From positions 1 to 57,905 of IMG/VR virus record IMGVR_UViG_3300013006_000040: DNA of 57,905 nucleotides. One strand, written 5' to 3'. A model generated the notes under the pieces. It did no database searches, had not been told where the DNA came from, and worked only from the letters and a program-made list of their open reading frames with translations. This stretch comes from a virus (lineage: Duplodnaviria; Caudoviricetes). A program made the position numbers and the translations under genes. The stretch's first letter is position 1. Every line of letters starts with the position of its first letter. Shown here one piece after another: positions 1 through 57,905 of the stretch.

Positions 1-246
1 AATTGCTGATGCGATGGTCTTCTTAGCGACCATGCCGACCATTTGCTCGACGAAGCCGAAGCGTTCGTTGATACCAAATTCTGATGCCTTAGCAGTCACG
101 TCGTTCTCTGCCTCGCCTACGCTGAAGCCGAGCTTTGCTAGCTGGTCTTTTACATATGATTCGTGCCTTGAGCGCGATACCATTTTGCCATCTACAAAAC
201 CCTCGAAGCGCTTTTTGGAAGAATTGAACTTGACTGCTATTTCCAT
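1..246 (-). CDS. N-terminal part of an early protein, truncated by the window edge; possibly a phage P-loop ATPase
   Basis: Not in the ORF track. ATG at 246 follows RBS AAAAGGAAACAAA and a perfect promoter, and the frame is open to base 1 (MEIAVKFNSS...INERFGFVEQMVGMVAKKTIASAI). The last segment resembles the region preceding Walker A in phage AAA proteins, but the motif itself is off-window. Confidence 0.6.
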   Translation of the reverse strand, partial: MEIAVKFNSSKKRFEGFVDGKMVSRSRHESYVKDQLAKLGFSVGEAENDVTAKASEFGINERFGFVEQMVGMVAKKTIASAI

Positions 247-276
247 TTTGTTTCCTTTTTGCTGTAACATGTATTG

Positions 277-340
277 ATTATAATGCCTTTTGACCAACCT
301 GTCAACAAATACCCTTATACCCTTACGGGTTATTGGGTTA
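277..340 (-). promoter_or_regulatory. Early sigma70 promoter cassette 1
   Basis: TTGACA (305-300), 17-nt spacer, TATAAT (282-277); ACCC/GGGT dyads at 311-338; RBS AAAAGGAAACAAAATG downstream. Confidence 0.9.
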
Positions 341-500
341 CTTCGTACCAGCCTGCTTCGCGAATAATCACCCCGCCGTCAGCGTCCAACTCAACAAATG
401 GGTGGCTGTCGCCATCAAATGTTTCCGATGAACCCTGCAAGCAAACTGATGCATCCTGGGGCATTCTTTTTAATGCTGCTATCAAATCTTTTACTGTCAT
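330..500 (-). CDS. Hypothetical early protein (MTVKDLIAALKRMPQDA...)
   Basis: Track ORF 330..575 runs through the promoter; the likely start is the ATG at 500 after RBS AAAAAGGAAACAAA. Confidence 0.75.
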   Translation of the reverse strand: MTVKDLIAALKRMPQDASVCLQGSSETFDGDSHPFVELDADGGVIIREAGWYEVTQ

Positions 501-527
501 TTTGTTTCCTTTTTCTAATATGTCTTT

Positions 528-591
528 ATTATAGCACATTTTGGACAACCTGTCAACAAATACCCTTATTTCCACAAGGGTTGTAGGGTTA
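528..591 (-). promoter_or_regulatory. Early sigma70 promoter cassette 2
   Basis: TTGACA (556-551), N17, TATAAT (533-528); ACCC/GGGT dyad at 562-589; close copy of cassettes 1 and 3. Confidence 0.9.
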
Positions 592-879
592 TTCTATTGC
601 TGCATCTGCTTGTCTCATTTCGTCAATTATGTCACCTGGGATTTTCAATTCTGCTATTACCCTTACATAGTCCTCGGTTACTTTAACTGTGTTCTCAGCG
701 CCCTGGTCTTTAATATATGCCTTTAAAACCAATGCCAAAAATGTCTTTTTCTCATTGTTATATTCCTTAAAAACAACACTGCGTCTGCTTAAATCTATAG
801 CAGATGTCTTGTCTGTATATTTTGCAAATGCGCCATATTGTTTAGCGAAATCCCGAACCTGCTGTGTGCTTAAAAACAT
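589..879 (-). CDS. Hypothetical early protein (MFLSTQQVRDFAK...)
   Basis: Track ORF 589..918; likely start at 879 after RBS AAAAAGGAAATAAA. Confidence 0.75.
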   Translation of the reverse strand: MFLSTQQVRDFAKQYGAFAKYTDKTSAIDLSRRSVVFKEYNNEKKTFLALVLKAYIKDQGAENTVKVTEDYVRVIAELKIPGDIIDEMRQADAAIE

Positions 880-906
880 TTTATTTCCTTTTTCTAATAT
901 GTCATT

Positions 907-968
907 ATTATAGCACATTTTGGATAACTTGTCAAATAGAAACCCGTTATCCTACTCAGACAACGGGT
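907..968 (-). promoter_or_regulatory. Early sigma70 promoter cassette 3
   Basis: TTGACA (935-930), N17, TATAAT (912-907); inverted repeat ACCCGTT...AACGGGT at 942-968. Confidence 0.9.
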
Positions 969-1292
969 CTTTTAAAATTGTGCAAATTGCAAATAAAGAA
1001 AGCTATTGGATTCCGGATTCCGATAGTCTCCGCCTATAATAGCAAATGCCTATAGGAAATGCTTCTGCAATAGACCGAGACTATTATAGTCTAAGGCTAT
1101 GAGGATTTGATTTTAAATTTAAAAAATTAATAATAAACTCTGGGATTCTTCACAGTATCCACACTTTTCCGCCATATAAATACCGTCTAATATAGGCTCG
1201 ATTTAGATGTTGCGATTCCGGATTCTAGCAGTATCTTATATTGCATATAACCAATATAGCCATATCTGTTCTCATCTCTTATAGCAATATCG

Positions 1293-1451
1293 TTATCCAA
1301 CTCTTCCCGCAACTCTTTTGTCCATCTCTGAGCGCAACTCTGGGGACAACTCTGAGCGGTTCCCTGTACATTGCTCTATAGGCTTCTCTACACGCTTCCC
1401 TATAGTATATCCTATAAACAACCCTATTACTATGCCTATAGCGTATTCCAT
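1293..1451 (-). CDS. Small membrane protein (52 aa) with GxxxG helix
   Basis: Below the track cutoff; translated by hand as MEYAIGIVIGLFIGYTIGKRVEKP...RVG*, with an AAGGA RBS upstream. Confidence 0.6.
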   Translation of the reverse strand: MEYAIGIVIGLFIGYTIGKRVEKPIEQCTGNRSELSPELRSEMDKRVAGRVG

Positions 1452-1454
1452 ATA

Positions 1455-2165
1455 CTATTCCTTTATGTTTCTGTATATACTGTAATAATACGTACTAAAT
1501 ACGTTATTATCTTTATCTATTCCTGTTTGATAATGCCGAACGGGATATCCGATAAATTCTTTTATTTCTTTATTGTAGATTGTGTCCGGCTTGAAGGGTA
1601 TGCAAATACTCATACGATCTGTACCCAAATCAGTTGCAAACATGAAATAATGATTCTGTTGCTGTTCTAAATATTCTGTTACGAACTGTGGTAGATGTTC
1701 GATTCCACATGATTGTGCTGTGCTATAAAGTAAACTGATATCTTTGGTTATGATACTATAATACTTTGTCATCTGTTGTCCTTTGTGGTCCGACGTCCAT
1801 TTGACAGAATTGATACACTCGTGTGGTTGCTCGGGCTCTGCCTTTTTGCTAATACGCTTTTCGAAATATAATCTGTAGACTCTGGCTTCTGTGTCCAAAG
1901 CGATCATAATGTATGTGCTGTTATTATACTGATTATAGAGCCAGTACATATACTCTACTGGAAAGCTCAGGCTACCTAGTATCTCTAATAGATGATCCAT
2001 CGGCATACTGGCCAGATCAAACTTGACCAAAATACGGCCGTTATTTGCCTGGCCGTTGTGTATCTTTACTGATTGCTCAAGACTGATGATATTGTATTGT
2101 CTGAATACTTCAGCGAAGTCAACGACATCATTGTTAACAGCAACAACTCTACTAACTGGATTCAT
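1455..2165 (-). CDS. Hypothetical protein (236 aa)
   Basis: Long ORF in operon orientation; no family recognised. Confidence 0.75.
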   Translation of the reverse strand: MNPVSRVVAVNNDVVDFAEVFRQYNIISLEQSVKIHNGQANNGRILVKFDLASMPMDHLLEILGSLSFPVEYMYWLYNQYNNSTYIMIALDTEARVYRLYFEKRISKKAEPEQPHECINSVKWTSDHKGQQMTKYYSIITKDISLLYSTAQSCGIEHLPQFVTEYLEQQQNHYFMFATDLGTDRMSICIPFKPDTIYNKEIKEFIGYPVRHYQTGIDKDNNVFSTYYYSIYRNIKE

Positions 2166-2418
2166 GCTCTAATTCTTTAGTTTTATCCGTGGATTCGTTG
2201 GGATTAATCTTTTTGAGCCATTTTGCGGGAACGTCTACATTATGACCCATTGCCCCGTATTCTGACGATATCTGTTCTTTCGAGTATACTGTCCATACTT
2301 TACCATATAGTGTATGCTCACCTTTGATCTTTACACAAGTAACGATTCTACCTATATTAATCCCCAGGGCGGATTCTATGATGATTGCCAAGCAACCGGG
2401 CTCTAGTTCGTTGCTCAA
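2152..2418 (-). CDS. Hypothetical phage protein
   Basis: Overlaps neighbours in the operon (LEPGCLAIII... motif). Confidence 0.7.
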   Translation of the reverse strand: MSNELEPGCLAIIIESALGINIGRIVTCVKIKGEHTLYGKVWTVYSKEQISSEYGAMGHNVDVPAKWLKKINPNESTDKTKELEHESS

Positions 2419-2570
2419 GTATTGTTCTCCTTGAGCTGATCCATGGTTTGTATTACTGCATCCACAATGTCAATGGCTGTGGCCACGATGTCGTCAATTT
2501 GCTCAGGTGTCAGGCCTCGCCAGGGTTGCTTATAGACTTGGATATCGTCATCGTCTTCTATGGGTGTCAT
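2415..2570 (-). CDS. Hypothetical protein (PWRGLTPEQI motif)
   Basis: Track ORF 2415..2606; likely start at MTPIEDDD (2570); ATGA overlap with the next gene. Confidence 0.6.
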   Translation of the reverse strand: MTPIEDDDDIQVYKQPWRGLTPEQIDDIVATAIDIVDAVIQTMDQLKENNT

Positions 2571-2572
2571 TT

Positions 2573-3229
2573 TTAGTTTACTCCTGATGCCAAAACAATC
2601 CGGCAAATGTGTTCAAGACGTTCAATATGTTCATATGCACGCCAAGGTGAGGTATCTATTGACACTACACCGTGACCCTTGATTCCGATTATGTCATAAC
2701 CAGTATATCCGTTATCCGCCAACTGTAGATTTTCAAAACAACGATCGGCCAGTTCCTGACTGATGGGGGCAACATCTCCCACATTGGGTGCCACTCTGGT
2801 GTATCTATTCAATTCCGGAAATGCCGCACAAACTGTACTTAGATCTATACCTTTGTGCATGGCAGCAATACAATAGGTGGGGTGTACATGAACTACCACA
2901 CGAACTTCTCCTGCATGCTGTCCCATTTCTCGTTGTAGTCCAAAGTGCAAGGGAATCTCGCCGCTGGGCGTTAGATTCTTGCTGATGTCAGTGTAAGGCA
3001 AGTCTCTCCAGTTGTAGGTATATATGCCGGTGCCGTGTCCACTGTTTATGGTTCTATCAATTGCAATCTTTTTAAACTGATCTGGCTGTAATGTTTGCTT
3101 GCGTACTCCACTGGGTGTGATATAAAAGTGGTCACGGTCATGATGACGAATACTTACATTGCCATCACGGCTGGTTATCCAATTGCGCTTATAGGCGTCT
3201 TCTAATACTTCGCAGATTGTTTCTAACAT
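2573..3229 (-). CDS. Class II aldolase/adducin family protein
   Basis: DGNVSIR, ITPSG, PSGE-x-PLH, HVHPTY and GHGVV motifs of the Zn-dependent FucA/AraD/MtnB fold. Confidence 0.9.
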   Translation of the reverse strand: MLETICEVLEDAYKRNWITSRDGNVSIRHHDRDHFYITPSGVRKQTLQPDQFKKIAIDRTINSGHGTGIYTYNWRDLPYTDISKNLTPSGEIPLHFGLQREMGQHAGEVRVVVHVHPTYCIAAMHKGIDLSTVCAAFPELNRYTRVAPNVGDVAPISQELADRCFENLQLADNGYTGYDIIGIKGHGVVSIDTSPWRAYEHIERLEHICRIVLASGVN

Positions 3230-3249
3230 TGTATTTCCTTAGGCCATTA

Positions 3250-3489
3250 CTATGGCTTTAATTTACCCATAAGTTTATGAGCCATCTCCATAGCTTTTTC
3301 TGTCTGCTCTGTCTGATGTGCTAGTCTATCTTCTAGCCATTTGATGTGTTCATCTTTATCTTTTATAATTAACTCAGCAAACTTGGATAGGTGTCGATCC
3401 GTTCCTGCAATCACACTCCATCCAAATGACTTATCCTCAAATAATCCAATTTGAGCCTGTAGAGCGAGTTGTTTAATTCGTTCGTTCAT
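3250..3489 (-). CDS. Small protein, MNERIKQLA/FAELI paralog family
   Basis: MNERIKQLALQA...SKFAELII. Confidence 0.75.
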   Translation of the reverse strand: MNERIKQLALQAQIGLFEDKSFGWSVIAGTDRHLSKFAELIIKDKDEHIKWLEDRLAHQTEQTEKAMEMAHKLMGKLKP

Positions 3490-3743
3490 TCTTTACTCCA
3501 AAATCCTTCATTCTTCACTCCGAAATGTTCTTTGATAATCTTACGATACTTAGTTTGAAACAACAGTTCTTCTGGTGTATATTGCTTGCCTAACTGCATA
3601 CGCAGGCAGTCATGCATACACTCCAACACAATTAACTCAGCGAACTTTTCCTCAAACTCATCCGAAAGACGATAGGCCCAACTACTACCCATTGGTTTGA
3701 TTCTGGCCTCATCTGCCAGCGTCTTAATTAGTTCACTATTCAT
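3486..3743 (-). CDS. Small protein, MNERIKQLA/FAELI paralog family
   Basis: MNSELIKTLADEA...EKFAELIVLEC...IKEHFGV. Confidence 0.75.
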   Translation of the reverse strand: MNSELIKTLADEARIKPMGSSWAYRLSDEFEEKFAELIVLECMHDCLRMQLGKQYTPEELLFQTKYRKIIKEHFGVKNEGFWSKE

Positions 3744-3934
3744 AAAATTTCAAAATGGTCTTTAATCCATTTGCCCCAAGGAATGCCTCTGCAATAGATA
3801 GTTTGCTTGTCAGATTCTCTGGCACATTCCTCAATAATCAACTCGGCAAACTTTTGTGCGTGATCCGCGTCCATCCATTTGCCGCTGGAATCTGTGCCGG
3901 CTTGTTTCATTAGTTGTGTAATTTGTTCGTTCAT
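3740..3934 (-). CDS. Small protein, MNERIKQLA/FAELI paralog family
   Basis: MNEQITQLMKQA...QKFAELIIEEC...IKDHF. Confidence 0.75.
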   Translation of the reverse strand: MNEQITQLMKQAGTDSSGKWMDADHAQKFAELIIEECARESDKQTIYCRGIPWGKWIKDHFEIL

Positions 3935-4617
3935 TTTCTATCACCAAATAGTGTGAGTAAATTCAAGAACAGATTAATAAAGTCCATGTACAATGTCAAT
4001 GCACCTCGCACCTCTGCCGAGTCGCTGGTTTCGAAACTAAGTTCCTCGCGAATCTTTTGCGTATCATAGGCAGTTAATCCCAAAAAGATAATGATGGCCA
4101 TTGCAGAGATTACCATTTGCATCACAGTGCTGCCAATAAAGATGTTAACGATGCTGGCAATCACAATGGCAATTAATCCCACAAACATAAACTTGCCTAC
4201 ACTATCAAGACTGCGTTTGGTAAAGTAGCCATACCCACTCATAACACCAAACAGTATTGCTGCACTCATAAAGGCACTGACAATGCTGCCCATAGCAAAT
4301 ACCGCAAAGATTGTTGCAAAGCTCAATCCCATTAGAGCAGCAAAGCTATGTAGGCATAATTGCGCTACGCTCTTACTGGGATTATTAGCCAGTACTGCGG
4401 AAATACCAAATATTGCAACAAGCGGAGCAAAGATAACAATCCATTTTGTTGCACCTGTAAAAAAGAACTGCAATAGTTCTGGTGTAGTTCCTACAAAGTA
4501 ACTGACAATACCTGATACGCCTACTGCCAAACTCATATGCCCATATACACGACTCATTGCTGAGTTGATTTCGCTAACAGAGCGATATACCATATCGCCC
4601 ATAGTTGTTCCAAACAT
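3931..4617 (-). CDS. Bax inhibitor-1/YccA family membrane protein
   Basis: About 7 hydrophobic segments; GLTAYDTQKI and GALTLYMDFINLF signature motifs. Confidence 0.92.
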   Translation of the reverse strand: MFGTTMGDMVYRSVSEINSAMSRVYGHMSLAVGVSGIVSYFVGTTPELLQFFFTGATKWIVIFAPLVAIFGISAVLANNPSKSVAQLCLHSFAALMGLSFATIFAVFAMGSIVSAFMSAAILFGVMSGYGYFTKRSLDSVGKFMFVGLIAIVIASIVNIFIGSTVMQMVISAMAIIIFLGLTAYDTQKIREELSFETSDSAEVRGALTLYMDFINLFLNLLTLFGDRK

Positions 4618-4897
4618 AACTGTCTCCTTAAACTTTTAAATGCCAAATAAACAATGCTACAAATATAGCAATGATAATCCAATCTATTTTGTTCCTGCGC
4701 TTTTGCTCACGCTCAATTACTTTACTTTTTGAGTATTGCATCACAAGTCTTTCTGGCCTCAATTATTGTGAGGTTTTTGTGATTTTCAAAACACCTATCA
4801 TACATTTGATCTCTGCCTATCTGAGTACCAAGTGCGCCGCCCACACAAGCAGTTGCTATTAACACTGCTATCGATGCTATTGCAAATTCACTATCTT

Positions 4898-5107
4898 TCA
4901 TTCTGTAACTCTAAAATGTTTTAGTACATATGTACCAGGACTTGCCCATTGATGTGCATTAATTGTTGCAATATCCGCACATTCTTTCACAATCAACTGG
5001 GCGAACTGTTCCACATCAAATTTACGATCTACCATAAATCGTTTCTGTTCATACACCTGGTGCCATGCGCCGCATTGTAGAGCGAGTTCTTCAATTTTTT
5101 TGTTCAT
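4898..5107 (-). CDS. Small protein, MNERIKQLA/FAELI paralog family
   Basis: Likely start at MNKKIEELALQ (5107); EQFAQLIVKECA...LKHF. Confidence 0.7.
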   Translation of the reverse strand: MNKKIEELALQCGAWHQVYEQKRFMVDRKFDVEQFAQLIVKECADIATINAHQWASPGTYVLKHFRVTE

Positions 5108-5379
5108 ACAAATAATGATAATAACATACCAAAACAAAATCCAAATAGAAATAGGAACACCATCAGTAGACAGAATACTGGTGCATTGTCTACAATCTCT
5201 TCCCAATCCATCATATCTTTTTCTTTGCTACTTTGACACACTCCAACGAAGTATTATACTTGGTAACAATATAATCCTTAGCATGCTCACACTGATAGAC
5301 TGTCTCATATCTAGCCAGCACAGTCTTTTGTATGGTCGTAGCACTGCCCGGATACATCAATAACATAGTTAAAACTAAA

Positions 5380-5625
5380 TCAAACATCTTGCTCTTTCAT
5401 TTCAAAGATATCTTTTATATTGGTTACCATCATATTGGTCGCCCAAGCTATGTCCGGATTCTCCCATTGCGAGACACCCATCATTGCTACTTCTGAGATG
5501 CATCGACGAACTACTAATTCACCAAACCTCTCAATGGCTTCATGCATATAACTATCCATCTCGTCCCAGCAACCCTGTGCTGTTAGACCGGAGTCATACA
5601 TTTGCTTTTCAAAATTCATTTCCAT
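5380..5625 (-). CDS. Small protein, divergent FAELI paralog
   Basis: ERFGELVVRRCI...IKDIF. Confidence 0.65.
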   Translation of the reverse strand: MEMNFEKQMYDSGLTAQGCWDEMDSYMHEAIERFGELVVRRCISEVAMMGVSQWENPDIAWATNMMVTNIKDIFEMKEQDV

Positions 5626-5900
5626 GTCCTATGCTTTTCAGCAATCCATTCATCACCATCATACTCTTCGATTTGCCATTCAACACCATCTGGTATTTCG
5701 ATAATCCTTAGATCAGCATAACTAGATGCGGCAGCATGCCCCCATTCAGTTACGATATCTACTAGATGTTGATCATCTCTAGAGATATTATAATCGAAAA
5801 AATACTGGTCTGTTACGTTGGCTCTGCGCTTATACTCAAGCAGTGCCAATTCAGATAAACCAAACCCACCGTAACAAGCATTAATTACAATCTTTGTCAT
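5616..5900 (-). CDS. Conserved hypothetical phage protein
   Basis: KIVINACYGGFGLS...IEEYDGDEWIAEKHRTW pattern typical of large phages; lies directly behind a promoter. Confidence 0.8.
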   Translation of the reverse strand: MTKIVINACYGGFGLSELALLEYKRRANVTDQYFFDYNISRDDQHLVDIVTEWGHAAASSYADLRIIEIPDGVEWQIEEYDGDEWIAEKHRTWK

Positions 5901-5923
5901 AAGTCACCTTTACTGTTTGCTAA

Positions 5924-5952
5924 ATTATAATATCTTTTAGATAGTATGTCAA
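5924..5952 (-). promoter_or_regulatory. Early sigma70 promoter
   Basis: TTGACA (5952-5947), N17, TATAAT (5929-5924). Confidence 0.88.
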
Positions 5953-6153
5953 TTAGTCTTTGTCCGTTCTTACGCAAATGTAAGCCTTCCGGGTGTCTAT
6001 GTTCTTTTTAGTCAGTCTTTTCTCTTCTCTATAGCATTCAGCAAAAGTGCTATAGTAGTCTAACGGATCATACTTAATATCGAACTTTTTAGTTACCGGA
6101 TCCTGTATCAGCATTACTGCTACTAATACTACATCTGTTAGAGGCTTGAACAT
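5953..6153 (-). CDS. Hypothetical protein
   Basis: ORF in operon, TAATG coupling with the upstream gene. Confidence 0.6.
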   Translation of the reverse strand: MFKPLTDVVLVAVMLIQDPVTKKFDIKYDPLDYYSTFAECYREEKRLTKKNIDTRKAYICVRTDKD

Positions 6154-6374
6154 TACATCACCACAAAATTACTTGCAGGCTTAGAATTCAATTTGATTTC
6201 TAAATCTCTAAGTGCTGTAGTAAGCATTTCCATTTCCATTTCTAATCTATCAAGTTGTTTCTCAAGTTGTTCTATATGTTCATATGCCTTGAACAAAGTT
6301 TCATCTCCATACTTGATTCTATCATGCAGATGCTCTACATACATCTTATTTGCTATTTCTCTTTTACGCCACAT
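6153..6374 (-). CDS. Hypothetical coiled-coil protein
   Basis: Heptad-like Leu/Glu pattern; RBS AAGGA. Confidence 0.6.
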   Translation of the reverse strand: MWRKREIANKMYVEHLHDRIKYGDETLFKAYEHIEQLEKQLDRLEMEMEMLTTALRDLEIKLNSKPASNFVVM

Positions 6375-6383
6375 ACCATTTCC

Positions 6384-6569
6384 TTATTTAACTGGTGTAT
6401 TCATCATACACTGTTGATCTTCTTTAATCCAAATCTCGCCACGCTTGATATAGTATTCACCATTGATACATGCATGGTTTGATGCAGTAGGTGTCAATAT
6501 AAAATCTAAAGACAACCAAACCCATAGTACAACTAGTACAATAACAAAGTTCTTAAGATTCATTATCAC
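6384..6569 (-). CDS. Hypothetical membrane-anchored protein
   Basis: N-terminal hydrophobic helix. Confidence 0.55.
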   Translation of the reverse strand: MIMNLKNFVIVLVVLWVWLSLDFILTPTASNHACINGEYYIKRGEIWIKEDQQCMMNTPVK

Positions 6570-6789
6570 TCCTAAAATGCTCTCGTATTTTTATTGCTAT
6601 CTTAGACTCAGGGGTGTCCCTAGGATCAGCAAGTTCGTTAACACACAAATACATACACTCATCAAGAATGTCTTGAGCAAAACGCTCCAATGACTTCTCT
6701 GTAAAGATGTAGTGTTTTTGCTCATTCTCAATGTATACATTCTTTGCCCAGATGCCTGATGCTTTAGATAGATGTTTATTCATAATCAC
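6553..6789 (-). CDS. Small protein, divergent FAELI paralog
   Basis: LERFAQDILDECM...IREHF. Confidence 0.65.
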   Translation of the reverse strand: MIMNKHLSKASGIWAKNVYIENEQKHYIFTEKSLERFAQDILDECMYLCVNELADPRDTPESKIAIKIREHFRSDNES

Positions 6790-6937
6790 ATTTCGTTACA
6801 ATAAAGATAAGATCCTACCTGACGGCAAATCGGATTCCTCATGCTGTTCATAATCTTAATCTGTTTTTCTGTCATAGCATCTGTACTAGTTTGAGCACAG
6901 CCCGTAACAAGAATTGCTATACTTATGAAGATAAATT

Positions 6938-7180
6938 TCATATGTAAAAACACTCGCCACGCTCATCCGCACCGATAGCATCATACACATACTCACGAAC
7001 AACCGTATCCATTGCCTCACCGTACATATCAGAATTACTATCTGCCAACTGTCGAAGTTCAGCAAAGGTCTCTTTCCAATTTAGTTTATGCTCTAATGCT
7101 CGTACTACAATACTGTGCACAGCCTTGTCACCTTCGGGTGAGAACATACCATAAGTGTCAACCAAATTACTTTCTATCAT
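6938..7180 (-). CDS. Hypothetical phage protein
   Basis: YGMFS-x-EGD...EAMDTVVREYVY pattern; ATGA overlap. Confidence 0.7.
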   Translation of the reverse strand: MIESNLVDTYGMFSPEGDKAVHSIVVRALEHKLNWKETFAELRQLADSNSDMYGEAMDTVVREYVYDAIGADERGECFYI

Positions 7181-7476
7181 ACTAGCTCCAATACTTTTGC
7201 GGGATAACGAACAAAGCCTTCAAAATCTAACTGACTCTTTTCAAAGTCTGTCATGTAATCATCTGCAACCACATCCCAACCTAGAATGTATTCTTCATAC
7301 ATTGGGTGATTACTTTCAATGTCGCCACGCACAGCCATCACCAATTCGGTTACCTTCGAATCGGAAACACTCTTGCCCATTGGGACAAAGTAATCCATTC
7401 CGCCTTTGAACTTCCAATAAGGTTGTTCGGCTGTACCATAGTTCTCGCGACACTGAGTCCAAATGTATAATTTCAT
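7177..7476 (-). CDS. Conserved hypothetical phage protein
   Basis: TQCRENYG...PYWKFKGG...TDFEKSQL pattern; AAGGA RBS. Confidence 0.75.
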   Translation of the reverse strand: MKLYIWTQCRENYGTAEQPYWKFKGGMDYFVPMGKSVSDSKVTELVMAVRGDIESNHPMYEEYILGWDVVADDYMTDFEKSQLDFEGFVRYPAKVLELV

Positions 7477-7488
7477 ATTGCTTCCTTA

Positions 7489-7671
7489 TTAAGCACCACT
7501 CATGCTAGACATACCTTCACACTCCCAATCACAACCATTCTCGATGGTGCGATGGATTTCCAAATTGTCAAACAATTCATTTTCCTCGAGCAGTACCGCT
7601 GCCTCATCCTCATCTTCAGCACGCACAAATACTGTCTCAACTACAACACGTCTAAAAACAAATTCTTTCAT
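7489..7671 (-). CDS. Hypothetical acidic protein
   Basis: ORF in operon, ATGA overlap. Confidence 0.6.
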   Translation of the reverse strand: MKEFVFRRVVVETVFVRAEDEDEAAVLLEENELFDNLEIHRTIENGCDWECEGMSSMSGA

Positions 7672-7946
7672 ACTGCGTGTACCTTTCTAGAGTTAGATTG
7701 TAACAATTTGTCTTCCATCATTTCTGATAAGATGAACTTTGCTATGTTCAATTGCTTGCGAACATATTCGTTGGAGTTAGGCGAGGGGATAGAAGAACTA
7801 TTCATTGACATCATCTCTTGTGCATCGCTTAGCACACCCATCACAACCATTTCCATGCCTGTCAACTCTGCTGTCAAAGATTGCATGTACTGAGTCTTGA
7901 TATCTTCAATGCTGATACCAAACATTTTTTGCTCGCGTTCTGTCAT
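7668..7946 (-). CDS. Hypothetical early protein (MTEREQKMFG...)
   Basis: Track ORF 7668..7997 overlaps the promoter; likely start at 7946 after AAAAAGGAACAATAT. Confidence 0.7.
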   Translation of the reverse strand: MTEREQKMFGISIEDIKTQYMQSLTAELTGMEMVVMGVLSDAQEMMSMNSSSIPSPNSNEYVRKQLNIAKFILSEMMEDKLLQSNSRKVHAV

Positions 7947-7976
7947 ATATTGTTCCTTTTTGCTGTTCATGTCATA

Positions 7977-8061
7977 ATTATAACACCTTTTGAACAACCG
8001 GTCAAGAGAAACCCTGCACAGAGCAGGGTTACTAAAAGGTAATAAAAAGGTTTTACCTTTT
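7977..8061 (-). promoter_or_regulatory. Early promoter cassette with two hairpins
   Basis: TTGACC (8005-8000), N17, TATAAT (7982-7977); AACCCTGC-N5-GCAGGGTT followed by AAAAGGTAA-N10-TTACCTTTT. Confidence 0.88.
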
Positions 8062-8263
8062 AGATGTACATATCTATGCGAGTTCCTTTGGCTTTTATGG
8101 ACATTATAAACGCTCTTTGGTTGTATAATCTCTCTACAACTATATTCTCAAAACGCTTGTTGTCGTATGCTAGTTTTTCGAGCGCTGTCGTTTCATTAAA
8201 CTGATTCTTTACTTGTATGCGCTGTATATCTTTAAGGGCAAACTCAGCAGGAGTAATTCTCAT
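8060..8263 (-). CDS. Hypothetical protein
   Basis: ORF with AAAGGT RBS. Confidence 0.6.
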   Translation of the reverse strand: MRITPAEFALKDIQRIQVKNQFNETTALEKLAYDNKRFENIVVERLYNQRAFIMSIKAKGTRIDMYI

Positions 8264-8523
8264 GATAATATACCTTTAATTACATCCATGGCAAACTTTA
8301 CTGTGTCTATGTCAATATTAAGTTTATTTGCAATTTCAAAAGCATTCCAGTGCCTATCCATAAGCTCTCTGACTTGATTTATGATCGACCTATGCATAGA
8401 CATCCTTTAGTTAGTTATACCAACCCCTTAACGATATATATGTTCCGTCGGTGTATTCTGCTTCTATAGAGAATGCACAAAGGCATAAAAGATAGATAGC
8501 TATCCATAACAAAGATCTAAACA

Positions 8524-8730
8524 TTACATCTCACCCGCTTGCTGTTGTCGAATATACTCTCCATATAAACGATTGTATGCTTGTCGTATTTCATTGGGCA
8601 ATTTAGTTGCATCCCAGGGTGACTGAGGATCATCTTCTTTTCGGATTTGATCTGCAACTGCATTTGCCAATGCTCTAGATAACGTAATCTCTCGTATGTA
8701 GCCTACAGGTGCTACTTCAAAATCATTCAT
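8524..8730 (-). CDS. Hypothetical protein
   Basis: ORF with GAGGAAG RBS. Confidence 0.6.
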   Translation of the reverse strand: MNDFEVAPVGYIREITLSRALANAVADQIRKEDDPQSPWDATKLPNEIRQAYNRLYGEYIRQQQAGEM

Positions 8731-9133
8731 ACTCTTCCTCCTCTGTGGGATCTGTTTCTATTACTATATGACCAAATTGTATTAGACCTTCCCAACCTGG
8801 TTCACCTCTGCCTCCACCCGTCACGAAATCTGTATCAAAATCTTGTATAGCTCCCAAGTCTAATAAGTTATCATACTTATTGGCTTTGATGTCCTCTATA
8901 CGAATACAACCAATTGATCCTGAATCTACACTATATGAAAAACCATAATGATCATAGTATGTTCCATCACCATATGCTGTACTGTACATTGCAAATTTAC
9001 GACCATCTTTTAATTGAAATTCACCTTCAATGAGTCGGCTACCCTGAATGGTTACGTCACATACTTCTAGCCATTCCTCATTTGTCATTACATAACATAA
9101 GTCACCAATAAAGTATTCACCTGCGGGCATCAT
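8723..9133 (-). CDS. Conserved hypothetical phage protein
   Basis: YFIGDLCYV...TAYGDGTY...VDSGSIGC pattern. Confidence 0.75.
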   Translation of the reverse strand: MMPAGEYFIGDLCYVMTNEEWLEVCDVTIQGSRLIEGEFQLKDGRKFAMYSTAYGDGTYYDHYGFSYSVDSGSIGCIRIEDIKANKYDNLLDLGAIQDFDTDFVTGGGRGEPGWEGLIQFGHIVIETDPTEEEEYE

Positions 9134-9134
9134 A

Positions 9135-9371
9135 CTATAACACTCCTAGTTGTTTCTGAATAACGTGAACTATCTCTCTTCGCATACCTGAAGTCATTTC
9201 TGTGGATGCCCATGCAGGTAAATATTCACCTAAACGATTTGGATCTAATGGCTTAGGTATTACTTCTTTTACAAATTCCTCAAGCTGATCTAGTGTGAAT
9301 ACCCAGTCTGCAGGAGCATCTACCTTAGCACCAACCTTTGATGCTAATTTAACAATTTCTAATCTGTTCAT
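9135..9371 (-). CDS. Hypothetical protein, weakly similar to the FAELI family
   Basis: MNRLEIVKLASK...LEEFVKEV. Confidence 0.6.
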   Translation of the reverse strand: MNRLEIVKLASKVGAKVDAPADWVFTLDQLEEFVKEVIPKPLDPNRLGEYLPAWASTEMTSGMRREIVHVIQKQLGVL

Positions 9372-9679
9372 GCTAAGTCCTCATGTGCTACAACTGCGTA
9401 ATCAATCTTAGATGCCATGCCTGGTTTTGGTCTGTATACTTGCATCTCACCATCCCATTGATCTTCATCATATAAAGGATCGTCAGGTTGTAATGGTCTA
9501 AACTCAAGTATTTTATTTGTAAAGTGTGATCTTACAAAGAATGTACTTGGATAACGACTTCCCGTAGGCACTACACCTTTGAACGCTTCAACAGGTATAA
9601 ATAATTTCCTTGTCTTTGGAAAGTAACTGCACTTGTCCAATGGCACTGCCATTGCCACTGCCACTGCTGTATTAATCAT
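9368..9679 (-). CDS. Hypothetical protein
   Basis: ORF in operon, ATGA overlap. Confidence 0.65.
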   Translation of the reverse strand: MINTAVAVAMAVPLDKCSYFPKTRKLFIPVEAFKGVVPTGSRYPSTFFVRSHFTNKILEFRPLQPDDPLYDEDQWDGEMQVYRPKPGMASKIDYAVVAHEDLA

Positions 9680-9842
9680 TGGTAATTCCTGCTTCTTCTT
9701 TGATCTTTTCCCAACGAGCTTCTACAACATCCTCAACCATTTTCTCTGGTATGTTTAGCAAATTTGCAATCTCACCAATCATGAACTTGGTGTTGCTCAA
9801 CAAGTCATTAATCTCGATATCTAACTCAGACATTTTACCCAT
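9672..9842 (-). CDS. Small putative HTH-like protein
   Basis: Hand translation MGKMSELDIEINDLL...IGEIANLLNIPEKMVEDV; AAGGAG RBS. Confidence 0.55.
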   Translation of the reverse strand: MGKMSELDIEINDLLSNTKFMIGEIANLLNIPEKMVEDVVEARWEKIKEEAGITND

Positions 9843-9852
9843 ACTATACTCC

Positions 9853-10104
9853 TTAAACTAAATCAACTTGAACTTGATACTCTTTTACCTGCATCTTCTC
9901 ATCATATACACGATGTGTCGTTGCCAAACCATTACAAGGGATACCATTCTTCATGCGTTCAATCGCCAACCAAACTGCTACCCGCTGTTCAGTGAATGGC
10001 ATATTAACCATTTCTTTTACTGTAGTGAAAAACCCTACACCATTAAGAATCACTCTAAAGCGTTGATGATTGTTCACACCCGGAATAATCTGTTTCATTT
10101 TCAT
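9853..10104 (-). CDS. Hypothetical protein
   Basis: Track ORF 9853..10140; likely start at MKMKQII after AAAAGGA. Confidence 0.6.
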   Translation of the reverse strand: MKMKQIIPGVNNHQRFRVILNGVGFFTTVKEMVNMPFTEQRVAVWLAIERMKNGIPCNGLATTHRVYDEKMQVKEYQVQVDLV

Positions 10105-10105
10105 A

Positions 10106-10315
10106 TTAGTCCTTTTTAGGAAAGCGTGCTGTGGGGTCAACCAATGTCTTCATACCTGAATTTGATTTGCCTCGAGCTGAGATCGGTTTAGGATTTTTGC
10201 GTCCCTTGAGAACTTCTACACTTCCGCCATTAGCGAAAAACTTTGCTAGTGCGTCCTCTTGCATTTCTCGTGCTGTGTTTTTGGGGACTACTGGGAGATC
10301 TTTTACATCTTGCAT
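10106..10315 (-). CDS. Hypothetical early protein
   Basis: Follows the cassette RBS AAAAGGAAACAAA; AKFFANGGSVEVL motif. Confidence 0.75.
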   Translation of the reverse strand: MQDVKDLPVVPKNTAREMQEDALAKFFANGGSVEVLKGRKNPKPISARGKSNSGMKTLVDPTARFPKKD

Positions 10316-10342
10316 TTTGTTTCCTTTTCTTGCTATGTGCTT

Positions 10343-10398
10343 ATTATAACATCTAATGGAACATTACTCAAGCAATAACCATTAGAGTTAATGGGTTA
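10343..10398 (-). promoter_or_regulatory. Early promoter cassette
   Basis: TTGAGT (10371-10366), N17, TATAAT (10348-10343); hairpin AACCATTA-GAGT-TAATGGGTT. Confidence 0.8.
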
Positions 10399-10701
10399 CT
10401 GTGTATTTAATGTTGGTAAGCACTCACCTATGAGCTGACGCTCTAGGGAATGTGCTGCAACCTTGCCTCTCACTACAGCAATTTGCTGTGCTACGAACGA
10501 CTCTGGACCAAAAGAGCGAATTGCTTCGCACAATGTCCAGGACTTGCCTTCAGTCAATGCCCGTCGTACATGCTTTTGCACACGTATTTTAAGGTCACGC
10601 TGACGAAAACCCTGCGTAATGCCTATATAGAAATCACCTGTGACACAATTGGTCAGGCAATATACTATATGTTTACGATCAATTCTCTTTTTTCTTTTCA
10701 T
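10396..10701 (-). CDS. GIY-YIG nuclease domain protein
   Basis: IVYCLTN...FYIGIT, R..KH and a C-terminal E...LN pattern. Confidence 0.8.
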   Translation of the reverse strand: MKRKKRIDRKHIVYCLTNCVTGDFYIGITQGFRQRDLKIRVQKHVRRALTEGKSWTLCEAIRSFGPESFVAQQIAVVRGKVAAHSLERQLIGECLPTLNTQ

Positions 10702-10707
10702 GCCATA

Positions 10708-10792
10708 ATTATAACACCTTTTGGCAAACTGGTCAAGAATAACCCTTTAGAGAAAAGGGTTACTAACAGGTAATAAAAAGGTTTTACCTTTT
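10708..10792 (-). promoter_or_regulatory. Early promoter cassette with two hairpins (copy of 7977-8061)
   Basis: TTGACC (10736-10731), N17, TATAAT (10713-10708); AACCCTTT-N5-AAAGGGTT followed by an almost identical second hairpin. Confidence 0.88.
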
Positions 10793-11048
10793 AATCGTTG
10801 CTATCTTCATGCAATTTGTCCTGATAGAAACGCTTTTCCTGAATAGTTAATTCCTTGAAGAGTTTTCTTGGACTAGCACATAACATACATTTGGGATTAC
10901 CACAATCCATTGCATGATGCTTGTTGAACTTGTGTGGTTCTTTTACATCCATGCCATGAGCTTTAGCAATCTTTGTTTGCTTTTTGATATGGACTTCATC
11001 TTGATAAAGCCGTGAACTATGTTTTAGTTTGTCCTGCTCTGCGCTCAT
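10791..11048 (-). CDS. Conserved hypothetical protein with Cys/His motif
   Basis: KHHAMDCGNPKCMLCASPR...TIQEKR. Confidence 0.7.
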   Translation of the reverse strand: MSAEQDKLKHSSRLYQDEVHIKKQTKIAKAHGMDVKEPHKFNKHHAMDCGNPKCMLCASPRKLFKELTIQEKRFYQDKLHEDSND

Positions 11049-11277
11049 TATTACCACCTTTATCTAATTTAGGTTCTACCTTCGGTTCAGTTGTGTCTGG
11101 TTCTACAAACGATACAGTATAATTGCCCCATGGTTTAGCCCATTCAGCAAAGCCTGTTGTCTTCCAAAATCTATGGTAGATGTTATTTAAAAATAGTATA
11201 ACAACTCCTAATACACCTATGCCCAAACTCATTAATATAGTGCTTACCAAAAAAGTTCCTGACTGATCTATTGTCAT
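11017..11277 (-). CDS. Hypothetical membrane protein
   Basis: One transmembrane helix followed by NNIYHRFWK. Confidence 0.65.
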   Translation of the reverse strand: MTIDQSGTFLVSTILMSLGIGVLGVVILFLNNIYHRFWKTTGFAEWAKPWGNYTVSFVEPDTTEPKVEPKLDKGGNNERRAGQTKT

Positions 11278-11513
11278 ATTCTTTTCTTTCTATAAGATTG
11301 TTTCTCTTCTACGCCTATTGTCATTTTCTCATAATCCTTTTTGGTAATCTCCCTGAAGGAGTGTTCTTTCACCATCTCTAATGACTTTTCAAATTCTAAT
11401 AATGAATGTAGGTTGTAACCCCTTGCAGGTACTTTAAACTTAAAGCCATCATCAAGCATCACGCTTATTTGATAATAGCCATCTCTACTTATCTTTTTAT
11501 TTGTAACTGTCAT
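11274..11513 (-). CDS. Hypothetical protein
   Basis: ATGA-coupled ORF. Confidence 0.6.
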   Translation of the reverse strand: MTVTNKKISRDGYYQISVMLDDGFKFKVPARGYNLHSLLEFEKSLEMVKEHSFREITKKDYEKMTIGVEEKQSYRKKRI

Positions 11514-11719
11514 AACTTCATTAGTTTCATTTCCAATGATTCGAATTGTTTCAGGAGTTTATCCTGCTCATGCCTTGGCATATTAGTCATAATCTCTGTA
11601 AGTATAATTTGGTATGCACCTGCAGCATAGCCAGCATCGCCATGTGCAGCAACACTGGTCTGATAGAATCTATTCAAAGCAGTGTTTATATCTATTTTGG
11701 GTATTTGGGGTAGTATCAT
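11510..11719 (-). CDS. Hypothetical protein
   Basis: ATGA-coupled ORF; GYAAGAY motif. Confidence 0.6.
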   Translation of the reverse strand: MILPQIPKIDINTALNRFYQTSVAAHGDAGYAAGAYQIILTEIMTNMPRHEQDKLLKQFESLEMKLMKL

Positions 11720-11958
11720 AGCATGAACTGTTTAAGTACTGCCTTGGCCTGCGGGAACCTTTTTGTGTTTTCCCATTGGGCATCTGCAACCTCAAGTATA
11801 ATCAAGCGCTGCAATGTATCTACAGTATTTTGATCATCCTTGTCCAATGTTTCATACCAATCAAAGAACTCATCTACGCTATCAAGAGACCACATTATAT
11901 CGAGCATTTCGACTTGCTCATAGGTTAAACCGCTTAGTTTGATATCTCGGGGATTCAT
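11716..11958 (-). CDS. Conserved hypothetical early protein
   Basis: GLTYEQVEMLDIMWSLDS...AKAVLKQF; lies behind a promoter and RBS. Confidence 0.75.
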   Translation of the reverse strand: MNPRDIKLSGLTYEQVEMLDIMWSLDSVDEFFDWYETLDKDDQNTVDTLQRLIILEVADAQWENTKRFPQAKAVLKQFML

Positions 11959-11985
11959 AGGATTTCCTTTGGTTGCTATGCTTAT

Positions 11986-12014
11986 ATTATATAGTCTTTT
12001 GTATTAGTTGTCAA
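11986..12014 (-). promoter_or_regulatory. Early sigma70 promoter
   Basis: TTGACA (12014-12009), N17, TATAAT (11991-11986). Confidence 0.88.
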
Positions 12015-12316
12015 GTCTGTTATACTGAGGGATTACAAGGGGGACAAAGGGTAGTTTTTCGTTTATGAGCATCTTATCCTCTTTGAACACTTTATTTGTA
12101 GTCCAATAACTAAGGTGTGTGACAATGTTGCTTGAGGCTACTACACACAATGCATCTATGGACTGTTCTGCATCTATCATAATAGATTATTTGCTGATAG
12201 AAATCTGTATAGTTTTACATAATAAGAAAATGATGCAGGAAACACTTCGGGATCAGGTATTTTATCACCCCAGCGTTCCTGCATCTTAATGTATGTCTCA
12301 ACTATTTCCTGATCTG

Positions 12317-13261
12317 TCATACATCTACATACTTTAAAGTAAAGTTATCAGCACGATCCTCGTAACCATCATAACCTCTTGGATTACAGACAATACGAGT
12401 AGAACCTAGCATATAATCAAAATCCTCATGGGTGTGTCCGTGAGTCCACAACTTGATCTGAGGATTATCTAATATGAATGCAGATAGATCTGAACTATAG
12501 CCACCGTTCATGATTTCCTCATTTTTATAACGAGGATGAGTCGATAGCTTAGATGGTGCATGATGTCCGACAACTACAAATTTTTCAGTATGTTTACCTT
12601 CAAGCATAACCGTTAGGTAAGCAAGCATTTTCTTGTGGTCATCAAAGGCATCCTGTGGTGAAAATGTAGAAACATCTTCTTTTCTTTTCTCACCTATTTG
12701 TATAAACTGACCCGCTTCGTTAGTTGCATATCTTAGACCGTTCTTACCATCGGGTGTCCAATCAGGATTTGGCTCATAGATAGGAACCATACGTTGAACC
12801 ATTCTATTAGAGTTTTTAACACATCTAAAATCGTTCATCATGGTTCGCAACTGATATAACGTAAGTTCGTCACCATTGTTCATATCAGTCCACAGAGTGC
12901 CACCGATGAATGTGGTGTCATCAATAACTTTAGTCTCCTTGTCAAGCAAGTATACGTTGCTTAGCATGTTGGACTCAAGCATTGATTGCAGTTTGTTTTT
13001 GGATTCGGCAAAGTCACCGTTGTAATGCTCATGGTTACCCATGATGAGAATTACATGTGGAAATTGAAATGAACAACGCTTAAAGAAATCAACAATACGA
13101 TTACTGCGAGCACCTTCAAAGATGTTGCCATTGTCTGGCCTGCCAATGTCGGCAGCAACGCAGATGTCACCGCCTAGAATTAATACATCAGCGTTGTCTG
13201 TGTTCTGTAAATTGATATCACCAAACTCAAGGTGAATATCTGAGCAAATTGCTACTCTCAT
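12317..13261 (-). CDS. Calcineurin-like metallophosphoesterase
   Basis: SDIHLE, GGDI, GNHE, HHAP and HGHTH motifs. Confidence 0.92.
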   Translation of the reverse strand: MRVAICSDIHLEFGDINLQNTDNADVLILGGDICVAADIGRPDNGNIFEGARSNRIVDFFKRCSFQFPHVILIMGNHEHYNGDFAESKNKLQSMLESNMLSNVYLLDKETKVIDDTTFIGGTLWTDMNNGDELTLYQLRTMMNDFRCVKNSNRMVQRMVPIYEPNPDWTPDGKNGLRYATNEAGQFIQIGEKRKEDVSTFSPQDAFDDHKKMLAYLTVMLEGKHTEKFVVVGHHAPSKLSTHPRYKNEEIMNGGYSSDLSAFILDNPQIKLWTHGHTHEDFDYMLGSTRIVCNPRGYDGYEDRADNFTLKYVDV

Positions 13262-13283
13262 ACCTTTTCCTTATTAATCCATT

Positions 13284-13312
13284 ATTATAACAGATTTTAG
13301 GTTCCGTGTCAA
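13284..13312 (-). promoter_or_regulatory. Early sigma70 promoter
   Basis: TTGACA (13312-13307), N17, TATAAT (13289-13284). Confidence 0.88.
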
Positions 13313-13315
13313 GTC

Positions 13316-13621
13316 TTATTTGAACAGTATCAAAGCCATTAAAACCGCTTGTCCCATGAAGCCTACACCAATAGTAATTATATTAAGCGCATCTTTAAGT
13401 ACAACTGACCTGATAAACATCAAAACTAATCCTGCCCACATCATCAACACCACATCAAGACTGGGTGTTTTATCACTTAGTCCTGTTAGTAACGCCAGTA
13501 ATGATGGCAGCGTGGCACAATGTATCATTATCACCGCCAGCCAACCCATGGTGTCAGCAGATATCTTATATAGATGCTCGTTTAGAAAATTTCTAACAGC
13601 ATTTGCATTAAAGAATGTCAT
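13316..13621 (-). CDS. Small multi-pass membrane protein
   Basis: About 3 hydrophobic segments; coupled to the upstream hydrolase gene. Confidence 0.75.
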   Translation of the reverse strand: MTFFNANAVRNFLNEHLYKISADTMGWLAVIMIHCATLPSLLALLTGLSDKTPSLDVVLMMWAGLVLMFIRSVVLKDALNIITIGVGFMGQAVLMALILFK

Positions 13622-14196
13622 ACTCTATCTCCGTAAAATATATGTCTACCGATCTTTTCTATCTTTGGCATTTTCCAATTTGGTTGCACATAATCTGCAT
13701 GATAATATAGTGCATTCTTTAGTGAAGGTAATCTAAAATTCTCTAATAAGACTTTTCTAGCTACCAATTCACTTTCTTCCCATAGGGGTTTGTGTATTGG
13801 TCTAATCTTATGAGTGTTTTCGCAGTACCAACTAAATTGGCAAATAACCTTTTGATAAACGACATTCTTTTGGTAAACAACTTCACATACTGAATCTGCA
13901 AACTTTCCGGAATTCATTCTGTTTATAGTTACTTGTGCCACACCCACTTTGCCTTCGAATGGCTCAGATGCAGCTTCCCAATAAATGTTTCTGGTTAGGC
14001 AATCTAACTCTTTCATTCTTGTGGAAGCAGTAACGTATCCGTTTGGCAATGATGCCTGAGCTTCTTTGAGATTGTTTAATTTGGTTTTGCAGGCAAATAC
14101 TACTGCACTTGCTATAACTACAAAACCTATTACCTTTAAGACTTTCGCTGTCAAATCAACAATGGTTGCACTGTTGGTTTTTAAACTAATATCCAT
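13618..14196 (-). CDS. SleB-like cell wall hydrolase (Hydrolase_2 family)
   Basis: CLTRNIYWEA...VAQVTINR...CQFSW...ALYYHADYV-x-P-x-W...IGRHIFY; N-terminal transmembrane segment. Confidence 0.92.
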   Translation of the reverse strand: MDISLKTNSATIVDLTAKVLKVIGFVVIASAVVFACKTKLNNLKEAQASLPNGYVTASTRMKELDCLTRNIYWEAASEPFEGKVGVAQVTINRMNSGKFADSVCEVVYQKNVVYQKVICQFSWYCENTHKIRPIHKPLWEESELVARKVLLENFRLPSLKNALYYHADYVQPNWKMPKIEKIGRHIFYGDRV

Positions 14197-14286
14197 TTTT
14201 TCTCCTATTTGGATCCCCTCTCAAAAACTGAGACAAAGAGTGCATAGGGCACTATTTTTCTGAGGGATTTATTTGGTCACAGGATA

Positions 14287-14340
14287 ATTATATATGACTT
14301 GACTAGGTTTGTCAAGCGACCCGGACAACTGATCCGGGTC
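14287..14340 (-). promoter_or_regulatory. sigma70 promoter with upstream GC-rich hairpin
   Basis: TTGACA (14315-14310), N17, TATAAT (14292-14287); GACCCGGA-N7-TCCGGGTC at 14318-14340, which may also terminate the late operon. Confidence 0.85.
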
Positions 14341-14357
14341 TCCGCTAATCCGTAAGA

Positions 14358-14753
14358 TTAAGCTTGGGTTTCTAATTTTGGCACGGTAACGGCCTTCCAA
14401 TTTACAACAGATTCGTCCCACTCATAGAATGTTCCTTCTGCCTCTGTCGTTGGCATAACTGCTGCAGGTTGATCTACAGGTGCCTTCCAATAGCATGTGG
14501 CTTCATCCAAAGTCCAGCTTGGGTAAGGTTGAGGTGCATAGAATGCATCTCTGCCCGCATCATATACATATCCAATACCTGCATAGTTCTTACGCAATGG
14601 AGTTCCACCGTTGCGATGTGTTCCACCCTGAGTATTGTAACTTGTTTGAACCCAAGTGCTAGGATCTCCTACAGCACCAGTGTCGATAAAATCTTGTTCA
14701 GCAACGATAACTTGTGTTACTGTTCCGTTTTCTACTTTAGCAAAATGTCCCAT
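14358..14753 (-). CDS. Conserved phage protein adjoining Gly-rich fibre genes; possible assembly chaperone
   Basis: MGHFAKV...WVQTSYNT...RKNYAGIGY-x-YD...DAF-x-APQPYPSW-x-LDE; function inferred from position. Confidence 0.75.
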   Translation of the reverse strand: MGHFAKVENGTVTQVIVAEQDFIDTGAVGDPSTWVQTSYNTQGGTHRNGGTPLRKNYAGIGYVYDAGRDAFYAPQPYPSWTLDEATCYWKAPVDQPAAVMPTTEAEGTFYEWDESVVNWKAVTVPKLETQA

Positions 14754-14802
14754 TTTTTCTCCTTAATTTACTTACCATTACAAGGTAATTGCTATATTAA
14801 TT

Positions 14803-14810
14803 TATTTATA
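14803..14810 (-). promoter_or_regulatory. T4-type late promoter
   Basis: TATAAATA in the intergenic region upstream of 14753. Confidence 0.75.
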
Positions 14811-14837
14811 TGTCTAGTATGTTTAAAGTTTACCAAT

Positions 14838-17800
14838 TTAGAATGTAATATTTCCAGATGCATAGAATGCATGTATGTTATTACCTCCTACGGTTGTAAC
14901 AAGTACATTGGATCCTGTATTGGATGCCAGGATAAACGCAGTAGGATATGATATTATAACTACCCCTGAGCCTCCGGATGCTCCTCCCGATGGATAAGAA
15001 TTACCACCACCTCCGCCACCTCCGCCACGATTAGTCAATCCAGCGGAACCTTGAGATGTAGGTATTCCGGCAAAAGGTGGCGCAGTTGGTCCTATTCCAC
15101 CATTGCCTCCACCACCCGAACCTCCCAACGGAACTGTGGCGCTACCATAATTACCTCCACCTCCACCGCCAGCATAATATGTAGATGTGCCTGCGATGTT
15201 TGAATCAAATCCTATTCCACCTGGACCTCCTTGTGTTGGCGAGGCAGCACCTCCAACATTACCAGCTCCACCTCCACCCCCACCATTGCGCAAAGAGCCT
15301 CCATCCGTAAGTCCGTTTCCACCAGGATATCCTTGTCTCACTGGACTAGTTATACCTGAACCGCCAGTATGATTAGTACTACCCGCGGATCCACCACCGC
15401 CTCCCGATCCGCCAGGTGAAGCTATCGGAGAAGGTCCAGGTCCAGTTTCACCCGAAGCGCCACCGCCACCTGTTGCAGTTAAAGTAAGTGCAGTTGATGG
15501 TGTACCGTTTGCTGTTTGTGTAGCACCGCCTGCGCCTACTGTAATAGTATAAGGTGAACCAGGTGTAACAGATATTGTGCCACTCAATAATCCTCCAGCG
15601 CCGCCGCCACCTCCGCCGTTTCCGCCGCCACCCGCGCCGCCACCTGCAACTATTAAGTAATTGACAGTTGTAGCTCGAGTTGGAACCACTGTCGCTGTTA
15701 CATTAGGTGCTGCTACTATAGAAACAGTGGTTGTTGTGCTTGTGCTGGATGAAAACAAAACAAGATAACCTAGATAAGTATTTGCTCTGTCTGGTGTAAA
15801 CGGTGCAGTATATCTACATACACCATTAGTTACTCTGATATTTTCAAGATATCCGTCAAATCCTGTTCCTGCTCCATTAGTCTGATTTCCTATTATTAGA
15901 GGACGTGAGTTATCGCTTACAACTGTTATATTTTGAAATGTCATTGACGCAATATTACCATTGACCCATGTAGTCAAAACATTTGCAATATTTCTCGTAT
16001 GCGCAACATGATTCCATGCATTGCCTATTAATCCAACATTTCCTAAAATATCTTGCGTAGTCGATGCCCCTGTTGCATCACCTATTTGGAATCTTACATT
16101 CCCGTCAGTGGCAATCTTAGATGCCCAAACAGGATATCCAGAACCAGATAAGGCACTCTTTTGTATAACATATGCATTTACATTTAACCCGGCAAATGCA
16201 GTAGGGTATATCCAATAATCTACAGTAAAAGGAACCGTATCTTCGGTAAAATCATACTTAGGATCATGGGGAACTGTTATCTGTGTAGTGCCTGCTTTTA
16301 CAAATGGACCTATTGCTTTATTAAATTTTGGCGTAATGTTACTGGTAAATCCCACGTTTGCCGTTTCAAAATTGCCTTGACCAGCATAATCTATTACACC
16401 TCCAGATGTAAAGTTTAATAATAGATTTGTATTTGTAGAAAGTACTTCAGGAACATAAGTACCGAACGGACTATATGGTGATCCTGCAATAGTACCAGTA
16501 TTTGTAAAAGTAATACCTCGACCACTATTATCTACATTCGAACCCTGCAATGTAAGTAAACTTGTGACATTAGCTAATCCTGTAAAGATTGTAGGTGTCA
16601 ATGGTGTAGTAATAGGCGTGAAAGCTGAGGTATATAAAGCAAGACCTTTAGTTATCCTTAAATTAGTAATGTAACCATTAAAATACCCATCACTAAAAGA
16701 TTTATTATCTCCAACCTGACCGATAATTATGTCTTGAACACCTGTTCCATAATTATTGGTGTCAACGTATGTTGTTGAATTAGGTACACCACCTACATAT
16801 AATCTAGTATTTGCGTTATATCTAACCAATGCAACATGGTACCAAACATTACCGCGCAATCCAGAAGTCGTTATTCTATTTCCTCCACCTTGAGAAAAAC
16901 GTATGGAATCCACTCCTGCAAATTGTAAACTTGGTTTTACTTGATTCGAAACTCCTGTTTGTCTAAAATCTACAATCGTTGAATCCGAATTTTTCCATGC
17001 TGTTCTATTTACCCAGCATTCTATTGTAAAATCACCTGTTCCTAGACCAAATACATTACTTGAAGATGAAACTAGATAAGATCCACCGTTGAAGTAAACA
17101 CTATTTGAAGTATTTGCTGTTGGCCGTGTATCTATAACAGATGCGTTTGCTGTAAAAGGAATTCGGGTGGGGGTATTACCTCCCACAGTATATACTGCTT
17201 GTTTTGCCAAACGGAAACCTGAGATATAACCATAGAATGGACTAGATGCGCTGGAATCACCCGCTAATGTAAATCCACCGTTACCTATATTACCTAAAAA
17301 GACATTTGAAGTTGTACTAATATTACCGTTTAAAATTGCAGATATTGTATTATTTGAACGAACAAATGCAACGTGTGACCACGTATTACCTATAACATTT
17401 GCCCCTACATAGTATGTTGCTGTATTACCTTGCTTGCTACTAACTATTTGCCCATTAATAATAGATGCCAGATATCTATCTGGATTTTCAGAACCTAAAC
17501 AGAATAAAGAATATGTCCCCGATAAACTCCTAGGATATACCCATGCCTCGGCAGTAAAATCTCCAGTAAAAGTATATGCAGCATTTGATGTACCACTTAA
17601 ATCTCGTATGTAATCGCCAGATCCATCAAAGTATGCAGAACCACCATTAACATTAGCTAAATAAGAATTGTTAAGAGTATTTGGTCTATTAGGTGAGAAT
17701 GTACCCATTGTCACATTACCAAATTTTATTAGATTAGCTCTGTATTGACTCTCATCATATACAGTAGCATTTCTATTATTAAAATTACCATTATATTGTA

Positions 17801-19367
17801 AAGTTAATAGTTTAGTATTTGCAGTGGGAGTTACTGGTGCTGTAGGAAGTGTAAAACTAGCTCCGTAAAGTGCGTTGGCTGTAACTAAACGGAAATTACT
17901 AATATAACCATTGTAGTCGGTAGATGTATCTAATCTTCTACCTATTGCAGCACTGTGAGATGTTCCTTGCCAGTTTGTATATATTTTTGTGTTGGCCAGT
18001 ATTCCATCCACAAACAAACTGGCACTATTGCCATTTTTAACTAAAGCTATATGTTTCCACACACCCAATGGTATAGCTTCAGCGGTGGTAATTTCATTTC
18101 CAGTTTGTTGGTTATCTATGACAATTTTACCTGCAGGATCAAGCGCTATAGCAAGAAGACCTGCACCGTCGCCTGGTGATTTTTGAGGCTGATATAATTT
18201 TACATCATTACTACCTGGTCTTGCGGTAACATTTATCCACATTTCTACAGTAAAATTTAAATCCTGTTTAAACATTGTGGTATCTGCTATGGATAAATAA
18301 TCTCCACTACCATCAAAAACTATACTATATCCTGATGCAAAAGGACTATTGCTTGATACTGCAGCGCCACCAAAAACTGTTACTGTCTTGTTTTGAATAC
18401 TATTATCAACTATTGTGGCGGATTGTGCTAGCAATAACTGCGTATTAGCTACAGATGTTAATGCCGATGTAGGTACAGTAAAATTTGAATATAAAGAATT
18501 GCCTACAACTACTCTTAAATCGGCAATGTGACCGTTTAAGAAAAAACCATCATTTGTTCTTCCAATATAGCTAATTGCGGAACCGTTTATATTTGCTGCA
18601 GAAGTAAATGCTGTGGCTTTTACAATACCGTTAATCCAAATATTTCTTATTCCTGCTTGTCTGGTAAAAGCAATATGTGTCCAACTACCTACAGAAACAT
18701 TACCTGCACCTGTTGTTAAATTTGAGGTACCATCTCCACCTTCTACGGTGCCGTCGGAAAAAAGAACTATACGTGGACCTGGCATATCTCCTTGATCAAA
18801 AACACCGTTATAGTTTGCTAATTGAAAAGGACGTACCCAGCACTCCACCGTGAAATCATATGTATAATAGCCCCATTGTTTTGAAGGTATATTTAGGTAT
18901 GGCCCAACAACGCCTGATGCGTAAAAGAGATCTTTTCCAGCAATAGGAGTATATAAAGAACCATATGTGGCATTTGCACCGTTATATGGAGTAAAATCTG
19001 AGGCTCTAATAGATGTACGTGAATCAGTTGTACCAAAATTGGCATTAACTATTTGCAAATCATTTCTAATATTACTGGCATCATAATTTACTATAGTATT
19101 GGCCAGGGGTGTATCTAATAATAAAGATACAGAATTCCAGTATACATCTCCAACCTGAGAATAAATTAAGTTTGTATTAACTTGAACATTTGTTTGTGTG
19201 TATGTAGTAGTTATTACAGCATTTGCCGCAGTATTACCAAATCCGTGCCATTCGGGTGTTGTCCCATTACGCGGAATCATTTTATAGATTACGTTTTCTA
19301 CAGGATTATACCACTCGTCGCCAAGTGCGCCGCTAGGTGGTTGAGTGTTTGATGTTATAAATGCCAT
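14838..19367 (-). CDS. Virion adhesin with five LamG/ConA-like domains and a C-terminal glycine-rich domain
   Basis: Five FT(V/I/A)(E/D)-x-W...W-x-H(V/I)A...G(Y/H)(I/L)...R repeats; polyglycine C-terminus. Confidence 0.85.
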   Translation of the reverse strand: MAFITSNTQPPSGALGDEWYNPVENVIYKMIPRNGTTPEWHGFGNTAANAVITTTYTQTNVQVNTNLIYSQVGDVYWNSVSLLLDTPLANTIVNYDASNIRNDLQIVNANFGTTDSRTSIRASDFTPYNGANATYGSLYTPIAGKDLFYASGVVGPYLNIPSKQWGYYTYDFTVECWVRPFQLANYNGVFDQGDMPGPRIVLFSDGTVEGGDGTSNLTTGAGNVSVGSWTHIAFTRQAGIRNIWINGIVKATAFTSAANINGSAISYIGRTNDGFFLNGHIADLRVVVGNSLYSNFTVPTSALTSVANTQLLLAQSATIVDNSIQNKTVTVFGGAAVSSNSPFASGYSIVFDGSGDYLSIADTTMFKQDLNFTVEMWINVTARPGSNDVKLYQPQKSPGDGAGLLAIALDPAGKIVIDNQQTGNEITTAEAIPLGVWKHIALVKNGNSASLFVDGILANTKIYTNWQGTSHSAAIGRRLDTSTDYNGYISNFRLVTANALYGASFTLPTAPVTPTANTKLLTLQYNGNFNNRNATVYDESQYRANLIKFGNVTMGTFSPNRPNTLNNSYLANVNGGSAYFDGSGDYIRDLSGTSNAAYTFTGDFTAEAWVYPRSLSGTYSLFCLGSENPDRYLASIINGQIVSSKQGNTATYYVGANVIGNTWSHVAFVRSNNTISAILNGNISTTSNVFLGNIGNGGFTLAGDSSASSPFYGYISGFRLAKQAVYTVGGNTPTRIPFTANASVIDTRPTANTSNSVYFNGGSYLVSSSSNVFGLGTGDFTIECWVNRTAWKNSDSTIVDFRQTGVSNQVKPSLQFAGVDSIRFSQGGGNRITTSGLRGNVWYHVALVRYNANTRLYVGGVPNSTTYVDTNNYGTGVQDIIIGQVGDNKSFSDGYFNGYITNLRITKGLALYTSAFTPITTPLTPTIFTGLANVTSLLTLQGSNVDNSGRGITFTNTGTIAGSPYSPFGTYVPEVLSTNTNLLLNFTSGGVIDYAGQGNFETANVGFTSNITPKFNKAIGPFVKAGTTQITVPHDPKYDFTEDTVPFTVDYWIYPTAFAGLNVNAYVIQKSALSGSGYPVWASKIATDGNVRFQIGDATGASTTQDILGNVGLIGNAWNHVAHTRNIANVLTTWVNGNIASMTFQNITVVSDNSRPLIIGNQTNGAGTGFDGYLENIRVTNGVCRYTAPFTPDRANTYLGYLVLFSSSTSTTTTVSIVAAPNVTATVVPTRATTVNYLIVAGGGAGGGGNGGGGGGAGGLLSGTISVTPGSPYTITVGAGGATQTANGTPSTALTLTATGGGGASGETGPGPSPIASPGGSGGGGGSAGSTNHTGGSGITSPVRQGYPGGNGLTDGGSLRNGGGGGGAGNVGGAASPTQGGPGGIGFDSNIAGTSTYYAGGGGGGNYGSATVPLGGSGGGGNGGIGPTAPPFAGIPTSQGSAGLTNRGGGGGGGGNSYPSGGASGGSGVVIISYPTAFILASNTGSNVLVTTVGGNNIHAFYASGNITF

Positions 19368-19372
19368 ATTAA
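19303..19372. repeat. ~70-bp direct repeat, copy 1 (gene start)
   Basis: Matches 20393-20462 except at one base. Confidence 0.92.
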
Positions 19373-20457
19373 CGTAAACTACTAGTAAAAATTATTGTTC
19401 CGGGTGAAGAAAACTTGTATATTAAATTTCCTGAAGTGTTTGAGAGTATTACATTACTACCTGTTACTGTTGCGTTTGCGTATAATATAGGATGTGAAAA
19501 TATAACTACACCCGAACCGCCTGCGGCACCCGCACCACTATATCCTGAACCTGTTCCGCCACCCCCACCTGAGAATGCCGTGCCTGCTGTTCCAGCAGTG
19601 GTACTGGGACCGTTTGCACCATTACCGCCACCACCTAGACCCCCTGCAGTAGGGCCAGAATTAATATGACTACCGCCACCCCCACCACCTGCATAATACT
19701 TAGGTGATCCTTCTATATCTAAATTAATACCAATACCGCCTGCAGGAGAATATCCTCCTCCTGGGGCAGGTTCACCCACTCCCCCTGCGCCACCACCACC
19801 GCCTCCCGATCTGCTTGCGCCCGAACCTGCACCTGCTACTCCTGGATATCCCTGAGCACCGGTCGGCGTGTAAAATAATGCTGCTGGACTAGGAAAACCA
19901 GATCCAACACCGACTGTTGTACTTTCCCCGGGTGCGCCACCACCCGAACCACCACCATGCACAGGTGCATTGTATCCCGCAATTGCTCCCCTACCTGCGC
20001 CTCCACCAAATGCAGTTAAGGTAAGTGCACCGCCGATAATTGTTGTGGGTGTGCCTGTAGTAGCACTTGTCGGATCACCTCCGGGACTTGCCGCACCTCC
20101 ACCGCCTACTGTAATTGCATACGGAGTTCCTGAAGAAATAGATAATGTATTACTTGTTAATACGCCACCAGCACCACCTCCAGAACCAGCATTACCTCCG
20201 CCACCGCCACCGCCGGCGATTGCAAGGAATCTAACGGAGGATAGCGGTGAAATTGCTGGCGGAGTCGGAGGAGCAGTATATGGAGCATTAGCATAAAGAT
20301 AATTTACTCCATTAAATGCAGGTATATTATATTCAACCCAAGATGCAGTTGTTCCGTTTAAAGGAACAAGCTTATATATTTTATTAGTGAGGGGATTATA
20401 CCACTCGTCGCCAAGTGCGCCGCTAGGTGGTTGAGTGTTTGATGTTATAAAAGCCAT
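19369..20457 (-). CDS. Glycine-rich virion adhesin/tip protein
   Basis: First 22 aa identical to 14838..19367; one Gly-rich domain. Confidence 0.85.
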   Translation of the reverse strand: MAFITSNTQPPSGALGDEWYNPLTNKIYKLVPLNGTTASWVEYNIPAFNGVNYLYANAPYTAPPTPPAISPLSSVRFLAIAGGGGGGGNAGSGGGAGGVLTSNTLSISSGTPYAITVGGGGAASPGGDPTSATTGTPTTIIGGALTLTAFGGGAGRGAIAGYNAPVHGGGSGGGAPGESTTVGVGSGFPSPAALFYTPTGAQGYPGVAGAGSGASRSGGGGGGAGGVGEPAPGGGYSPAGGIGINLDIEGSPKYYAGGGGGGSHINSGPTAGGLGGGGNGANGPSTTAGTAGTAFSGGGGGTGSGYSGAGAAGGSGVVIFSHPILYANATVTGSNVILSNTSGNLIYKFSSPGTIIFTSSLR

Positions 20458-20462
20458 ATTAA
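20393..20462. repeat. ~70-bp direct repeat, copy 2 (gene start)
   Basis: Matches 19303-19372 except at one base. Confidence 0.92.
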
Positions 20463-22423
20463 AATAAAATATTACCAGATGTTATAAAAGTATATATGGT
20501 GTATCCATTTGCAGTTGTGTAAGTTGCACCACTTACAATAGTTGCATTAGGATAAAGACTGGGATATCTTAAAACAGCTATACCTGAACCACCTGAACCA
20601 ACTATAAATCCTGGGTTACCGCCGCCTCCACCGCCGCCTCCAGTAAAGTTTACTGCAGAGTTAGCATTACCATTGGCTACACCCCCAGCACCACCTCCAC
20701 CTGCACCACCTGTTGCAACAGCAGGCTGCGGCTGACCTGACCCACCTCCACCACCTCCACCATATGCAACATTAGAACCTGTTATGGTAGAATATATGCC
20801 AGTGCCTCCGGCGCCCGCTTGACCCGTCGGCGCAGAAGTTCCAAGTCCCCCCGCACCGCCGCCGCCACCTGCTCTATCGTAACTAGAATTGTCTGATGTT
20901 CCAGTACCGCCAGGGTAACCTTGTTGTGTTGGTCCAAGATATCCAAACCCACTACCTGCAGTCGCTCCTTTAGAACTTGCACCGCCCCCAGATCCGCCAC
21001 CTGTACCTATGAATGGTAAATTTGCTTCTGGATATGCTCCACCGCCAGGGTCTTCTTTTGATGATCCTCCGCCGCCACCTCCATATGCTGTAAATAATGT
21101 GGTTGTGGGAGTAGATAATATAGTACTAACACCCGTACCGCCTTGAATATTTGCTATGCCTGCCGTTCCACCTGCGCCAACTGTAATCGTATATAGTGTA
21201 TTTGATGTAAATGTAGTGGTACCTTGAAGTAAGCCCCCAGCGCCACCTCCGCCACCCCATCTAAATCCTCCACCGCCGCCTGCACCAACTAACAGATAAT
21301 CTACAGGAATAGAAGATAATGTTGAATCTGATCTGTATCTTACTATAACAACACCTGAACCACCATTGCCACCAATATTAATTGCTGGAGTTGGAGTATT
21401 TCCATTTCCACCGCCTCCGCCGCCACCGCCACCAGAATTTGTAAATGCAGGAAGTCCTAATGAATTTATGTTGCCGCCTCGACCGCCACCTCCAGTTCCA
21501 CCTGTTCCTGAACCAGCAGGTATTGTTGGCCCAGCGGTAGCTCCACCGCCCCCTGCCGCAAAATATGCAGACCAACCATTGATACTTGAAATTTTACCCG
21601 GACCACCTGTTCCTCCAGTATTAGGACTTCCCGCACCGCCTACGCCGCCGGCTCCTCCGCCACCACCGCCAGCACCTGCTCCGTCTGTTGCTTGATTGGC
21701 ACCTGCAGGAAAACCTTGTGCAGGATTTAATGACGGGGTTCCTGCATATGGGGTATTACCTGTTCCGCCAGCACCTGCAGCACCGCTCGATGCGCCTTGT
21801 CTGCCCTGGAATGTAGGAGGACCATAAAAACCACCACCGCCACCATATATGGCTTCAAATACACCGGCATTTAGGTTTGCAAATGTAGATGTACCATTTG
21901 ATCCATATCCTGCAGGTGCAGATGTAGTAGTTCCGCCAGCGCCACCAGCACCCACAATAATTGAATATGTTCCAGATTTTAAATTTGAAACAAATATTTC
22001 TCTAAACCCACCAGCGCCACCGCCACCTCCAGTACCGCCTCCGCCACCGCCACCGCCACCAATCAATAAAACTTGTGCAGTATTATATGCTGGGCCGACA
22101 CCAATACCCATTGTAACTGCAAATGTAGAAGATGCATTGAAGGTATGATATGTATACCCATTTGCTGTGAATATATTGCCACCTGTGGCAGTTATCCAAT
22201 CGGAAAATGTTTGCGAAATAGATGATGTGGTTATAGTAGTATTGTTACTGATATTTGGAACAATAACATTACCGACTAACGTGTTTGCTCTGTTTATAGT
22301 AACATAGGTAAGAGCAGTACCTGAGAAAGCGACGAGTTTTCTTAATTCGTTGGTATTTGGATTAAACCACTCGTCACCTAAACTACCACCCGGAGGTTGT
22401 GTTGCCGATACTACAAATGCCAT
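20459..22423 (-). CDS. Glycine-rich virion adhesin with two Gly-rich domains
   Basis: MAFVVSATQPPGGSLGDEWFNP N-terminus; two polyglycine domains. Confidence 0.85.
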   Translation of the reverse strand: MAFVVSATQPPGGSLGDEWFNPNTNELRKLVAFSGTALTYVTINRANTLVGNVIVPNISNNTTITTSSISQTFSDWITATGGNIFTANGYTYHTFNASSTFAVTMGIGVGPAYNTAQVLLIGGGGGGGGGTGGGGGAGGFREIFVSNLKSGTYSIIVGAGGAGGTTTSAPAGYGSNGTSTFANLNAGVFEAIYGGGGGFYGPPTFQGRQGASSGAAGAGGTGNTPYAGTPSLNPAQGFPAGANQATDGAGAGGGGGGAGGVGGAGSPNTGGTGGPGKISSINGWSAYFAAGGGGATAGPTIPAGSGTGGTGGGGRGGNINSLGLPAFTNSGGGGGGGGGNGNTPTPAINIGGNGGSGVVIVRYRSDSTLSSIPVDYLLVGAGGGGGFRWGGGGGAGGLLQGTTTFTSNTLYTITVGAGGTAGIANIQGGTGVSTILSTPTTTLFTAYGGGGGGSSKEDPGGGAYPEANLPFIGTGGGSGGGASSKGATAGSGFGYLGPTQQGYPGGTGTSDNSSYDRAGGGGGAGGLGTSAPTGQAGAGGTGIYSTITGSNVAYGGGGGGGSGQPQPAVATGGAGGGGAGGVANGNANSAVNFTGGGGGGGGNPGFIVGSGGSGIAVLRYPSLYPNATIVSGATYTTANGYTIYTFITSGNILF

Positions 22424-22432
22424 AGTACATTA

Positions 22433-25324
22433 TTAAGCTTGTGCTTCTGTCCAGCTGATACGAGCGTTGATGTTACCTGTTGCCTGCAATGCAGTAGCAC
22501 AAATTGTAATCATATCAGGACCATCAGGATACTTGTTTAATAAAGTATTTGCTTGTAGCGATGTTCCGCCACCCAATATGCTTGTACCAAGATCTCTGGC
22601 CAACGCCATGTCTTGCTGTGTTTGACCTGCAGATTGTGTAAAGAATGAGAACATATTCTCACCACCAATAATTGTTGTTCCTGGTGTATGTAGAATATAT
22701 TGTGCCAAGCTTGAACCACCAAGATTTACCCATGAACCTGCGACAGGTGTTCCATTTAGAATAACGTCAACACGATAAGGTCCGTTTGTTAACGCATCCA
22801 TTTGGCGTAAAACCAATTGCATACGATTAACAATTTCTCTTTGACCAAGTAATCCAATAAAACCATTATCTACACTAGGTGCTATTCTCAAACTTATAAG
22901 AGCAATTCTTGTGTTGATTGGAGGATTTTGTACACTAGTATTTTGACCAATGTTAAACACCAAAGATTTATCATCGTCATATTTACCATCCATAATAACA
23001 GATGAACCCCAATGACTAATTGTTGCTGCAACTTGCGGTGAATATAACGATACCTGATGCGGCACATTTGCTGCATATGTAAATGACGATGCTGTTGTTA
23101 TTCCGCCTGGAACTGCTCTGGCTCCAATTGTTAAAACATTGCCTGTTCTTGCTGAATATGAAATATATTCAATATTTGCGTTAGTATCACCCGATTGCTG
23201 TACTACAACTGTTCCTACATTCGGGAATAAATTGGCATCTACAACTGTTATTGTTCCACCTGTTGTTGCCGAACTTAATAGACTTGCTCCAAGTGTGGAT
23301 GTTGGAGGGAATGTAGTTGTTTCATATCTTGCAGGCAAATTACCAGAACGCATATATGCCTCAGTATTTACGTTGTTATTTGCAATACGATGGCAATATA
23401 CAACCTCGCCTCTGGCATTCTTGAAGCCATATCTAATTGCTCCTGCACCATACCAAGTATAATCGATATAGAACATTTGCATTCTTGCCAAATCTATATT
23501 ATATAAACTATGACCTGTGCCATCTAGTCTGTCAATGTTCCATTGACTTTGTGGTGTTTTAACATCAACGGTTTTACTTACGTAACAGTTTTGAGATGTA
23601 ACTCCTCTGTATTCTGGAGAAATTCCAATTTGAGTGTCCGACATAATAGATTCAACTATATAACTAGTACCACGAATAACGATTCTATCATTAGGTACTA
23701 ATTGAGTACCAAATTTAGTTTTCAATCCTGTTACTATAGGAGAACCTGTAATGACTGATACTGATCCTGATATTTGTAGTGTACTAGATCTCTTAACAGC
23801 ATATAGTTGTTGACCATCGAATTCAAAGAAGAATCCGTTTTGTTCGTCGTACATACCGATTCTGCTTCTTGAACCATACCAAGAATTTGGACTAACTGTA
23901 ATCGGGAATCCTGATGCAGGAGTTGCTGTAGGAGTAGTTGCTGCAGTATATGTAAATGATGTCTGTCCTGGTACAGATACAACATTAAATGAACCATTAT
24001 AAGCTGTTTCTGTAGCTCCCGATACTGTAATATTTGCGCCAACACCCATTCCGTGTGGTATTTTAGTAGTTACAGTTACAGTAGTTCCGCTTGATGTTAA
24101 TTCATCCACTGTTAATGCAGGTTTCATAATAGAACCTGTACTAAATTGAACACCCTTACCTGATTGATACCGGAAATATCTACGTGTTTGTCTGATAAAT
24201 TGTGCGTTATGGTATGGTGTTTGGTTTGTAAATTGAACACCTCCATCATATGGTCTATGTTCTACATAACCAGGGTGTCTTGCATATAAAACGTTACCTA
24301 GACTACTTGCTGCTATTGTTGCTGCACCAGGTGTGAATGTAGTTCCTACAAAACCATTTGCAATTAATGTATTAGTAGTAGGGGTGGATGTAACAGTCCA
24401 TAGACCGTTTAGACCAGTGACACCTGTACCTGTTACACCTGAAGTATTAGTAATAAAAATACTACCACCTGTACTTAAATTGTGTGCATTTGCAGTTGAT
24501 ACGTAAATTGCATTAGTAGTAACTGATACGTTGTTTACACGAATTGCTGCGTTAGAATAAAATGCTCCAGCAAATACATATGTCTTTGTAGGATCATATA
24601 ATACGTTTGATGGAATAGCAGTTGTTCTATATGAGAAATTTACGTTAGCTGTTAGTGTGTCAATAACATACCAACCGTCTGCATTTGCCACATCAAGTGT
24701 ACCTTGAACGAAAATTGGTTGACCTACATAAATGTTTGGCGTAACTGTGTCTGTTATACTAACAACGACTTGTGTGTTGCCGCCACCTGGACCGAATACG
24801 TTTGATATAGTTAAGGCTCCAGTTTGTCCTGCATTTGCTGCAGGTATTGCTGGCGCACCCGCAGAGGAATAAAATGCGATTGGTCTGTTATTAATTAAAC
24901 CAATACTTTCCCACTTTGTTGGCTGTACACCATATTCAAAGTCTGTGTCGATTAGAGACTGTGGCTCCGAAACTCTCATCTTGCCTACAGGATCAAGTTG
25001 TGTTTCCGCCGGAGTAACCTCTGTATATGTTTCTTCAACTAAAATTGCCAACTTATCTGTACTGCTCATTGCAGTAGTATTATAAGCCAACAGAATAGTT
25101 GTTGTTTCCAAAGCAGTACCTTGCCCAGGAACACCCGTAGCAGTTACTGAATTAACATAAGATGTAGCACCTAAATTAGGATCGCTAAAATTATAGATTA
25201 CAGTATTACGTGTTACGTTAGTAATCAGTAATAATTGTTCTCTGCGGATGTTCTTGCCTGTTACTACAACCGATCTTGTGGACGGTGTAAATGAGTAACT
25301 TTCTAATATTACGTGCTTTGCCAT
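22433..25324 (-). CDS. Large virion structural protein (963 aa)
   Basis: LLLITNVT...IYNFSDP N-terminus, GKMRVSEPQSLIDTDFEYG and RQTRRYFRYQSGKG motifs seen in T4-like aquatic phage structural proteins. Confidence 0.75.
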   Translation of the reverse strand: MAKHVILESYSFTPSTRSVVVTGKNIRREQLLLITNVTRNTVIYNFSDPNLGATSYVNSVTATGVPGQGTALETTTILLAYNTTAMSSTDKLAILVEETYTEVTPAETQLDPVGKMRVSEPQSLIDTDFEYGVQPTKWESIGLINNRPIAFYSSAGAPAIPAANAGQTGALTISNVFGPGGGNTQVVVSITDTVTPNIYVGQPIFVQGTLDVANADGWYVIDTLTANVNFSYRTTAIPSNVLYDPTKTYVFAGAFYSNAAIRVNNVSVTTNAIYVSTANAHNLSTGGSIFITNTSGVTGTGVTGLNGLWTVTSTPTTNTLIANGFVGTTFTPGAATIAASSLGNVLYARHPGYVEHRPYDGGVQFTNQTPYHNAQFIRQTRRYFRYQSGKGVQFSTGSIMKPALTVDELTSSGTTVTVTTKIPHGMGVGANITVSGATETAYNGSFNVVSVPGQTSFTYTAATTPTATPASGFPITVSPNSWYGSRSRIGMYDEQNGFFFEFDGQQLYAVKRSSTLQISGSVSVITGSPIVTGLKTKFGTQLVPNDRIVIRGTSYIVESIMSDTQIGISPEYRGVTSQNCYVSKTVDVKTPQSQWNIDRLDGTGHSLYNIDLARMQMFYIDYTWYGAGAIRYGFKNARGEVVYCHRIANNNVNTEAYMRSGNLPARYETTTFPPTSTLGASLLSSATTGGTITVVDANLFPNVGTVVVQQSGDTNANIEYISYSARTGNVLTIGARAVPGGITTASSFTYAANVPHQVSLYSPQVAATISHWGSSVIMDGKYDDDKSLVFNIGQNTSVQNPPINTRIALISLRIAPSVDNGFIGLLGQREIVNRMQLVLRQMDALTNGPYRVDVILNGTPVAGSWVNLGGSSLAQYILHTPGTTIIGGENMFSFFTQSAGQTQQDMALARDLGTSILGGGTSLQANTLLNKYPDGPDMITICATALQATGNINARISWTEAQA

Positions 25325-25328
25325 TTCT

Positions 25329-25796
25329 TTAGTCTCCTAATACGACTCCACCCGCCGTAAACGGGTAACGTCTTGTTTGAATTGTTCTACTGATGTTTCT
25401 GATAATTATTGAGCAATCGTTGCCTGGGGAAGGTGCCACATAAAATACGATACTGTCGCCTTCTACTCTGTAACCTTGTCTAAATGAATCATATGGTGTT
25501 AGCCAGGGGTAAGTTGTTTGACCTATATATGGCTTGACGAGTTGGCCACCCATTGAAACATCTAAATCTTTTGAATCTAATATTGAAGTATTTATAACAT
25601 TCGACACAGCCAATGTATCGACTGACAATGTAAAAACTGTTTTATCTCCGTCAAATTGTGGAGAAATATCATCCATTACTAAAGGTAGCGCAAAACCATT
25701 TGCGGCAAATGTACCGTCTGGTTGGACAGTTACAACCGCACCAACACTTGCCGTGTTCGGTACTTTAATCTGTGTTAGTAATATTTGTGTTGACAT
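25329..25796 (-). CDS. Virion structural protein (fibre-associated)
   Basis: DDISPQFDG-x-KTVFTL...IVFYVAP beta-domain motif. Confidence 0.7.
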   Translation of the reverse strand: MSTQILLTQIKVPNTASVGAVVTVQPDGTFAANGFALPLVMDDISPQFDGDKTVFTLSVDTLAVSNVINTSILDSKDLDVSMGGQLVKPYIGQTTYPWLTPYDSFRQGYRVEGDSIVFYVAPSPGNDCSIIIRNISRTIQTRRYPFTAGGVVLGD

Positions 25797-25802
25797 TTTT
25801 TT

Positions 25803-26720
25803 TTACGTGTTATACGTCCCGGGGCCGATGTATGTTATTACTGTTTTGCTGCCGGCAGTTGTGATACTAGAAGAACCTGGAGCAGAACCCGGATATTTTG
25901 CAGTAGGTATAGCTATAATACAAGCGCCGCCCCCACCCTGGCCGCCCACCATGGTTGGGCTATTTCCAGGTCCCATATTGCCAGGTACTGCTCCATTACC
26001 TGTACCTGGAGCGCCGGCTATCCCTATAGCGGGAGAGGTCCAGATTTGCGGATTAGTATTTCCACCTCGCCCATATGTAACAGTATTAACTGGCCATGTA
26101 TAACCTGCGCCACCTCCGCCACCACCCGTGCCTGGGTTAGGACCCTGGCCGCCAGCACTGGTTGCCCCACCGCCACCATAACCAGCCGAACTACCTCCGG
26201 GGCCGCCCCCTGGGTTTCCTAAATTCTGCGTTATAAAACTATATGAAGGTCCTAGATTTTGCAAGGGTTGTATACCGACACCAAATGCGCTAAAACCGCC
26301 CCCACCAGAACCACCTGGGCCGCCAGTATAAGTAACCGAAAGAGGAGATCCACTCGAACCTCCGCCTCCACCCACAGCGTTGATCGGCACACCCGGCCCA
26401 GTGTAAGGGGTTGTTAAATAACTATTTGACCCCATACCGCCAACGAAGCTTCCCGTGCCCCCACCACCTATAGTAAATGTAACAGGAAAAGATGCTCCTC
26501 CACCTGGCACATTAAAAGACCCAACTACTACGCCTCCGGCGCCACCCGCAGATCCTTGACCATATGCTGCACCATTACCGTTGCCCGCGCCGCCACCCCC
26601 ACCTACAAGCAAAAATTCTAGTGTCCATGGCGAATTACTACTGATGGGAAGAAGACTTGCAGAATTTAATCTGTTAATAGGATTAGCAAAATTTCTTGCC
26701 GCGTGGCGCTTAGTGGACAT
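25803..26720 (-). CDS. Glycine-rich tip protein, cassette A3
   Basis: Arg-rich N-peptide ending RLNSASL; one Gly-rich domain; TAATG overlap with the adaptor gene. Confidence 0.82.
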   Translation of the reverse strand: MSTKRHAARNFANPINRLNSASLLPISSNSPWTLEFLLVGGGGGAGNGNGAAYGQGSAGGAGGVVVGSFNVPGGGASFPVTFTIGGGGTGSFVGGMGSNSYLTTPYTGPGVPINAVGGGGGSSGSPLSVTYTGGPGGSGGGGFSAFGVGIQPLQNLGPSYSFITQNLGNPGGGPGGSSAGYGGGGATSAGGQGPNPGTGGGGGGAGYTWPVNTVTYGRGGNTNPQIWTSPAIGIAGAPGTGNGAVPGNMGPGNSPTMVGGQGGGGACIIAIPTAKYPGSAPGSSSITTAGSKTVITYIGPGTYNT

Positions 26721-27052
26721 TAATAAATCTCTGAGCCAAAAACGTTAAAGGATACATTACCCTGAAAAGAATAAACTTGTATTGTATCTGTTGCATCTAA
26801 AGTCATACCCATTGTTAATCCAATTGCATCTTGTGCTGGTAATGCTGTATCATATGCAATATATGAATTAGATGGAGTGGGAGTAATACCTCCCCTTAGT
26901 ACTGCAATTCTAAATGTTACATTAGTTGCAGATGTGTTACATATATTTAATGTGGAAATAACAGCGCTATTTCCCGCAGGTACCGTATATAATGTCGCAT
27001 TTGCGTTTGCCGCAGGAAAAGCTTGCCCGAGAATTTTATATTTAATTGCCAT
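26720..27052 (-). CDS. ~110-aa fibre adaptor-like protein, cassette A3
   Basis: Paralog of 43920..44249 and 46471..46803 (KILGQ...YTVPAG...ALPAQD...YSFQGNV...FGSE). Confidence 0.85.
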   Translation of the reverse strand: MAIKYKILGQAFPAANANATLYTVPAGNSAVISTLNICNTSATNVTFRIAVLRGGITPTPSNSYIAYDTALPAQDAIGLTMGMTLDATDTIQVYSFQGNVSFNVFGSEIY

Positions 27053-27061
27053 TTTGTTTCC

Positions 27062-27223
27062 TTACATTCCTGCCAATAGGAATGGACTTAATGTTTCTAT
27101 TACAAGTATGGGTTGACCCAATGAATTAGTAGATGTAGTTACTCCACCGCCAGTAAGTGTTGCCTGAATCGCAATAATTGCATTCGGGGATAGACCGTCT
27201 TGTTGAATTTGTGTTAGAGCCAT
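27062..27223 (-). CDS. 53-aa mini-shaft protein, cassette A3
   Basis: Not in the track; hand translation MALTQIQQDG...IETLSPFLLAGM*. The C-terminus matches HPFLLSLL* and NPISFMLSGL* of the longer shaft genes; it lies behind TATAAATA. Confidence 0.8.
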   Translation of the reverse strand: MALTQIQQDGLSPNAIIAIQATLTGGGVTTSTNSLGQPILVIETLSPFLLAGM

Positions 27224-27246
27224 GATTTTCTCTTATGTTATACTTA

Positions 27247-27254
27247 TATTTATA
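27247..27254 (-). promoter_or_regulatory. T4-type late promoter
   Basis: Exact TATAAATA 23 nt upstream of the ATG at 27223. Confidence 0.8.
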
Positions 27255-28091
27255 TTAATTCAAATCTTTGTTCTTAAAGGAAAAGACTGAGCTTTTGTCT
27301 ATCTCTATCGAATTCCGCATATTTCTGAATTTTGGCTTCTTTTTATCATTCTGAAGCATAGAGTTTGCCCCAATTACCAACAGAATAGCCAACGGATCAA
27401 ATACTATAATTATCAGCAGAATCATCCAAGAAACCGCTTTCTCCAGTATACTTGTGTCTGTTGCCCCATACATAAATGCTGCGATATACTTTATAGGACC
27501 AACCTCAGCCTCAACCTTGCGCATTTCCGCTGCTATAGGAGCCCGCTCCTCATTAAGTTTAGCAATTGCTTTCTGCTCGGCTTCGATATCAGCAAATAAT
27601 CTAGCCCTCTCCTTCTGCTGACTTCTACGTATGTTGACCGCTTTATCCGCACCTTTTTCATCTGTCGATCTGCCCATAACTTGATCCACAGCTTCATCCA
27701 TCTGTTTAAGAGTTTTGCGGTTGGCTTCGATATTGTCTTTTGAAGTCTTAATCTTTTCGTCATATATTGATATCTTTGCCAGGACATCACCCGACACTAA
27801 ATTTTGGTCGCTATGCGCTTTGGATAAAAATCCAAATATGCCCATGGATGTGAGTAATGATAAAACTACAACACTGATAATAAGATAAGATTTCATCAGT
27901 GTGTTTATACTGTCCCATTGTCTATATACGTAGGATGCAGTTACAAGTTTACCCACTTCAAGAGCAGCACCCATTATCAAAATAGGAGTTGGGCTAGCTG
28001 AAAATATATAAGTCAATCCCATGATTGAAAAATATCCTGCTATACCTGAAATAGCTAAAGCTGTTCCTAATAATATAGCTGCAAAAATCAT
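27255..28091 (-). CDS. Conserved membrane/coiled-coil phage protein
   Basis: N-terminal transmembrane helices (LEVGKLV, TSMGIFGFLSKAH), coiled coil, EVGPIKYIA and IVFDPLAI motifs. Confidence 0.8.
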   Translation of the reverse strand: MIFAAILLGTALAISGIAGYFSIMGLTYIFSASPTPILIMGAALEVGKLVTASYVYRQWDSINTLMKSYLIISVVVLSLLTSMGIFGFLSKAHSDQNLVSGDVLAKISIYDEKIKTSKDNIEANRKTLKQMDEAVDQVMGRSTDEKGADKAVNIRRSQQKERARLFADIEAEQKAIAKLNEERAPIAAEMRKVEAEVGPIKYIAAFMYGATDTSILEKAVSWMILLIIIVFDPLAILLVIGANSMLQNDKKKPKFRNMRNSIEIDKSSVFSFKNKDLN

Positions 28092-28729
28092 TGGGTCATT
28101 AACCTATCTACAAATTTTAACAGTAAAGCATGATGCTCACCGTTGTGATATTTTCCTTTTAGCCAACTGTAACTATCATACCAAAATTGTTCACTTTCAG
28201 GATGGCACCCTATTAATCCTATGTTCTTTTGAATAATCGCCATCGGGTCACCATTTGCGTAAGTAGCGATTGTTTCGTAGTGTCCATCACCAACCAAAGC
28301 ACAACCATCGTAAAAAAACATCTTTGTGTCAGTTCCATCCCAGTTAATTTTAATGTTCTTAGCATGAGGTCTCCTCGTATCCGTATTAGGACGCTTAATA
28401 TATTGTATCGCCTTTACGTCTTTTATTATGTTTAGATAATGATGTCCTGCCCAATAGGCACCCATACATATCCCCAGATATTTACCACCATTTTTTACAA
28501 AGTCTTTTACTGCTTTTCTATTGTGTTTAAATAGATTGTCATATGAATCAGAATCTCCGAATCCACCAGGGACAACTATTAAATCTACATCATCAAAGAA
28601 GTTATATTCTATTTCATTCTTGGAAAATAGTTTGAATCTATACTTATTTCCTAACGATTTCATAATACCATTACCGCTCTGCACTGAGCATTTTGGGTCA
28701 TGGATAAACAATGCTATAGTTTTTTGCAT
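28088..28729 (-). CDS. Class I glutamine amidotransferase-like protein (BPL_N type)
   Basis: VPGG, GGKYLGICMGAY (nucleophile Cys) and GCHPE motifs. Confidence 0.85.
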   Translation of the reverse strand: MQKTIALFIHDPKCSVQSGNGIMKSLGNKYRFKLFSKNEIEYNFFDDVDLIVVPGGFGDSDSYDNLFKHNRKAVKDFVKNGGKYLGICMGAYWAGHHYLNIIKDVKAIQYIKRPNTDTRRPHAKNIKINWDGTDTKMFFYDGCALVGDGHYETIATYANGDPMAIIQKNIGLIGCHPESEQFWYDSYSWLKGKYHNGEHHALLLKFVDRLMTQ

Positions 28730-28769
28730 TTTAAAATGGTTTTGTTGCGCTCTGCGAGCATATATTTCC

Positions 28770-29450
28770 TTAGAACGGATTCAATGAAGAACTTGTTACA
28801 GCACCATTATTAGTAATTATTATATTATTTGTTGACGAATCTTTTAGGAAATTAGCATCATTCGAGGTGTTTAATAATAATTGGGTACCCCCGATTGCAC
28901 TCAATGGTGAGGTAGGGACAGTAATTGTTGATCCGATGTAAAGTGCTGTGCCGCTAACAATTCTAAAATTGCTTATACGACCATTAAAATAACCATTACC
29001 TTGCACCGCACTATATGCAATATCAATTGATCTATTTGCTGTACTATTATATCCTATGCCGCTTTGGGACATTACAGAAACTCCGTTTACATAAAGTGTA
29101 AGAGTTCCACTTGCTCTTACTAATGCAATATGATGCCAGGCCCCTACAGTTATTACTGTATTAGTAGCACTATTGCGTACACCGCCTTCACCAAAGTAGT
29201 AAATACCCCCATTACCATTAAGATCTACATTATCACGATCAGAACTAAAATACCACAAACGCCCAGAAAGATTATTGGGGTAAATCCAGGTTTCCATAGT
29301 AAAATCGTTTGTTCCAAAAGCAAACGCAGAACTTGACGGGGTATTTAAATATTGACTTGTGCCATTAAAGGATAAACTACCCTGCAATACGGGGGCTGCC
29401 GGAGGAAAAAATGTCATTCCACCTTGTTGTATCATTCCTGTTATTATCAT
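28770..29450 (-). CDS. Stand-alone LamG/ConA-like domain protein
   Basis: DFTMETWIYP, WHHIALVR and GRISNFRI motifs; paralogous to domains in 14838..19367. Confidence 0.85.
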   Translation of the reverse strand: MIITGMIQQGGMTFFPPAAPVLQGSLSFNGTSQYLNTPSSSAFAFGTNDFTMETWIYPNNLSGRLWYFSSDRDNVDLNGNGGIYYFGEGGVRNSATNTVITVGAWHHIALVRASGTLTLYVNGVSVMSQSGIGYNSTANRSIDIAYSAVQGNGYFNGRISNFRIVSGTALYIGSTITVPTSPLSAIGGTQLLLNTSNDANFLKDSSTNNIIITNNGAVTSSSLNPF

Positions 29451-29845
29451 ATCTTTATATGTGTCCTATGTACTCTGCATTGTATCTGACCATTATAATA
29501 ATCCTCGGTCTCCAATACTCTGCGATCCATTTGTTCTCTTGCCTCAAGATAATTACAAGATCCCTTATTAGGACAAATATGTAATATCTCTCTTATAAAT
29601 TTATCTATTCCAAATGTCTCAACATCTTTTTTAACTTCGTCGGATGAAGACCAATAATCACGCCAATCTGATTCGACCTTTATGCGCTTCTTTTTACCCT
29701 TAACTTGTTTAGTTTTACGAAACCAAAAAAGTTTTTTACCTATGTATTTCCGTCCAGTAACAGTATTTGTAATCAAATACACATAACCATACGCAGTTTC
29801 TGGAATTTCCTCAAGAGGGGAATTATTATAAAGCCACATAAACAC
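29447..29845 (-). CDS. GIY-YIG endonuclease resembling T4 endonuclease II
   Basis: GYVYLITN...KYIGKK...ESDWRDYWSS...F-x-REIL...E...YYN. Confidence 0.8.
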   Translation of the reverse strand: MFMWLYNNSPLEEIPETAYGYVYLITNTVTGRKYIGKKLFWFRKTKQVKGKKKRIKVESDWRDYWSSSDEVKKDVETFGIDKFIREILHICPNKGSCNYLEAREQMDRRVLETEDYYNGQIQCRVHRTHIKI

Positions 29846-29861
29846 CTATCTAAATAAGTAT

Positions 29862-30230
29862 TTATTGTCCCACAACCTCCCACATATCTCCATCTTCAGA
29901 GTATCTATCGTCATCTACACGGGGAGGTATTATGAAATAATCCTCAGGATCCGTCATGACATCCTCGAGTCGCTCGGTTGCCAAGCCATTGCCCATTGTT
30001 CCAGTCTTAATAAGCATTGATGTTTGTACAGACTTTTTATATCTGTGATATTCTGACTCGTCTCGAGCCATATAATCTTTTTGCTTTTCAGAGAATACTT
30101 GTTTCTGTTCCTCTGACCATTGCCTTGAATTGGCACAAGCCCGGGTGCAAAATTTCCCAGGCTTGTTATGGTGTGTCCCACACTTAGGACAGGTCTTCGT
30201 CGTTGTCGTCGAGGTCTTGATACTGCTCAT
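29862..30230 (-). CDS. Hypothetical Zn-finger protein
   Basis: CPKC...FCTRACAN. Confidence 0.65.
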   Translation of the reverse strand: MSSIKTSTTTTKTCPKCGTHHNKPGKFCTRACANSRQWSEEQKQVFSEKQKDYMARDESEYHRYKKSVQTSMLIKTGTMGNGLATERLEDVMTDPEDYFIIPPRVDDDRYSEDGDMWEVVGQ

Positions 30231-30363
30231 CTATTTGATCTTCATCTATAGCGCCACCGCAGAATGGACAAAATCCTACTTTATAATGATGTTCGTCAAG
30301 ATCATGTTTTATCTTGAAGACGGCATCACATTCGACGCACTCGTGATGTTTGTTTTTTGCCAT
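30184..30363 (-). CDS. Small zinc-ribbon protein with acidic tail (59 aa)
   Basis: Not in the track; hand translation MAKNKHHECVECDAVF...FCPFCGG...DDNDEDLS*. Confidence 0.75.
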   Translation of the reverse strand: MAKNKHHECVECDAVFKIKHDLDEHHYKVGFCPFCGGAIDEDQIDEQYQDLDDNDEDLS

Positions 30364-30803
30364 GTCTCAATTCCTCTTTTCTTTGCTTCAGTTTCAAATA
30401 CTCTAGTTCTTAAATCCGATGAACTAAAGTAATGATCACGCTTGTTAAAATAAATGTCAATTTTTCTTTTCTCACAGATAGCTTTGCCTGTGTATTCAGT
30501 ATCTCTATACTCCTCACCCAAGATACGAATATCAATAGGCAAAGACATAAAGATGTCCTCAAGCTCTTTTTCTGTTGAATATACAATAATCTCATCGACG
30601 TGTTTGCAAGCGGCAACTTGTATTTGCCGTTCGATTATTGATTGTACTGGTTTGTTTTTACTTGTCCTGTCGATTGTTGGATCGACTTGGATTGCTGCGA
30701 TTAAATGATCGCATTGTTTTTTCGCTTCTTCTAGCATGATAACATGACCAGCATGAAAAAGATCAAAAGTACTGCAAGTAATTCCTATAATTTTATTACT
30801 CAT
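30309..30803 (-). CDS. Cytidylyltransferase-family (TagD-like) nucleotidyltransferase
   Basis: FDLFHAGH (HxGH) and R-x-H-x-FSSS-x-LR motifs. Confidence 0.9.
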   Translation of the reverse strand: MSNKIIGITCSTFDLFHAGHVIMLEEAKKQCDHLIAAIQVDPTIDRTSKNKPVQSIIERQIQVAACKHVDEIIVYSTEKELEDIFMSLPIDIRILGEEYRDTEYTGKAICEKRKIDIYFNKRDHYFSSSDLRTRVFETEAKKRGIETWQKTNITSASNVMPSSR

Positions 30804-30885
30804 ATTTGCTTATCCTCTTTTAATTCAAATCCATTAATAACATCATTAAACTTTTCAATAGTTAATCCTGGCATAATATACTCCT

Positions 30886-31068
30886 TTAATTTTCTTCAAT
30901 TTGCCATTTGCCTTCGGGGCATTTTTCCCATTTAATTAGTGTCTTGCCCCATATGGCACAGCCACATGATTTACAAAATTTTGCACCAATAATAATTTTT
31001 TTATGTTCGCATGTCTCGCAAATTCGTCTGCGAACTATTGCATAGTTTGTTTCTTTATCTGAATCCAT
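30886..31068 (-). CDS. Small Cys-rich protein
   Basis: R...CETC...CKSCGC...KT...CPEGKW. Confidence 0.7.
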   Translation of the reverse strand: MDSDKETNYAIVRRRICETCEHKKIIIGAKFCKSCGCAIWGKTLIKWEKCPEGKWQIEEN

Positions 31069-31274
31069 TTTTTACACCAATAATTAGGTTTCACTTTGGC
31101 ATCCCAGGTTTTACAATATTTTGTTCCTGGCACATATGCCCCACAATTTGCACAATTTTCTTTACTATTACCAACAGCATACGCAGGAGGTAATTTTTTA
31201 GGAATTAATGTTCCGTCAGGATATTTCCTAGGTCTTAACTCCTCAAACTTCTTTACCATATTTAGTCCTGTCAT
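31035..31274 (-). CDS. HiPIP-like four-Cys protein
   Basis: Y...ENCANC-x9-C...V-x-PNYWC-x2-W resembles the high-potential iron-sulfur protein motif. Confidence 0.65.
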   Translation of the reverse strand: MTGLNMVKKFEELRPRKYPDGTLIPKKLPPAYAVGNSKENCANCGAYVPGTKYCKTWDAKVKPNYWCKKWIQIKKQTMQ

Positions 31275-31741
31275 TTAACATCTATCACATGAGCTTCCAC
31301 CCCATAACCTACAGTAGTTGCTCTAGTATTTCCGGCTACTAAGTGGTGATGGGTTTGACCTTGTGCGTCAGTATGTCTATATACGATTGGTCTATCTATA
31401 CCACCACCTAGTTTCATTTGAGATTTAACTCTGTTAACTTTTTCCTTATCCTCGACTGCTTTTACTCCCTGACCAATTTCTGAATTATTGACATTAGTTC
31501 CAGGTTTTATTTTCTCAATTTTTGATGAGGATAGAGCAGCAGTAAACGAATCCTTATCCTTAGCAAATTTATGAATTGCTGATGCTATTACAGGATGAAC
31601 ATCACTCATATGTCCGGATTTTATTGCATTACTTTGGACAACATTCTCATTATGCTCCTCATCTGAGAGCCTTTGCGGGTTTGGTTTTTTATATGTTACA
31701 GGTGTAACCTCTTCGTCTATAAATTCTTTAAATTGTTTCAT
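31271..31741 (-). CDS. ParB/Srx-like domain protein with a T4-type capsid-targeting N-terminus
   Basis: Likely start MKQFKEFIDEE (31741, ATGA overlap with nrdB); RPIV...LVAGNTR motif. Confidence 0.65.
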   Translation of the reverse strand: MKQFKEFIDEEVTPVTYKKPNPQRLSDEEHNENVVQSNAIKSGHMSDVHPVIASAIHKFAKDKDSFTAALSSSKIEKIKPGTNVNNSEIGQGVKAVEDKEKVNRVKSQMKLGGGIDRPIVYRHTDAQGQTHHHLVAGNTRATTVGYGVEAHVIDVK

Positions 31742-32721
31742 GCAGCCTTTCCCCATACATCATGCCAGTCGCCAGACAAGGCACCTTTGGCGTAGTCTGT
31801 TGCTCTGTTCTCAAAGAAATTAGTATGCGTTGGAGCATTAATCATTTCTTCAACCCAGGGTAAAGGATTCTTTTTACGCTTGAAGATACCTTTTAGTCCA
31901 AGACTAATTAGACGTCTATCAGCAATGTAGCGAATATATTCCTTTACATCATGCTCTGTCAACCCTTCGATAGCGCCAGATTTGAAAGACAGTTCAATAA
32001 ACTTATCTTCAAGACTAACCATCTTCTCCGCAATCGAGTAGATCTTTTCTTTGAGAGTATCATTCCATATCTCCTTATTTTCTTCGATGTAGGTACGGAA
32101 TAATTTAATCATGCCTTCAGCGTGTTGTGTCTCATCCACAATAGACCAGGTAACAATTTGTCCCATGCCTCTCATTTTACCTGTACGAGGAAAGTTAAGT
32201 AACATAATAAAGGAACTGAACAGTTGCATACCTTCGGTGAATGCGCTAAACACAGCAATATGTTCCGCAGTTGAGGCAATCGTACCGTTCTTAGATGAGA
32301 TATCAAGAACAAAGTCATGCTTGTCTTTCATTTCCTGATACTCAAGAAATTGATTATATGTTGTCTCAGGCAATCCCAAGGTTTCAATCAGATGGGAATA
32401 TGCTGCAATGTGCAATGCTTCACGAGCTGCAAAGCCCATTAGCATCATTCTTATCTCAGGTTGCGGAAAGTGAGGTAGATAATTATTGACATATCCACCA
32501 GCAACATCAATATCTCCCTGAGTAAAGAATCGGAAGATGTGTGTAAGGAATTGTTTTTCTTCATTTGATAACTTCTTTTTCCAATCTTTAACATCCTCGT
32601 GCATCGGTACTTCAGTATGTAACCAATGGCTTTGCTCATGCTTTAGCCATGCATCATATGCCCAAGGGTAATTAAAGGGTTTAAACGAATTTCTATCATC
32701 CGTCATTCTTGTCTTTTTCAT
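31738..32721 (-). CDS. nrdB: Ribonucleotide reductase class Ia beta subunit
   Basis: FFTQGD, REALHIAAY, FTEGMQLFSSF, DETQH and NFFENR motifs. Confidence 0.97.
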   Translation of the reverse strand: MKKTRMTDDRNSFKPFNYPWAYDAWLKHEQSHWLHTEVPMHEDVKDWKKKLSNEEKQFLTHIFRFFTQGDIDVAGGYVNNYLPHFPQPEIRMMLMGFAAREALHIAAYSHLIETLGLPETTYNQFLEYQEMKDKHDFVLDISSKNGTIASTAEHIAVFSAFTEGMQLFSSFIMLLNFPRTGKMRGMGQIVTWSIVDETQHAEGMIKLFRTYIEENKEIWNDTLKEKIYSIAEKMVSLEDKFIELSFKSGAIEGLTEHDVKEYIRYIADRRLISLGLKGIFKRKKNPLPWVEEMINAPTHTNFFENRATDYAKGALSGDWHDVWGKAA

Positions 32722-32735
32722 TTATGCCTTTTCTT

Positions 32736-33059
32736 TTATACAGTAAAACTACTACCACATCCGCAGGTTGTTTGTGCATTTGGATTTGTTATAACAAACT
32801 GCGAACCTTGTAAATCATCTTTGTAATCTATGCTTGCACCTTGTAGATATTGCATACTCATAGAATCCACTAACACCTTAAATTTTTCTAAAGGTAATTC
32901 AAAATCATCTTCATTCATAACCTCATCAAATGTAAATCCATAACTCATTCCACTACAACCGCCCCCTTGAACAAATGTTCTTAGTGATAGGTCAGGGTTG
33001 TTTTCTTCTGCGAGAAGATCTAAAATTTTTATTTTTGCTGACTCTGTTATTGTAATCAT
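32736..33059 (-). CDS. erpA: A-type Fe-S carrier ErpA
   Basis: GGGCSG-x-SYGFTFDE, VDSMSMQYL and NPNA[10 protein letters not shown] motifs. Confidence 0.9.
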
Positions 33060-33688
33060 TTTTGTTCCTCGTACATTACAGTATTAGTTTCACCCAATGC
33101 CCATTTAGCATCCGTTTCAACAGACCATCGGGTGGTTGCTACTTTAAAGTCTGGCATCTTCAGCTCTTTTGGGTTGCTGCTTGGTTCTAATATAATCAAT
33201 CTATTATTTGGCTGAGCAGCAAACTGCCCATTATCACACTGAATGAAATTATAAGACTTGTGATCTTCGATGTCTTCGCTAAACCCTGTATCAAGTATGT
33301 TGAAATCAGGATGAGCAGAATCAAGTGTAAAAAGATAAACACCATATTGCCAATCTCCATTCTTTAATTTAAACTTACACTTCATTGATTGTAACTGTGC
33401 TTTCTTTATAACTGTTATGTCATATGAAAGACAATCCCATAATTGCAAATAATCTAATGGTAATTCATTCTCAACAGGTTTCCAACAATATGCATGTAAT
33501 GGCAATTTGTCATACAATGCACCATAGTTGTTTAGGTATGATTCAATACGAAATGCTTGGCCCCGCAATGATTTAACACTGACCCACCAACAAGGTTCAA
33601 GTTCTCCGTAACCTTTCTCAAAGTTATAGAGAAATTCTTTGCGAACAAAACACTTAACGGGGGGAAGATTTGCAACAATATGTGCCAT
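33056..33688 (-). CDS. Conserved hypothetical phage protein within the Fe-S block
   Basis: ANLPP...VRKEFLY...GALYDKLP...LQLWDC...[11 protein letters not shown] pattern; function unknown. Confidence 0.8.
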
Positions 33689-34018
33689 TTATATCCTAAA
33701 ACTTTCTCCGCAACCACAGCGGTCACGCTCATTTGGATTTTTAAAATCGAATCCTTCGTTGAGGCCATTACGTTTGTAATCTATAGTCATGCCATCGATA
33801 TATACCAGATCTTTAACATTAGCAACGACATAAACACCATCGTCGAATTCCCATATCTTGTCATAAAGTGGGTTTGTTTTCCCAGTGTCGAGATACTCAA
33901 GAACATACGCCAGACCACTGCACCCTGTGGTTTTTACACCAACACGAATGCCAACACCTGAACCACGCTTCTCGAGATGTTGTTTAATTTTGCTAGACGC
34001 TAATTGCGTGAGTGTCAT
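33689..34018 (-). CDS. iscA: A-type Fe-S carrier IscA
   Basis: GIRVGVKTTGCSGLAYVLEY and NPNE-x2-RCGCGESF; likely start at MTLTQLA (34018). Confidence 0.9.
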   Translation of the reverse strand: MTLTQLASSKIKQHLEKRGSGVGIRVGVKTTGCSGLAYVLEYLDTGKTNPLYDKIWEFDDGVYVVANVKDLVYIDGMTIDYKRNGLNEGFDFKNPNERDRCGCGESFRI

Positions 34019-34388
34019 GTTTACTCCGGTAATCGTTGATTGCTGCTTTAATAGCATCTTCTGCTAAAATGGAACAATGTATCTTTACTGGTGGAAGCGC
34101 AAGCTCTTCTGCAATCTGGGAGTTTTTAAGATTAACAGCATCATTAATATGCATACCCTTAACCCACTCTGTAACCAGCGACGAACTGGCGATTGCTGAA
34201 CCACATCCATATGTCTTGAAACGAGCATCTCTAATAATACCATCGTCGTCTACCTTTATTTGTAGTTTCATGACGTCGCCGCAGGCAGGTGCCCCCACCA
34301 TACCTGTGCCGATTGTGTCGTCTATTTCAAATTTGCCTACATTACGAGGATTTTCGTAATGATCGATTACCTTGTCAGAGTAGGCCAT
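33993..34388 (-). CDS. iscU: Fe-S scaffold IscU
   Basis: YSDKVIDHYENPRNVG, GAPACGDVM, GCGSAIASSS and LPPVKIHCS motifs. Confidence 0.97.
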   Translation of the reverse strand: MAYSDKVIDHYENPRNVGKFEIDDTIGTGMVGAPACGDVMKLQIKVDDDGIIRDARFKTYGCGSAIASSSLVTEWVKGMHINDAVNLKNSQIAEELALPPVKIHCSILAEDAIKAAINDYRSKHDTHAISV

Positions 34389-34391
34389 ATA

Positions 34392-34640
34392 TTACCAGGT
34401 TACTTTGCCGCTAGAAATCTTTCTTAGACCCATATTAATAGCGCCCATCAAAAGCATTTGATATTCTGCAGGAACTACAAAGCCATAATTTGTTTGTACT
34501 ATTACTAATACGCCTGCTACAATATTAGCCCAGAAAGTTTTACTATAGTACCACTTCTTACCTGTTGCTTCGCTTACCATTGCTTCGTTAACTGCTTCAA
34601 TAATGTTTTCGTTAACTACTGTTTGTTTTTTCGTTGCCAT
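34392..34640 (-). CDS. Small membrane protein, holin-like
   Basis: KKWYYSKTFWAN followed by two hydrophobic segments; holin role is inference. Confidence 0.55.
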   Translation of the reverse strand: MATKKQTVVNENIIEAVNEAMVSEATGKKWYYSKTFWANIVAGVLVIVQTNYGFVVPAEYQMLLMGAINMGLRKISSGKVTW

Positions 34641-34664
34641 TTTATTTCCTTATTTTTATATTTG

Positions 34665-34814
34665 TTACCAATGTCTTATAACACCTGCTATGATAAAGCA
34701 GTTGGTGATTATATATGATACCACAATAATTGTTCTTATAATTGCTACTCTATCTGCTTCTTTTTTGTCATTGGACGCTTTTTCTCCAAGTGCCTTTGCC
34801 CAAAGTTTCCACAT
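34665..34814 (-). CDS. Small conserved membrane protein (49 aa)
   Basis: Hand translation MWKLWAKALGEKAS...ADRVAIIRT...TNCFIIAGVIRHW*. Confidence 0.7.
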   Translation of the reverse strand: MWKLWAKALGEKASNDKKEADRVAIIRTIIVVSYIITNCFIIAGVIRHW

Positions 34815-36626
34815 TTAACCCTCGCATGCCAAACAAGTATCGCCCTCTATCATCGCCTTCATATCTAATTCTTTGATAACTTCTCTTTCGATTCTCTTAG
34901 AGACTTTATCTGCCTTGCCGATCTTTTCAGAACGACAATAGTAAAGGGTTTTTAATCCCTGCTTCCATGCTAGAAAATGAACAGCATGTAGGTATTTAAT
35001 ATTTGCATCTGGTCTAAAGAATAGATTAACAGACTGCGCTTGATCTATATATTGTTGTCTATCGGCAGCATGCTGGATAACCCAACGCTGGTCAATTTCC
35101 ATAGATGTTTTAAATACATCTTTATCCCAATCAGACATCCAAGTCAGGTGTTGCACTGAACCATCATTAGCAATGATAGATGACCAAATTTGATTATACT
35201 CATCCTGACTAATAAGATGACTGTCGTCTGACAAGTGGTCTTGAATTACTTTATCCAACCATTTATTTTTATTTAACGACGATCCCGACAAAGTGTCTTG
35301 TCTATAAGCGTTAGCACGTAATGGCTCGACGGAAGGAGAAGTATTACCCATAATAATGGAAGAAGAAGCGTTAGGAGCGATAGCAAGCATGTGAGAAAAA
35401 CGCCTTCCCGTACCTGCAGCATCGGGCGCCTCGCCTCTTTCATGTCCCAATTTGAGGTTTGCATTATCTAATCCTGTTCTAATATGTTTAAAAATTTGGT
35501 GGTTTCTTCCCACAGCCATTGCGCTTTCCCATGGAATGCTATTCTTTTGTAAATATGCATGCCAGCCTAAGGCTCCAATACCAATGCTACGCTCACGAGT
35601 AGCAGAGTAAATAGCCCTGGAAATGGCACTAGGTGCATTATCAATAAAATACTGTAAAACATTATCAAGCATCTCAGCAACATCACGAAGGAAGAGAGCG
35701 TCAGATTTCCATTCATCATAGTACTCCAAATTCAAAGATGATAAACAACATACCGCTGTACGCTCTTTATCAGTAGGCAAAATAATCTCAGAACATAAAT
35801 TAGATTGCTTAATGCTTAGACCAAGTTTCTTTTGGAAGTCTGGCATTGCTCTGTTACTTGTATCAATGAAATGTAAATAAGGTTCACCTGTTTGCATTCT
35901 CATTTCTAAAATACGTTGCCACAATTCTCTAGCAGAAATAGTATCACGTACTACTCCAGAATGGGGATCTTTTAATTCCCATGTGTCATTTGCGTCTTTG
36001 TCCAACATACACTTCTCAACCAACTGCATAAAGTCATCAGTGATATTGATACCGTGATGCAAATTAAGTGTCCTCATATTAGGATCACCTGTTGGTTTTC
36101 TCATCTCTAAGAAGATAAGGATATCGGGATGAGAAATATCAAGATAAGCAGCATAAGACCCCCGCCTCGTCCGCCCTTGTCTGTATGCCAAACTACTAGC
36201 GTCATAAGTGCGAAGATGAGGCATAACGCCAACGCTTTTATCATCTGCTGATCTGATACCAATTCCAATTCCAACTCCTCCGCCCAGCATGCTGAGCCAA
36301 TTTACTTCTGCGAGAGTATTAACCAAGCCTTCTGCACTGTCATCCAAATATGGTAAAAAACAAGATATAGGCAACCCACGCTTGCTACGACCAAAGCTAA
36401 GAATGGGAGTAGAATAAGAAAGCCAATGCTTGGACGAATACTCATAAAGTCGTTGTGCATGCTTTGCATTAGAGCCAAACGCTTTTGATACATATGCAAA
36501 CCTTTCTTGAGGCGATGCCTCATCATCTTTCATGTAACTTTCTTTTAATCTTTTAATTCCCAATTCATCAAACAAACTATCTCTAGTATAATTGACATTT
36601 ATCCCATGGACTACATCTTTAGTCAT
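34815..36626 (-). CDS. nrdA: Ribonucleotide reductase class Ia alpha subunit
   Basis: PISCF, QSNLCSEI, AVCCLSS, APNASSS, TLYY and C-terminal CLACEG; no intein or ATP cone apparent. Confidence 0.97.
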   Translation of the reverse strand: MTKDVVHGINVNYTRDSLFDELGIKRLKESYMKDDEASPQERFAYVSKAFGSNAKHAQRLYEYSSKHWLSYSTPILSFGRSKRGLPISCFLPYLDDSAEGLVNTLAEVNWLSMLGGGVGIGIGIRSADDKSVGVMPHLRTYDASSLAYRQGRTRRGSYAAYLDISHPDILIFLEMRKPTGDPNMRTLNLHHGINITDDFMQLVEKCMLDKDANDTWELKDPHSGVVRDTISARELWQRILEMRMQTGEPYLHFIDTSNRAMPDFQKKLGLSIKQSNLCSEIILPTDKERTAVCCLSSLNLEYYDEWKSDALFLRDVAEMLDNVLQYFIDNAPSAISRAIYSATRERSIGIGALGWHAYLQKNSIPWESAMAVGRNHQIFKHIRTGLDNANLKLGHERGEAPDAAGTGRRFSHMLAIAPNASSSIIMGNTSPSVEPLRANAYRQDTLSGSSLNKNKWLDKVIQDHLSDDSHLISQDEYNQIWSSIIANDGSVQHLTWMSDWDKDVFKTSMEIDQRWVIQHAADRQQYIDQAQSVNLFFRPDANIKYLHAVHFLAWKQGLKTLYYCRSEKIGKADKVSKRIEREVIKELDMKAMIEGDTCLACEG

Positions 36627-36642
36627 TCTTACTCCAATTTTA

Positions 36643-36900
36643 TTATTTTACTGATTCAAAAATATGCTTTTGTATTTGATACCACTCGTTCCATGCGTCA
36701 TTTCTAACAGCACAGTCATAATATGTAGTATAATTTATTGTCACTGTATTAGCAACATCACTTAGCTTTGCGCCTTCTTTTAGTTCCTGTAACTGGGGAC
36801 AGGGTTGTAATGAATATTTAGGTGGTTCAGGAAACTTAGCTGTCACGGGAACAGTAGTTGAACATCCTGTTAATAGTAATAACCATAGTATATATTTCAT
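36643..36900 (-). CDS. Putative o-spanin (Rz1-like lipoprotein)
   Basis: Lipobox LLTGC, Pro-rich segment, overlaps the upstream i-spanin-like gene. Confidence 0.75.
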   Translation of the reverse strand: MKYILWLLLLTGCSTTVPVTAKFPEPPKYSLQPCPQLQELKEGAKLSDVANTVTINYTTYYDCAVRNDAWNEWYQIQKHIFESVK

Positions 36901-37319
36901 CGCTTCGCTGCCTTATTATGGGCTTCTATAAATTCGTTTGGTATAGTACAGGAGTTGTCGTATTTAACAATCTCTCTATCTATATATTGTTTCAAGACTC
37001 TTTTCTTTTCTACGAGTTGGATAACAGTCTTTTGTGTTTTTGCTTCTAATTTTGTATTGGCATCTTTGCTTTGTTCTTCTGCCAATGCAACTTTAGCTTC
37101 CATCTCTTTGACTCTGGCTACCCAAGCCTCATTATTGTAAATAGCGCCTTCGAAGAATATTCCAAGGGCAAGTAAAGCAATCCCTACATAATGTAGAATA
37201 ATTTTATATTGGCGTATTAGGGGTATGAATCCGAGAAAAGTACTAAACAATATCGCTAGCGCACCTGCGCATACGACGTAATGAAAAATCCAGGTAGGAA
37301 GAAAAGATAGTATCCACAT
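36897..37319 (-). CDS. Putative i-spanin (Rz-like)
   Basis: N-terminal transmembrane helices, coiled coil, C-terminal C-x-IP...HN-x-AA. Confidence 0.72.
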   Translation of the reverse strand: MWILSFLPTWIFHYVVCAGALAILFSTFLGFIPLIRQYKIILHYVGIALLALGIFFEGAIYNNEAWVARVKEMEAKVALAEEQSKDANTKLEAKTQKTVIQLVEKKRVLKQYIDREIVKYDNSCTIPNEFIEAHNKAAKR

Positions 37320-37334
37320 ATCTTATATATCTAA

Positions 37335-37421
37335 TCACAACTCTTTAGTTATCGGAAAAATCTTAGAAATAGCCTCAGCGCATGCTTTTGCAACTTTAAT
37401 ACGTTCTTTTTGTGTTCCATT
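37335..37421 (-). pseudogene. thyX: C-terminal remnant of flavin-dependent thymidylate synthase
   Basis: Start-less frame NGTQKERIKVAKACAEAISKIFPITKEL* resembles the phage ThyX C-terminus (NGTQKEH...IA...FP). Confidence 0.7.
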
Positions 37422-37648
37422 TAATGTATTTTAATGTCCCTTTTAGTTTTTGATCGTATGGATACGTTAGCTGCTAATTTTTTAAAATCCTCTTCTGAAC
37501 CAACATATTCATTTGCGAGCAAAAGTCTAGCTAAAATAATGGAACTTAGTATTAGTGGATCTATTTCATGTTTCTTGAGCATAGATGAAAGGAATTCATC
37601 TACATCATAGGCCATAGATTCCATGTTATTTTTCATAATCAATCCCAC
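37421..37648 (-). CDS. Hypothetical protein
   Basis: ORF in operon; LSSIILARL motif. Confidence 0.65.
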   Translation of the reverse strand: MGLIMKNNMESMAYDVDEFLSSMLKKHEIDPLILSSIILARLLLANEYVGSEEDFKKLAANVSIRSKTKRDIKIH

Positions 37649-38268
37649 AATCCCTGATAGTACTTACCAAACAATCGGAATCCGTTTCTTATTCTAGCCT
37701 CGTATGCGTGCATACCATCCCAGTCAATTTTCTGAGTATGATTAGGACCTTCCTTCATTTGATAGAGCTTCCCACTCTCATCTTTTTCGTGAACATAATC
37801 AGCAACACCGGTATAAAATTGATCTTGCCAATCATCATCTAATTTAGATTGGTGTGCAAAGATCATTTCATCCATTACATAATCCCAACGCTTGAAATGA
37901 TTATCGTCAACATCATATTCTTCTTTCGGAGGTGCACTGGTACTTTTTAATTCTTCGGGCACATCCTCATCGTCAACCAGAGGTGCACCGTGCTTTACTT
38001 CTTTAAGTTGTTTGAGCATTGGCACAACAATACTGGACAGAGTATTATCCATTGACCAAGTATCCCAATGGTCAATTTTTACATATTCAACTCTTGGATG
38101 GATAAAGTCTAAAACATCTTGTAGTACTTTACTAAAGGGTTCTAAACGGTCTGCCCATTTTTCAATGATTGGTTCCTCATAATCAATCTCACGCCAAAAG
38201 AATACTTTTTCAAGTATTATATATGGACTGAGCCAATGGCTACGATATTTGCTTATATAGACTTTCAT
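37639..38268 (-). CDS. Conserved hypothetical phage protein
   Basis: VKID-x-WDTWSMD-x-TL...PMLKQLK...HGAP...GFRLFGKYYQGLWD. Confidence 0.8.
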   Translation of the reverse strand: MKVYISKYRSHWLSPYIILEKVFFWREIDYEEPIIEKWADRLEPFSKVLQDVLDFIHPRVEYVKIDHWDTWSMDNTLSSIVVPMLKQLKEVKHGAPLVDDEDVPEELKSTSAPPKEEYDVDDNHFKRWDYVMDEMIFAHQSKLDDDWQDQFYTGVADYVHEKDESGKLYQMKEGPNHTQKIDWDGMHAYEARIRNGFRLFGKYYQGLWD

Positions 38269-38720
38269 CAGTAATCTCTTTTCTCACCTTCTTTAGTGAA
38301 GAATGCTTTCATTTTATTTTCCGTGTTCCAAGGTTTTGCATACTCATTTTCGTTATCGCAGAGTGTCAACGCATCTTCCTCAGACATAACTCGGTGACTG
38401 ACAATGGTCTCACCTAAGTGTTTTTGGCTAAACTCTTTTGCCTCATTCATTGTTACAGTATCTAATGCCCAATCAGCTTTGCCTTTAGGTACTTCTACCA
38501 TATAACGCTCACGGAATGTACTGATACATTCAACCAATACCCATTCTGTTACATCTTCCATGTCTTTTTTCCTCAACACCCAAGAACCATCCTTTTGGTC
38601 TACCCATTCCAAAGTATCACCAATCTCCCAACCTGTTTCAGAAAAGATCTCGTCATTTAATGGCAAGATCAAATCACCTGTTTCTGGATCTGTAACTAAA
38701 GTAACAACGGTTGAATTCAT
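38268..38720 (-). CDS. Protein with an AbrB/MazE-like N-terminal domain
   Basis: GDLILPL...GWEIGDTLEW swapped-hairpin pattern fused to a second domain. Confidence 0.65.
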   Translation of the reverse strand: MNSTVVTLVTDPETGDLILPLNDEIFSETGWEIGDTLEWVDQKDGSWVLRKKDMEDVTEWVLVECISTFRERYMVEVPKGKADWALDTVTMNEAKEFSQKHLGETIVSHRVMSEEDALTLCDNENEYAKPWNTENKMKAFFTKEGEKRDY

Positions 38721-38721
38721 A

Positions 38722-39744
38722 TTAACACCTTTTCCATTCTGTAAATTTCATTTTAGCTTCCAAACCTGAGAATACATTCTTTGCCACAATCTTTTTAGCA
38801 TCAATGCCATTCTCAACCATTTCATTTATGTCCTTTTCTACAATGTTCTGAGGCCATATTACTACATTATAATGCCTTTCTATCACCTTGTCAAGCACTC
38901 GGACAACATCCTTATTTCTGGGCTGGTTATCAATAATCATAACCAATTTATCTTTTGGCAAATCCAATAGTTCCATTTTACCGAAAGATGTACCACCTAC
39001 TGCGATTGCATTTGGTAAGAACAAACTATCCAACGGACCCTCGGTTACATAGATTGTTTTGGTTTTGTCTACCTCATTCATACCAAATATTAATTGATCG
39101 TCTTCTTTAATTTTGATAACCAAATATCTTAATGATTCTCCTCGCAACCCTCTGCAAGTTACACCTGAGAGTTGACCGATATTGTTATAAAACGGAATAA
39201 CCAATCTGGGTTCTTCTGTTGTTATTTTGTCTTTGTATTTATCAGACAATTGCACAATGTCCTTTATATTAGGAATAAAGTACAATCGTTTGAACATCTC
39301 TCTGGGGATTTTTCTTTTAAGACAGAACTGAACTGCTTCATTGTCTTCAGGCAAAGTATCAAGCCTATCCAATACTTTATCTAATAATGTCTCTTCCTTC
39401 TTCTCAAAGACAGGTTCGGACATTCTAAATTTATCTTCAATCTTTTGATGCGGCTTGTTCATTGGCATGCCCTCATTATATCGTTCCATTACATACTGGT
39501 TATACTGAAAACCATCTAGTTGTTTTAGGAATGATCCAAAGTGCATGGACACACTGCAATTATGACACTTATAATATAAGTCATTTTTAGCAACATAAAA
39601 ATAACCACGAGTCTTACTTTGCTTTTTGGAAGAGTCTCCGCACAAGATACATCTGCAGTTATAAAGACGTTCGCTCTTCTGTTTGAACAGAGGCAAACGG
39701 TTACTTATTAGTTTGAGATATTTAAGATCAGTGAATAAAGACAA
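38722..39744 (-). CDS. gp61: T4 gp61-like DNA primase
   Basis: Zn finger CILCGDS...CHNC, PRLVIPF, TOPRIM YVTEGPLDSLF, DNQPRN and KDINEM; TTG start. Confidence 0.95.
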   Translation of the reverse strand: MSLFTDLKYLKLISNRLPLFKQKSERLYNCRCILCGDSSKKQSKTRGYFYVAKNDLYYKCHNCSVSMHFGSFLKQLDGFQYNQYVMERYNEGMPMNKPHQKIEDKFRMSEPVFEKKEETLLDKVLDRLDTLPEDNEAVQFCLKRKIPREMFKRLYFIPNIKDIVQLSDKYKDKITTEEPRLVIPFYNNIGQLSGVTCRGLRGESLRYLVIKIKEDDQLIFGMNEVDKTKTIYVTEGPLDSLFLPNAIAVGGTSFGKMELLDLPKDKLVMIIDNQPRNKDVVRVLDKVIERHYNVVIWPQNIVEKDINEMVENGIDAKKIVAKNVFSGLEAKMKFTEWKRC

Positions 39745-39768
39745 AACGAGACTCCCATTAGAGTCTTT

Positions 39769-39797
39769 ATTATAATATAATTTTAGGGAGAAGTCAA
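39769..39797 (-). promoter_or_regulatory. sigma70 promoter of the primase operon
   Basis: TTGACT (39797-39792), N17, TATAAT (39774-39769). Confidence 0.85.
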
Positions 39798-39801
39798 GTG
39801 T

Positions 39802-40140
39802 TTAGAACAACTTTTCCAATTTGATGTGAGCCAAAACATATCCTGCAGAAATGGCACCACCCATTACCATCCAACGCCATTTCTCAATGGAAGCCATTTT
39901 ATCAGCAATAGCTTTATGCTGGTCTGTACTGGCTTTGGTTTGCTCATCTAATTTTTCCATAACCTTGTCGTGTTTGGTTTCTATGTTATCAATCATGTCA
40001 TCGCGCATTTCGCTTATGCGATGGTGTAGTGTTGAGTAATTGGAATCAATCTTACCTTCAAGTTTTTCCACGGTGCGGTTAATTCCCTTAACTTCCGTTT
40101 CTAATACTGTTATGCGTTGTAGTTCTTCTTGGTCAGACAT
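39802..40140 (-). CDS. Coiled-coil protein with C-terminal transmembrane segment
   Basis: Heptads followed by EKWRWMVMGGA. Confidence 0.75.
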   Translation of the reverse strand: MSDQEELQRITVLETEVKGINRTVEKLEGKIDSNYSTLHHRISEMRDDMIDNIETKHDKVMEKLDEQTKASTDQHKAIADKMASIEKWRWMVMGGAISAGYVLAHIKLEKLF

Positions 40141-40690
40141 TTGGTTTTCCTCTGGTGAACATGCTATTTGAAGCGGTCCACTTTCTTTGTGCTTTTTTAC
40201 TTACGGGTGGGTTTTTATCTAAGCCTGCTATGCCAGCGGTGGCCGCGGCATTGTTTGCAGGTGCTCCTTCACCTTCCTCTGAGACAAATTGCTTAAAGGA
40301 TAAAATTTTACTCTGATCTAATGCAGCATTTACTTCCATTAGTTCCTGTGTTAGGTCCTCGTCGAGTTTGCGTAAAAATTTCTCTTCAAGGTTAATTGAT
40401 TCTTTACCTGCAGCAAGGTCTTCTCTAATTAGAGCATATGCCGCAGCCAAAGATAATAATTTTTTGTTTTCAATAGGAACTTTGTTTATAATTCGTTTCA
40501 ATCTAAATACTAACCTGTGAAGCAAAGTATATGCATCTCTTTCTTCCACAGTATTAAGTTCTCGCATCTTCTTTAGTTCTTTACCTGTCTTGTCAATTAT
40601 GCCAAGACGAAACGCATCGGTGTTCTCAAAAGGAACAACCAACATATGTAGTATTCTAAATGCGATGACTGAGTCTACAAATTTTCCCAT
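40133..40690 (-). CDS. Conserved T4-like phage protein
   Basis: FRIL-x-MLV-x-PF...AF-x-LGIID-x2-G...AYTLLHRLVF-x-LKR. Confidence 0.8.
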   Translation of the reverse strand: MGKFVDSVIAFRILHMLVVPFENTDAFRLGIIDKTGKELKKMRELNTVEERDAYTLLHRLVFRLKRIINKVPIENKKLLSLAAAYALIREDLAAGKESINLEEKFLRKLDEDLTQELMEVNAALDQSKILSFKQFVSEEGEGAPANNAAATAGIAGLDKNPPVSKKAQRKWTASNSMFTRGKPNV

Positions 40691-41080
40691 TTAAATTCTC
40701 TTTAAATCTTCTAGTATTGTTTCATCTATTGGAATATCTTTATCTAAGATCTCTATTCCAGGAGACACTATTATTTTCAATGGCATATAGTTTAAAAACA
40801 CAAGAAATGTTTTTACCTGAGGCCAAAATTTTTCTTCTAACTTAAAAAACAACATCTTTGTTGTTGGCTCAACGCCAAATAAATTACCAAGAACAATAAT
40901 ATGATTAAGTATTAATCGCTCTTTAAGTTCTTTACCTACATTATGTTTTCTTAATAATCTTTTAATGTACTTAAATCTTTTCAAGTCATCTAAAAATTCA
41001 TCCATGCCCTTACACGAAGGGTTATCATAATTTTTAATGGCATACATCATAAAATTGTCTTCAGTCAATTCATTTATCAT
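40691..41080 (-). CDS. Conserved T4-like phage protein
   Basis: YAIKNYDNP-x-C...DLKRFKYIKRL...ERLILNHII-x-L-x-N-x-FG. Confidence 0.8.
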   Translation of the reverse strand: MINELTEDNFMMYAIKNYDNPSCKGMDEFLDDLKRFKYIKRLLRKHNVGKELKERLILNHIIVLGNLFGVEPTTKMLFFKLEEKFWPQVKTFLVFLNYMPLKIIVSPGIEILDKDIPIDETILEDLKRI

Positions 41081-41081
41081 T

Positions 41082-42710
41082 TTAGGTCAGTGTTATAGTT
41101 CCGTTTGTTAATGTTATAGGCCCTGTAAGACCACCTGCTCCTCCCGATTGTGATGCCAACGCATTAAAGGGACTGTATAAAAATTTGTTCTTTGTACTTA
41201 ATGTAGAATATCCGTTAAGGTAATCACTTAAATTAACATTACCGGTATTATATATAACATTCGAAACTGATGCCGTATTAGTAGCCCATACTTTTAATTG
41301 TGCCGGACTTACTCCGGGGTTTAATTGTAAAAATGTTGCCAACACACCACATACCTGAGGTGCGGCTTGAGATGTACCACTTAAAACAACTTGTTTAAAT
41401 CCACTATCTAGATTATAACTTACTGCACTAAACCTATTTGTATTACTGCAGCAACTCATTATATTTGACCCAGGCGCCCACATATCTATACCATTGCCGG
41501 AAGTACTAAAAATTGCCTTTTGATCTAAATTTGCAGCATAAACACTTGAATCTAAACATCCAACTTTAAAGGCTTCGTCATCCAAAGGACTGCTACCTCT
41601 GTGCCAGTAATATGTGCCGCCTGCAGAAATGTAATTATTATAATCTAAACCATCAGAAACATCTATTTTTGTGTAGTGGTTACCGCCCGCAATAACCACA
41701 TGTACACCTTCATCTATTAATTCTTGTATATCCGTATCAACCGAACCTACTCTTGTTGATGTGGTATAAGATGTCATGTCCGTTGCCAGTGCATTAACCA
41801 CCCCAAATGGATACAAACCAAAATACCATTTTTTAATATATCCTGATATTTGTGTACCAGAATAATTAGTACCTCTATGGTTTATTCCTGTTATGGCAGA
41901 GGTTGTAATTGTTGTAGTATATCCCCAACTCATATTAACAATGGTTGGTCTTTTCTTTCCTGTGGATGCCTGTATTGGTTTATTTCTATGCCATAATTTA
42001 ATTACATCAAAACAATCTGAAATAGCTATACCTGTACCAGAATCACCTGCACCCTCAAGCCCATTTACCTTAATGGAATACACATTTGCATTCTTTGCCC
42101 AGCCAAAACTTTTGCCTGCAGCAATGCCTGCAACATGAGTCCCGTGACCATCATAATCTCTGTAATGGTTTGCATTTTGCGTACCACCCAATCCACTGGC
42201 AGTATACCAATCTATTTGTTGTACACGTGAATTGCCTCTGGCATCTGTAAATTCCGGATGCGCTACTTCTAATCCGCTATCCTGTATAACAACGTCTACA
42301 CCTGTGCCATCTAGAAAATAATCATAGTATGAAACGGATGATGTTAAATTTGAACCAAACACATTGTTATTATTACTTATACGAACCAGACCCCAGTTTA
42401 CATTCGCACCATTGGATGTTGTGGGTTTATTAAAATTGCCGGTTTGTCTTGCTCTGATACCTATTTCAATATCTGTTCTTTGATCTGGAGGAATTTCTAC
42501 AGAATAAACTCTATCGTCATTTTGTAATGTAGTTGCTTCCGCATCTGTAAGTGAGTAATGACAGCTACGCAAACTGCCGTCTCTGTTGTTTACTATATCT
42601 ACACGCCTATTAGGTACAAAAAGGAGTCCTTCTGTCTCGGACTCCATTTGTGACCAAAATAAATTATAGTCTACGTCACGTTTTAAACTGACGATATATT
42701 CTTTTAACAT
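41082..42710 (-). CDS. Subtilisin-like (S8) serine protease
   Basis: Catalytic triad motifs VVIQDSG, HGTHVAG and SGTSQAAP; oxyanion AGGN; N-terminal prodomain-like region. Confidence 0.92.
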   Translation of the reverse strand: MLKEYIVSLKRDVDYNLFWSQMESETEGLLFVPNRRVDIVNNRDGSLRSCHYSLTDAEATTLQNDDRVYSVEIPPDQRTDIEIGIRARQTGNFNKPTTSNGANVNWGLVRISNNNNVFGSNLTSSVSYYDYFLDGTGVDVVIQDSGLEVAHPEFTDARGNSRVQQIDWYTASGLGGTQNANHYRDYDGHGTHVAGIAAGKSFGWAKNANVYSIKVNGLEGAGDSGTGIAISDCFDVIKLWHRNKPIQASTGKKRPTIVNMSWGYTTTITTSAITGINHRGTNYSGTQISGYIKKWYFGLYPFGVVNALATDMTSYTTSTRVGSVDTDIQELIDEGVHVVIAGGNHYTKIDVSDGLDYNNYISAGGTYYWHRGSSPLDDEAFKVGCLDSSVYAANLDQKAIFSTSGNGIDMWAPGSNIMSCCSNTNRFSAVSYNLDSGFKQVVLSGTSQAAPQVCGVLATFLQLNPGVSPAQLKVWATNTASVSNVIYNTGNVNLSDYLNGYSTLSTKNKFLYSPFNALASQSGGAGGLTGPITLTNGTITLT

Positions 42711-42711
42711 A

Positions 42712-43005
42712 TTAATGTAAGTTTATCCATCCACCTGATGCGTAAACTTGTAACTTGTTTGTTTGAGAATTAAAGATGATTGTGCCATTTGACACAGTAA
42801 GTGCATTGGCTTGGGATGAACTGTAACTTGGTGCTATAATAGTGTTAGCTGTAATACTACCGGTAACTCTAACATTGCCATTGATATTACCCAGTAGGTC
42901 TTGTGCAGTAACTGCCTTACTGGTATTTGATTGCACAACATACATTAAATCTGTAAGATTGATAGATGTTGCTCTTTGTAATTCTGATACTTTTAATTTT
43001 GACAT
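42712..43005 (-). CDS. Small virion structural protein
   Basis: KVSEL...DLMYVVQ N-terminus and NGTIIFNS-x-TNKLQVY-x3-GW fibre-type motif. Confidence 0.7.
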   Translation of the reverse strand: MSKLKVSELQRATSINLTDLMYVVQSNTSKAVTAQDLLGNINGNVRVTGSITANTIIAPSYSSSQANALTVSNGTIIFNSQTNKLQVYASGGWINLH

Positions 43006-43011
43006 GATTAT

Positions 43012-43920
43012 TTAGAATGTTATTGTTCCTGAAGCACTAAATTTATAAACTCTATATCCACCGGAAGTAGAATATATTACATTGCTACCTGTGTTTGCAG
43101 TTGCAATTGGATATGCTGTTGGATATCTAAGAACTACAATACCTGAGCCACCTTGTCCTCCAGCAAACGTAGACCAGTGACCTGCTCCACCCCCACCTCC
43201 AGTATATTCATTTCCTGCTGTCCCGAAAGTACCGTTTCCGCCTGGGCCCCCTCCGCCTTGTCCTCCGAGTGCCCACTGCCCATTTGATGCACCCCCACCG
43301 CCGCCGGCATAATAACTTACACTTCCGGAAATTGATGATTGAACTCCAATCCCACCGACACCTACAACTTCTCCATTTGCTCCAATTCCGCCAGCTGCAC
43401 CCGCACCACCGCCACCAGAACCACCCGAGCCTGGAGGATATGTGCCTGTACCTGCACCACCCGGATATCCTTGTTGGCTTGGGCTTGGATATCCATAACC
43501 AGAACCTGCAGCTGCGGTAAGATCCTTACCTACACCACCGCCCGAACCTCCAGATCTTCCTGCTAAACCATTTGAACCACCGCCCCCTCCACCCACCGCA
43601 TTAAATATGCCAAAACTTCCTGAGATGTTGGAATTCGCTCCATTAGTCGCAATAGAATATGGCGCGCTGCCCGCAGGTGCGCCTGCTCCGCCGGCTCCGA
43701 CAAGTATAGTATAAGGCAAGGTCGTCGATACTGTTGCAGTTCCTGTCAATAGTCCACCCGCTCCGCCACCGCCGCCGCCGCCGGATCCACCACCGCCACC
43801 ACCGGCTACTATTAAGTATTCTACATTAAAATCATATCTAGAAAGAATTAATGATAAATTAGCAGCAGCATTGAGCCTTTGCGAAGAACCTCTTCTAGAA
43901 GTACCTAGCTTAAAGCCCAT
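43012..43920 (-). CDS. Glycine-rich tip protein, cassette A2
   Basis: Arg-rich N-peptide ending RLNAAANL; one Gly-rich domain. Confidence 0.82.
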   Translation of the reverse strand: MGFKLGTSRRGSSQRLNAAANLSLILSRYDFNVEYLIVAGGGGGGSGGGGGGGAGGLLTGTATVSTTLPYTILVGAGGAGAPAGSAPYSIATNGANSNISGSFGIFNAVGGGGGGSNGLAGRSGGSGGGVGKDLTAAAGSGYGYPSPSQQGYPGGAGTGTYPPGSGGSGGGGAGAAGGIGANGEVVGVGGIGVQSSISGSVSYYAGGGGGASNGQWALGGQGGGGPGGNGTFGTAGNEYTGGGGGAGHWSTFAGGQGGSGIVVLRYPTAYPIATANTGSNVIYSTSGGYRVYKFSASGTITF

Positions 43921-44249
43921 TAGGTAATCTCCGTACCAAATGCTGCAAAACTTACGTTACCCTGAAATGAATATGCTGTAATAACATCTGTATTACCTAA
44001 AGTCATACCTAAAGATACAGCCATTGTGTCTTGTGCTGGAAGAGCAGAATCAAACACAATAAAATGTTTAGATGTACCCGTTACGCCTGCTGGTCTAATT
44101 GATAATCTAAATGTAACATTGGATGTAGATTGATTACATACATTTACTGTTGAAATAATTGCGCTGGTGCCGGCTGGAACAGTATACAAATTTACATTTG
44201 CACCTGCTGCTGGAATTTCTTGTCCTAAAACTTTATATGTATACGCCAT
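43920..44249 (-). CDS. ~110-aa fibre adaptor-like protein, cassette A2
   Basis: Paralog of 26720..27052 and 46471..46803. Confidence 0.85.
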   Translation of the reverse strand: MAYTYKVLGQEIPAAGANVNLYTVPAGTSAIISTVNVCNQSTSNVTFRLSIRPAGVTGTSKHFIVFDSALPAQDTMAVSLGMTLGNTDVITAYSFQGNVSFAAFGTEIT

Positions 44250-44259
44250 TTATTTTTCC

Positions 44260-45444
44260 TTACAATAGTGATAACAGAAACGGATGTATCTGTTCCTGCA
44301 CAGTTGCATTAATTTGTCCGTTAGCTTGGACTACTATGTTTTGACCGCCAACGTATGTTTGTGTACCATTTAGTGTTGGTAGTTCTCTAATCTCTACAGT
44401 TATACCAGCTCTTGGTGGAGTAGCAAATCTTAATACTCCGCCACTTGCAGAATAATCTATTCCTGGAACTTGAGCAACGCCGTTTTCAAATACCAGAATA
44501 CTTGAGTCTGTAAAATTATTACTTATTGATGCTACATTAGCTGAGCCATTACCATAAAATAATCTACTGTTAAAATCTTTAGCTAAAACTTGAGTTACAT
44601 CAAGTATTCTAACATCTATGTCTGCATTTGCTGCAGGATATCCGCTTAATACTAAAGTATTGCCGGATAAAGTATATGCATTGGATAATTGTGTTACACC
44701 GTTAATAATAACAGTAATATAATTATTATTCGTAGGTGTTATTGGAAGAGCATAATTTAGTAACTGGGCATTACCTTTAAATGTGGCAATGGATGGTCTA
44801 AATACTGCTCCACCTGAGAATGCGGCCTGTGCTCTCGCATTTGAGAAGTATAAGTTTGCGCCACCTTCAGCCAAATTAGCAGTTGTAAATGCTGCTAAAG
44901 ATGTTATACCTGTGGAATTAGATCTAATCTGACCATTAGCTTCAATTACAATCGTTGCATCTGTTGATAAATTTGAACTAATCTGACCATTGGCTTGGAT
45001 TGTAATATATTGGCCAGCTAAGCTAGGTAAAAATGCTATAACATTACTGTTGACACGAGCGTTAGTATAATAAAGATTTGTTAACTCTGCTACATTTGAT
45101 GTTGTTAAGTCAGTTGTATTTGCTTTTAGTGCAAGATTACCCACAATCGCGGAATAAACTCTTGCATTGGTATAATAAAGATTTGAACCCTCAGCAACAT
45201 TTGATGTTGTTAGGAATTGGCTAATTGTATCAAATGTTACTGTAGCAGCATTTGCATTTATCTGTCCATTGGCTTGAATCTGTATACCCGATCCAGCTAA
45301 TGTTGGTAACAATGCGATTACATTGGAGTAAACTCTGGCATTAGTGAAGTAAAGATTACTACCTTCAACTAAATTAGCGGTAGTTAGACCGGCTAATATG
45401 TTGCCTGTGTCTCTAATCTGCGATATGAATATACTTCGTGCCAT
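44260..45444 (-). CDS. Fibre shaft protein, cassette A2
   Basis: Four TT-x-N-x2-E-x2-NLY(Y/F)-x-NAR repeats; two NG-x2-Q...Y beta-domains; ends HPFLLSLL. Confidence 0.82.
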   Translation of the reverse strand: MARSIFISQIRDTGNILAGLTTANLVEGSNLYFTNARVYSNVIALLPTLAGSGIQIQANGQINANAATVTFDTISQFLTTSNVAEGSNLYYTNARVYSAIVGNLALKANTTDLTTSNVAELTNLYYTNARVNSNVIAFLPSLAGQYITIQANGQISSNLSTDATIVIEANGQIRSNSTGITSLAAFTTANLAEGGANLYFSNARAQAAFSGGAVFRPSIATFKGNAQLLNYALPITPTNNNYITVIINGVTQLSNAYTLSGNTLVLSGYPAANADIDVRILDVTQVLAKDFNSRLFYGNGSANVASISNNFTDSSILVFENGVAQVPGIDYSASGGVLRFATPPRAGITVEIRELPTLNGTQTYVGGQNIVVQANGQINATVQEQIHPFLLSLL

Positions 45445-45450
45445 TTGTTT

Positions 45451-45458
45451 TATTTATT
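45451..45458 (-). promoter_or_regulatory. Late promoter-like motif
   Basis: AATAAATA just upstream of 45444. Confidence 0.55.
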
Positions 45459-45484
45459 AGATTGTTATTGTACCGGATTATAAA

Positions 45485-46471
45485 TTACCCTAGATAGCCT
45501 GTAGTGTCTATTAGATATCTAATAATAACTTTTCCAGAACCACCCGCGCCCGCAGAACCACCCGACCAATTACCGCCACCTCCACCGCCAGAATTAATGG
45601 TACCGGGTTGATTATTATTATTAGCATATGTGTCACCAAACCCTCCCCCGCCGGCGCCACCAGATCCACCGATATTTAGAGGAGAAAATGCATCCGATCC
45701 TCCACCGCCTCCTGCATAGTATGTAGAATATCCAGATATTGTAGATATGCCACCAGCGCCACCATCGCCAGCTTGAGGTCCAGAAGTACCTGCCGCTCCT
45801 CCACCACCACCGCCTACCCCATCACTACCCCCTACTCGAAGAGTCTTTGATACCCCAGGAGTAGCTGACCCCCCAGAATTTCCTTGCCCAGGTGTACCGT
45901 TACCGCCCACACCTCCATAAAAATTACCACCAGCACCGCCACCCGATCCGCCAGGCCTACCATTCTTTTGAGTATTTGCTGGAGAGGGTGTAGAATCTCC
46001 AACCCCGCCGCCGCCGCCACCGCCTAGCGATTGAATAGTTGAAGGTGTTACTGTACTATTGAAAATAATATTACTAGGCGAACCATCATTACCATAGGTA
46101 ACACTCGGGCCACCCGCACCGCCACCCCCGATTCGGATAACATTATTTGCTGTTTGTGTAAATGTTACGTTACCAGATAATATACCGCCACCGCCACCAC
46201 CTGCACCTCCTGCGGTAGCACCTGAACCGCCACCGCCAATAATTAAATAATCTATTACATTATAGGTAGGCGAGGTTACAGATAAACCGGTAATAGATAA
46301 ATTAGATGATGCATTAAATGAATGTATTCTGTAACCACCTACATTTGTTTGGATTCCGCCGGTCACCTGCATGGTAGAATAATATCTACTTGCGATAAAT
46401 GCTAGATTAGCAGAGTTTACTCTATTATTAATAGATACAGTACTTCTCTGCGAATGTCGACGAATTGGCAT
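45485..46471 (-). CDS. Glycine-rich tip protein, cassette A1
   Basis: Arg-rich N-peptide ending RVNSANL; one Gly-rich domain. Confidence 0.82.
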   Translation of the reverse strand: MPIRRHSQRSTVSINNRVNSANLAFIASRYYSTMQVTGGIQTNVGGYRIHSFNASSNLSITGLSVTSPTYNVIDYLIIGGGGSGATAGGAGGGGGGILSGNVTFTQTANNVIRIGGGGAGGPSVTYGNDGSPSNIIFNSTVTPSTIQSLGGGGGGGVGDSTPSPANTQKNGRPGGSGGGAGGNFYGGVGGNGTPGQGNSGGSATPGVSKTLRVGGSDGVGGGGGGAAGTSGPQAGDGGAGGISTISGYSTYYAGGGGGSDAFSPLNIGGSGGAGGGGFGDTYANNNNQPGTINSGGGGGGNWSGGSAGAGGSGKVIIRYLIDTTGYLG

Positions 46472-46803
46472 TAATTAACCTCTGAACCAAACAATGTAAA
46501 GGTTACATTGCCTTGAAATGAATATACTGTTATTTTATCTGTCGCCGCCAAAGTCATACCTAAAGAAAGACCTAATGCATCTTGTGCAGGTAATGCTGCA
46601 TCATATACTATTGCCTGCGATGTTGTGTTACCTGCCGCACCTGCAATTCTTGCATATACTCTAAATGTTACGTTGGATTGAGTAGTATTACATACATTTA
46701 TTGTGGAAATAATAGCACTGTTACCTGCAGGAACTGTGTATATGTCATAATTTGTAGCGTTTGTGGGCATTGCTTGCCCTAAAATTTTAAATGTTGTTGC
46801 CAT
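46471..46803 (-). CDS. ~110-aa fibre adaptor-like protein, cassette A1
   Basis: Paralog of 26720..27052 and 43920..44249. Confidence 0.85.
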   Translation of the reverse strand: MATTFKILGQAMPTNATNYDIYTVPAGNSAIISTINVCNTTQSNVTFRVYARIAGAAGNTTSQAIVYDAALPAQDALGLSLGMTLAATDKITVYSFQGNVTFTLFGSEVN

Positions 46804-46812
46804 AATTTTTCC

Positions 46813-47952
46813 TTATAATCCGCTAAGCATAAACGATATTGGATTAACTCCGCCGATTACTGTTGTAGTTGAATTAATAGTAGATGTTGTTCCAAAATAT
46901 CTAATTTCAAGATTAGATCCCACTGGATATTGTGTAGTAGTTGTTAATGTTGTACCAGATACTGTGTAATCTGTCGTTGGTATTTGTATCAAACCCTCAT
47001 TTATAACAAATATAGATTCGGGATTTGCCACTGATCTTGACATTGTATATGTTGTCGTTGCCGCTAATATAGATATTGTTTCTGTTGCAGCAACAGTAAT
47101 TCCAACAATATTTGCACTAATTTGACCATTGGCCAATATGCTAACATTTTGACCAGCTAATGAAGGTAATAGACCAATTACATTAGAAGAGACTCTTGCG
47201 TTGGTATAGTAAAGATTTGAGCCTTCAGCCAAGTTGCTAGTTGTTAATCCTGCTAATGATACTGTAGCAGTACTAGCATTGATTTGGCCATTCGCTTGAA
47301 TCTGTATACCAGAGCCAGCTAATGAGGGTAATAGACCAATTACATTTGAATAAACTCTTGCATTGGTGTAATATAAATTACTACCTTCAACTAAATTAGC
47401 AGTAGTGAAATTGCTTAATGATAGTACAGTATTGGCTACATTTGAAGATGTTGCGAATCCAGATGTTGCTGATGCATTTGCATTTATCTGTCCATTAGCT
47501 TGAATCTGTATGCCTGAACCTGCCAATGTAGGCAATAATGCAATTACATTTGAATAAACTCTGGCATTGGTATAATATAAATTGCTACCTTCTGCAACAT
47601 TAGATGTTGTTAGATAAGGTAATACTGCGGATATTACTCTGGCATTGGTATAATAAAGATTGGATCCTTCTGCAACATTAGATGTTGTTAGGAATTGACT
47701 AATTGATGCGAATGTTACTACAGCAGCATTTGCGCTAATCTGACCGTTAGCCTGTATAGCAATACCGGAACCAGCCAATGCAGGCAATAATGCTATTACA
47801 TTTGAATATACTCTTGCATTAGAGAAGTAAAGATTTATACCTTCAGTAATATCCGAAGTTGATATAACCTGAGCCGTAGGCCAATCGTTGCCTACTTGTC
47901 TCAAGTAAGCTGTACCTAAATTAAATATACCTCGACTATTAATTATTGACAT
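46813..47952 (-). CDS. Fibre shaft protein, cassette A1
   Basis: GIF...LRQ-x-GNDWP N-terminus; five shaft repeats; ends NPISFMLSGL. Confidence 0.82.
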   Translation of the reverse strand: MSIINSRGIFNLGTAYLRQVGNDWPTAQVISTSDITEGINLYFSNARVYSNVIALLPALAGSGIAIQANGQISANAAVVTFASISQFLTTSNVAEGSNLYYTNARVISAVLPYLTTSNVAEGSNLYYTNARVYSNVIALLPTLAGSGIQIQANGQINANASATSGFATSSNVANTVLSLSNFTTANLVEGSNLYYTNARVYSNVIGLLPSLAGSGIQIQANGQINASTATVSLAGLTTSNLAEGSNLYYTNARVSSNVIGLLPSLAGQNVSILANGQISANIVGITVAATETISILAATTTYTMSRSVANPESIFVINEGLIQIPTTDYTVSGTTLTTTTQYPVGSNLEIRYFGTTSTINSTTTVIGGVNPISFMLSGL

Positions 47953-47977
47953 CTTTTTTCTTTATACTGTTACTGTA

Positions 47978-47985
47978 TATTTATG
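47978..47985 (-). promoter_or_regulatory. T4-type late promoter variant
   Basis: CATAAATA within an intergenic block nearly identical to 52573-52602. Confidence 0.7.
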
Positions 47986-47990
47986 GCTTT

Positions 47991-50948
47991 TTAAACGTAC
48001 GGGTATCTAATAATAATAATACCCGAAGCGCCGCTGCCGCCCGCATAATTACCGCCGCCCCCCGATCCTCCAGAACCGCCGCCCCCAGTATTTTGCAATC
48101 CACTTAAACCTACGTTATCGTTTTGACCATTTGCTCCTCCACCATAACCTCCAAGTTTTCCACTATACACCGTCGGCCAACCGGTGGAGCCTGCGCCACC
48201 ACCAAAATATCCTTTACCGGATACATTGCTTACAGAATTGGTTACATTGGTTCCGTATCTATCAAAATTCGCAAAATATTTACCTCTACCACCTTGGCCT
48301 GGATATGTTGCGTCGTTATAAGCAAATCCGCTAGTGCCCATACCCCCACCAGAAGATCCGGCACCATTTCCTAAGTCACTTAAACCAAATGCACTTAATG
48401 TATTTCCAGATGCCCCGCCGTATCCTCGTATGTTAATATCCCCGTTATTATGAGACACGCAATATTGTCCCCGGAAACCTGTCTGTGCAAACCCAATCGT
48501 ACCGCCAGATAAAATACTTGAACTTGTACCATTCGCAGAATCACCTGCAGGATAACCTGTGCCTCCTGCGCCACCACCACCCACAAGCATACCAAAATTA
48601 TTTACAGTTGCGGTAATAGATCCGGTATTTCCATTACCGCCACCACCACCGCCTCCGCTATAAAATGTGCCGTTACCTGCAGCACCGCCGCCACCGGCAC
48701 CAATAACTAGATAATCCATAGAATTATTAGCAGGAGTAACAGTAGCTACTGAATTTACAAGTAAATTACCCGATGTAGTAAATGAATGATACTTATATCC
48801 ATTCACTATTGTTATATTTCCACCTGTTGCATTAATGTAGAAGTCTGAAACATTATATAGTACAACATTACTACTACTGGTTATTGATATTGGGCCTGTT
48901 GTAGAATCTTGTCTTATTTCTAATCCAAAAATCTTAGATACATCTAGTATTGCACTGCTATTTGTTTGCAGGGTGATCGTTGCACCCGTAGTATTTGCCG
49001 TAAATGAACCAGTATTTCCACCAATGAAATGCGAGGAATTTGCATTACCTGATGTAGAATAATATAATGTAGTACCGTTTGCATTTAGAACAGAAAGATT
49101 AAATATTACATTTCCGCCAGTTAATACGTTGGTTGAACTTGTTGTTAGAGTTGTAAAGTATTGTCCGGTAAATGGATATCGTATAATAACAATGCCAGAA
49201 CCGCCCGTTCCGCCCGCATTATATACTGATGGAACAGGAGTTGTGGCTGGAATACCTGCGCCACCTCCGCCTCCCCCAGTATTAATAGTACCAGGAGTGC
49301 CTCCTGAACCAGATCCACCTCCACCGCCTCCGCCAGCGCCACCGCCACCGGCATATCCAACGAAAGGCCCAGGCGTTGGGTGACCTCCGTTGGATCCTCC
49401 TCCGCCGCCACCAGCAAAATACCCGCTAGGGCCCCAAGTACCAAATGCTGTAGGATTTCTACCAACACCACCTGAAGCAGAAAAACTACCATATGGTTGT
49501 GGTGATTCATTAGTAGCTGCGCCACCCGCCCCACCCCCAGCAGCAGCATTTGAACCATTTGGACCTTGTGCAGAATTACCTGGGTATCCCTCTGTAGCAA
49601 TACCGGTTCCATTTGCTCCAGGTTGGCCGCCGCCACCCGAACCGCCAGGATAACCTACACTACCTGAATATCCGCCGGCACCGCCTCCTGTGGTCGAAAC
49701 ATTAGTCCAACTTGGTCCTGTGCCAGTAATTGAACTTGGATTTCCTTGTACACCTGGACTAGGACTAGATGGGGCGGTGCCACCGGCGCCAACTGTTATT
49801 GTATAATTTTGTCCCGCAGCAACATAATTTGCAGGTTGTGCTGTAGAACTTGGGCCACCTGATAATTCGCCTGATACATTTAATTTATAACCTCCGGCGC
49901 CTGCACCTGAGCCTTTACCTGCGTTATTTGTAGGTCCTCCGCCTCCCCCTCCTGCAACAACTAAATATTCAATAGCTCCGCCAGTTGTACCTATACCTGT
50001 AACAGATAGATTTGAAGATGTATTAAAGGTATGATACTTATAGCCATTAAGAACTGTTATATTACCGCCAGTAGCGGCCATTTGTGTTAGAGAAGAATCA
50101 TTTATTAATAAGTTATTACTTGTGGCTAATACTGTTCCTGTTACAGAATCTCTTCTTATTCTTACTCGGAAATCTACAGATGTTCCATATGGGACTGCTG
50201 AAGTTGTAACTAATGATATAGTATTAGAAACACTATTCATTCTAAATGAACCTGTATTTCCGCCAGTAAAGTTTGAGGTTGTTACGTTACCGGTGGTATC
50301 ATAATATAGCAATGTACCTGCAGATATATTAATAACATTCGCTGTTAATGTTAACGTACCACCCTCAGTTGCACTACTTGCGCTTTCAACAAAACTCAAT
50401 ACATTGTACTGATTGGATGTATCTAGAACTGTTACGTTGGATGATGTGATAACAACATTACCGTTAGTATTATTAGTTCTAATTTGCAGTGTAAACGCTT
50501 CAGTTGTTTCATCAAATAAAGATACGTCAGCGTTTGTAGTTAACCTAAGTGTTCCCACGTTATTTGCGATAGTAATTACACCAGTATTGCCACCAACAAA
50601 GTCATTGCTATTTACGTTGGCTGTTATTATAGAATTTGTAGTATAATATACATTAGTACCGTTTACAACATTAGATGTCGTTAATGTATATAATATTACG
50701 TTGCCCTCTGCTGCTGTAGTTGCATTTGCTGTTAAACTAACAATAGTTGTTGTATCAGGAATAGTAATAGTATTTGATGTGCCAATAACTGTGCCTGTAA
50801 ATCCTTCTTTGCGAAGTTTAACTACGAATGTTTTTGTACCTTCAAATGCAAAAGCTGATAAAGGCAAAACAATATTGGCCAAGCCACCTGCTACTGTGAC
50901 TGTACCTTGAAGCGCATTTGCTGCGAAATTACTTGCGAATATTGGCAT
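47991..50948 (-). CDS. Tip protein, cassette B2, with Ig/Calx-beta-like repeats and two Gly-rich domains
   Basis: Starts with a partial Ig-like domain, followed by intact copies and two polyglycine domains. Confidence 0.82.
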   Translation of the reverse strand: MPIFASNFAANALQGTVTVAGGLANIVLPLSAFAFEGTKTFVVKLRKEGFTGTVIGTSNTITIPDTTTIVSLTANATTAAEGNVILYTLTTSNVVNGTNVYYTTNSIITANVNSNDFVGGNTGVITIANNVGTLRLTTNADVSLFDETTEAFTLQIRTNNTNGNVVITSSNVTVLDTSNQYNVLSFVESASSATEGGTLTLTANVINISAGTLLYYDTTGNVTTSNFTGGNTGSFRMNSVSNTISLVTTSAVPYGTSVDFRVRIRRDSVTGTVLATSNNLLINDSSLTQMAATGGNITVLNGYKYHTFNTSSNLSVTGIGTTGGAIEYLVVAGGGGGGPTNNAGKGSGAGAGGYKLNVSGELSGGPSSTAQPANYVAAGQNYTITVGAGGTAPSSPSPGVQGNPSSITGTGPSWTNVSTTGGGAGGYSGSVGYPGGSGGGGQPGANGTGIATEGYPGNSAQGPNGSNAAAGGGAGGAATNESPQPYGSFSASGGVGRNPTAFGTWGPSGYFAGGGGGGSNGGHPTPGPFVGYAGGGGAGGGGGGGSGSGGTPGTINTGGGGGGAGIPATTPVPSVYNAGGTGGSGIVIIRYPFTGQYFTTLTTSSTNVLTGGNVIFNLSVLNANGTTLYYSTSGNANSSHFIGGNTGSFTANTTGATITLQTNSSAILDVSKIFGLEIRQDSTTGPISITSSSNVVLYNVSDFYINATGGNITIVNGYKYHSFTTSGNLLVNSVATVTPANNSMDYLVIGAGGGGAAGNGTFYSGGGGGGGNGNTGSITATVNNFGMLVGGGGAGGTGYPAGDSANGTSSSILSGGTIGFAQTGFRGQYCVSHNNGDINIRGYGGASGNTLSAFGLSDLGNGAGSSGGGMGTSGFAYNDATYPGQGGRGKYFANFDRYGTNVTNSVSNVSGKGYFGGGAGSTGWPTVYSGKLGGYGGGANGQNDNVGLSGLQNTGGGGSGGSGGGGNYAGGSGASGIIIIRYPYV

Positions 50949-50952
50949 ATCT

Positions 50953-52572
50953 TTATTCTATGGTGTAATATAAAACGGTGCCTTCTGGCACTGAAGTATT
51001 AAATGTAACTATTGCTGTATTGGCAGCTGATACTGATGGAGACGTAAAACTTACAGTAGTTTGTTCAGTCTTTCTATATGATGTAAATACTGCTATAGAA
51101 TCAGCATTGCTTGAATTTGCATAACTTGCGTATAATGCATCATATTGTTTCAATGCTTTAGGTGATTGTAATATCTCAAGAGAGGATCCTGCGGGCACTT
51201 GCATATTATATGCCAAGTATGCTTTTGGAACTGCTGTTGTAGAGTTGGCAAAATATAATTTAACTGGAATGTTTGTTGGTTTTAGATTAACAAACTTTAT
51301 ACTTTCAATAACAAAATCTGTTGTGTCTGCTGTTACTAATGATACGTTTGAATTTGCATTTGCCAGTGTTTGACCTACGCCTACATAGGAAACATCATTT
51401 GTAATTGTTTCATAAGTTAAGTATGCGGATAAAATATTACTAGTGGGTGTAAAATTATTATCGAATCCTTGGAAGTATAATGAATCACCAGATTGTAAAA
51501 TTTGTGTTCTATTGATAAATTCAACAAATCCACCTAACGGAACACTGATTAAATTACCAAGATAAGCAGTATTGCCTGCAGAATATCTTACGTTAGCAGA
51601 AACATATGCCAAATTGCTTTCAGATATGTTTGTAATTTGTATAGATCTAATAATGAATCTATCTGCAGCAATTGAACCTGTAAATGTTACACCTGCCATA
51701 ATATTAGATACAGTATATGCTGTTGCGCCGGTTAAACTAATATTGTAATCGCCACCTGCGGCAGTGCTCTTGATTGTACCATCACCAAGAATAGAAATAC
51801 CTTTACCTGCAGTAAATGCTGTTCTGGCTCTTGTATTGGTGTAGTAAAGGTTTGACCCTTCTGCTAAATTGGTAGTGCTTAATCCTGCTAATGATACCGA
51901 TTGCGTATTTGCATTAATTTGACCATTGGCTTGTATGTTAATGCCTGTACCAGCCAATGTGGGTAACAATGCGATTACATTGGAATAAACTCTTGCATTA
52001 GTATAATAAAGATTTGTTAATTCTGTTACATTAGCAGTTGTTAAATCTGTTACATTTGCCTTTAATGCAAGATTACCTTGTATTGCTGAATAAACTCTAG
52101 CATTAGTATAATAAAGATTAGATCCTTCTGCAACATTTGATGTTGTCAAATACGGAAGAACTGCAGATATTACTCTGGCGTTAGTATAATAAAGATTAGA
52201 TCCCTCTGCAACATTTGATGTTGTCAAATACGGAAGAACTGCAGATATTACACGAGCGTTAGTATAATAAAGATTCGATCCCTCAGCAACATTAGATGTT
52301 GTTAATAATGAAGAAACAAACGATAATACTCTAGCGTTGGTATAATAAAGATTTGTTAACTCAGATACATTTGCTGTGGTTAGATCAGAAACATTAGCCT
52401 TTAAAGCCAAATTACCTGATACTGCAGCATTTACTCTGGCATTTGTAAAGTAAAGGTTAGTACCTTCGGTTATATCCGAAGTTGATAGAACCTGAGCCGT
52501 AGGCCAATCGTTTCCTGTTTGTCTAAGGAATACGTCAGCTGTATCAAATATACCTTTGTTGATTATCGTCAT
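50953..52572 (-). CDS. Fibre shaft protein, cassette B2
   Basis: GIF...LRQ-x-GNDWP N-terminus; seven shaft repeats; two adaptor-like domains; ends GTVLYYTIE. Confidence 0.82.
   Translation of the reverse strand: MTIINKGIFDTADVFLRQTGNDWPTAQVLSTSDITEGTNLYFTNARVNAAVSGNLALKANVSDLTTANVSELTNLYYTNARVLSFVSSLLTTSNVAEGSNLYYTNARVISAVLPYLTTSNVAEGSNLYYTNARVISAVLPYLTTSNVAEGSNLYYTNARVYSAIQGNLALKANVTDLTTANVTELTNLYYTNARVYSNVIALLPTLAGTGINIQANGQINANTQSVSLAGLSTTNLAEGSNLYYTNTRARTAFTAGKGISILGDGTIKSTAAGGDYNISLTGATAYTVSNIMAGVTFTGSIAADRFIIRSIQITNISESNLAYVSANVRYSAGNTAYLGNLISVPLGGFVEFINRTQILQSGDSLYFQGFDNNFTPTSNILSAYLTYETITNDVSYVGVGQTLANANSNVSLVTADTTDFVIESIKFVNLKPTNIPVKLYFANSTTAVPKAYLAYNMQVPAGSSLEILQSPKALKQYDALYASYANSSNADSIAVFTSYRKTEQTTVSFTSPSVSAANTAIVTFNTSVPEGTVLYYTIE
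52103..52290. repeat. 78-bp tandem repeat (about 2.4 copies) in the shaft gene
   Basis: TTAGTATAATAAAGATT recurs at 52103, 52181 and 52259; encodes LTTSNVAEGSNLYYTNARVISAVLPY. Confidence 0.9.
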
Positions 52573-52591
52573 CTTTTTTCTTTATACTGTA

Positions 52592-52599
52592 TATTTATG
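52592..52599 (-). promoter_or_regulatory. T4-type late promoter variant
   Basis: CATAAATA upstream of 52572. Confidence 0.7.
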
Positions 52600-52602
52600 G
52601 CA

Positions 52603-54789
52603 TTAGAATATTATGGTACCTGAACTGTAGAATGAATATATTAGGTTAGATCCGTCTGAGGTATAACTTACATTAGATCCTGTCACCGTTGCTGGTCTAA
52701 ATGCGCCAGGATATCGGAATATCGCTACACCCGATTCACCTGCAGCTCCACCTCCACCTAGACCCCCACCTTGGCCGCCTCTACCATAGTAGCCTGTACC
52801 CGGAGTTCCTGCGCCAGATGGTGATCCGCCACCTCCACCGCCAGCATAAACTACAGAAGTACCAGTAATTGATGACGGTAAACCATTTCCTCCAGAACCA
52901 CCTGGGCCGTCTGAATTTCCAGCTCCACCTATTGCACCAGCACCACCACCACCGCCACCGCCCCGTGTGCTACCTGAACCTGAACCTGAGCCACCCGGAT
53001 AACCTTGTTGTGTTGGACTTGGATATCCATAACCACTACCTATGCCGGCTCCGTCTGAGCCACCGCCACCTGAACCACCATTTGTAGTTCCACCCGTGTT
53101 TGAACGACCAGCGCCACCGCCAACTGTAATTAATAGATTGGATGTGGGACTAGATAATATTGTGTTAGCGCCACTAGTGGCTGAAGTAGTTGCGTATACT
53201 CCGGCTGCACCTGCCGCACCTACTGTAACGGTATAAGATGTGCCTGCAGTTACAGGATATGATGCCGATGTGGTAAATCCACCAGCACCACCGCCACCTC
53301 CAGAGCCAGCGCCTGACTGACCAAAGCCACCGCCACCGCCGCCTGCAACTAATAGATAATCTATGCTAGATGTACCTGCTACAGTTACGGGATAACGTAT
53401 AATAGCTATACCGGAACCGCCAGAACCAGCTAAATAAGATGGACTAGCTCCGCCTCCACCTCCACCGCCGGTATTTACGTTTCCGCCAAATGCCTGCAAA
53501 GCCTGAGGACCAGCCATTGCTCCACGACCACCACCACCAGATCCACCATCACCTGGGGTACCAGTATTTGCGTCAGTTGAGCCACCGCCCCCTCCAGAAA
53601 AATGTCTACCGGGTGCTGGCCCAGGTGTGCCATAAGATGAGGGTATACCTGCAAAGGTAGGAACAAGACCAATACCACCAACGCGAGGACCATTTTGAAA
53701 TCCATTAAATGTTGCACCTGCGCCACCTGCGCCACCGCCACCTGCGCTGGACTGTCCTATTGGATTGGAACCTATAATGCTTCCTCCAGGATAACCCTGT
53801 GAGCCTGCAATATTTAAACCTGGGCTGCCTATAGCCAGCCCTCCCGGGGCTCCTCCAGGACTATCACCTGCACCGCCACCACCTGATCCCCCAGGTTGAC
53901 CATTTTGCACAGGTGATACATAATCGTCACCGCCGCCGCCCCCAAATGCAATAGCACCAAATATACTCGTATTGGCTCCCTGACCGCCAAGTGTATTTCT
54001 GGCAGGGGCCGCAGTACCGCCGGCACCTACAATAATACTACTAGTACCAGAAATAGAAATATTTCCCATTAATATACCGCCTGCCCCTGCACCAGAGCCA
54101 GGGTATGGATTGGAAGCGCCTATTGCCCCTCCACCTCCACCCGCAACTAACATATAATCTATAGTAATGTTAGATGAAGGATTTGATATTACAAAATTAT
54201 TAGATGATTGGAATACGTGATACTTATATCCGCCGAATGTGAATGTGTCATTACCTCCAGATGCATTAATTTCTGCATTAGATGTATCTAATACGTTAAT
54301 AGTATTTGAAGTATAAACTATATTACCTGCAATATTACTTGTTCTAATATCAACTCTAAATGATTCTACACCTTCTGTTATATTATCTGCATTTGAATTA
54401 AATGTAAACGATCCTGTATTATTATTAATTGTTATAATACCAGTATTTGCACCTATAAAATCAGGAAGATTTATATTTGAGGTGTAGTAAACATTGGATC
54501 CGTTAACAGCATTTGCCGTTGTCAAGGTAAATGTCACTGCCTGTCCCTCATTAATTGAGGATACATTAGAAGTTAAACTAACAACAGAACTCGAATCCTG
54601 TAATGTTATCGTTGGAGATACTGCAAGTACTTCGCCGGTTGGACTACCGTTTCTTAATTTAATTACAAAAGATTTGTTACCTTCTAGTGCATAAGGAATA
54701 GTATCAAGTGAGATATTTGCAAAGCCGTTAATAACACTAACGGTGCCCGATAATGAGTTTGATCTAAAATTACTTGCGGAGATTGGCAT
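52603..54789 (-). CDS. Tip protein, cassette B1, with Ig/Calx-beta-like domains and two Gly-rich domains
   Basis: Starts MPISASNF (paralog of MPIFASNF); two polyglycine domains. Confidence 0.82.
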   Translation of the reverse strand: MPISASNFRSNSLSGTVSVINGFANISLDTIPYALEGNKSFVIKLRNGSPTGEVLAVSPTITLQDSSSVVSLTSNVSSINEGQAVTFTLTTANAVNGSNVYYTSNINLPDFIGANTGIITINNNTGSFTFNSNADNITEGVESFRVDIRTSNIAGNIVYTSNTINVLDTSNAEINASGGNDTFTFGGYKYHVFQSSNNFVISNPSSNITIDYMLVAGGGGGAIGASNPYPGSGAGAGGILMGNISISGTSSIIVGAGGTAAPARNTLGGQGANTSIFGAIAFGGGGGDDYVSPVQNGQPGGSGGGGAGDSPGGAPGGLAIGSPGLNIAGSQGYPGGSIIGSNPIGQSSAGGGGAGGAGATFNGFQNGPRVGGIGLVPTFAGIPSSYGTPGPAPGRHFSGGGGGSTDANTGTPGDGGSGGGGRGAMAGPQALQAFGGNVNTGGGGGGGASPSYLAGSGGSGIAIIRYPVTVAGTSSIDYLLVAGGGGGGFGQSGAGSGGGGGAGGFTTSASYPVTAGTSYTVTVGAAGAAGVYATTSATSGANTILSSPTSNLLITVGGGAGRSNTGGTTNGGSGGGGSDGAGIGSGYGYPSPTQQGYPGGSGSGSGSTRGGGGGGGAGAIGGAGNSDGPGGSGGNGLPSSITGTSVVYAGGGGGGSPSGAGTPGTGYYGRGGQGGGLGGGGAAGESGVAIFRYPGAFRPATVTGSNVSYTSDGSNLIYSFYSSGTIIF

Positions 54790-54793
54790 ATTC

Positions 54794-57700
54794 TTATTCT
54801 ATTGTGTAATATAAACCGGTGCCTTCGTTCGCAGAAGTGCCAAACGATGCTGTTATAGTATTTCCAGGTAATCCTGCGGAAGTATATGTTCCAATTGTAT
54901 ATGCCGCACCATATCTTGCTGATACAAATGCCGATACGCCATTAGTTGCTCCGCCAGTATAGCTCGCATATAATGCATCACCTTGATTTATACGCTTCGT
55001 AGATTGTAACAATTCTACAGATGTGTTAGGTGGTAATTGTAAACCAAATGCCAAATGAGCTTTTGGCACACCGTTTGCATCACCCCAATAACACGTAACG
55101 GGAACAGTTGTGGATTGAAGATTTACAAACTTAACACTTTCAATAATACTAAATGAGTTCGCGGAATTATATATCTTCGTATTAGTACCAGATGTAGCTA
55201 TCGTCTGACCTGTGCCCATATAACTATTATCGTTATAGAACGTCTCGTATGTTAGCATTACGGACATTAAATTCGCAGTAGCTGTACCTGAATTATTAAA
55301 TCCCTGCAAGTTAATTTGGTCGCCTGGTTGGAATATTTGATATGTTTTAATAAATTCCATTACTCCACCAGGTGCAACCGGGATTATATTTGCCATATAT
55401 GCTGTGTTACCTGTAGCATATAAAACATTACTTGATACTAATGCTGTTGCGCCAGATGTATTTACCAAATGCAATGAGCGTAATAAGAATCTATCATTTG
55501 CTGCAGTTGTTGGGAATGTTATTACTGGCGACATTGTTGCCAGTACGTTAGCTCCAACTGTGCCATCAATACCGGTGTTATACTGTGAAGAAGAACCTGT
55601 ATTATTAACAATACCGCCTTCACTAATAGTAATACCTTTACCTGCGGTGAATGCTGTTCTGACTCTAGTATTGGTGTAATAAAGATTTATACCCTCTGCA
55701 ACATTTGATGTAGTCTGATTAGATAATGAAATTACCTGTGCTGCAAGATTAACAAAGTCTGATTGAAGTATAGTAACATTAGATAAATCTAAGTTTGCAC
55801 TAATTCTACCATTTGCCTGAATAATAATATTTTGACCTGCCAATGTAGGCAATAATGCAAGCACATTGGAATAAACACGAGCATTTGTAAAGTATAGATT
55901 TGTACCTTCAACTACATTAGAAGTGATTAAATCGACTACATTTGCTTTGGTTGATAAATTACCCTGGATTGCCGCATAAACTCTTGCATTAGTATAATAT
56001 AAATTGCTACCCTCTACTACATTTGAAGTAGTTAAATAAGGTGTTATAGCTAGTGCAACGCGAGCATTTGTAAAGTATTGGTTAGTGCCTTCTGCTAAAT
56101 TAGCAGTTGTAAAGTTACTTAGTGTTCCCGCAGTGCCTGATACATTACCAAAGAATGTTGTTGCTGCAATATTAGCTAATCTAAATGATGCGTGAGCTGT
56201 ATCAATAAAGATGTTAGCATCGGGTTCTGGATCATAATTATCAAATACCTTGAATGTGCCATTGTCGGATGCGTCTCTAAAGAAACCACCGTGATGATAA
56301 ACACCATCATTATAATTAAATGCAAAGCCTATATCAGGATTCGAAACAGTGGAGTTCGAATTCAAATATATCATATTATCCGAAACGGATATATTATTTG
56401 CACCGTATGTAGTTACACCGCCGTATACAGTTAAGTTATTTGTAACACTAAGATTAAAGAATGTTACATTAGCAGTTGATGCTACATTCTGTCCAATTGA
56501 TATTGCACCTGTAGTTGTATCATAACTTACACCAGTGCCACCACTTAAAGCAGATCTTACTCTAGTATTGGTATAATATAAATTAGAATTTGATTCTAAT
56601 ACGTTAGCAGTAGTTAAAAGAGGAGTAACTGCAGTTATAACTCTACCATTGGTATAATATAAATTATTATTACCTTCGGTTATGCTATTAGTAGTCAAAT
56701 TACTAATAGTCGAATTTAAATTAGCAATTTCAAGATTTACATTTGCGCTAATTCTACCATTAGATTCAATTACAATATTATCGCCAGCAATAAATGCGGT
56801 TCTAACTCTAGAATTGGTATAGTATAAATTGACGTTTGCTTCTAATAAGTTTGCTGTAGTAAGTCCACTTAAAGATAATACAGTATTTGCAACATTTGCT
56901 GTTAGAGCAATATTGGCTGTGCCGGCGGTGTTAGCAAACAACGCAATATTTGCTGTTGTACCTGAGTCTATAGTGCCTGCAACAAAACTTGCACCATTCC
57001 AAATTAATATACCGTTGGTAGTAATACCTGTTGTATCGACGTCTGAAAATATATTAACACTTTGCTGGGATAAATTAGCAGTTACTCTTGCATTAGTGAA
57101 GTATTGATTAGTGCCTTCTGCTAAATTAGATGTAGTAAAATTAGATAATGAACTTATTGTACCTGTTACATTACCTACAAATGAGTTGGTAACTACAAGA
57201 TTGCCTGTAGTAATATTTGAAGCCGTAAGACTAACTAAGGTTAGACCCGTTTGCGCATTGCCTGATATCTTCTGACCACCGACATATAATGACTCTGCAC
57301 TTAAGTAAAAGTCTTTCCATTGTTTATCTAATGATCCAAAATTGAATGTGGAATCTAGAGACGGTATAATGTTACCAGTAATAAGTATATTACCAGAAGA
57401 GGCAAGCAAATTCCCGGTTTGAATATATGATGCGGATATTAAATTGGCACCTGTTAAGGAACCACCTGATCCTGCACCGAACGTAGTGCTACCAGATATG
57501 CTAACATTGCCTATAGTTGCATTACCTATAGCAATATTACCTGCTAATAATGCTATTACATTAGAATAAACTCTGGCATTGGTATAATATAAGTTTGTGC
57601 CTTCTGCTACATTTGAAGTAGTTAAGTATGGAAGGACTGCAGATATTACGCGAGCATTTGTATAGTAAAGATTGGAATTTGATTCTAATACGTTTGCCGT

Positions 57701-57905
57701 AGTTAAATAAGGAGTTACTGCTGATATAACACGAGCATTGGTATAATATAAATTAATACCTTCTGCTAAATTTGCTGTGGTGAAATTGGATAATGTACTT
57801 ACTGTACCAATTAAATTACCATATATCAATCTCGATATAATTGCATTACCTGCAAAAATATTTGCTGCAGTAAAATCTGTGGCTGTTCCGGTGGATGTTG
57901 TTACT
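54794..57905 (-). CDS. Long fibre shaft protein, cassette B1 (5' end outside the window)
   Basis: Frame stays open from 57829 to the window end; 11 shaft repeats; two adaptor-like domains; ends GTGLYYTIE. Confidence 0.85.
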   Translation of the reverse strand, partial: VTTSTGTATDFTAANIFAGNAIISRLIYGNLIGTVSTLSNFTTANLAEGINLYYTNARVISAVTPYLTTANVLESNSNLYYTNARVISAVLPYLTTSNVAEGTNLYYTNARVYSNVIALLAGNIAIGNATIGNVSISGSTTFGAGSGGSLTGANLISASYIQTGNLLASSGNILITGNIIPSLDSTFNFGSLDKQWKDFYLSAESLYVGGQKISGNAQTGLTLVSLTASNITTGNLVVTNSFVGNVTGTISSLSNFTTSNLAEGTNQYFTNARVTANLSQQSVNIFSDVDTTGITTNGILIWNGASFVAGTIDSGTTANIALFANTAGTANIALTANVANTVLSLSGLTTANLLEANVNLYYTNSRVRTAFIAGDNIVIESNGRISANVNLEIANLNSTISNLTTNSITEGNNNLYYTNGRVITAVTPLLTTANVLESNSNLYYTNTRVRSALSGGTGVSYDTTTGAISIGQNVASTANVTFFNLSVTNNLTVYGGVTTYGANNISVSDNMIYLNSNSTVSNPDIGFAFNYNDGVYHHGGFFRDASDNGTFKVFDNYDPEPDANIFIDTAHASFRLANIAATTFFGNVSGTAGTLSNFTTANLAEGTNQYFTNARVALAITPYLTTSNVVEGSNLYYTNARVYAAIQGNLSTKANVVDLITSNVVEGTNLYFTNARVYSNVLALLPTLAGQNIIIQANGRISANLDLSNVTILQSDFVNLAAQVISLSNQTTSNVAEGINLYYTNTRVRTAFTAGKGITISEGGIVNNTGSSSQYNTGIDGTVGANVLATMSPVITFPTTAANDRFLLRSLHLVNTSGATALVSSNVLYATGNTAYMANIIPVAPGGVMEFIKTYQIFQPGDQINLQGFNNSGTATANLMSVMLTYETFYNDNSYMGTGQTIATSGTNTKIYNSANSFSIIESVKFVNLQSTTVPVTCYWGDANGVPKAHLAFGLQLPPNTSVELLQSTKRINQGDALYASYTGGATNGVSAFVSARYGAAYTIGTYTSAGLPGNTITASFGTSANEGTGLYYTIE

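Follow-up and report, generated by a model that had tools for sequence, protein, structure and literature searches.

In chaperone-usher pili, a pilin has an incomplete Ig-like fold, which a segment of another subunit completes in trans, and in SpyTag/SpyCatcher, derived from CnaB2, the two chains of an Ig-like domain cut in a loop come together spontaneously to restore it. In phage fibres, the proximal and distal parts are encoded by consecutive genes and joined non-covalently, as in T4 gp34-gp37 and in LtfA/LtfB of the T5-like phage DT57C; to our knowledge, the fibre joints described dock whole folded domains or N-terminal adaptors. The joining of proximal and distal parts and the swapping of tips between phages are understood in only a handful of model phages. 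The study of Fraser et al. 2006 reportedly deals with Ig-like extensions of phage structural proteins. According to one account (PMC5009743), Ig-like C-terminal extensions arise by frameshifting in Listeria phages PSA, A118 and A500, in T3 and in Lactobacillus phage A2. The same account reports that in the three Listeria phages a +1 shift at CCC_UGA extends structural proteins, that related phages may rely on a shift of +1 or of -1 or on decoding in frame, and that the +1 P-site motifs CCC_U and CUU_U lie next to the stop (PSA tsh/prfB type).

The locus described here comes from an uncultured freshwater T4-like phage, and the split that it carries, an Ig-like domain cut by the boundary between a fibre shaft gene and a fibre tip gene, is common to more than 100 relatives. 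Shaft and tip are probably joined in trans by fold complementation, as two separate, translationally coupled proteins. As in donor-strand complementation, the completed Ig-like fold itself would be the non-covalent fibre joint. However, a pilin lacks one strand and receives one, whereas the phage domain has about three strands on one chain and four to five on the other; moreover, pili use a chaperone and an usher, neither of which is present here, and the context is a phage fibre. SpyTag/SpyCatcher is engineered and isopeptide-locked, whereas the phage split is natural and gives no sign of a covalent bond, and unlike in the T4 and DT57C joints, a single domain is common to two gene products. 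The frameshifted extensions are similar in having an Ig-like module at the C-terminal end, a stop at the boundary and often a different frame downstream. They differ in that a whole Ig-like domain follows the slippery CCC_UGA, whereas here the domain is cut by the boundary, the frame varies, fusion is impossible at some junctions and the downstream gene starts with a conserved ATG of its own. The principle of an Ig-like fold completed in trans is known, but its bisected phage-fibre version would be new: in the full-text literature searched, no domain divided between fibre genes is described, although most subscription journals lie outside this coverage and absence is unproven.

Two shaft-tip gene pairs share a bisected Ig-like domain

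The window, i.e. the whole stretch of 57,905 nt that was analysed, is T4-like in its other genes, and all its shaft and tip genes lie on the minus strand. Shaft protein A1 (54794..57904, with a TAA stop at 54794-54796; at least 1036 aa, the 5' end being cut by the window) consists of NLYYTNARV-type repeats, a tandem β-sandwich C-terminal region and a terminal half-domain, and matches families phrog_697 (structural protein) and phrog_33244 (tail fiber). It ends in ...GTSANEGTGLYYTIE*, a C-terminus also present in homologues P0086, P0087, P0089 and P0092, and its last 37 aa (54797..54907; ...GLYYTIE) represent the first half of the split domain. A gap of 4 nt (54790..54793; GAAT on the coding strand), lacking a Shine-Dalgarno (SD) sequence, separates it from tip protein B1 (52603..54789; 728 aa), which is composed of the second half-domain (54595..54789; residues 1-65, MPISASNF...TITLQD), one intact Ig-like repeat (residues 67-168) and two Gly_rich_2 stretches.

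The second pair is organized in the same way. Shaft protein A2 (50953..52572; 539 aa) has an N-terminal GNDWPTAQV motif, NLYYTNARV repeats and a half-domain, and ends in ...NTSVPEGTVLYYTIE*. Its model contains a tandem jelly-roll-like region (20-243 in the numbering of the last 280 residues) with pLDDT above 90, compared to which the last 37 aa (50956..51066; ...TVLYYTIE), modelled alone, form the least confident folded part (pLDDT 60-69). After a 4-nt gap (50949..50952; AGAT on the coding strand) follows tip protein B2 (47991..50948; 985 aa), with the second half-domain (50754..50948; residues 1-65, MPIFASNF...TITIPD), three intact Ig-like repeats (residues 67-176, 180-284 and 596-697) and two Gly_rich_2 stretches. 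Matches to Gly_rich_2 (PF21722) reach 108.7 bits (E = 5.8e-31) in B1 and 57.7 bits in B2, the gathering cut-off being 24.3. The same window also holds modules A3/S3/B3 and A4/S4/B4, made up of shaft-like, small and Gly-rich proteins devoid of the half-domain. S3 (110 aa) has only a weak local match to A2 (E = 0.004 over 35 aa), the small proteins being at most candidates for free-standing copies of the jelly-roll of A.

To relate the fragments to intact domains, an HMM of 105 positions derived from the four intact internal repeats of B1 and B2 was used. A2 residues 504-537 aligned with model positions 2-38 and the A1 tail with positions 11-38, while residues 14-65 of B1 and B2 aligned with positions 53-105 (in B2 residues 14-64 with 53-104, i-E = 3e-6). 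On its own, neither partner has a complete Ig-like fold, the tail reaching over positions 2-38 only and the head over 53-105 only. Scored singly, the fragments obtained 6.8, 15.5, 16.8 and 24.7 bits; tail and head joined gave one full-length domain match in every case, with 25.8 (A1+B1), 32.1, 33.6 and 39.9 bits (A2+B2). Joins of the shuffled A2 part with B2 (n = 30) scored 22.2 ± 2.5 bits, with a maximum of 28.3. The A1+B1 join falls within this range, for which B2 served as calibration, and exceeds B1 alone by 9 bits. The crossed joins, A1+B2 and A2+B1, have profile scores as good as the cognate ones, and the sequence data are therefore silent on pairing specificity. In the modelled intact domain, strands span residues 68-74, 84-92 and 99-106, followed by 122-126, 131-138, 150-157, 165-168 and 172-174, and the cut site corresponds to the loop after the third strand.

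Both shaft genes terminate in ...LYYTIE*, and the coding-strand sequence at both junctions is ATA GAA TAA, AGAT (A2/B2) or GAAT (A1/B1), and ATG CCA AT. Together with the fit of tails and heads to the two halves of the profile, this bears out the original prediction of a domain split at the same point in both gene pairs. The predicted lack of a strong SD sequence was likewise confirmed: only TAAG and TAA match 5' of B1 and B2, as opposed to TAAGGAG, AGGAG or TAAGGA at spaced genes of the window.

Errors in sequencing or assembly, or a recent mutation to a pseudogene, could in principle produce such gene boundaries, but nothing was found in favour of this reading, and its probability is negligible. 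The two junctions of the window have diverged, with a 60-nt patch that is 90% identical and flanks of 50-52% nucleotide identity, and 35 distinct junctions were found in total, with 101 of 103 homologues stopping at the same residue. No indels were seen in four public runs, parts of the stretch being without cover in some of them, and a 269-nt RNA-library contig across the A2/B2 junction (50884-51152) showed no differences. The artefact reading is refuted, as had been anticipated from the two junctions alone. The X7 RNA contig ends at position 50947.

Conservation of the split

Among the 103 proteins with the A2 C-terminal region (39-95% identity), all except two end in [LIV]YY[TS][ILV][ER]*; one exception breaks off inside the upstream domain and the other diverges. 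The 50 junctions examined (48 loci and the two in the window) comprise the 35 distinct ones. At 49 of the 50, the downstream ORF starts with M[PAST].. ..NF, the remaining locus ending at a contig edge, and the second half of the domain stands at the start of the next gene at every one of the 35 distinct junctions, on other contigs and in the window. The cut position is exact across 146 clustered lineages. A large group of uncultured freshwater myophages thus has the split in common. These relatives were detected by alignment-based scans; a single-protein scan of viral contigs with the C-terminal 280 aa of A2 retrieved none. With A2 as tblastn query, 50,697 phage records gave matches to the NLYYTNARV repeat part alone (in cyanomyophages), none of which covered at least 80% of the query, and no cultured relative with the split was found among those records.

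This conservation bears on the possibility, which we regard as unlikely, that no monomeric Ig-like fold is rebuilt. The half-domains would then be tolerated remnants of fission, with the tip held elsewhere, or the tails and heads of a trimer would be intertwined and swapped. Remnants should decay, yet the pattern seen in the intact repeats persists in either half. The mean majority-residue fraction of the B half-domain (0.67) is as high as that of the adjacent intact domain (0.66), and although the A half-domain, at 0.56, falls short of the rest of A (0.67), its last 10 residues are the most conserved of the tail (0.82). Furthermore, the cut is exact over the clustered lineages and recurs in the same loop. 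On the other hand, modules A3/S3/B3 and A4/S4/B4 join without a half-domain, which would be expected if the tip can be held by other means.

Reading frame and gap at the junctions

The original prediction had left two options for the split genes, fragment complementation or +1 recoding. Gap lengths across the junctions are 1, 2, 3, 4, 5 or 14 nt, and the 4-nt gap of the window, which had been put forward as a shared feature, does not hold for the family. Relative to the shaft, the tip is in frame +1 at 21 of the 35 distinct junctions, in frame 0 at nine and in frame +2 at five. At four of 37 junctions there is a tip-frame stop inside the gap, making them unfusable by any frameshift. The last sense codon, followed by TAA or TAG, is GAA (GAG in L047, AGA in L023), and the tRNA for GAA, GAG or AGA is unable to re-pair in +1, unlike at CCC_U or CUU_U. 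Since gap and frame vary, four junctions are unfusable and the last codon cannot re-pair, obligatory +1 recoding as the mechanism of the family is not supported by these sequences.

A programmed +1 frameshift at GAA_TAA might instead fuse a fraction of the shafts to the tip (YYTIE-K-D/N-MPI...), yielding a continuous domain, much as in the Ig-like C-terminal extensions of other phage structural proteins. The tip ATG is indeed in the +1 frame in the window and at the 21 distinct junctions mentioned (gap of 4 or 1 nt), and +1 shifts at stop codons that extend phage structural proteins are described in PMC5009743. We nevertheless consider such a frameshift very improbable. The nine in-frame junctions would need UAA read-through and five others are in frame +2, in addition to the four that are unfusable; at each of the 21 '+1' junctions, no more than 2 nt of open tip frame precede the stop. 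Moreover, the last codon does not allow +1 re-pairing, the gap letters are variable (AGAT, GAAT, AAAA, CACC, T, A and others) and the RNA-library contig has no indel, although rare variants would escape detection in contigs. At the window's own two junctions, a rare +1 event at precisely GAA_TAA may conceivably still take place.

Single-chain relatives and origin of the split

At least 12 single-chain proteins (25-35% identity), drawn from the best 150 of 249 representative matches, read through the junction (...LYYTLE-EVSGNITQDDF...) into intact repeats and Gly_rich_2; the latter was also matched in single-chain homologues P0176, P0190 and P0169. At loci L073 and L074 shaft and tip are likewise one chain. 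The existence of such relatives indicates that the two-gene arrangement arose by gene fission. As to whether homologues are fused or keep the 4-nt gap, distant ones are fused with the domain intact, and in the split ones the gap length is not constant.

A second group of split proteins (P0170, P0172, P0181 and locus L083) has a different junction in the same loop, ...LYYEIQGI*, 2 nt and MPINQQDF..., and its half-domain resembles the single-chain forms (LQANADLNT..EGDETF). In a tree based on the upstream region only, this group is nested in a clade of 10 single-chain forms (SH-aLRT 100), and the AU test rejected a single clade of all split rows (52 of 229 rows; dlnL = 88.5, p = 5e-5). Thus, the second lineage appears to have split independently in the same loop, although fibre modules exchanged in mosaic fashion could give a false impression of independent origins. 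When the split type of locus L075 was sought elsewhere with a degenerate pattern, the same contig and one unrelated match were returned. In distant relatives L015, L017 and L018, the gene boundary is located before the domain, and there is an N-terminal leader of ~28 aa instead, an organization that fits the reading in which no Ig-like fold is rebuilt from two chains.

A putative shaft-tip joint reassembled in trans

According to the reading that we prefer, fold complementation, A and B would be made as separate polypeptides from tightly coupled adjacent genes. Termination-reinitiation may operate at the short SD-less gaps; the two proteins would then be synthesized at close to 1:1, with the new N-terminus of B near the C-terminus of the just-finished A. 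The last ~37 residues of A would supply strands 1-3 of a ~105-residue Ig-like β-sandwich and the first ~65 residues of B the remaining strands; the fragments would fold together in trans, and the rebuilt domain would act as a non-covalent joint by which each shaft chain holds one Gly-rich tip chain. The trimer-to-monomer symmetry mismatch suggested earlier is not required by the data, as one tip chain per shaft chain suffices.

Reassembly of the two halves is weakly supported by modelling. The last 45 aa of A2 and the first 66 aa of B2, each with its own alignment, were co-folded alongside three controls. The ipSAE values were 0.52, 0.51 and 0.52, compared with 0.01 for the best control, contacts agreed by at least 98% between runs and partner pLDDT was at least 75. 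Of 80 solved complexes, 58 attain the mark for co-folding, as do two of 110 mismatched pairs; however, passes at or below 0.60 include only seven of the 80 solved complexes yet both passing mismatches, and in this band, where the present scores lie, a pass is more often wrong unless the prior is high. The co-folding check proposed in the original prediction therefore came out above the controls but with scores in an error-prone range. Furthermore, because the halves derive from one domain, the predictor may join them by their likeness to intact domains, without real binding. A score of only 0.52, which is weak support, and with no interface returned, is also compatible with tips that are held elsewhere. 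Taken together, conservation, the single-chain relatives and the co-fold score of 0.52 favour complementation over recoding, against which the varying frames speak.

More tentatively, and with less confidence than in complementation as such, the bisected domain might be a natural 'plug and socket', the lineage's standard shaft-tip joint, which originated through at least two fissions in the same loop. It would assemble co-translationally at SD-less gaps of 1-5 nt, and tips would be exchangeable between shafts by recombination, perhaps with cross-assembly within one virion. Such exchange would be favoured by a joint that is conserved while its flanks diverge, as in the 60-nt patch with 90% identity between the window's two junctions. 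If this possibility is true, the locus would provide a self-assembling split-protein pair from nature.

A domain common to two gene products would be a simple and testable joint, with natural one-chain and two-chain versions available, and could supply a natural self-assembling fragment pair. Few cases are documented in which a gene was split within a domain and the split was kept by selection and recurred in the same loop, and this would be one of them. Annotation pipelines should not 'repair' such junctions as frameshifts.

Structural affinities of the split domain

The split domain had been called Ig/Calx-beta-like. The Calx-beta domain, which we take to be Pfam family PF03160, was not matched by A1, A2, B1 or B2 at E ≤ 1, nor by an isolated intact repeat or four single-chain homologues at E ≤ 10; this rules out Calx-beta membership at the sequence level, and no Pfam family corresponds to the split domain. 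What stands of the name is the generic Ig-like fold, with MG, intimin and Calx-beta structures tied at Z-scores of 8.0-9.7. In VIA-align comparisons, the CBD structures 2lt9 (Z = 8.6, rmsd 3.3, 99 aligned residues), 3ead (Z = 8.2) and 3us9 (Z = 8.0) were accompanied by others scoring as high or higher, namely, the MG domain 4u48_A (Z = 9.7, rmsd 2.4, 90 aligned residues) and intimin 6tpl_B (Z = 9.5). In Foldseek, 3us9 was found at rank 22 (E = 8e-4).

The divided domain in the window

The window comprises a whole assembly, a single contig of 57,905 bases. Nearly all long ORFs of the window lie on the minus strand, and four tandem fibre modules occupy the 3′ third of this coding strand. In the first two, a gene for a fibre shaft protein (A1, 54794-57904, truncated where the window ends; A2, 50953-52572) is followed by a gene for a tip protein (B1, 52603-54789; B2, 47991-50948). 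When the ORFs were re-read, the shaft ends and tip starts quoted in the original prediction proved exact, and the two junctions have the coding-strand sequence ATA GAA TAA, then AGAT or GAAT, then ATG CCA AT. An HMM of 105 match positions, built from the intact repeats inside B1 and B2, four in all, aligned residues 14-64 of B2 with positions 53-104 (i-E 3e-6), residues 14-65 of B1 with positions 53-105 (6.5e-4) and residues 504-537 of A2 with positions 2-38 (1.5e-3), while the A1 tail scored alone matched positions 11-38 with 6.8 bits. Every tail joined in silico to a head gave a single full-length domain match (A1+B1 25.8, A1+B2 32.1, A2+B1 33.6 and A2+B2 39.9 bits), cognate and crossed joins scoring equally well against the HMM. 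Shuffling the A2 part before joining it to B2 (n=30) yielded 22.2 ± 2.5 bits, with a maximum of 28.3; the A1+B1 score lies inside this range, which was calibrated on B2, and gains 9 bits over B1 alone. Based on these alignments and joined scores, both modules divide one domain at the same loop, as had been predicted.

A 60-nt patch around the junctions (50926-50985 versus 54767-54826) is 90% identical in nucleotide sequence, synonymous sites included, against 50% and 52% in the flanks. Either constraint or codon bias could account for it, as could gene conversion between the two modules.

AlphaFold2 modelling of B2 (residues 1-175; alignment of 33 rows; mean pLDDT 82.6) renders the intact repeat as a β-sandwich with strands at 68-74, 84-92 and 99-106, a loop whose SNDF motif lies in a short helix, and further strands at 122-126, 131-138, 150-157, 165-168 and 172-174. 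The position of the cut maps to the loop that follows strand 3. Structure searches with this repeat retrieved MG domains of alpha-2-macroglobulin/C3 (Z 9.7, rmsd 2.4, 90 aligned), effectively tied with intimin (Z 9.5) and Calx-beta CBDs (Z 8.0-8.6); Foldseek returned intimin D00-D0 (E 7.6e-5), with NCX1 CBD12 at rank 22, and a Pfam search produced no match for the split or intact domain. Given the tied scores and the absent Pfam match, the modelled fold justifies the label of a generic Ig-like sandwich, but not membership in the Calx-beta family. Upstream of the A2 tail, residues 20-243 of the last 280 are modelled as two tandem jelly-roll-like sandwiches (pLDDT above 90), and the top Foldseek matches of these 280 residues (50956-51795), at low TM of 0.27-0.36, are double-jelly-roll capsid proteins (STIV, PRD1 P3, PR772) and PHM. 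For the last 37 residues modelled alone, pLDDT falls to 60-69.

Conservation of the split and other gene boundaries

A word-indexed search with the C-terminal 280 residues of A2 collected 103 proteins, query included, at 39-95% identity. The C-terminus [LIV]YY[TS][ILV][ER] is present in 101 of them (LYYTIE 42, LYYTLE 33, LYYSIE 9, LYYTIR 7, IYYTIE 6, LYYTVE 2, VYYTIE 2); of the two exceptions, P0105 stops inside the upstream domain and P0106 diverges. Alignment-based scans added 18 viral and 54 metagenome loci. The C-terminal motif was one of three search patterns in the metagenome scan, which is therefore biased toward the motif and not toward any gap. The 48 loci with a match reaching the C-terminus and the two in the window make 50 junctions, 35 of them distinct after 14 duplicates were dropped. 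The second half-domain starts the downstream ORF at 49/50 junctions; at L046, where the contig ends 60 nt past the stop, the same tip start is still visible. The mean majority fraction is 0.67 in the B half-domain versus 0.66 in the adjacent intact domain, and 0.56 in the A half-domain, where conservation peaks in the last ten residues (0.82).

When 1.84 billion representatives were searched exhaustively with phmmer, 249 matched, and the best 150 of these 249 were listed. Re-scoring of all collected proteins against the 280-aa query classified 246: 156 as split, 12 as running on past the cut for 40 aa or more, 45 as ending short of the domain, and 33 as fragmentary or of another kind. The 12 single-chain forms among the matches listed (25-35% identity) read straight through the cut, e.g. 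...LLYYTLE-EVSGNITQDDFVTPISGEVTIQ...EGPDIFRLQLRKGS..., and have Gly_rich_2 at their C-termini; L073 and L074 show this arrangement at the DNA level. L015, L017 and L018 show a third arrangement, with the stop of the shaft gene ahead of the domain and a tip gene that encodes a leader of ~28 aa (MAISGILTS...WPT) followed by the intact domain. At L010 and L011 the next gene lacks such a domain. One viral contig (L075 3648+ / L084 1050-1130) is cut differently, at a later loop within the second repeat, with the junction ...TYTLVLTTTG, TAA GGAG TAG AA, then the ATG of MPIPDNETRFFQLQIR / PIPDNETRFFQLQIR and a clear SD; L073 and L074, 56% identical to it, are continuous at this position, and the search found no second example beyond this contig.

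Repeated origin

For phylogenetic analysis of 229 rows we used the upstream region, with half-domain columns excluded and fragmentary matches dropped. In the FastTree phylogeny, 146 split rows grouped in a single clade that also holds P0136, a sequence ending 3 aa past the upstream domain. Three split rows (P0170, P0172 and P0181), ending in LYYEIQ plus GI, EV or AV, fell among the single-chain forms. This second type is seen in DNA at L083 (...LYYEIQGI, TAA, 2 nt, ATG of MPINQQDFVTPLTG...LQANADLNTLFEGDETF...), whose half-domain is closer to single-chain forms than to the main split clade. A quick IQ-TREE tree of 52 of the rows, sampled at random with P0136, P0185 and P0168 left out (23 main split, 3 second split, 12 single-chain, 14 ending before the domain), recovered the main split clade with SH-aLRT 96 and nested the second group in a clade of 10 single-chain forms with support of 100. 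The AU test rejected a tree uniting all 26 split rows (ΔlnL 88.5, p 5e-5). Because of this nesting and rejection, we conclude that the same loop was cut, or re-joined, at least twice, with mosaic exchange of fibre modules as a caveat.

Two chains or a recoded fusion

The original prediction left open whether the halves complement each other as fragments or are fused by +1 recoding. At the 35 distinct junctions the shaft stop (TAA 31, TAG 4) is followed by gaps of 4 (n=17), 3 (n=9), 1 (n=4), 5 (n=3), 2 (n=1) or 14 nt (n=1), and since gap length varies, the tip ATG is in frame +1 at 21, 0 at nine and +2 at five. Such variability is not decisive by itself, because related phages, according to PMC5009743, may gain an Ig-like extension by +1, -1 or in-frame routes. 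Stronger arguments against recoding come from the unfusable junctions among 37 (the 35 plus L077 and L083) and from the lack of any slippery codon. Nine of the 37 would require stop read-through, and four could be fused by no frameshift, since a tip-frame stop lies within the gap. At all 21 '+1' junctions, TAG (from ATA GAA or TTA GAA) shuts the tip frame until 2 nt before the stop, so that a shift would be possible on the last sense codon only; at three '-1' junctions the tip frame is open for 13-43 nt. Shaft genes have GAA, GAG or AGA as their final sense codon, none of them slippery, whereas the +1 shifts known from stops of phage structural genes use CCC_UGA (PMC5009743). Fusion of shaft and tip by +1 recoding at the window's own junctions is therefore very improbable, and of the two proposals, complementation is favoured by the conserved split and the predicted co-fold.

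An artefact can practically be dismissed, in line with the earlier judgement that sequencing error was unlikely: no indels were seen in four public runs, and a 269-nt RNA-library contig covers 50884-51152 with zero differences. Rare variants could escape notice in contigs, and DNA may be present in RNA libraries. At L049/L051 the junction is ATAGAATAGAATAGAATAAAACCATG, in which tandem repetition of the ATAGAA unit produces the 14-nt gap with extra stops.

Neither B1 nor B2 has an SD, which is equally missing from other closely packed genes in the window, while spaced genes carry TAAGGAG, AGGAG or TAAGGA, a pattern that would fit termination-reinitiation coupling of A and B.

Proposed reassembly of the halves

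We infer that A and B are made as separate chains, in near-equal amounts, from coupled genes, and that the A tail (strands 1-3) and B head (strands 4-7) would fold into one Ig-like sandwich, attaching the tip to the shaft and fixing one tip chain per shaft chain. We regard this scenario as probable. Co-folding of the C-terminal 45 aa of A2 (alignment of 27 rows) and the N-terminal 66 aa of B2 (33 rows) gave ipSAE of 0.52, 0.51 and 0.52 versus 0.01 for the best of three controls; the runs share at least 98% of contacts, with partner pLDDT of at least 75. The tool grades this as 'weak support': its mark was reached by 58/80 solved complexes and 2/110 mismatched pairs, and at ipSAE of 0.60 or under by 7/80 solved complexes and both passing mismatches. 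In view of the high prior that the evolutionary evidence provides, we count it as modest support. A predictor can join halves merely through their likeness to intact domains, and the halves might not rebuild a monomeric fold at all, which in view of the conserved split we consider unlikely.

The closest known principle for the proposed reassembly is that of chaperone-usher pili, where a fold is also completed in trans. The present split differs in its cut near the domain middle, its origin by gene fission, its recurrence and its phage fibre setting. We found no description of a domain split between fibre genes in the full-text literature, covering main texts of mostly non-subscription journals.

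Other fibre modules of the window

PHROG matches to the large and small subunits of ribonucleotide reductase, DNA primase, baseplate wedge and virion structural proteins, together with many Gly-rich proteins matching phrog_2295, indicate a T4-like myophage; the public runs containing the window stretch are labelled as lake or freshwater metagenomes. The third and fourth modules each consist of a shaft-like protein (46813-47952; 44260-45444), a ~110-aa protein (46471-46803; 43920-44249) and a ~300-aa Gly-rich protein (45485-46471; 43012-43920), all on the minus strand. The last two form a two-gene unit (109-110 aa, then ~300-328 aa) with a third minus-strand copy at 26720-27052 and 25803-26720. 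In these units the second ATG overlaps the first stop by 1 nt, and a conserved sequence lies upstream (TTTGGnnCnGAGnTT...). The 109-110-aa protein weakly matches the first jelly-roll of A2 (local match, E 0.004 over 35 aa). Another three large proteins, Gly-rich and matching phrog_2295, are encoded on the minus strand at 14838-19367, 19369-20457 and 20459-22423, with 1-nt gaps between them; one of them, of 1509 aa, additionally matches baseplate-wedge PHROGs, and a scan with the intact-repeat HMM detected no half-domains at their junctions. An N-terminal motif, M.IIN.G.F......RQ.GNDWPTAQV or MAISGILTS..NQRVSG.WPT, is common to shafts (A2, 52489-52572; A3, the shaft-like protein of module 3, 47869-47952), the next ORF at L073 and, in distant relatives, tip proteins (L015/L017), and may represent a second kind of attachment adaptor.
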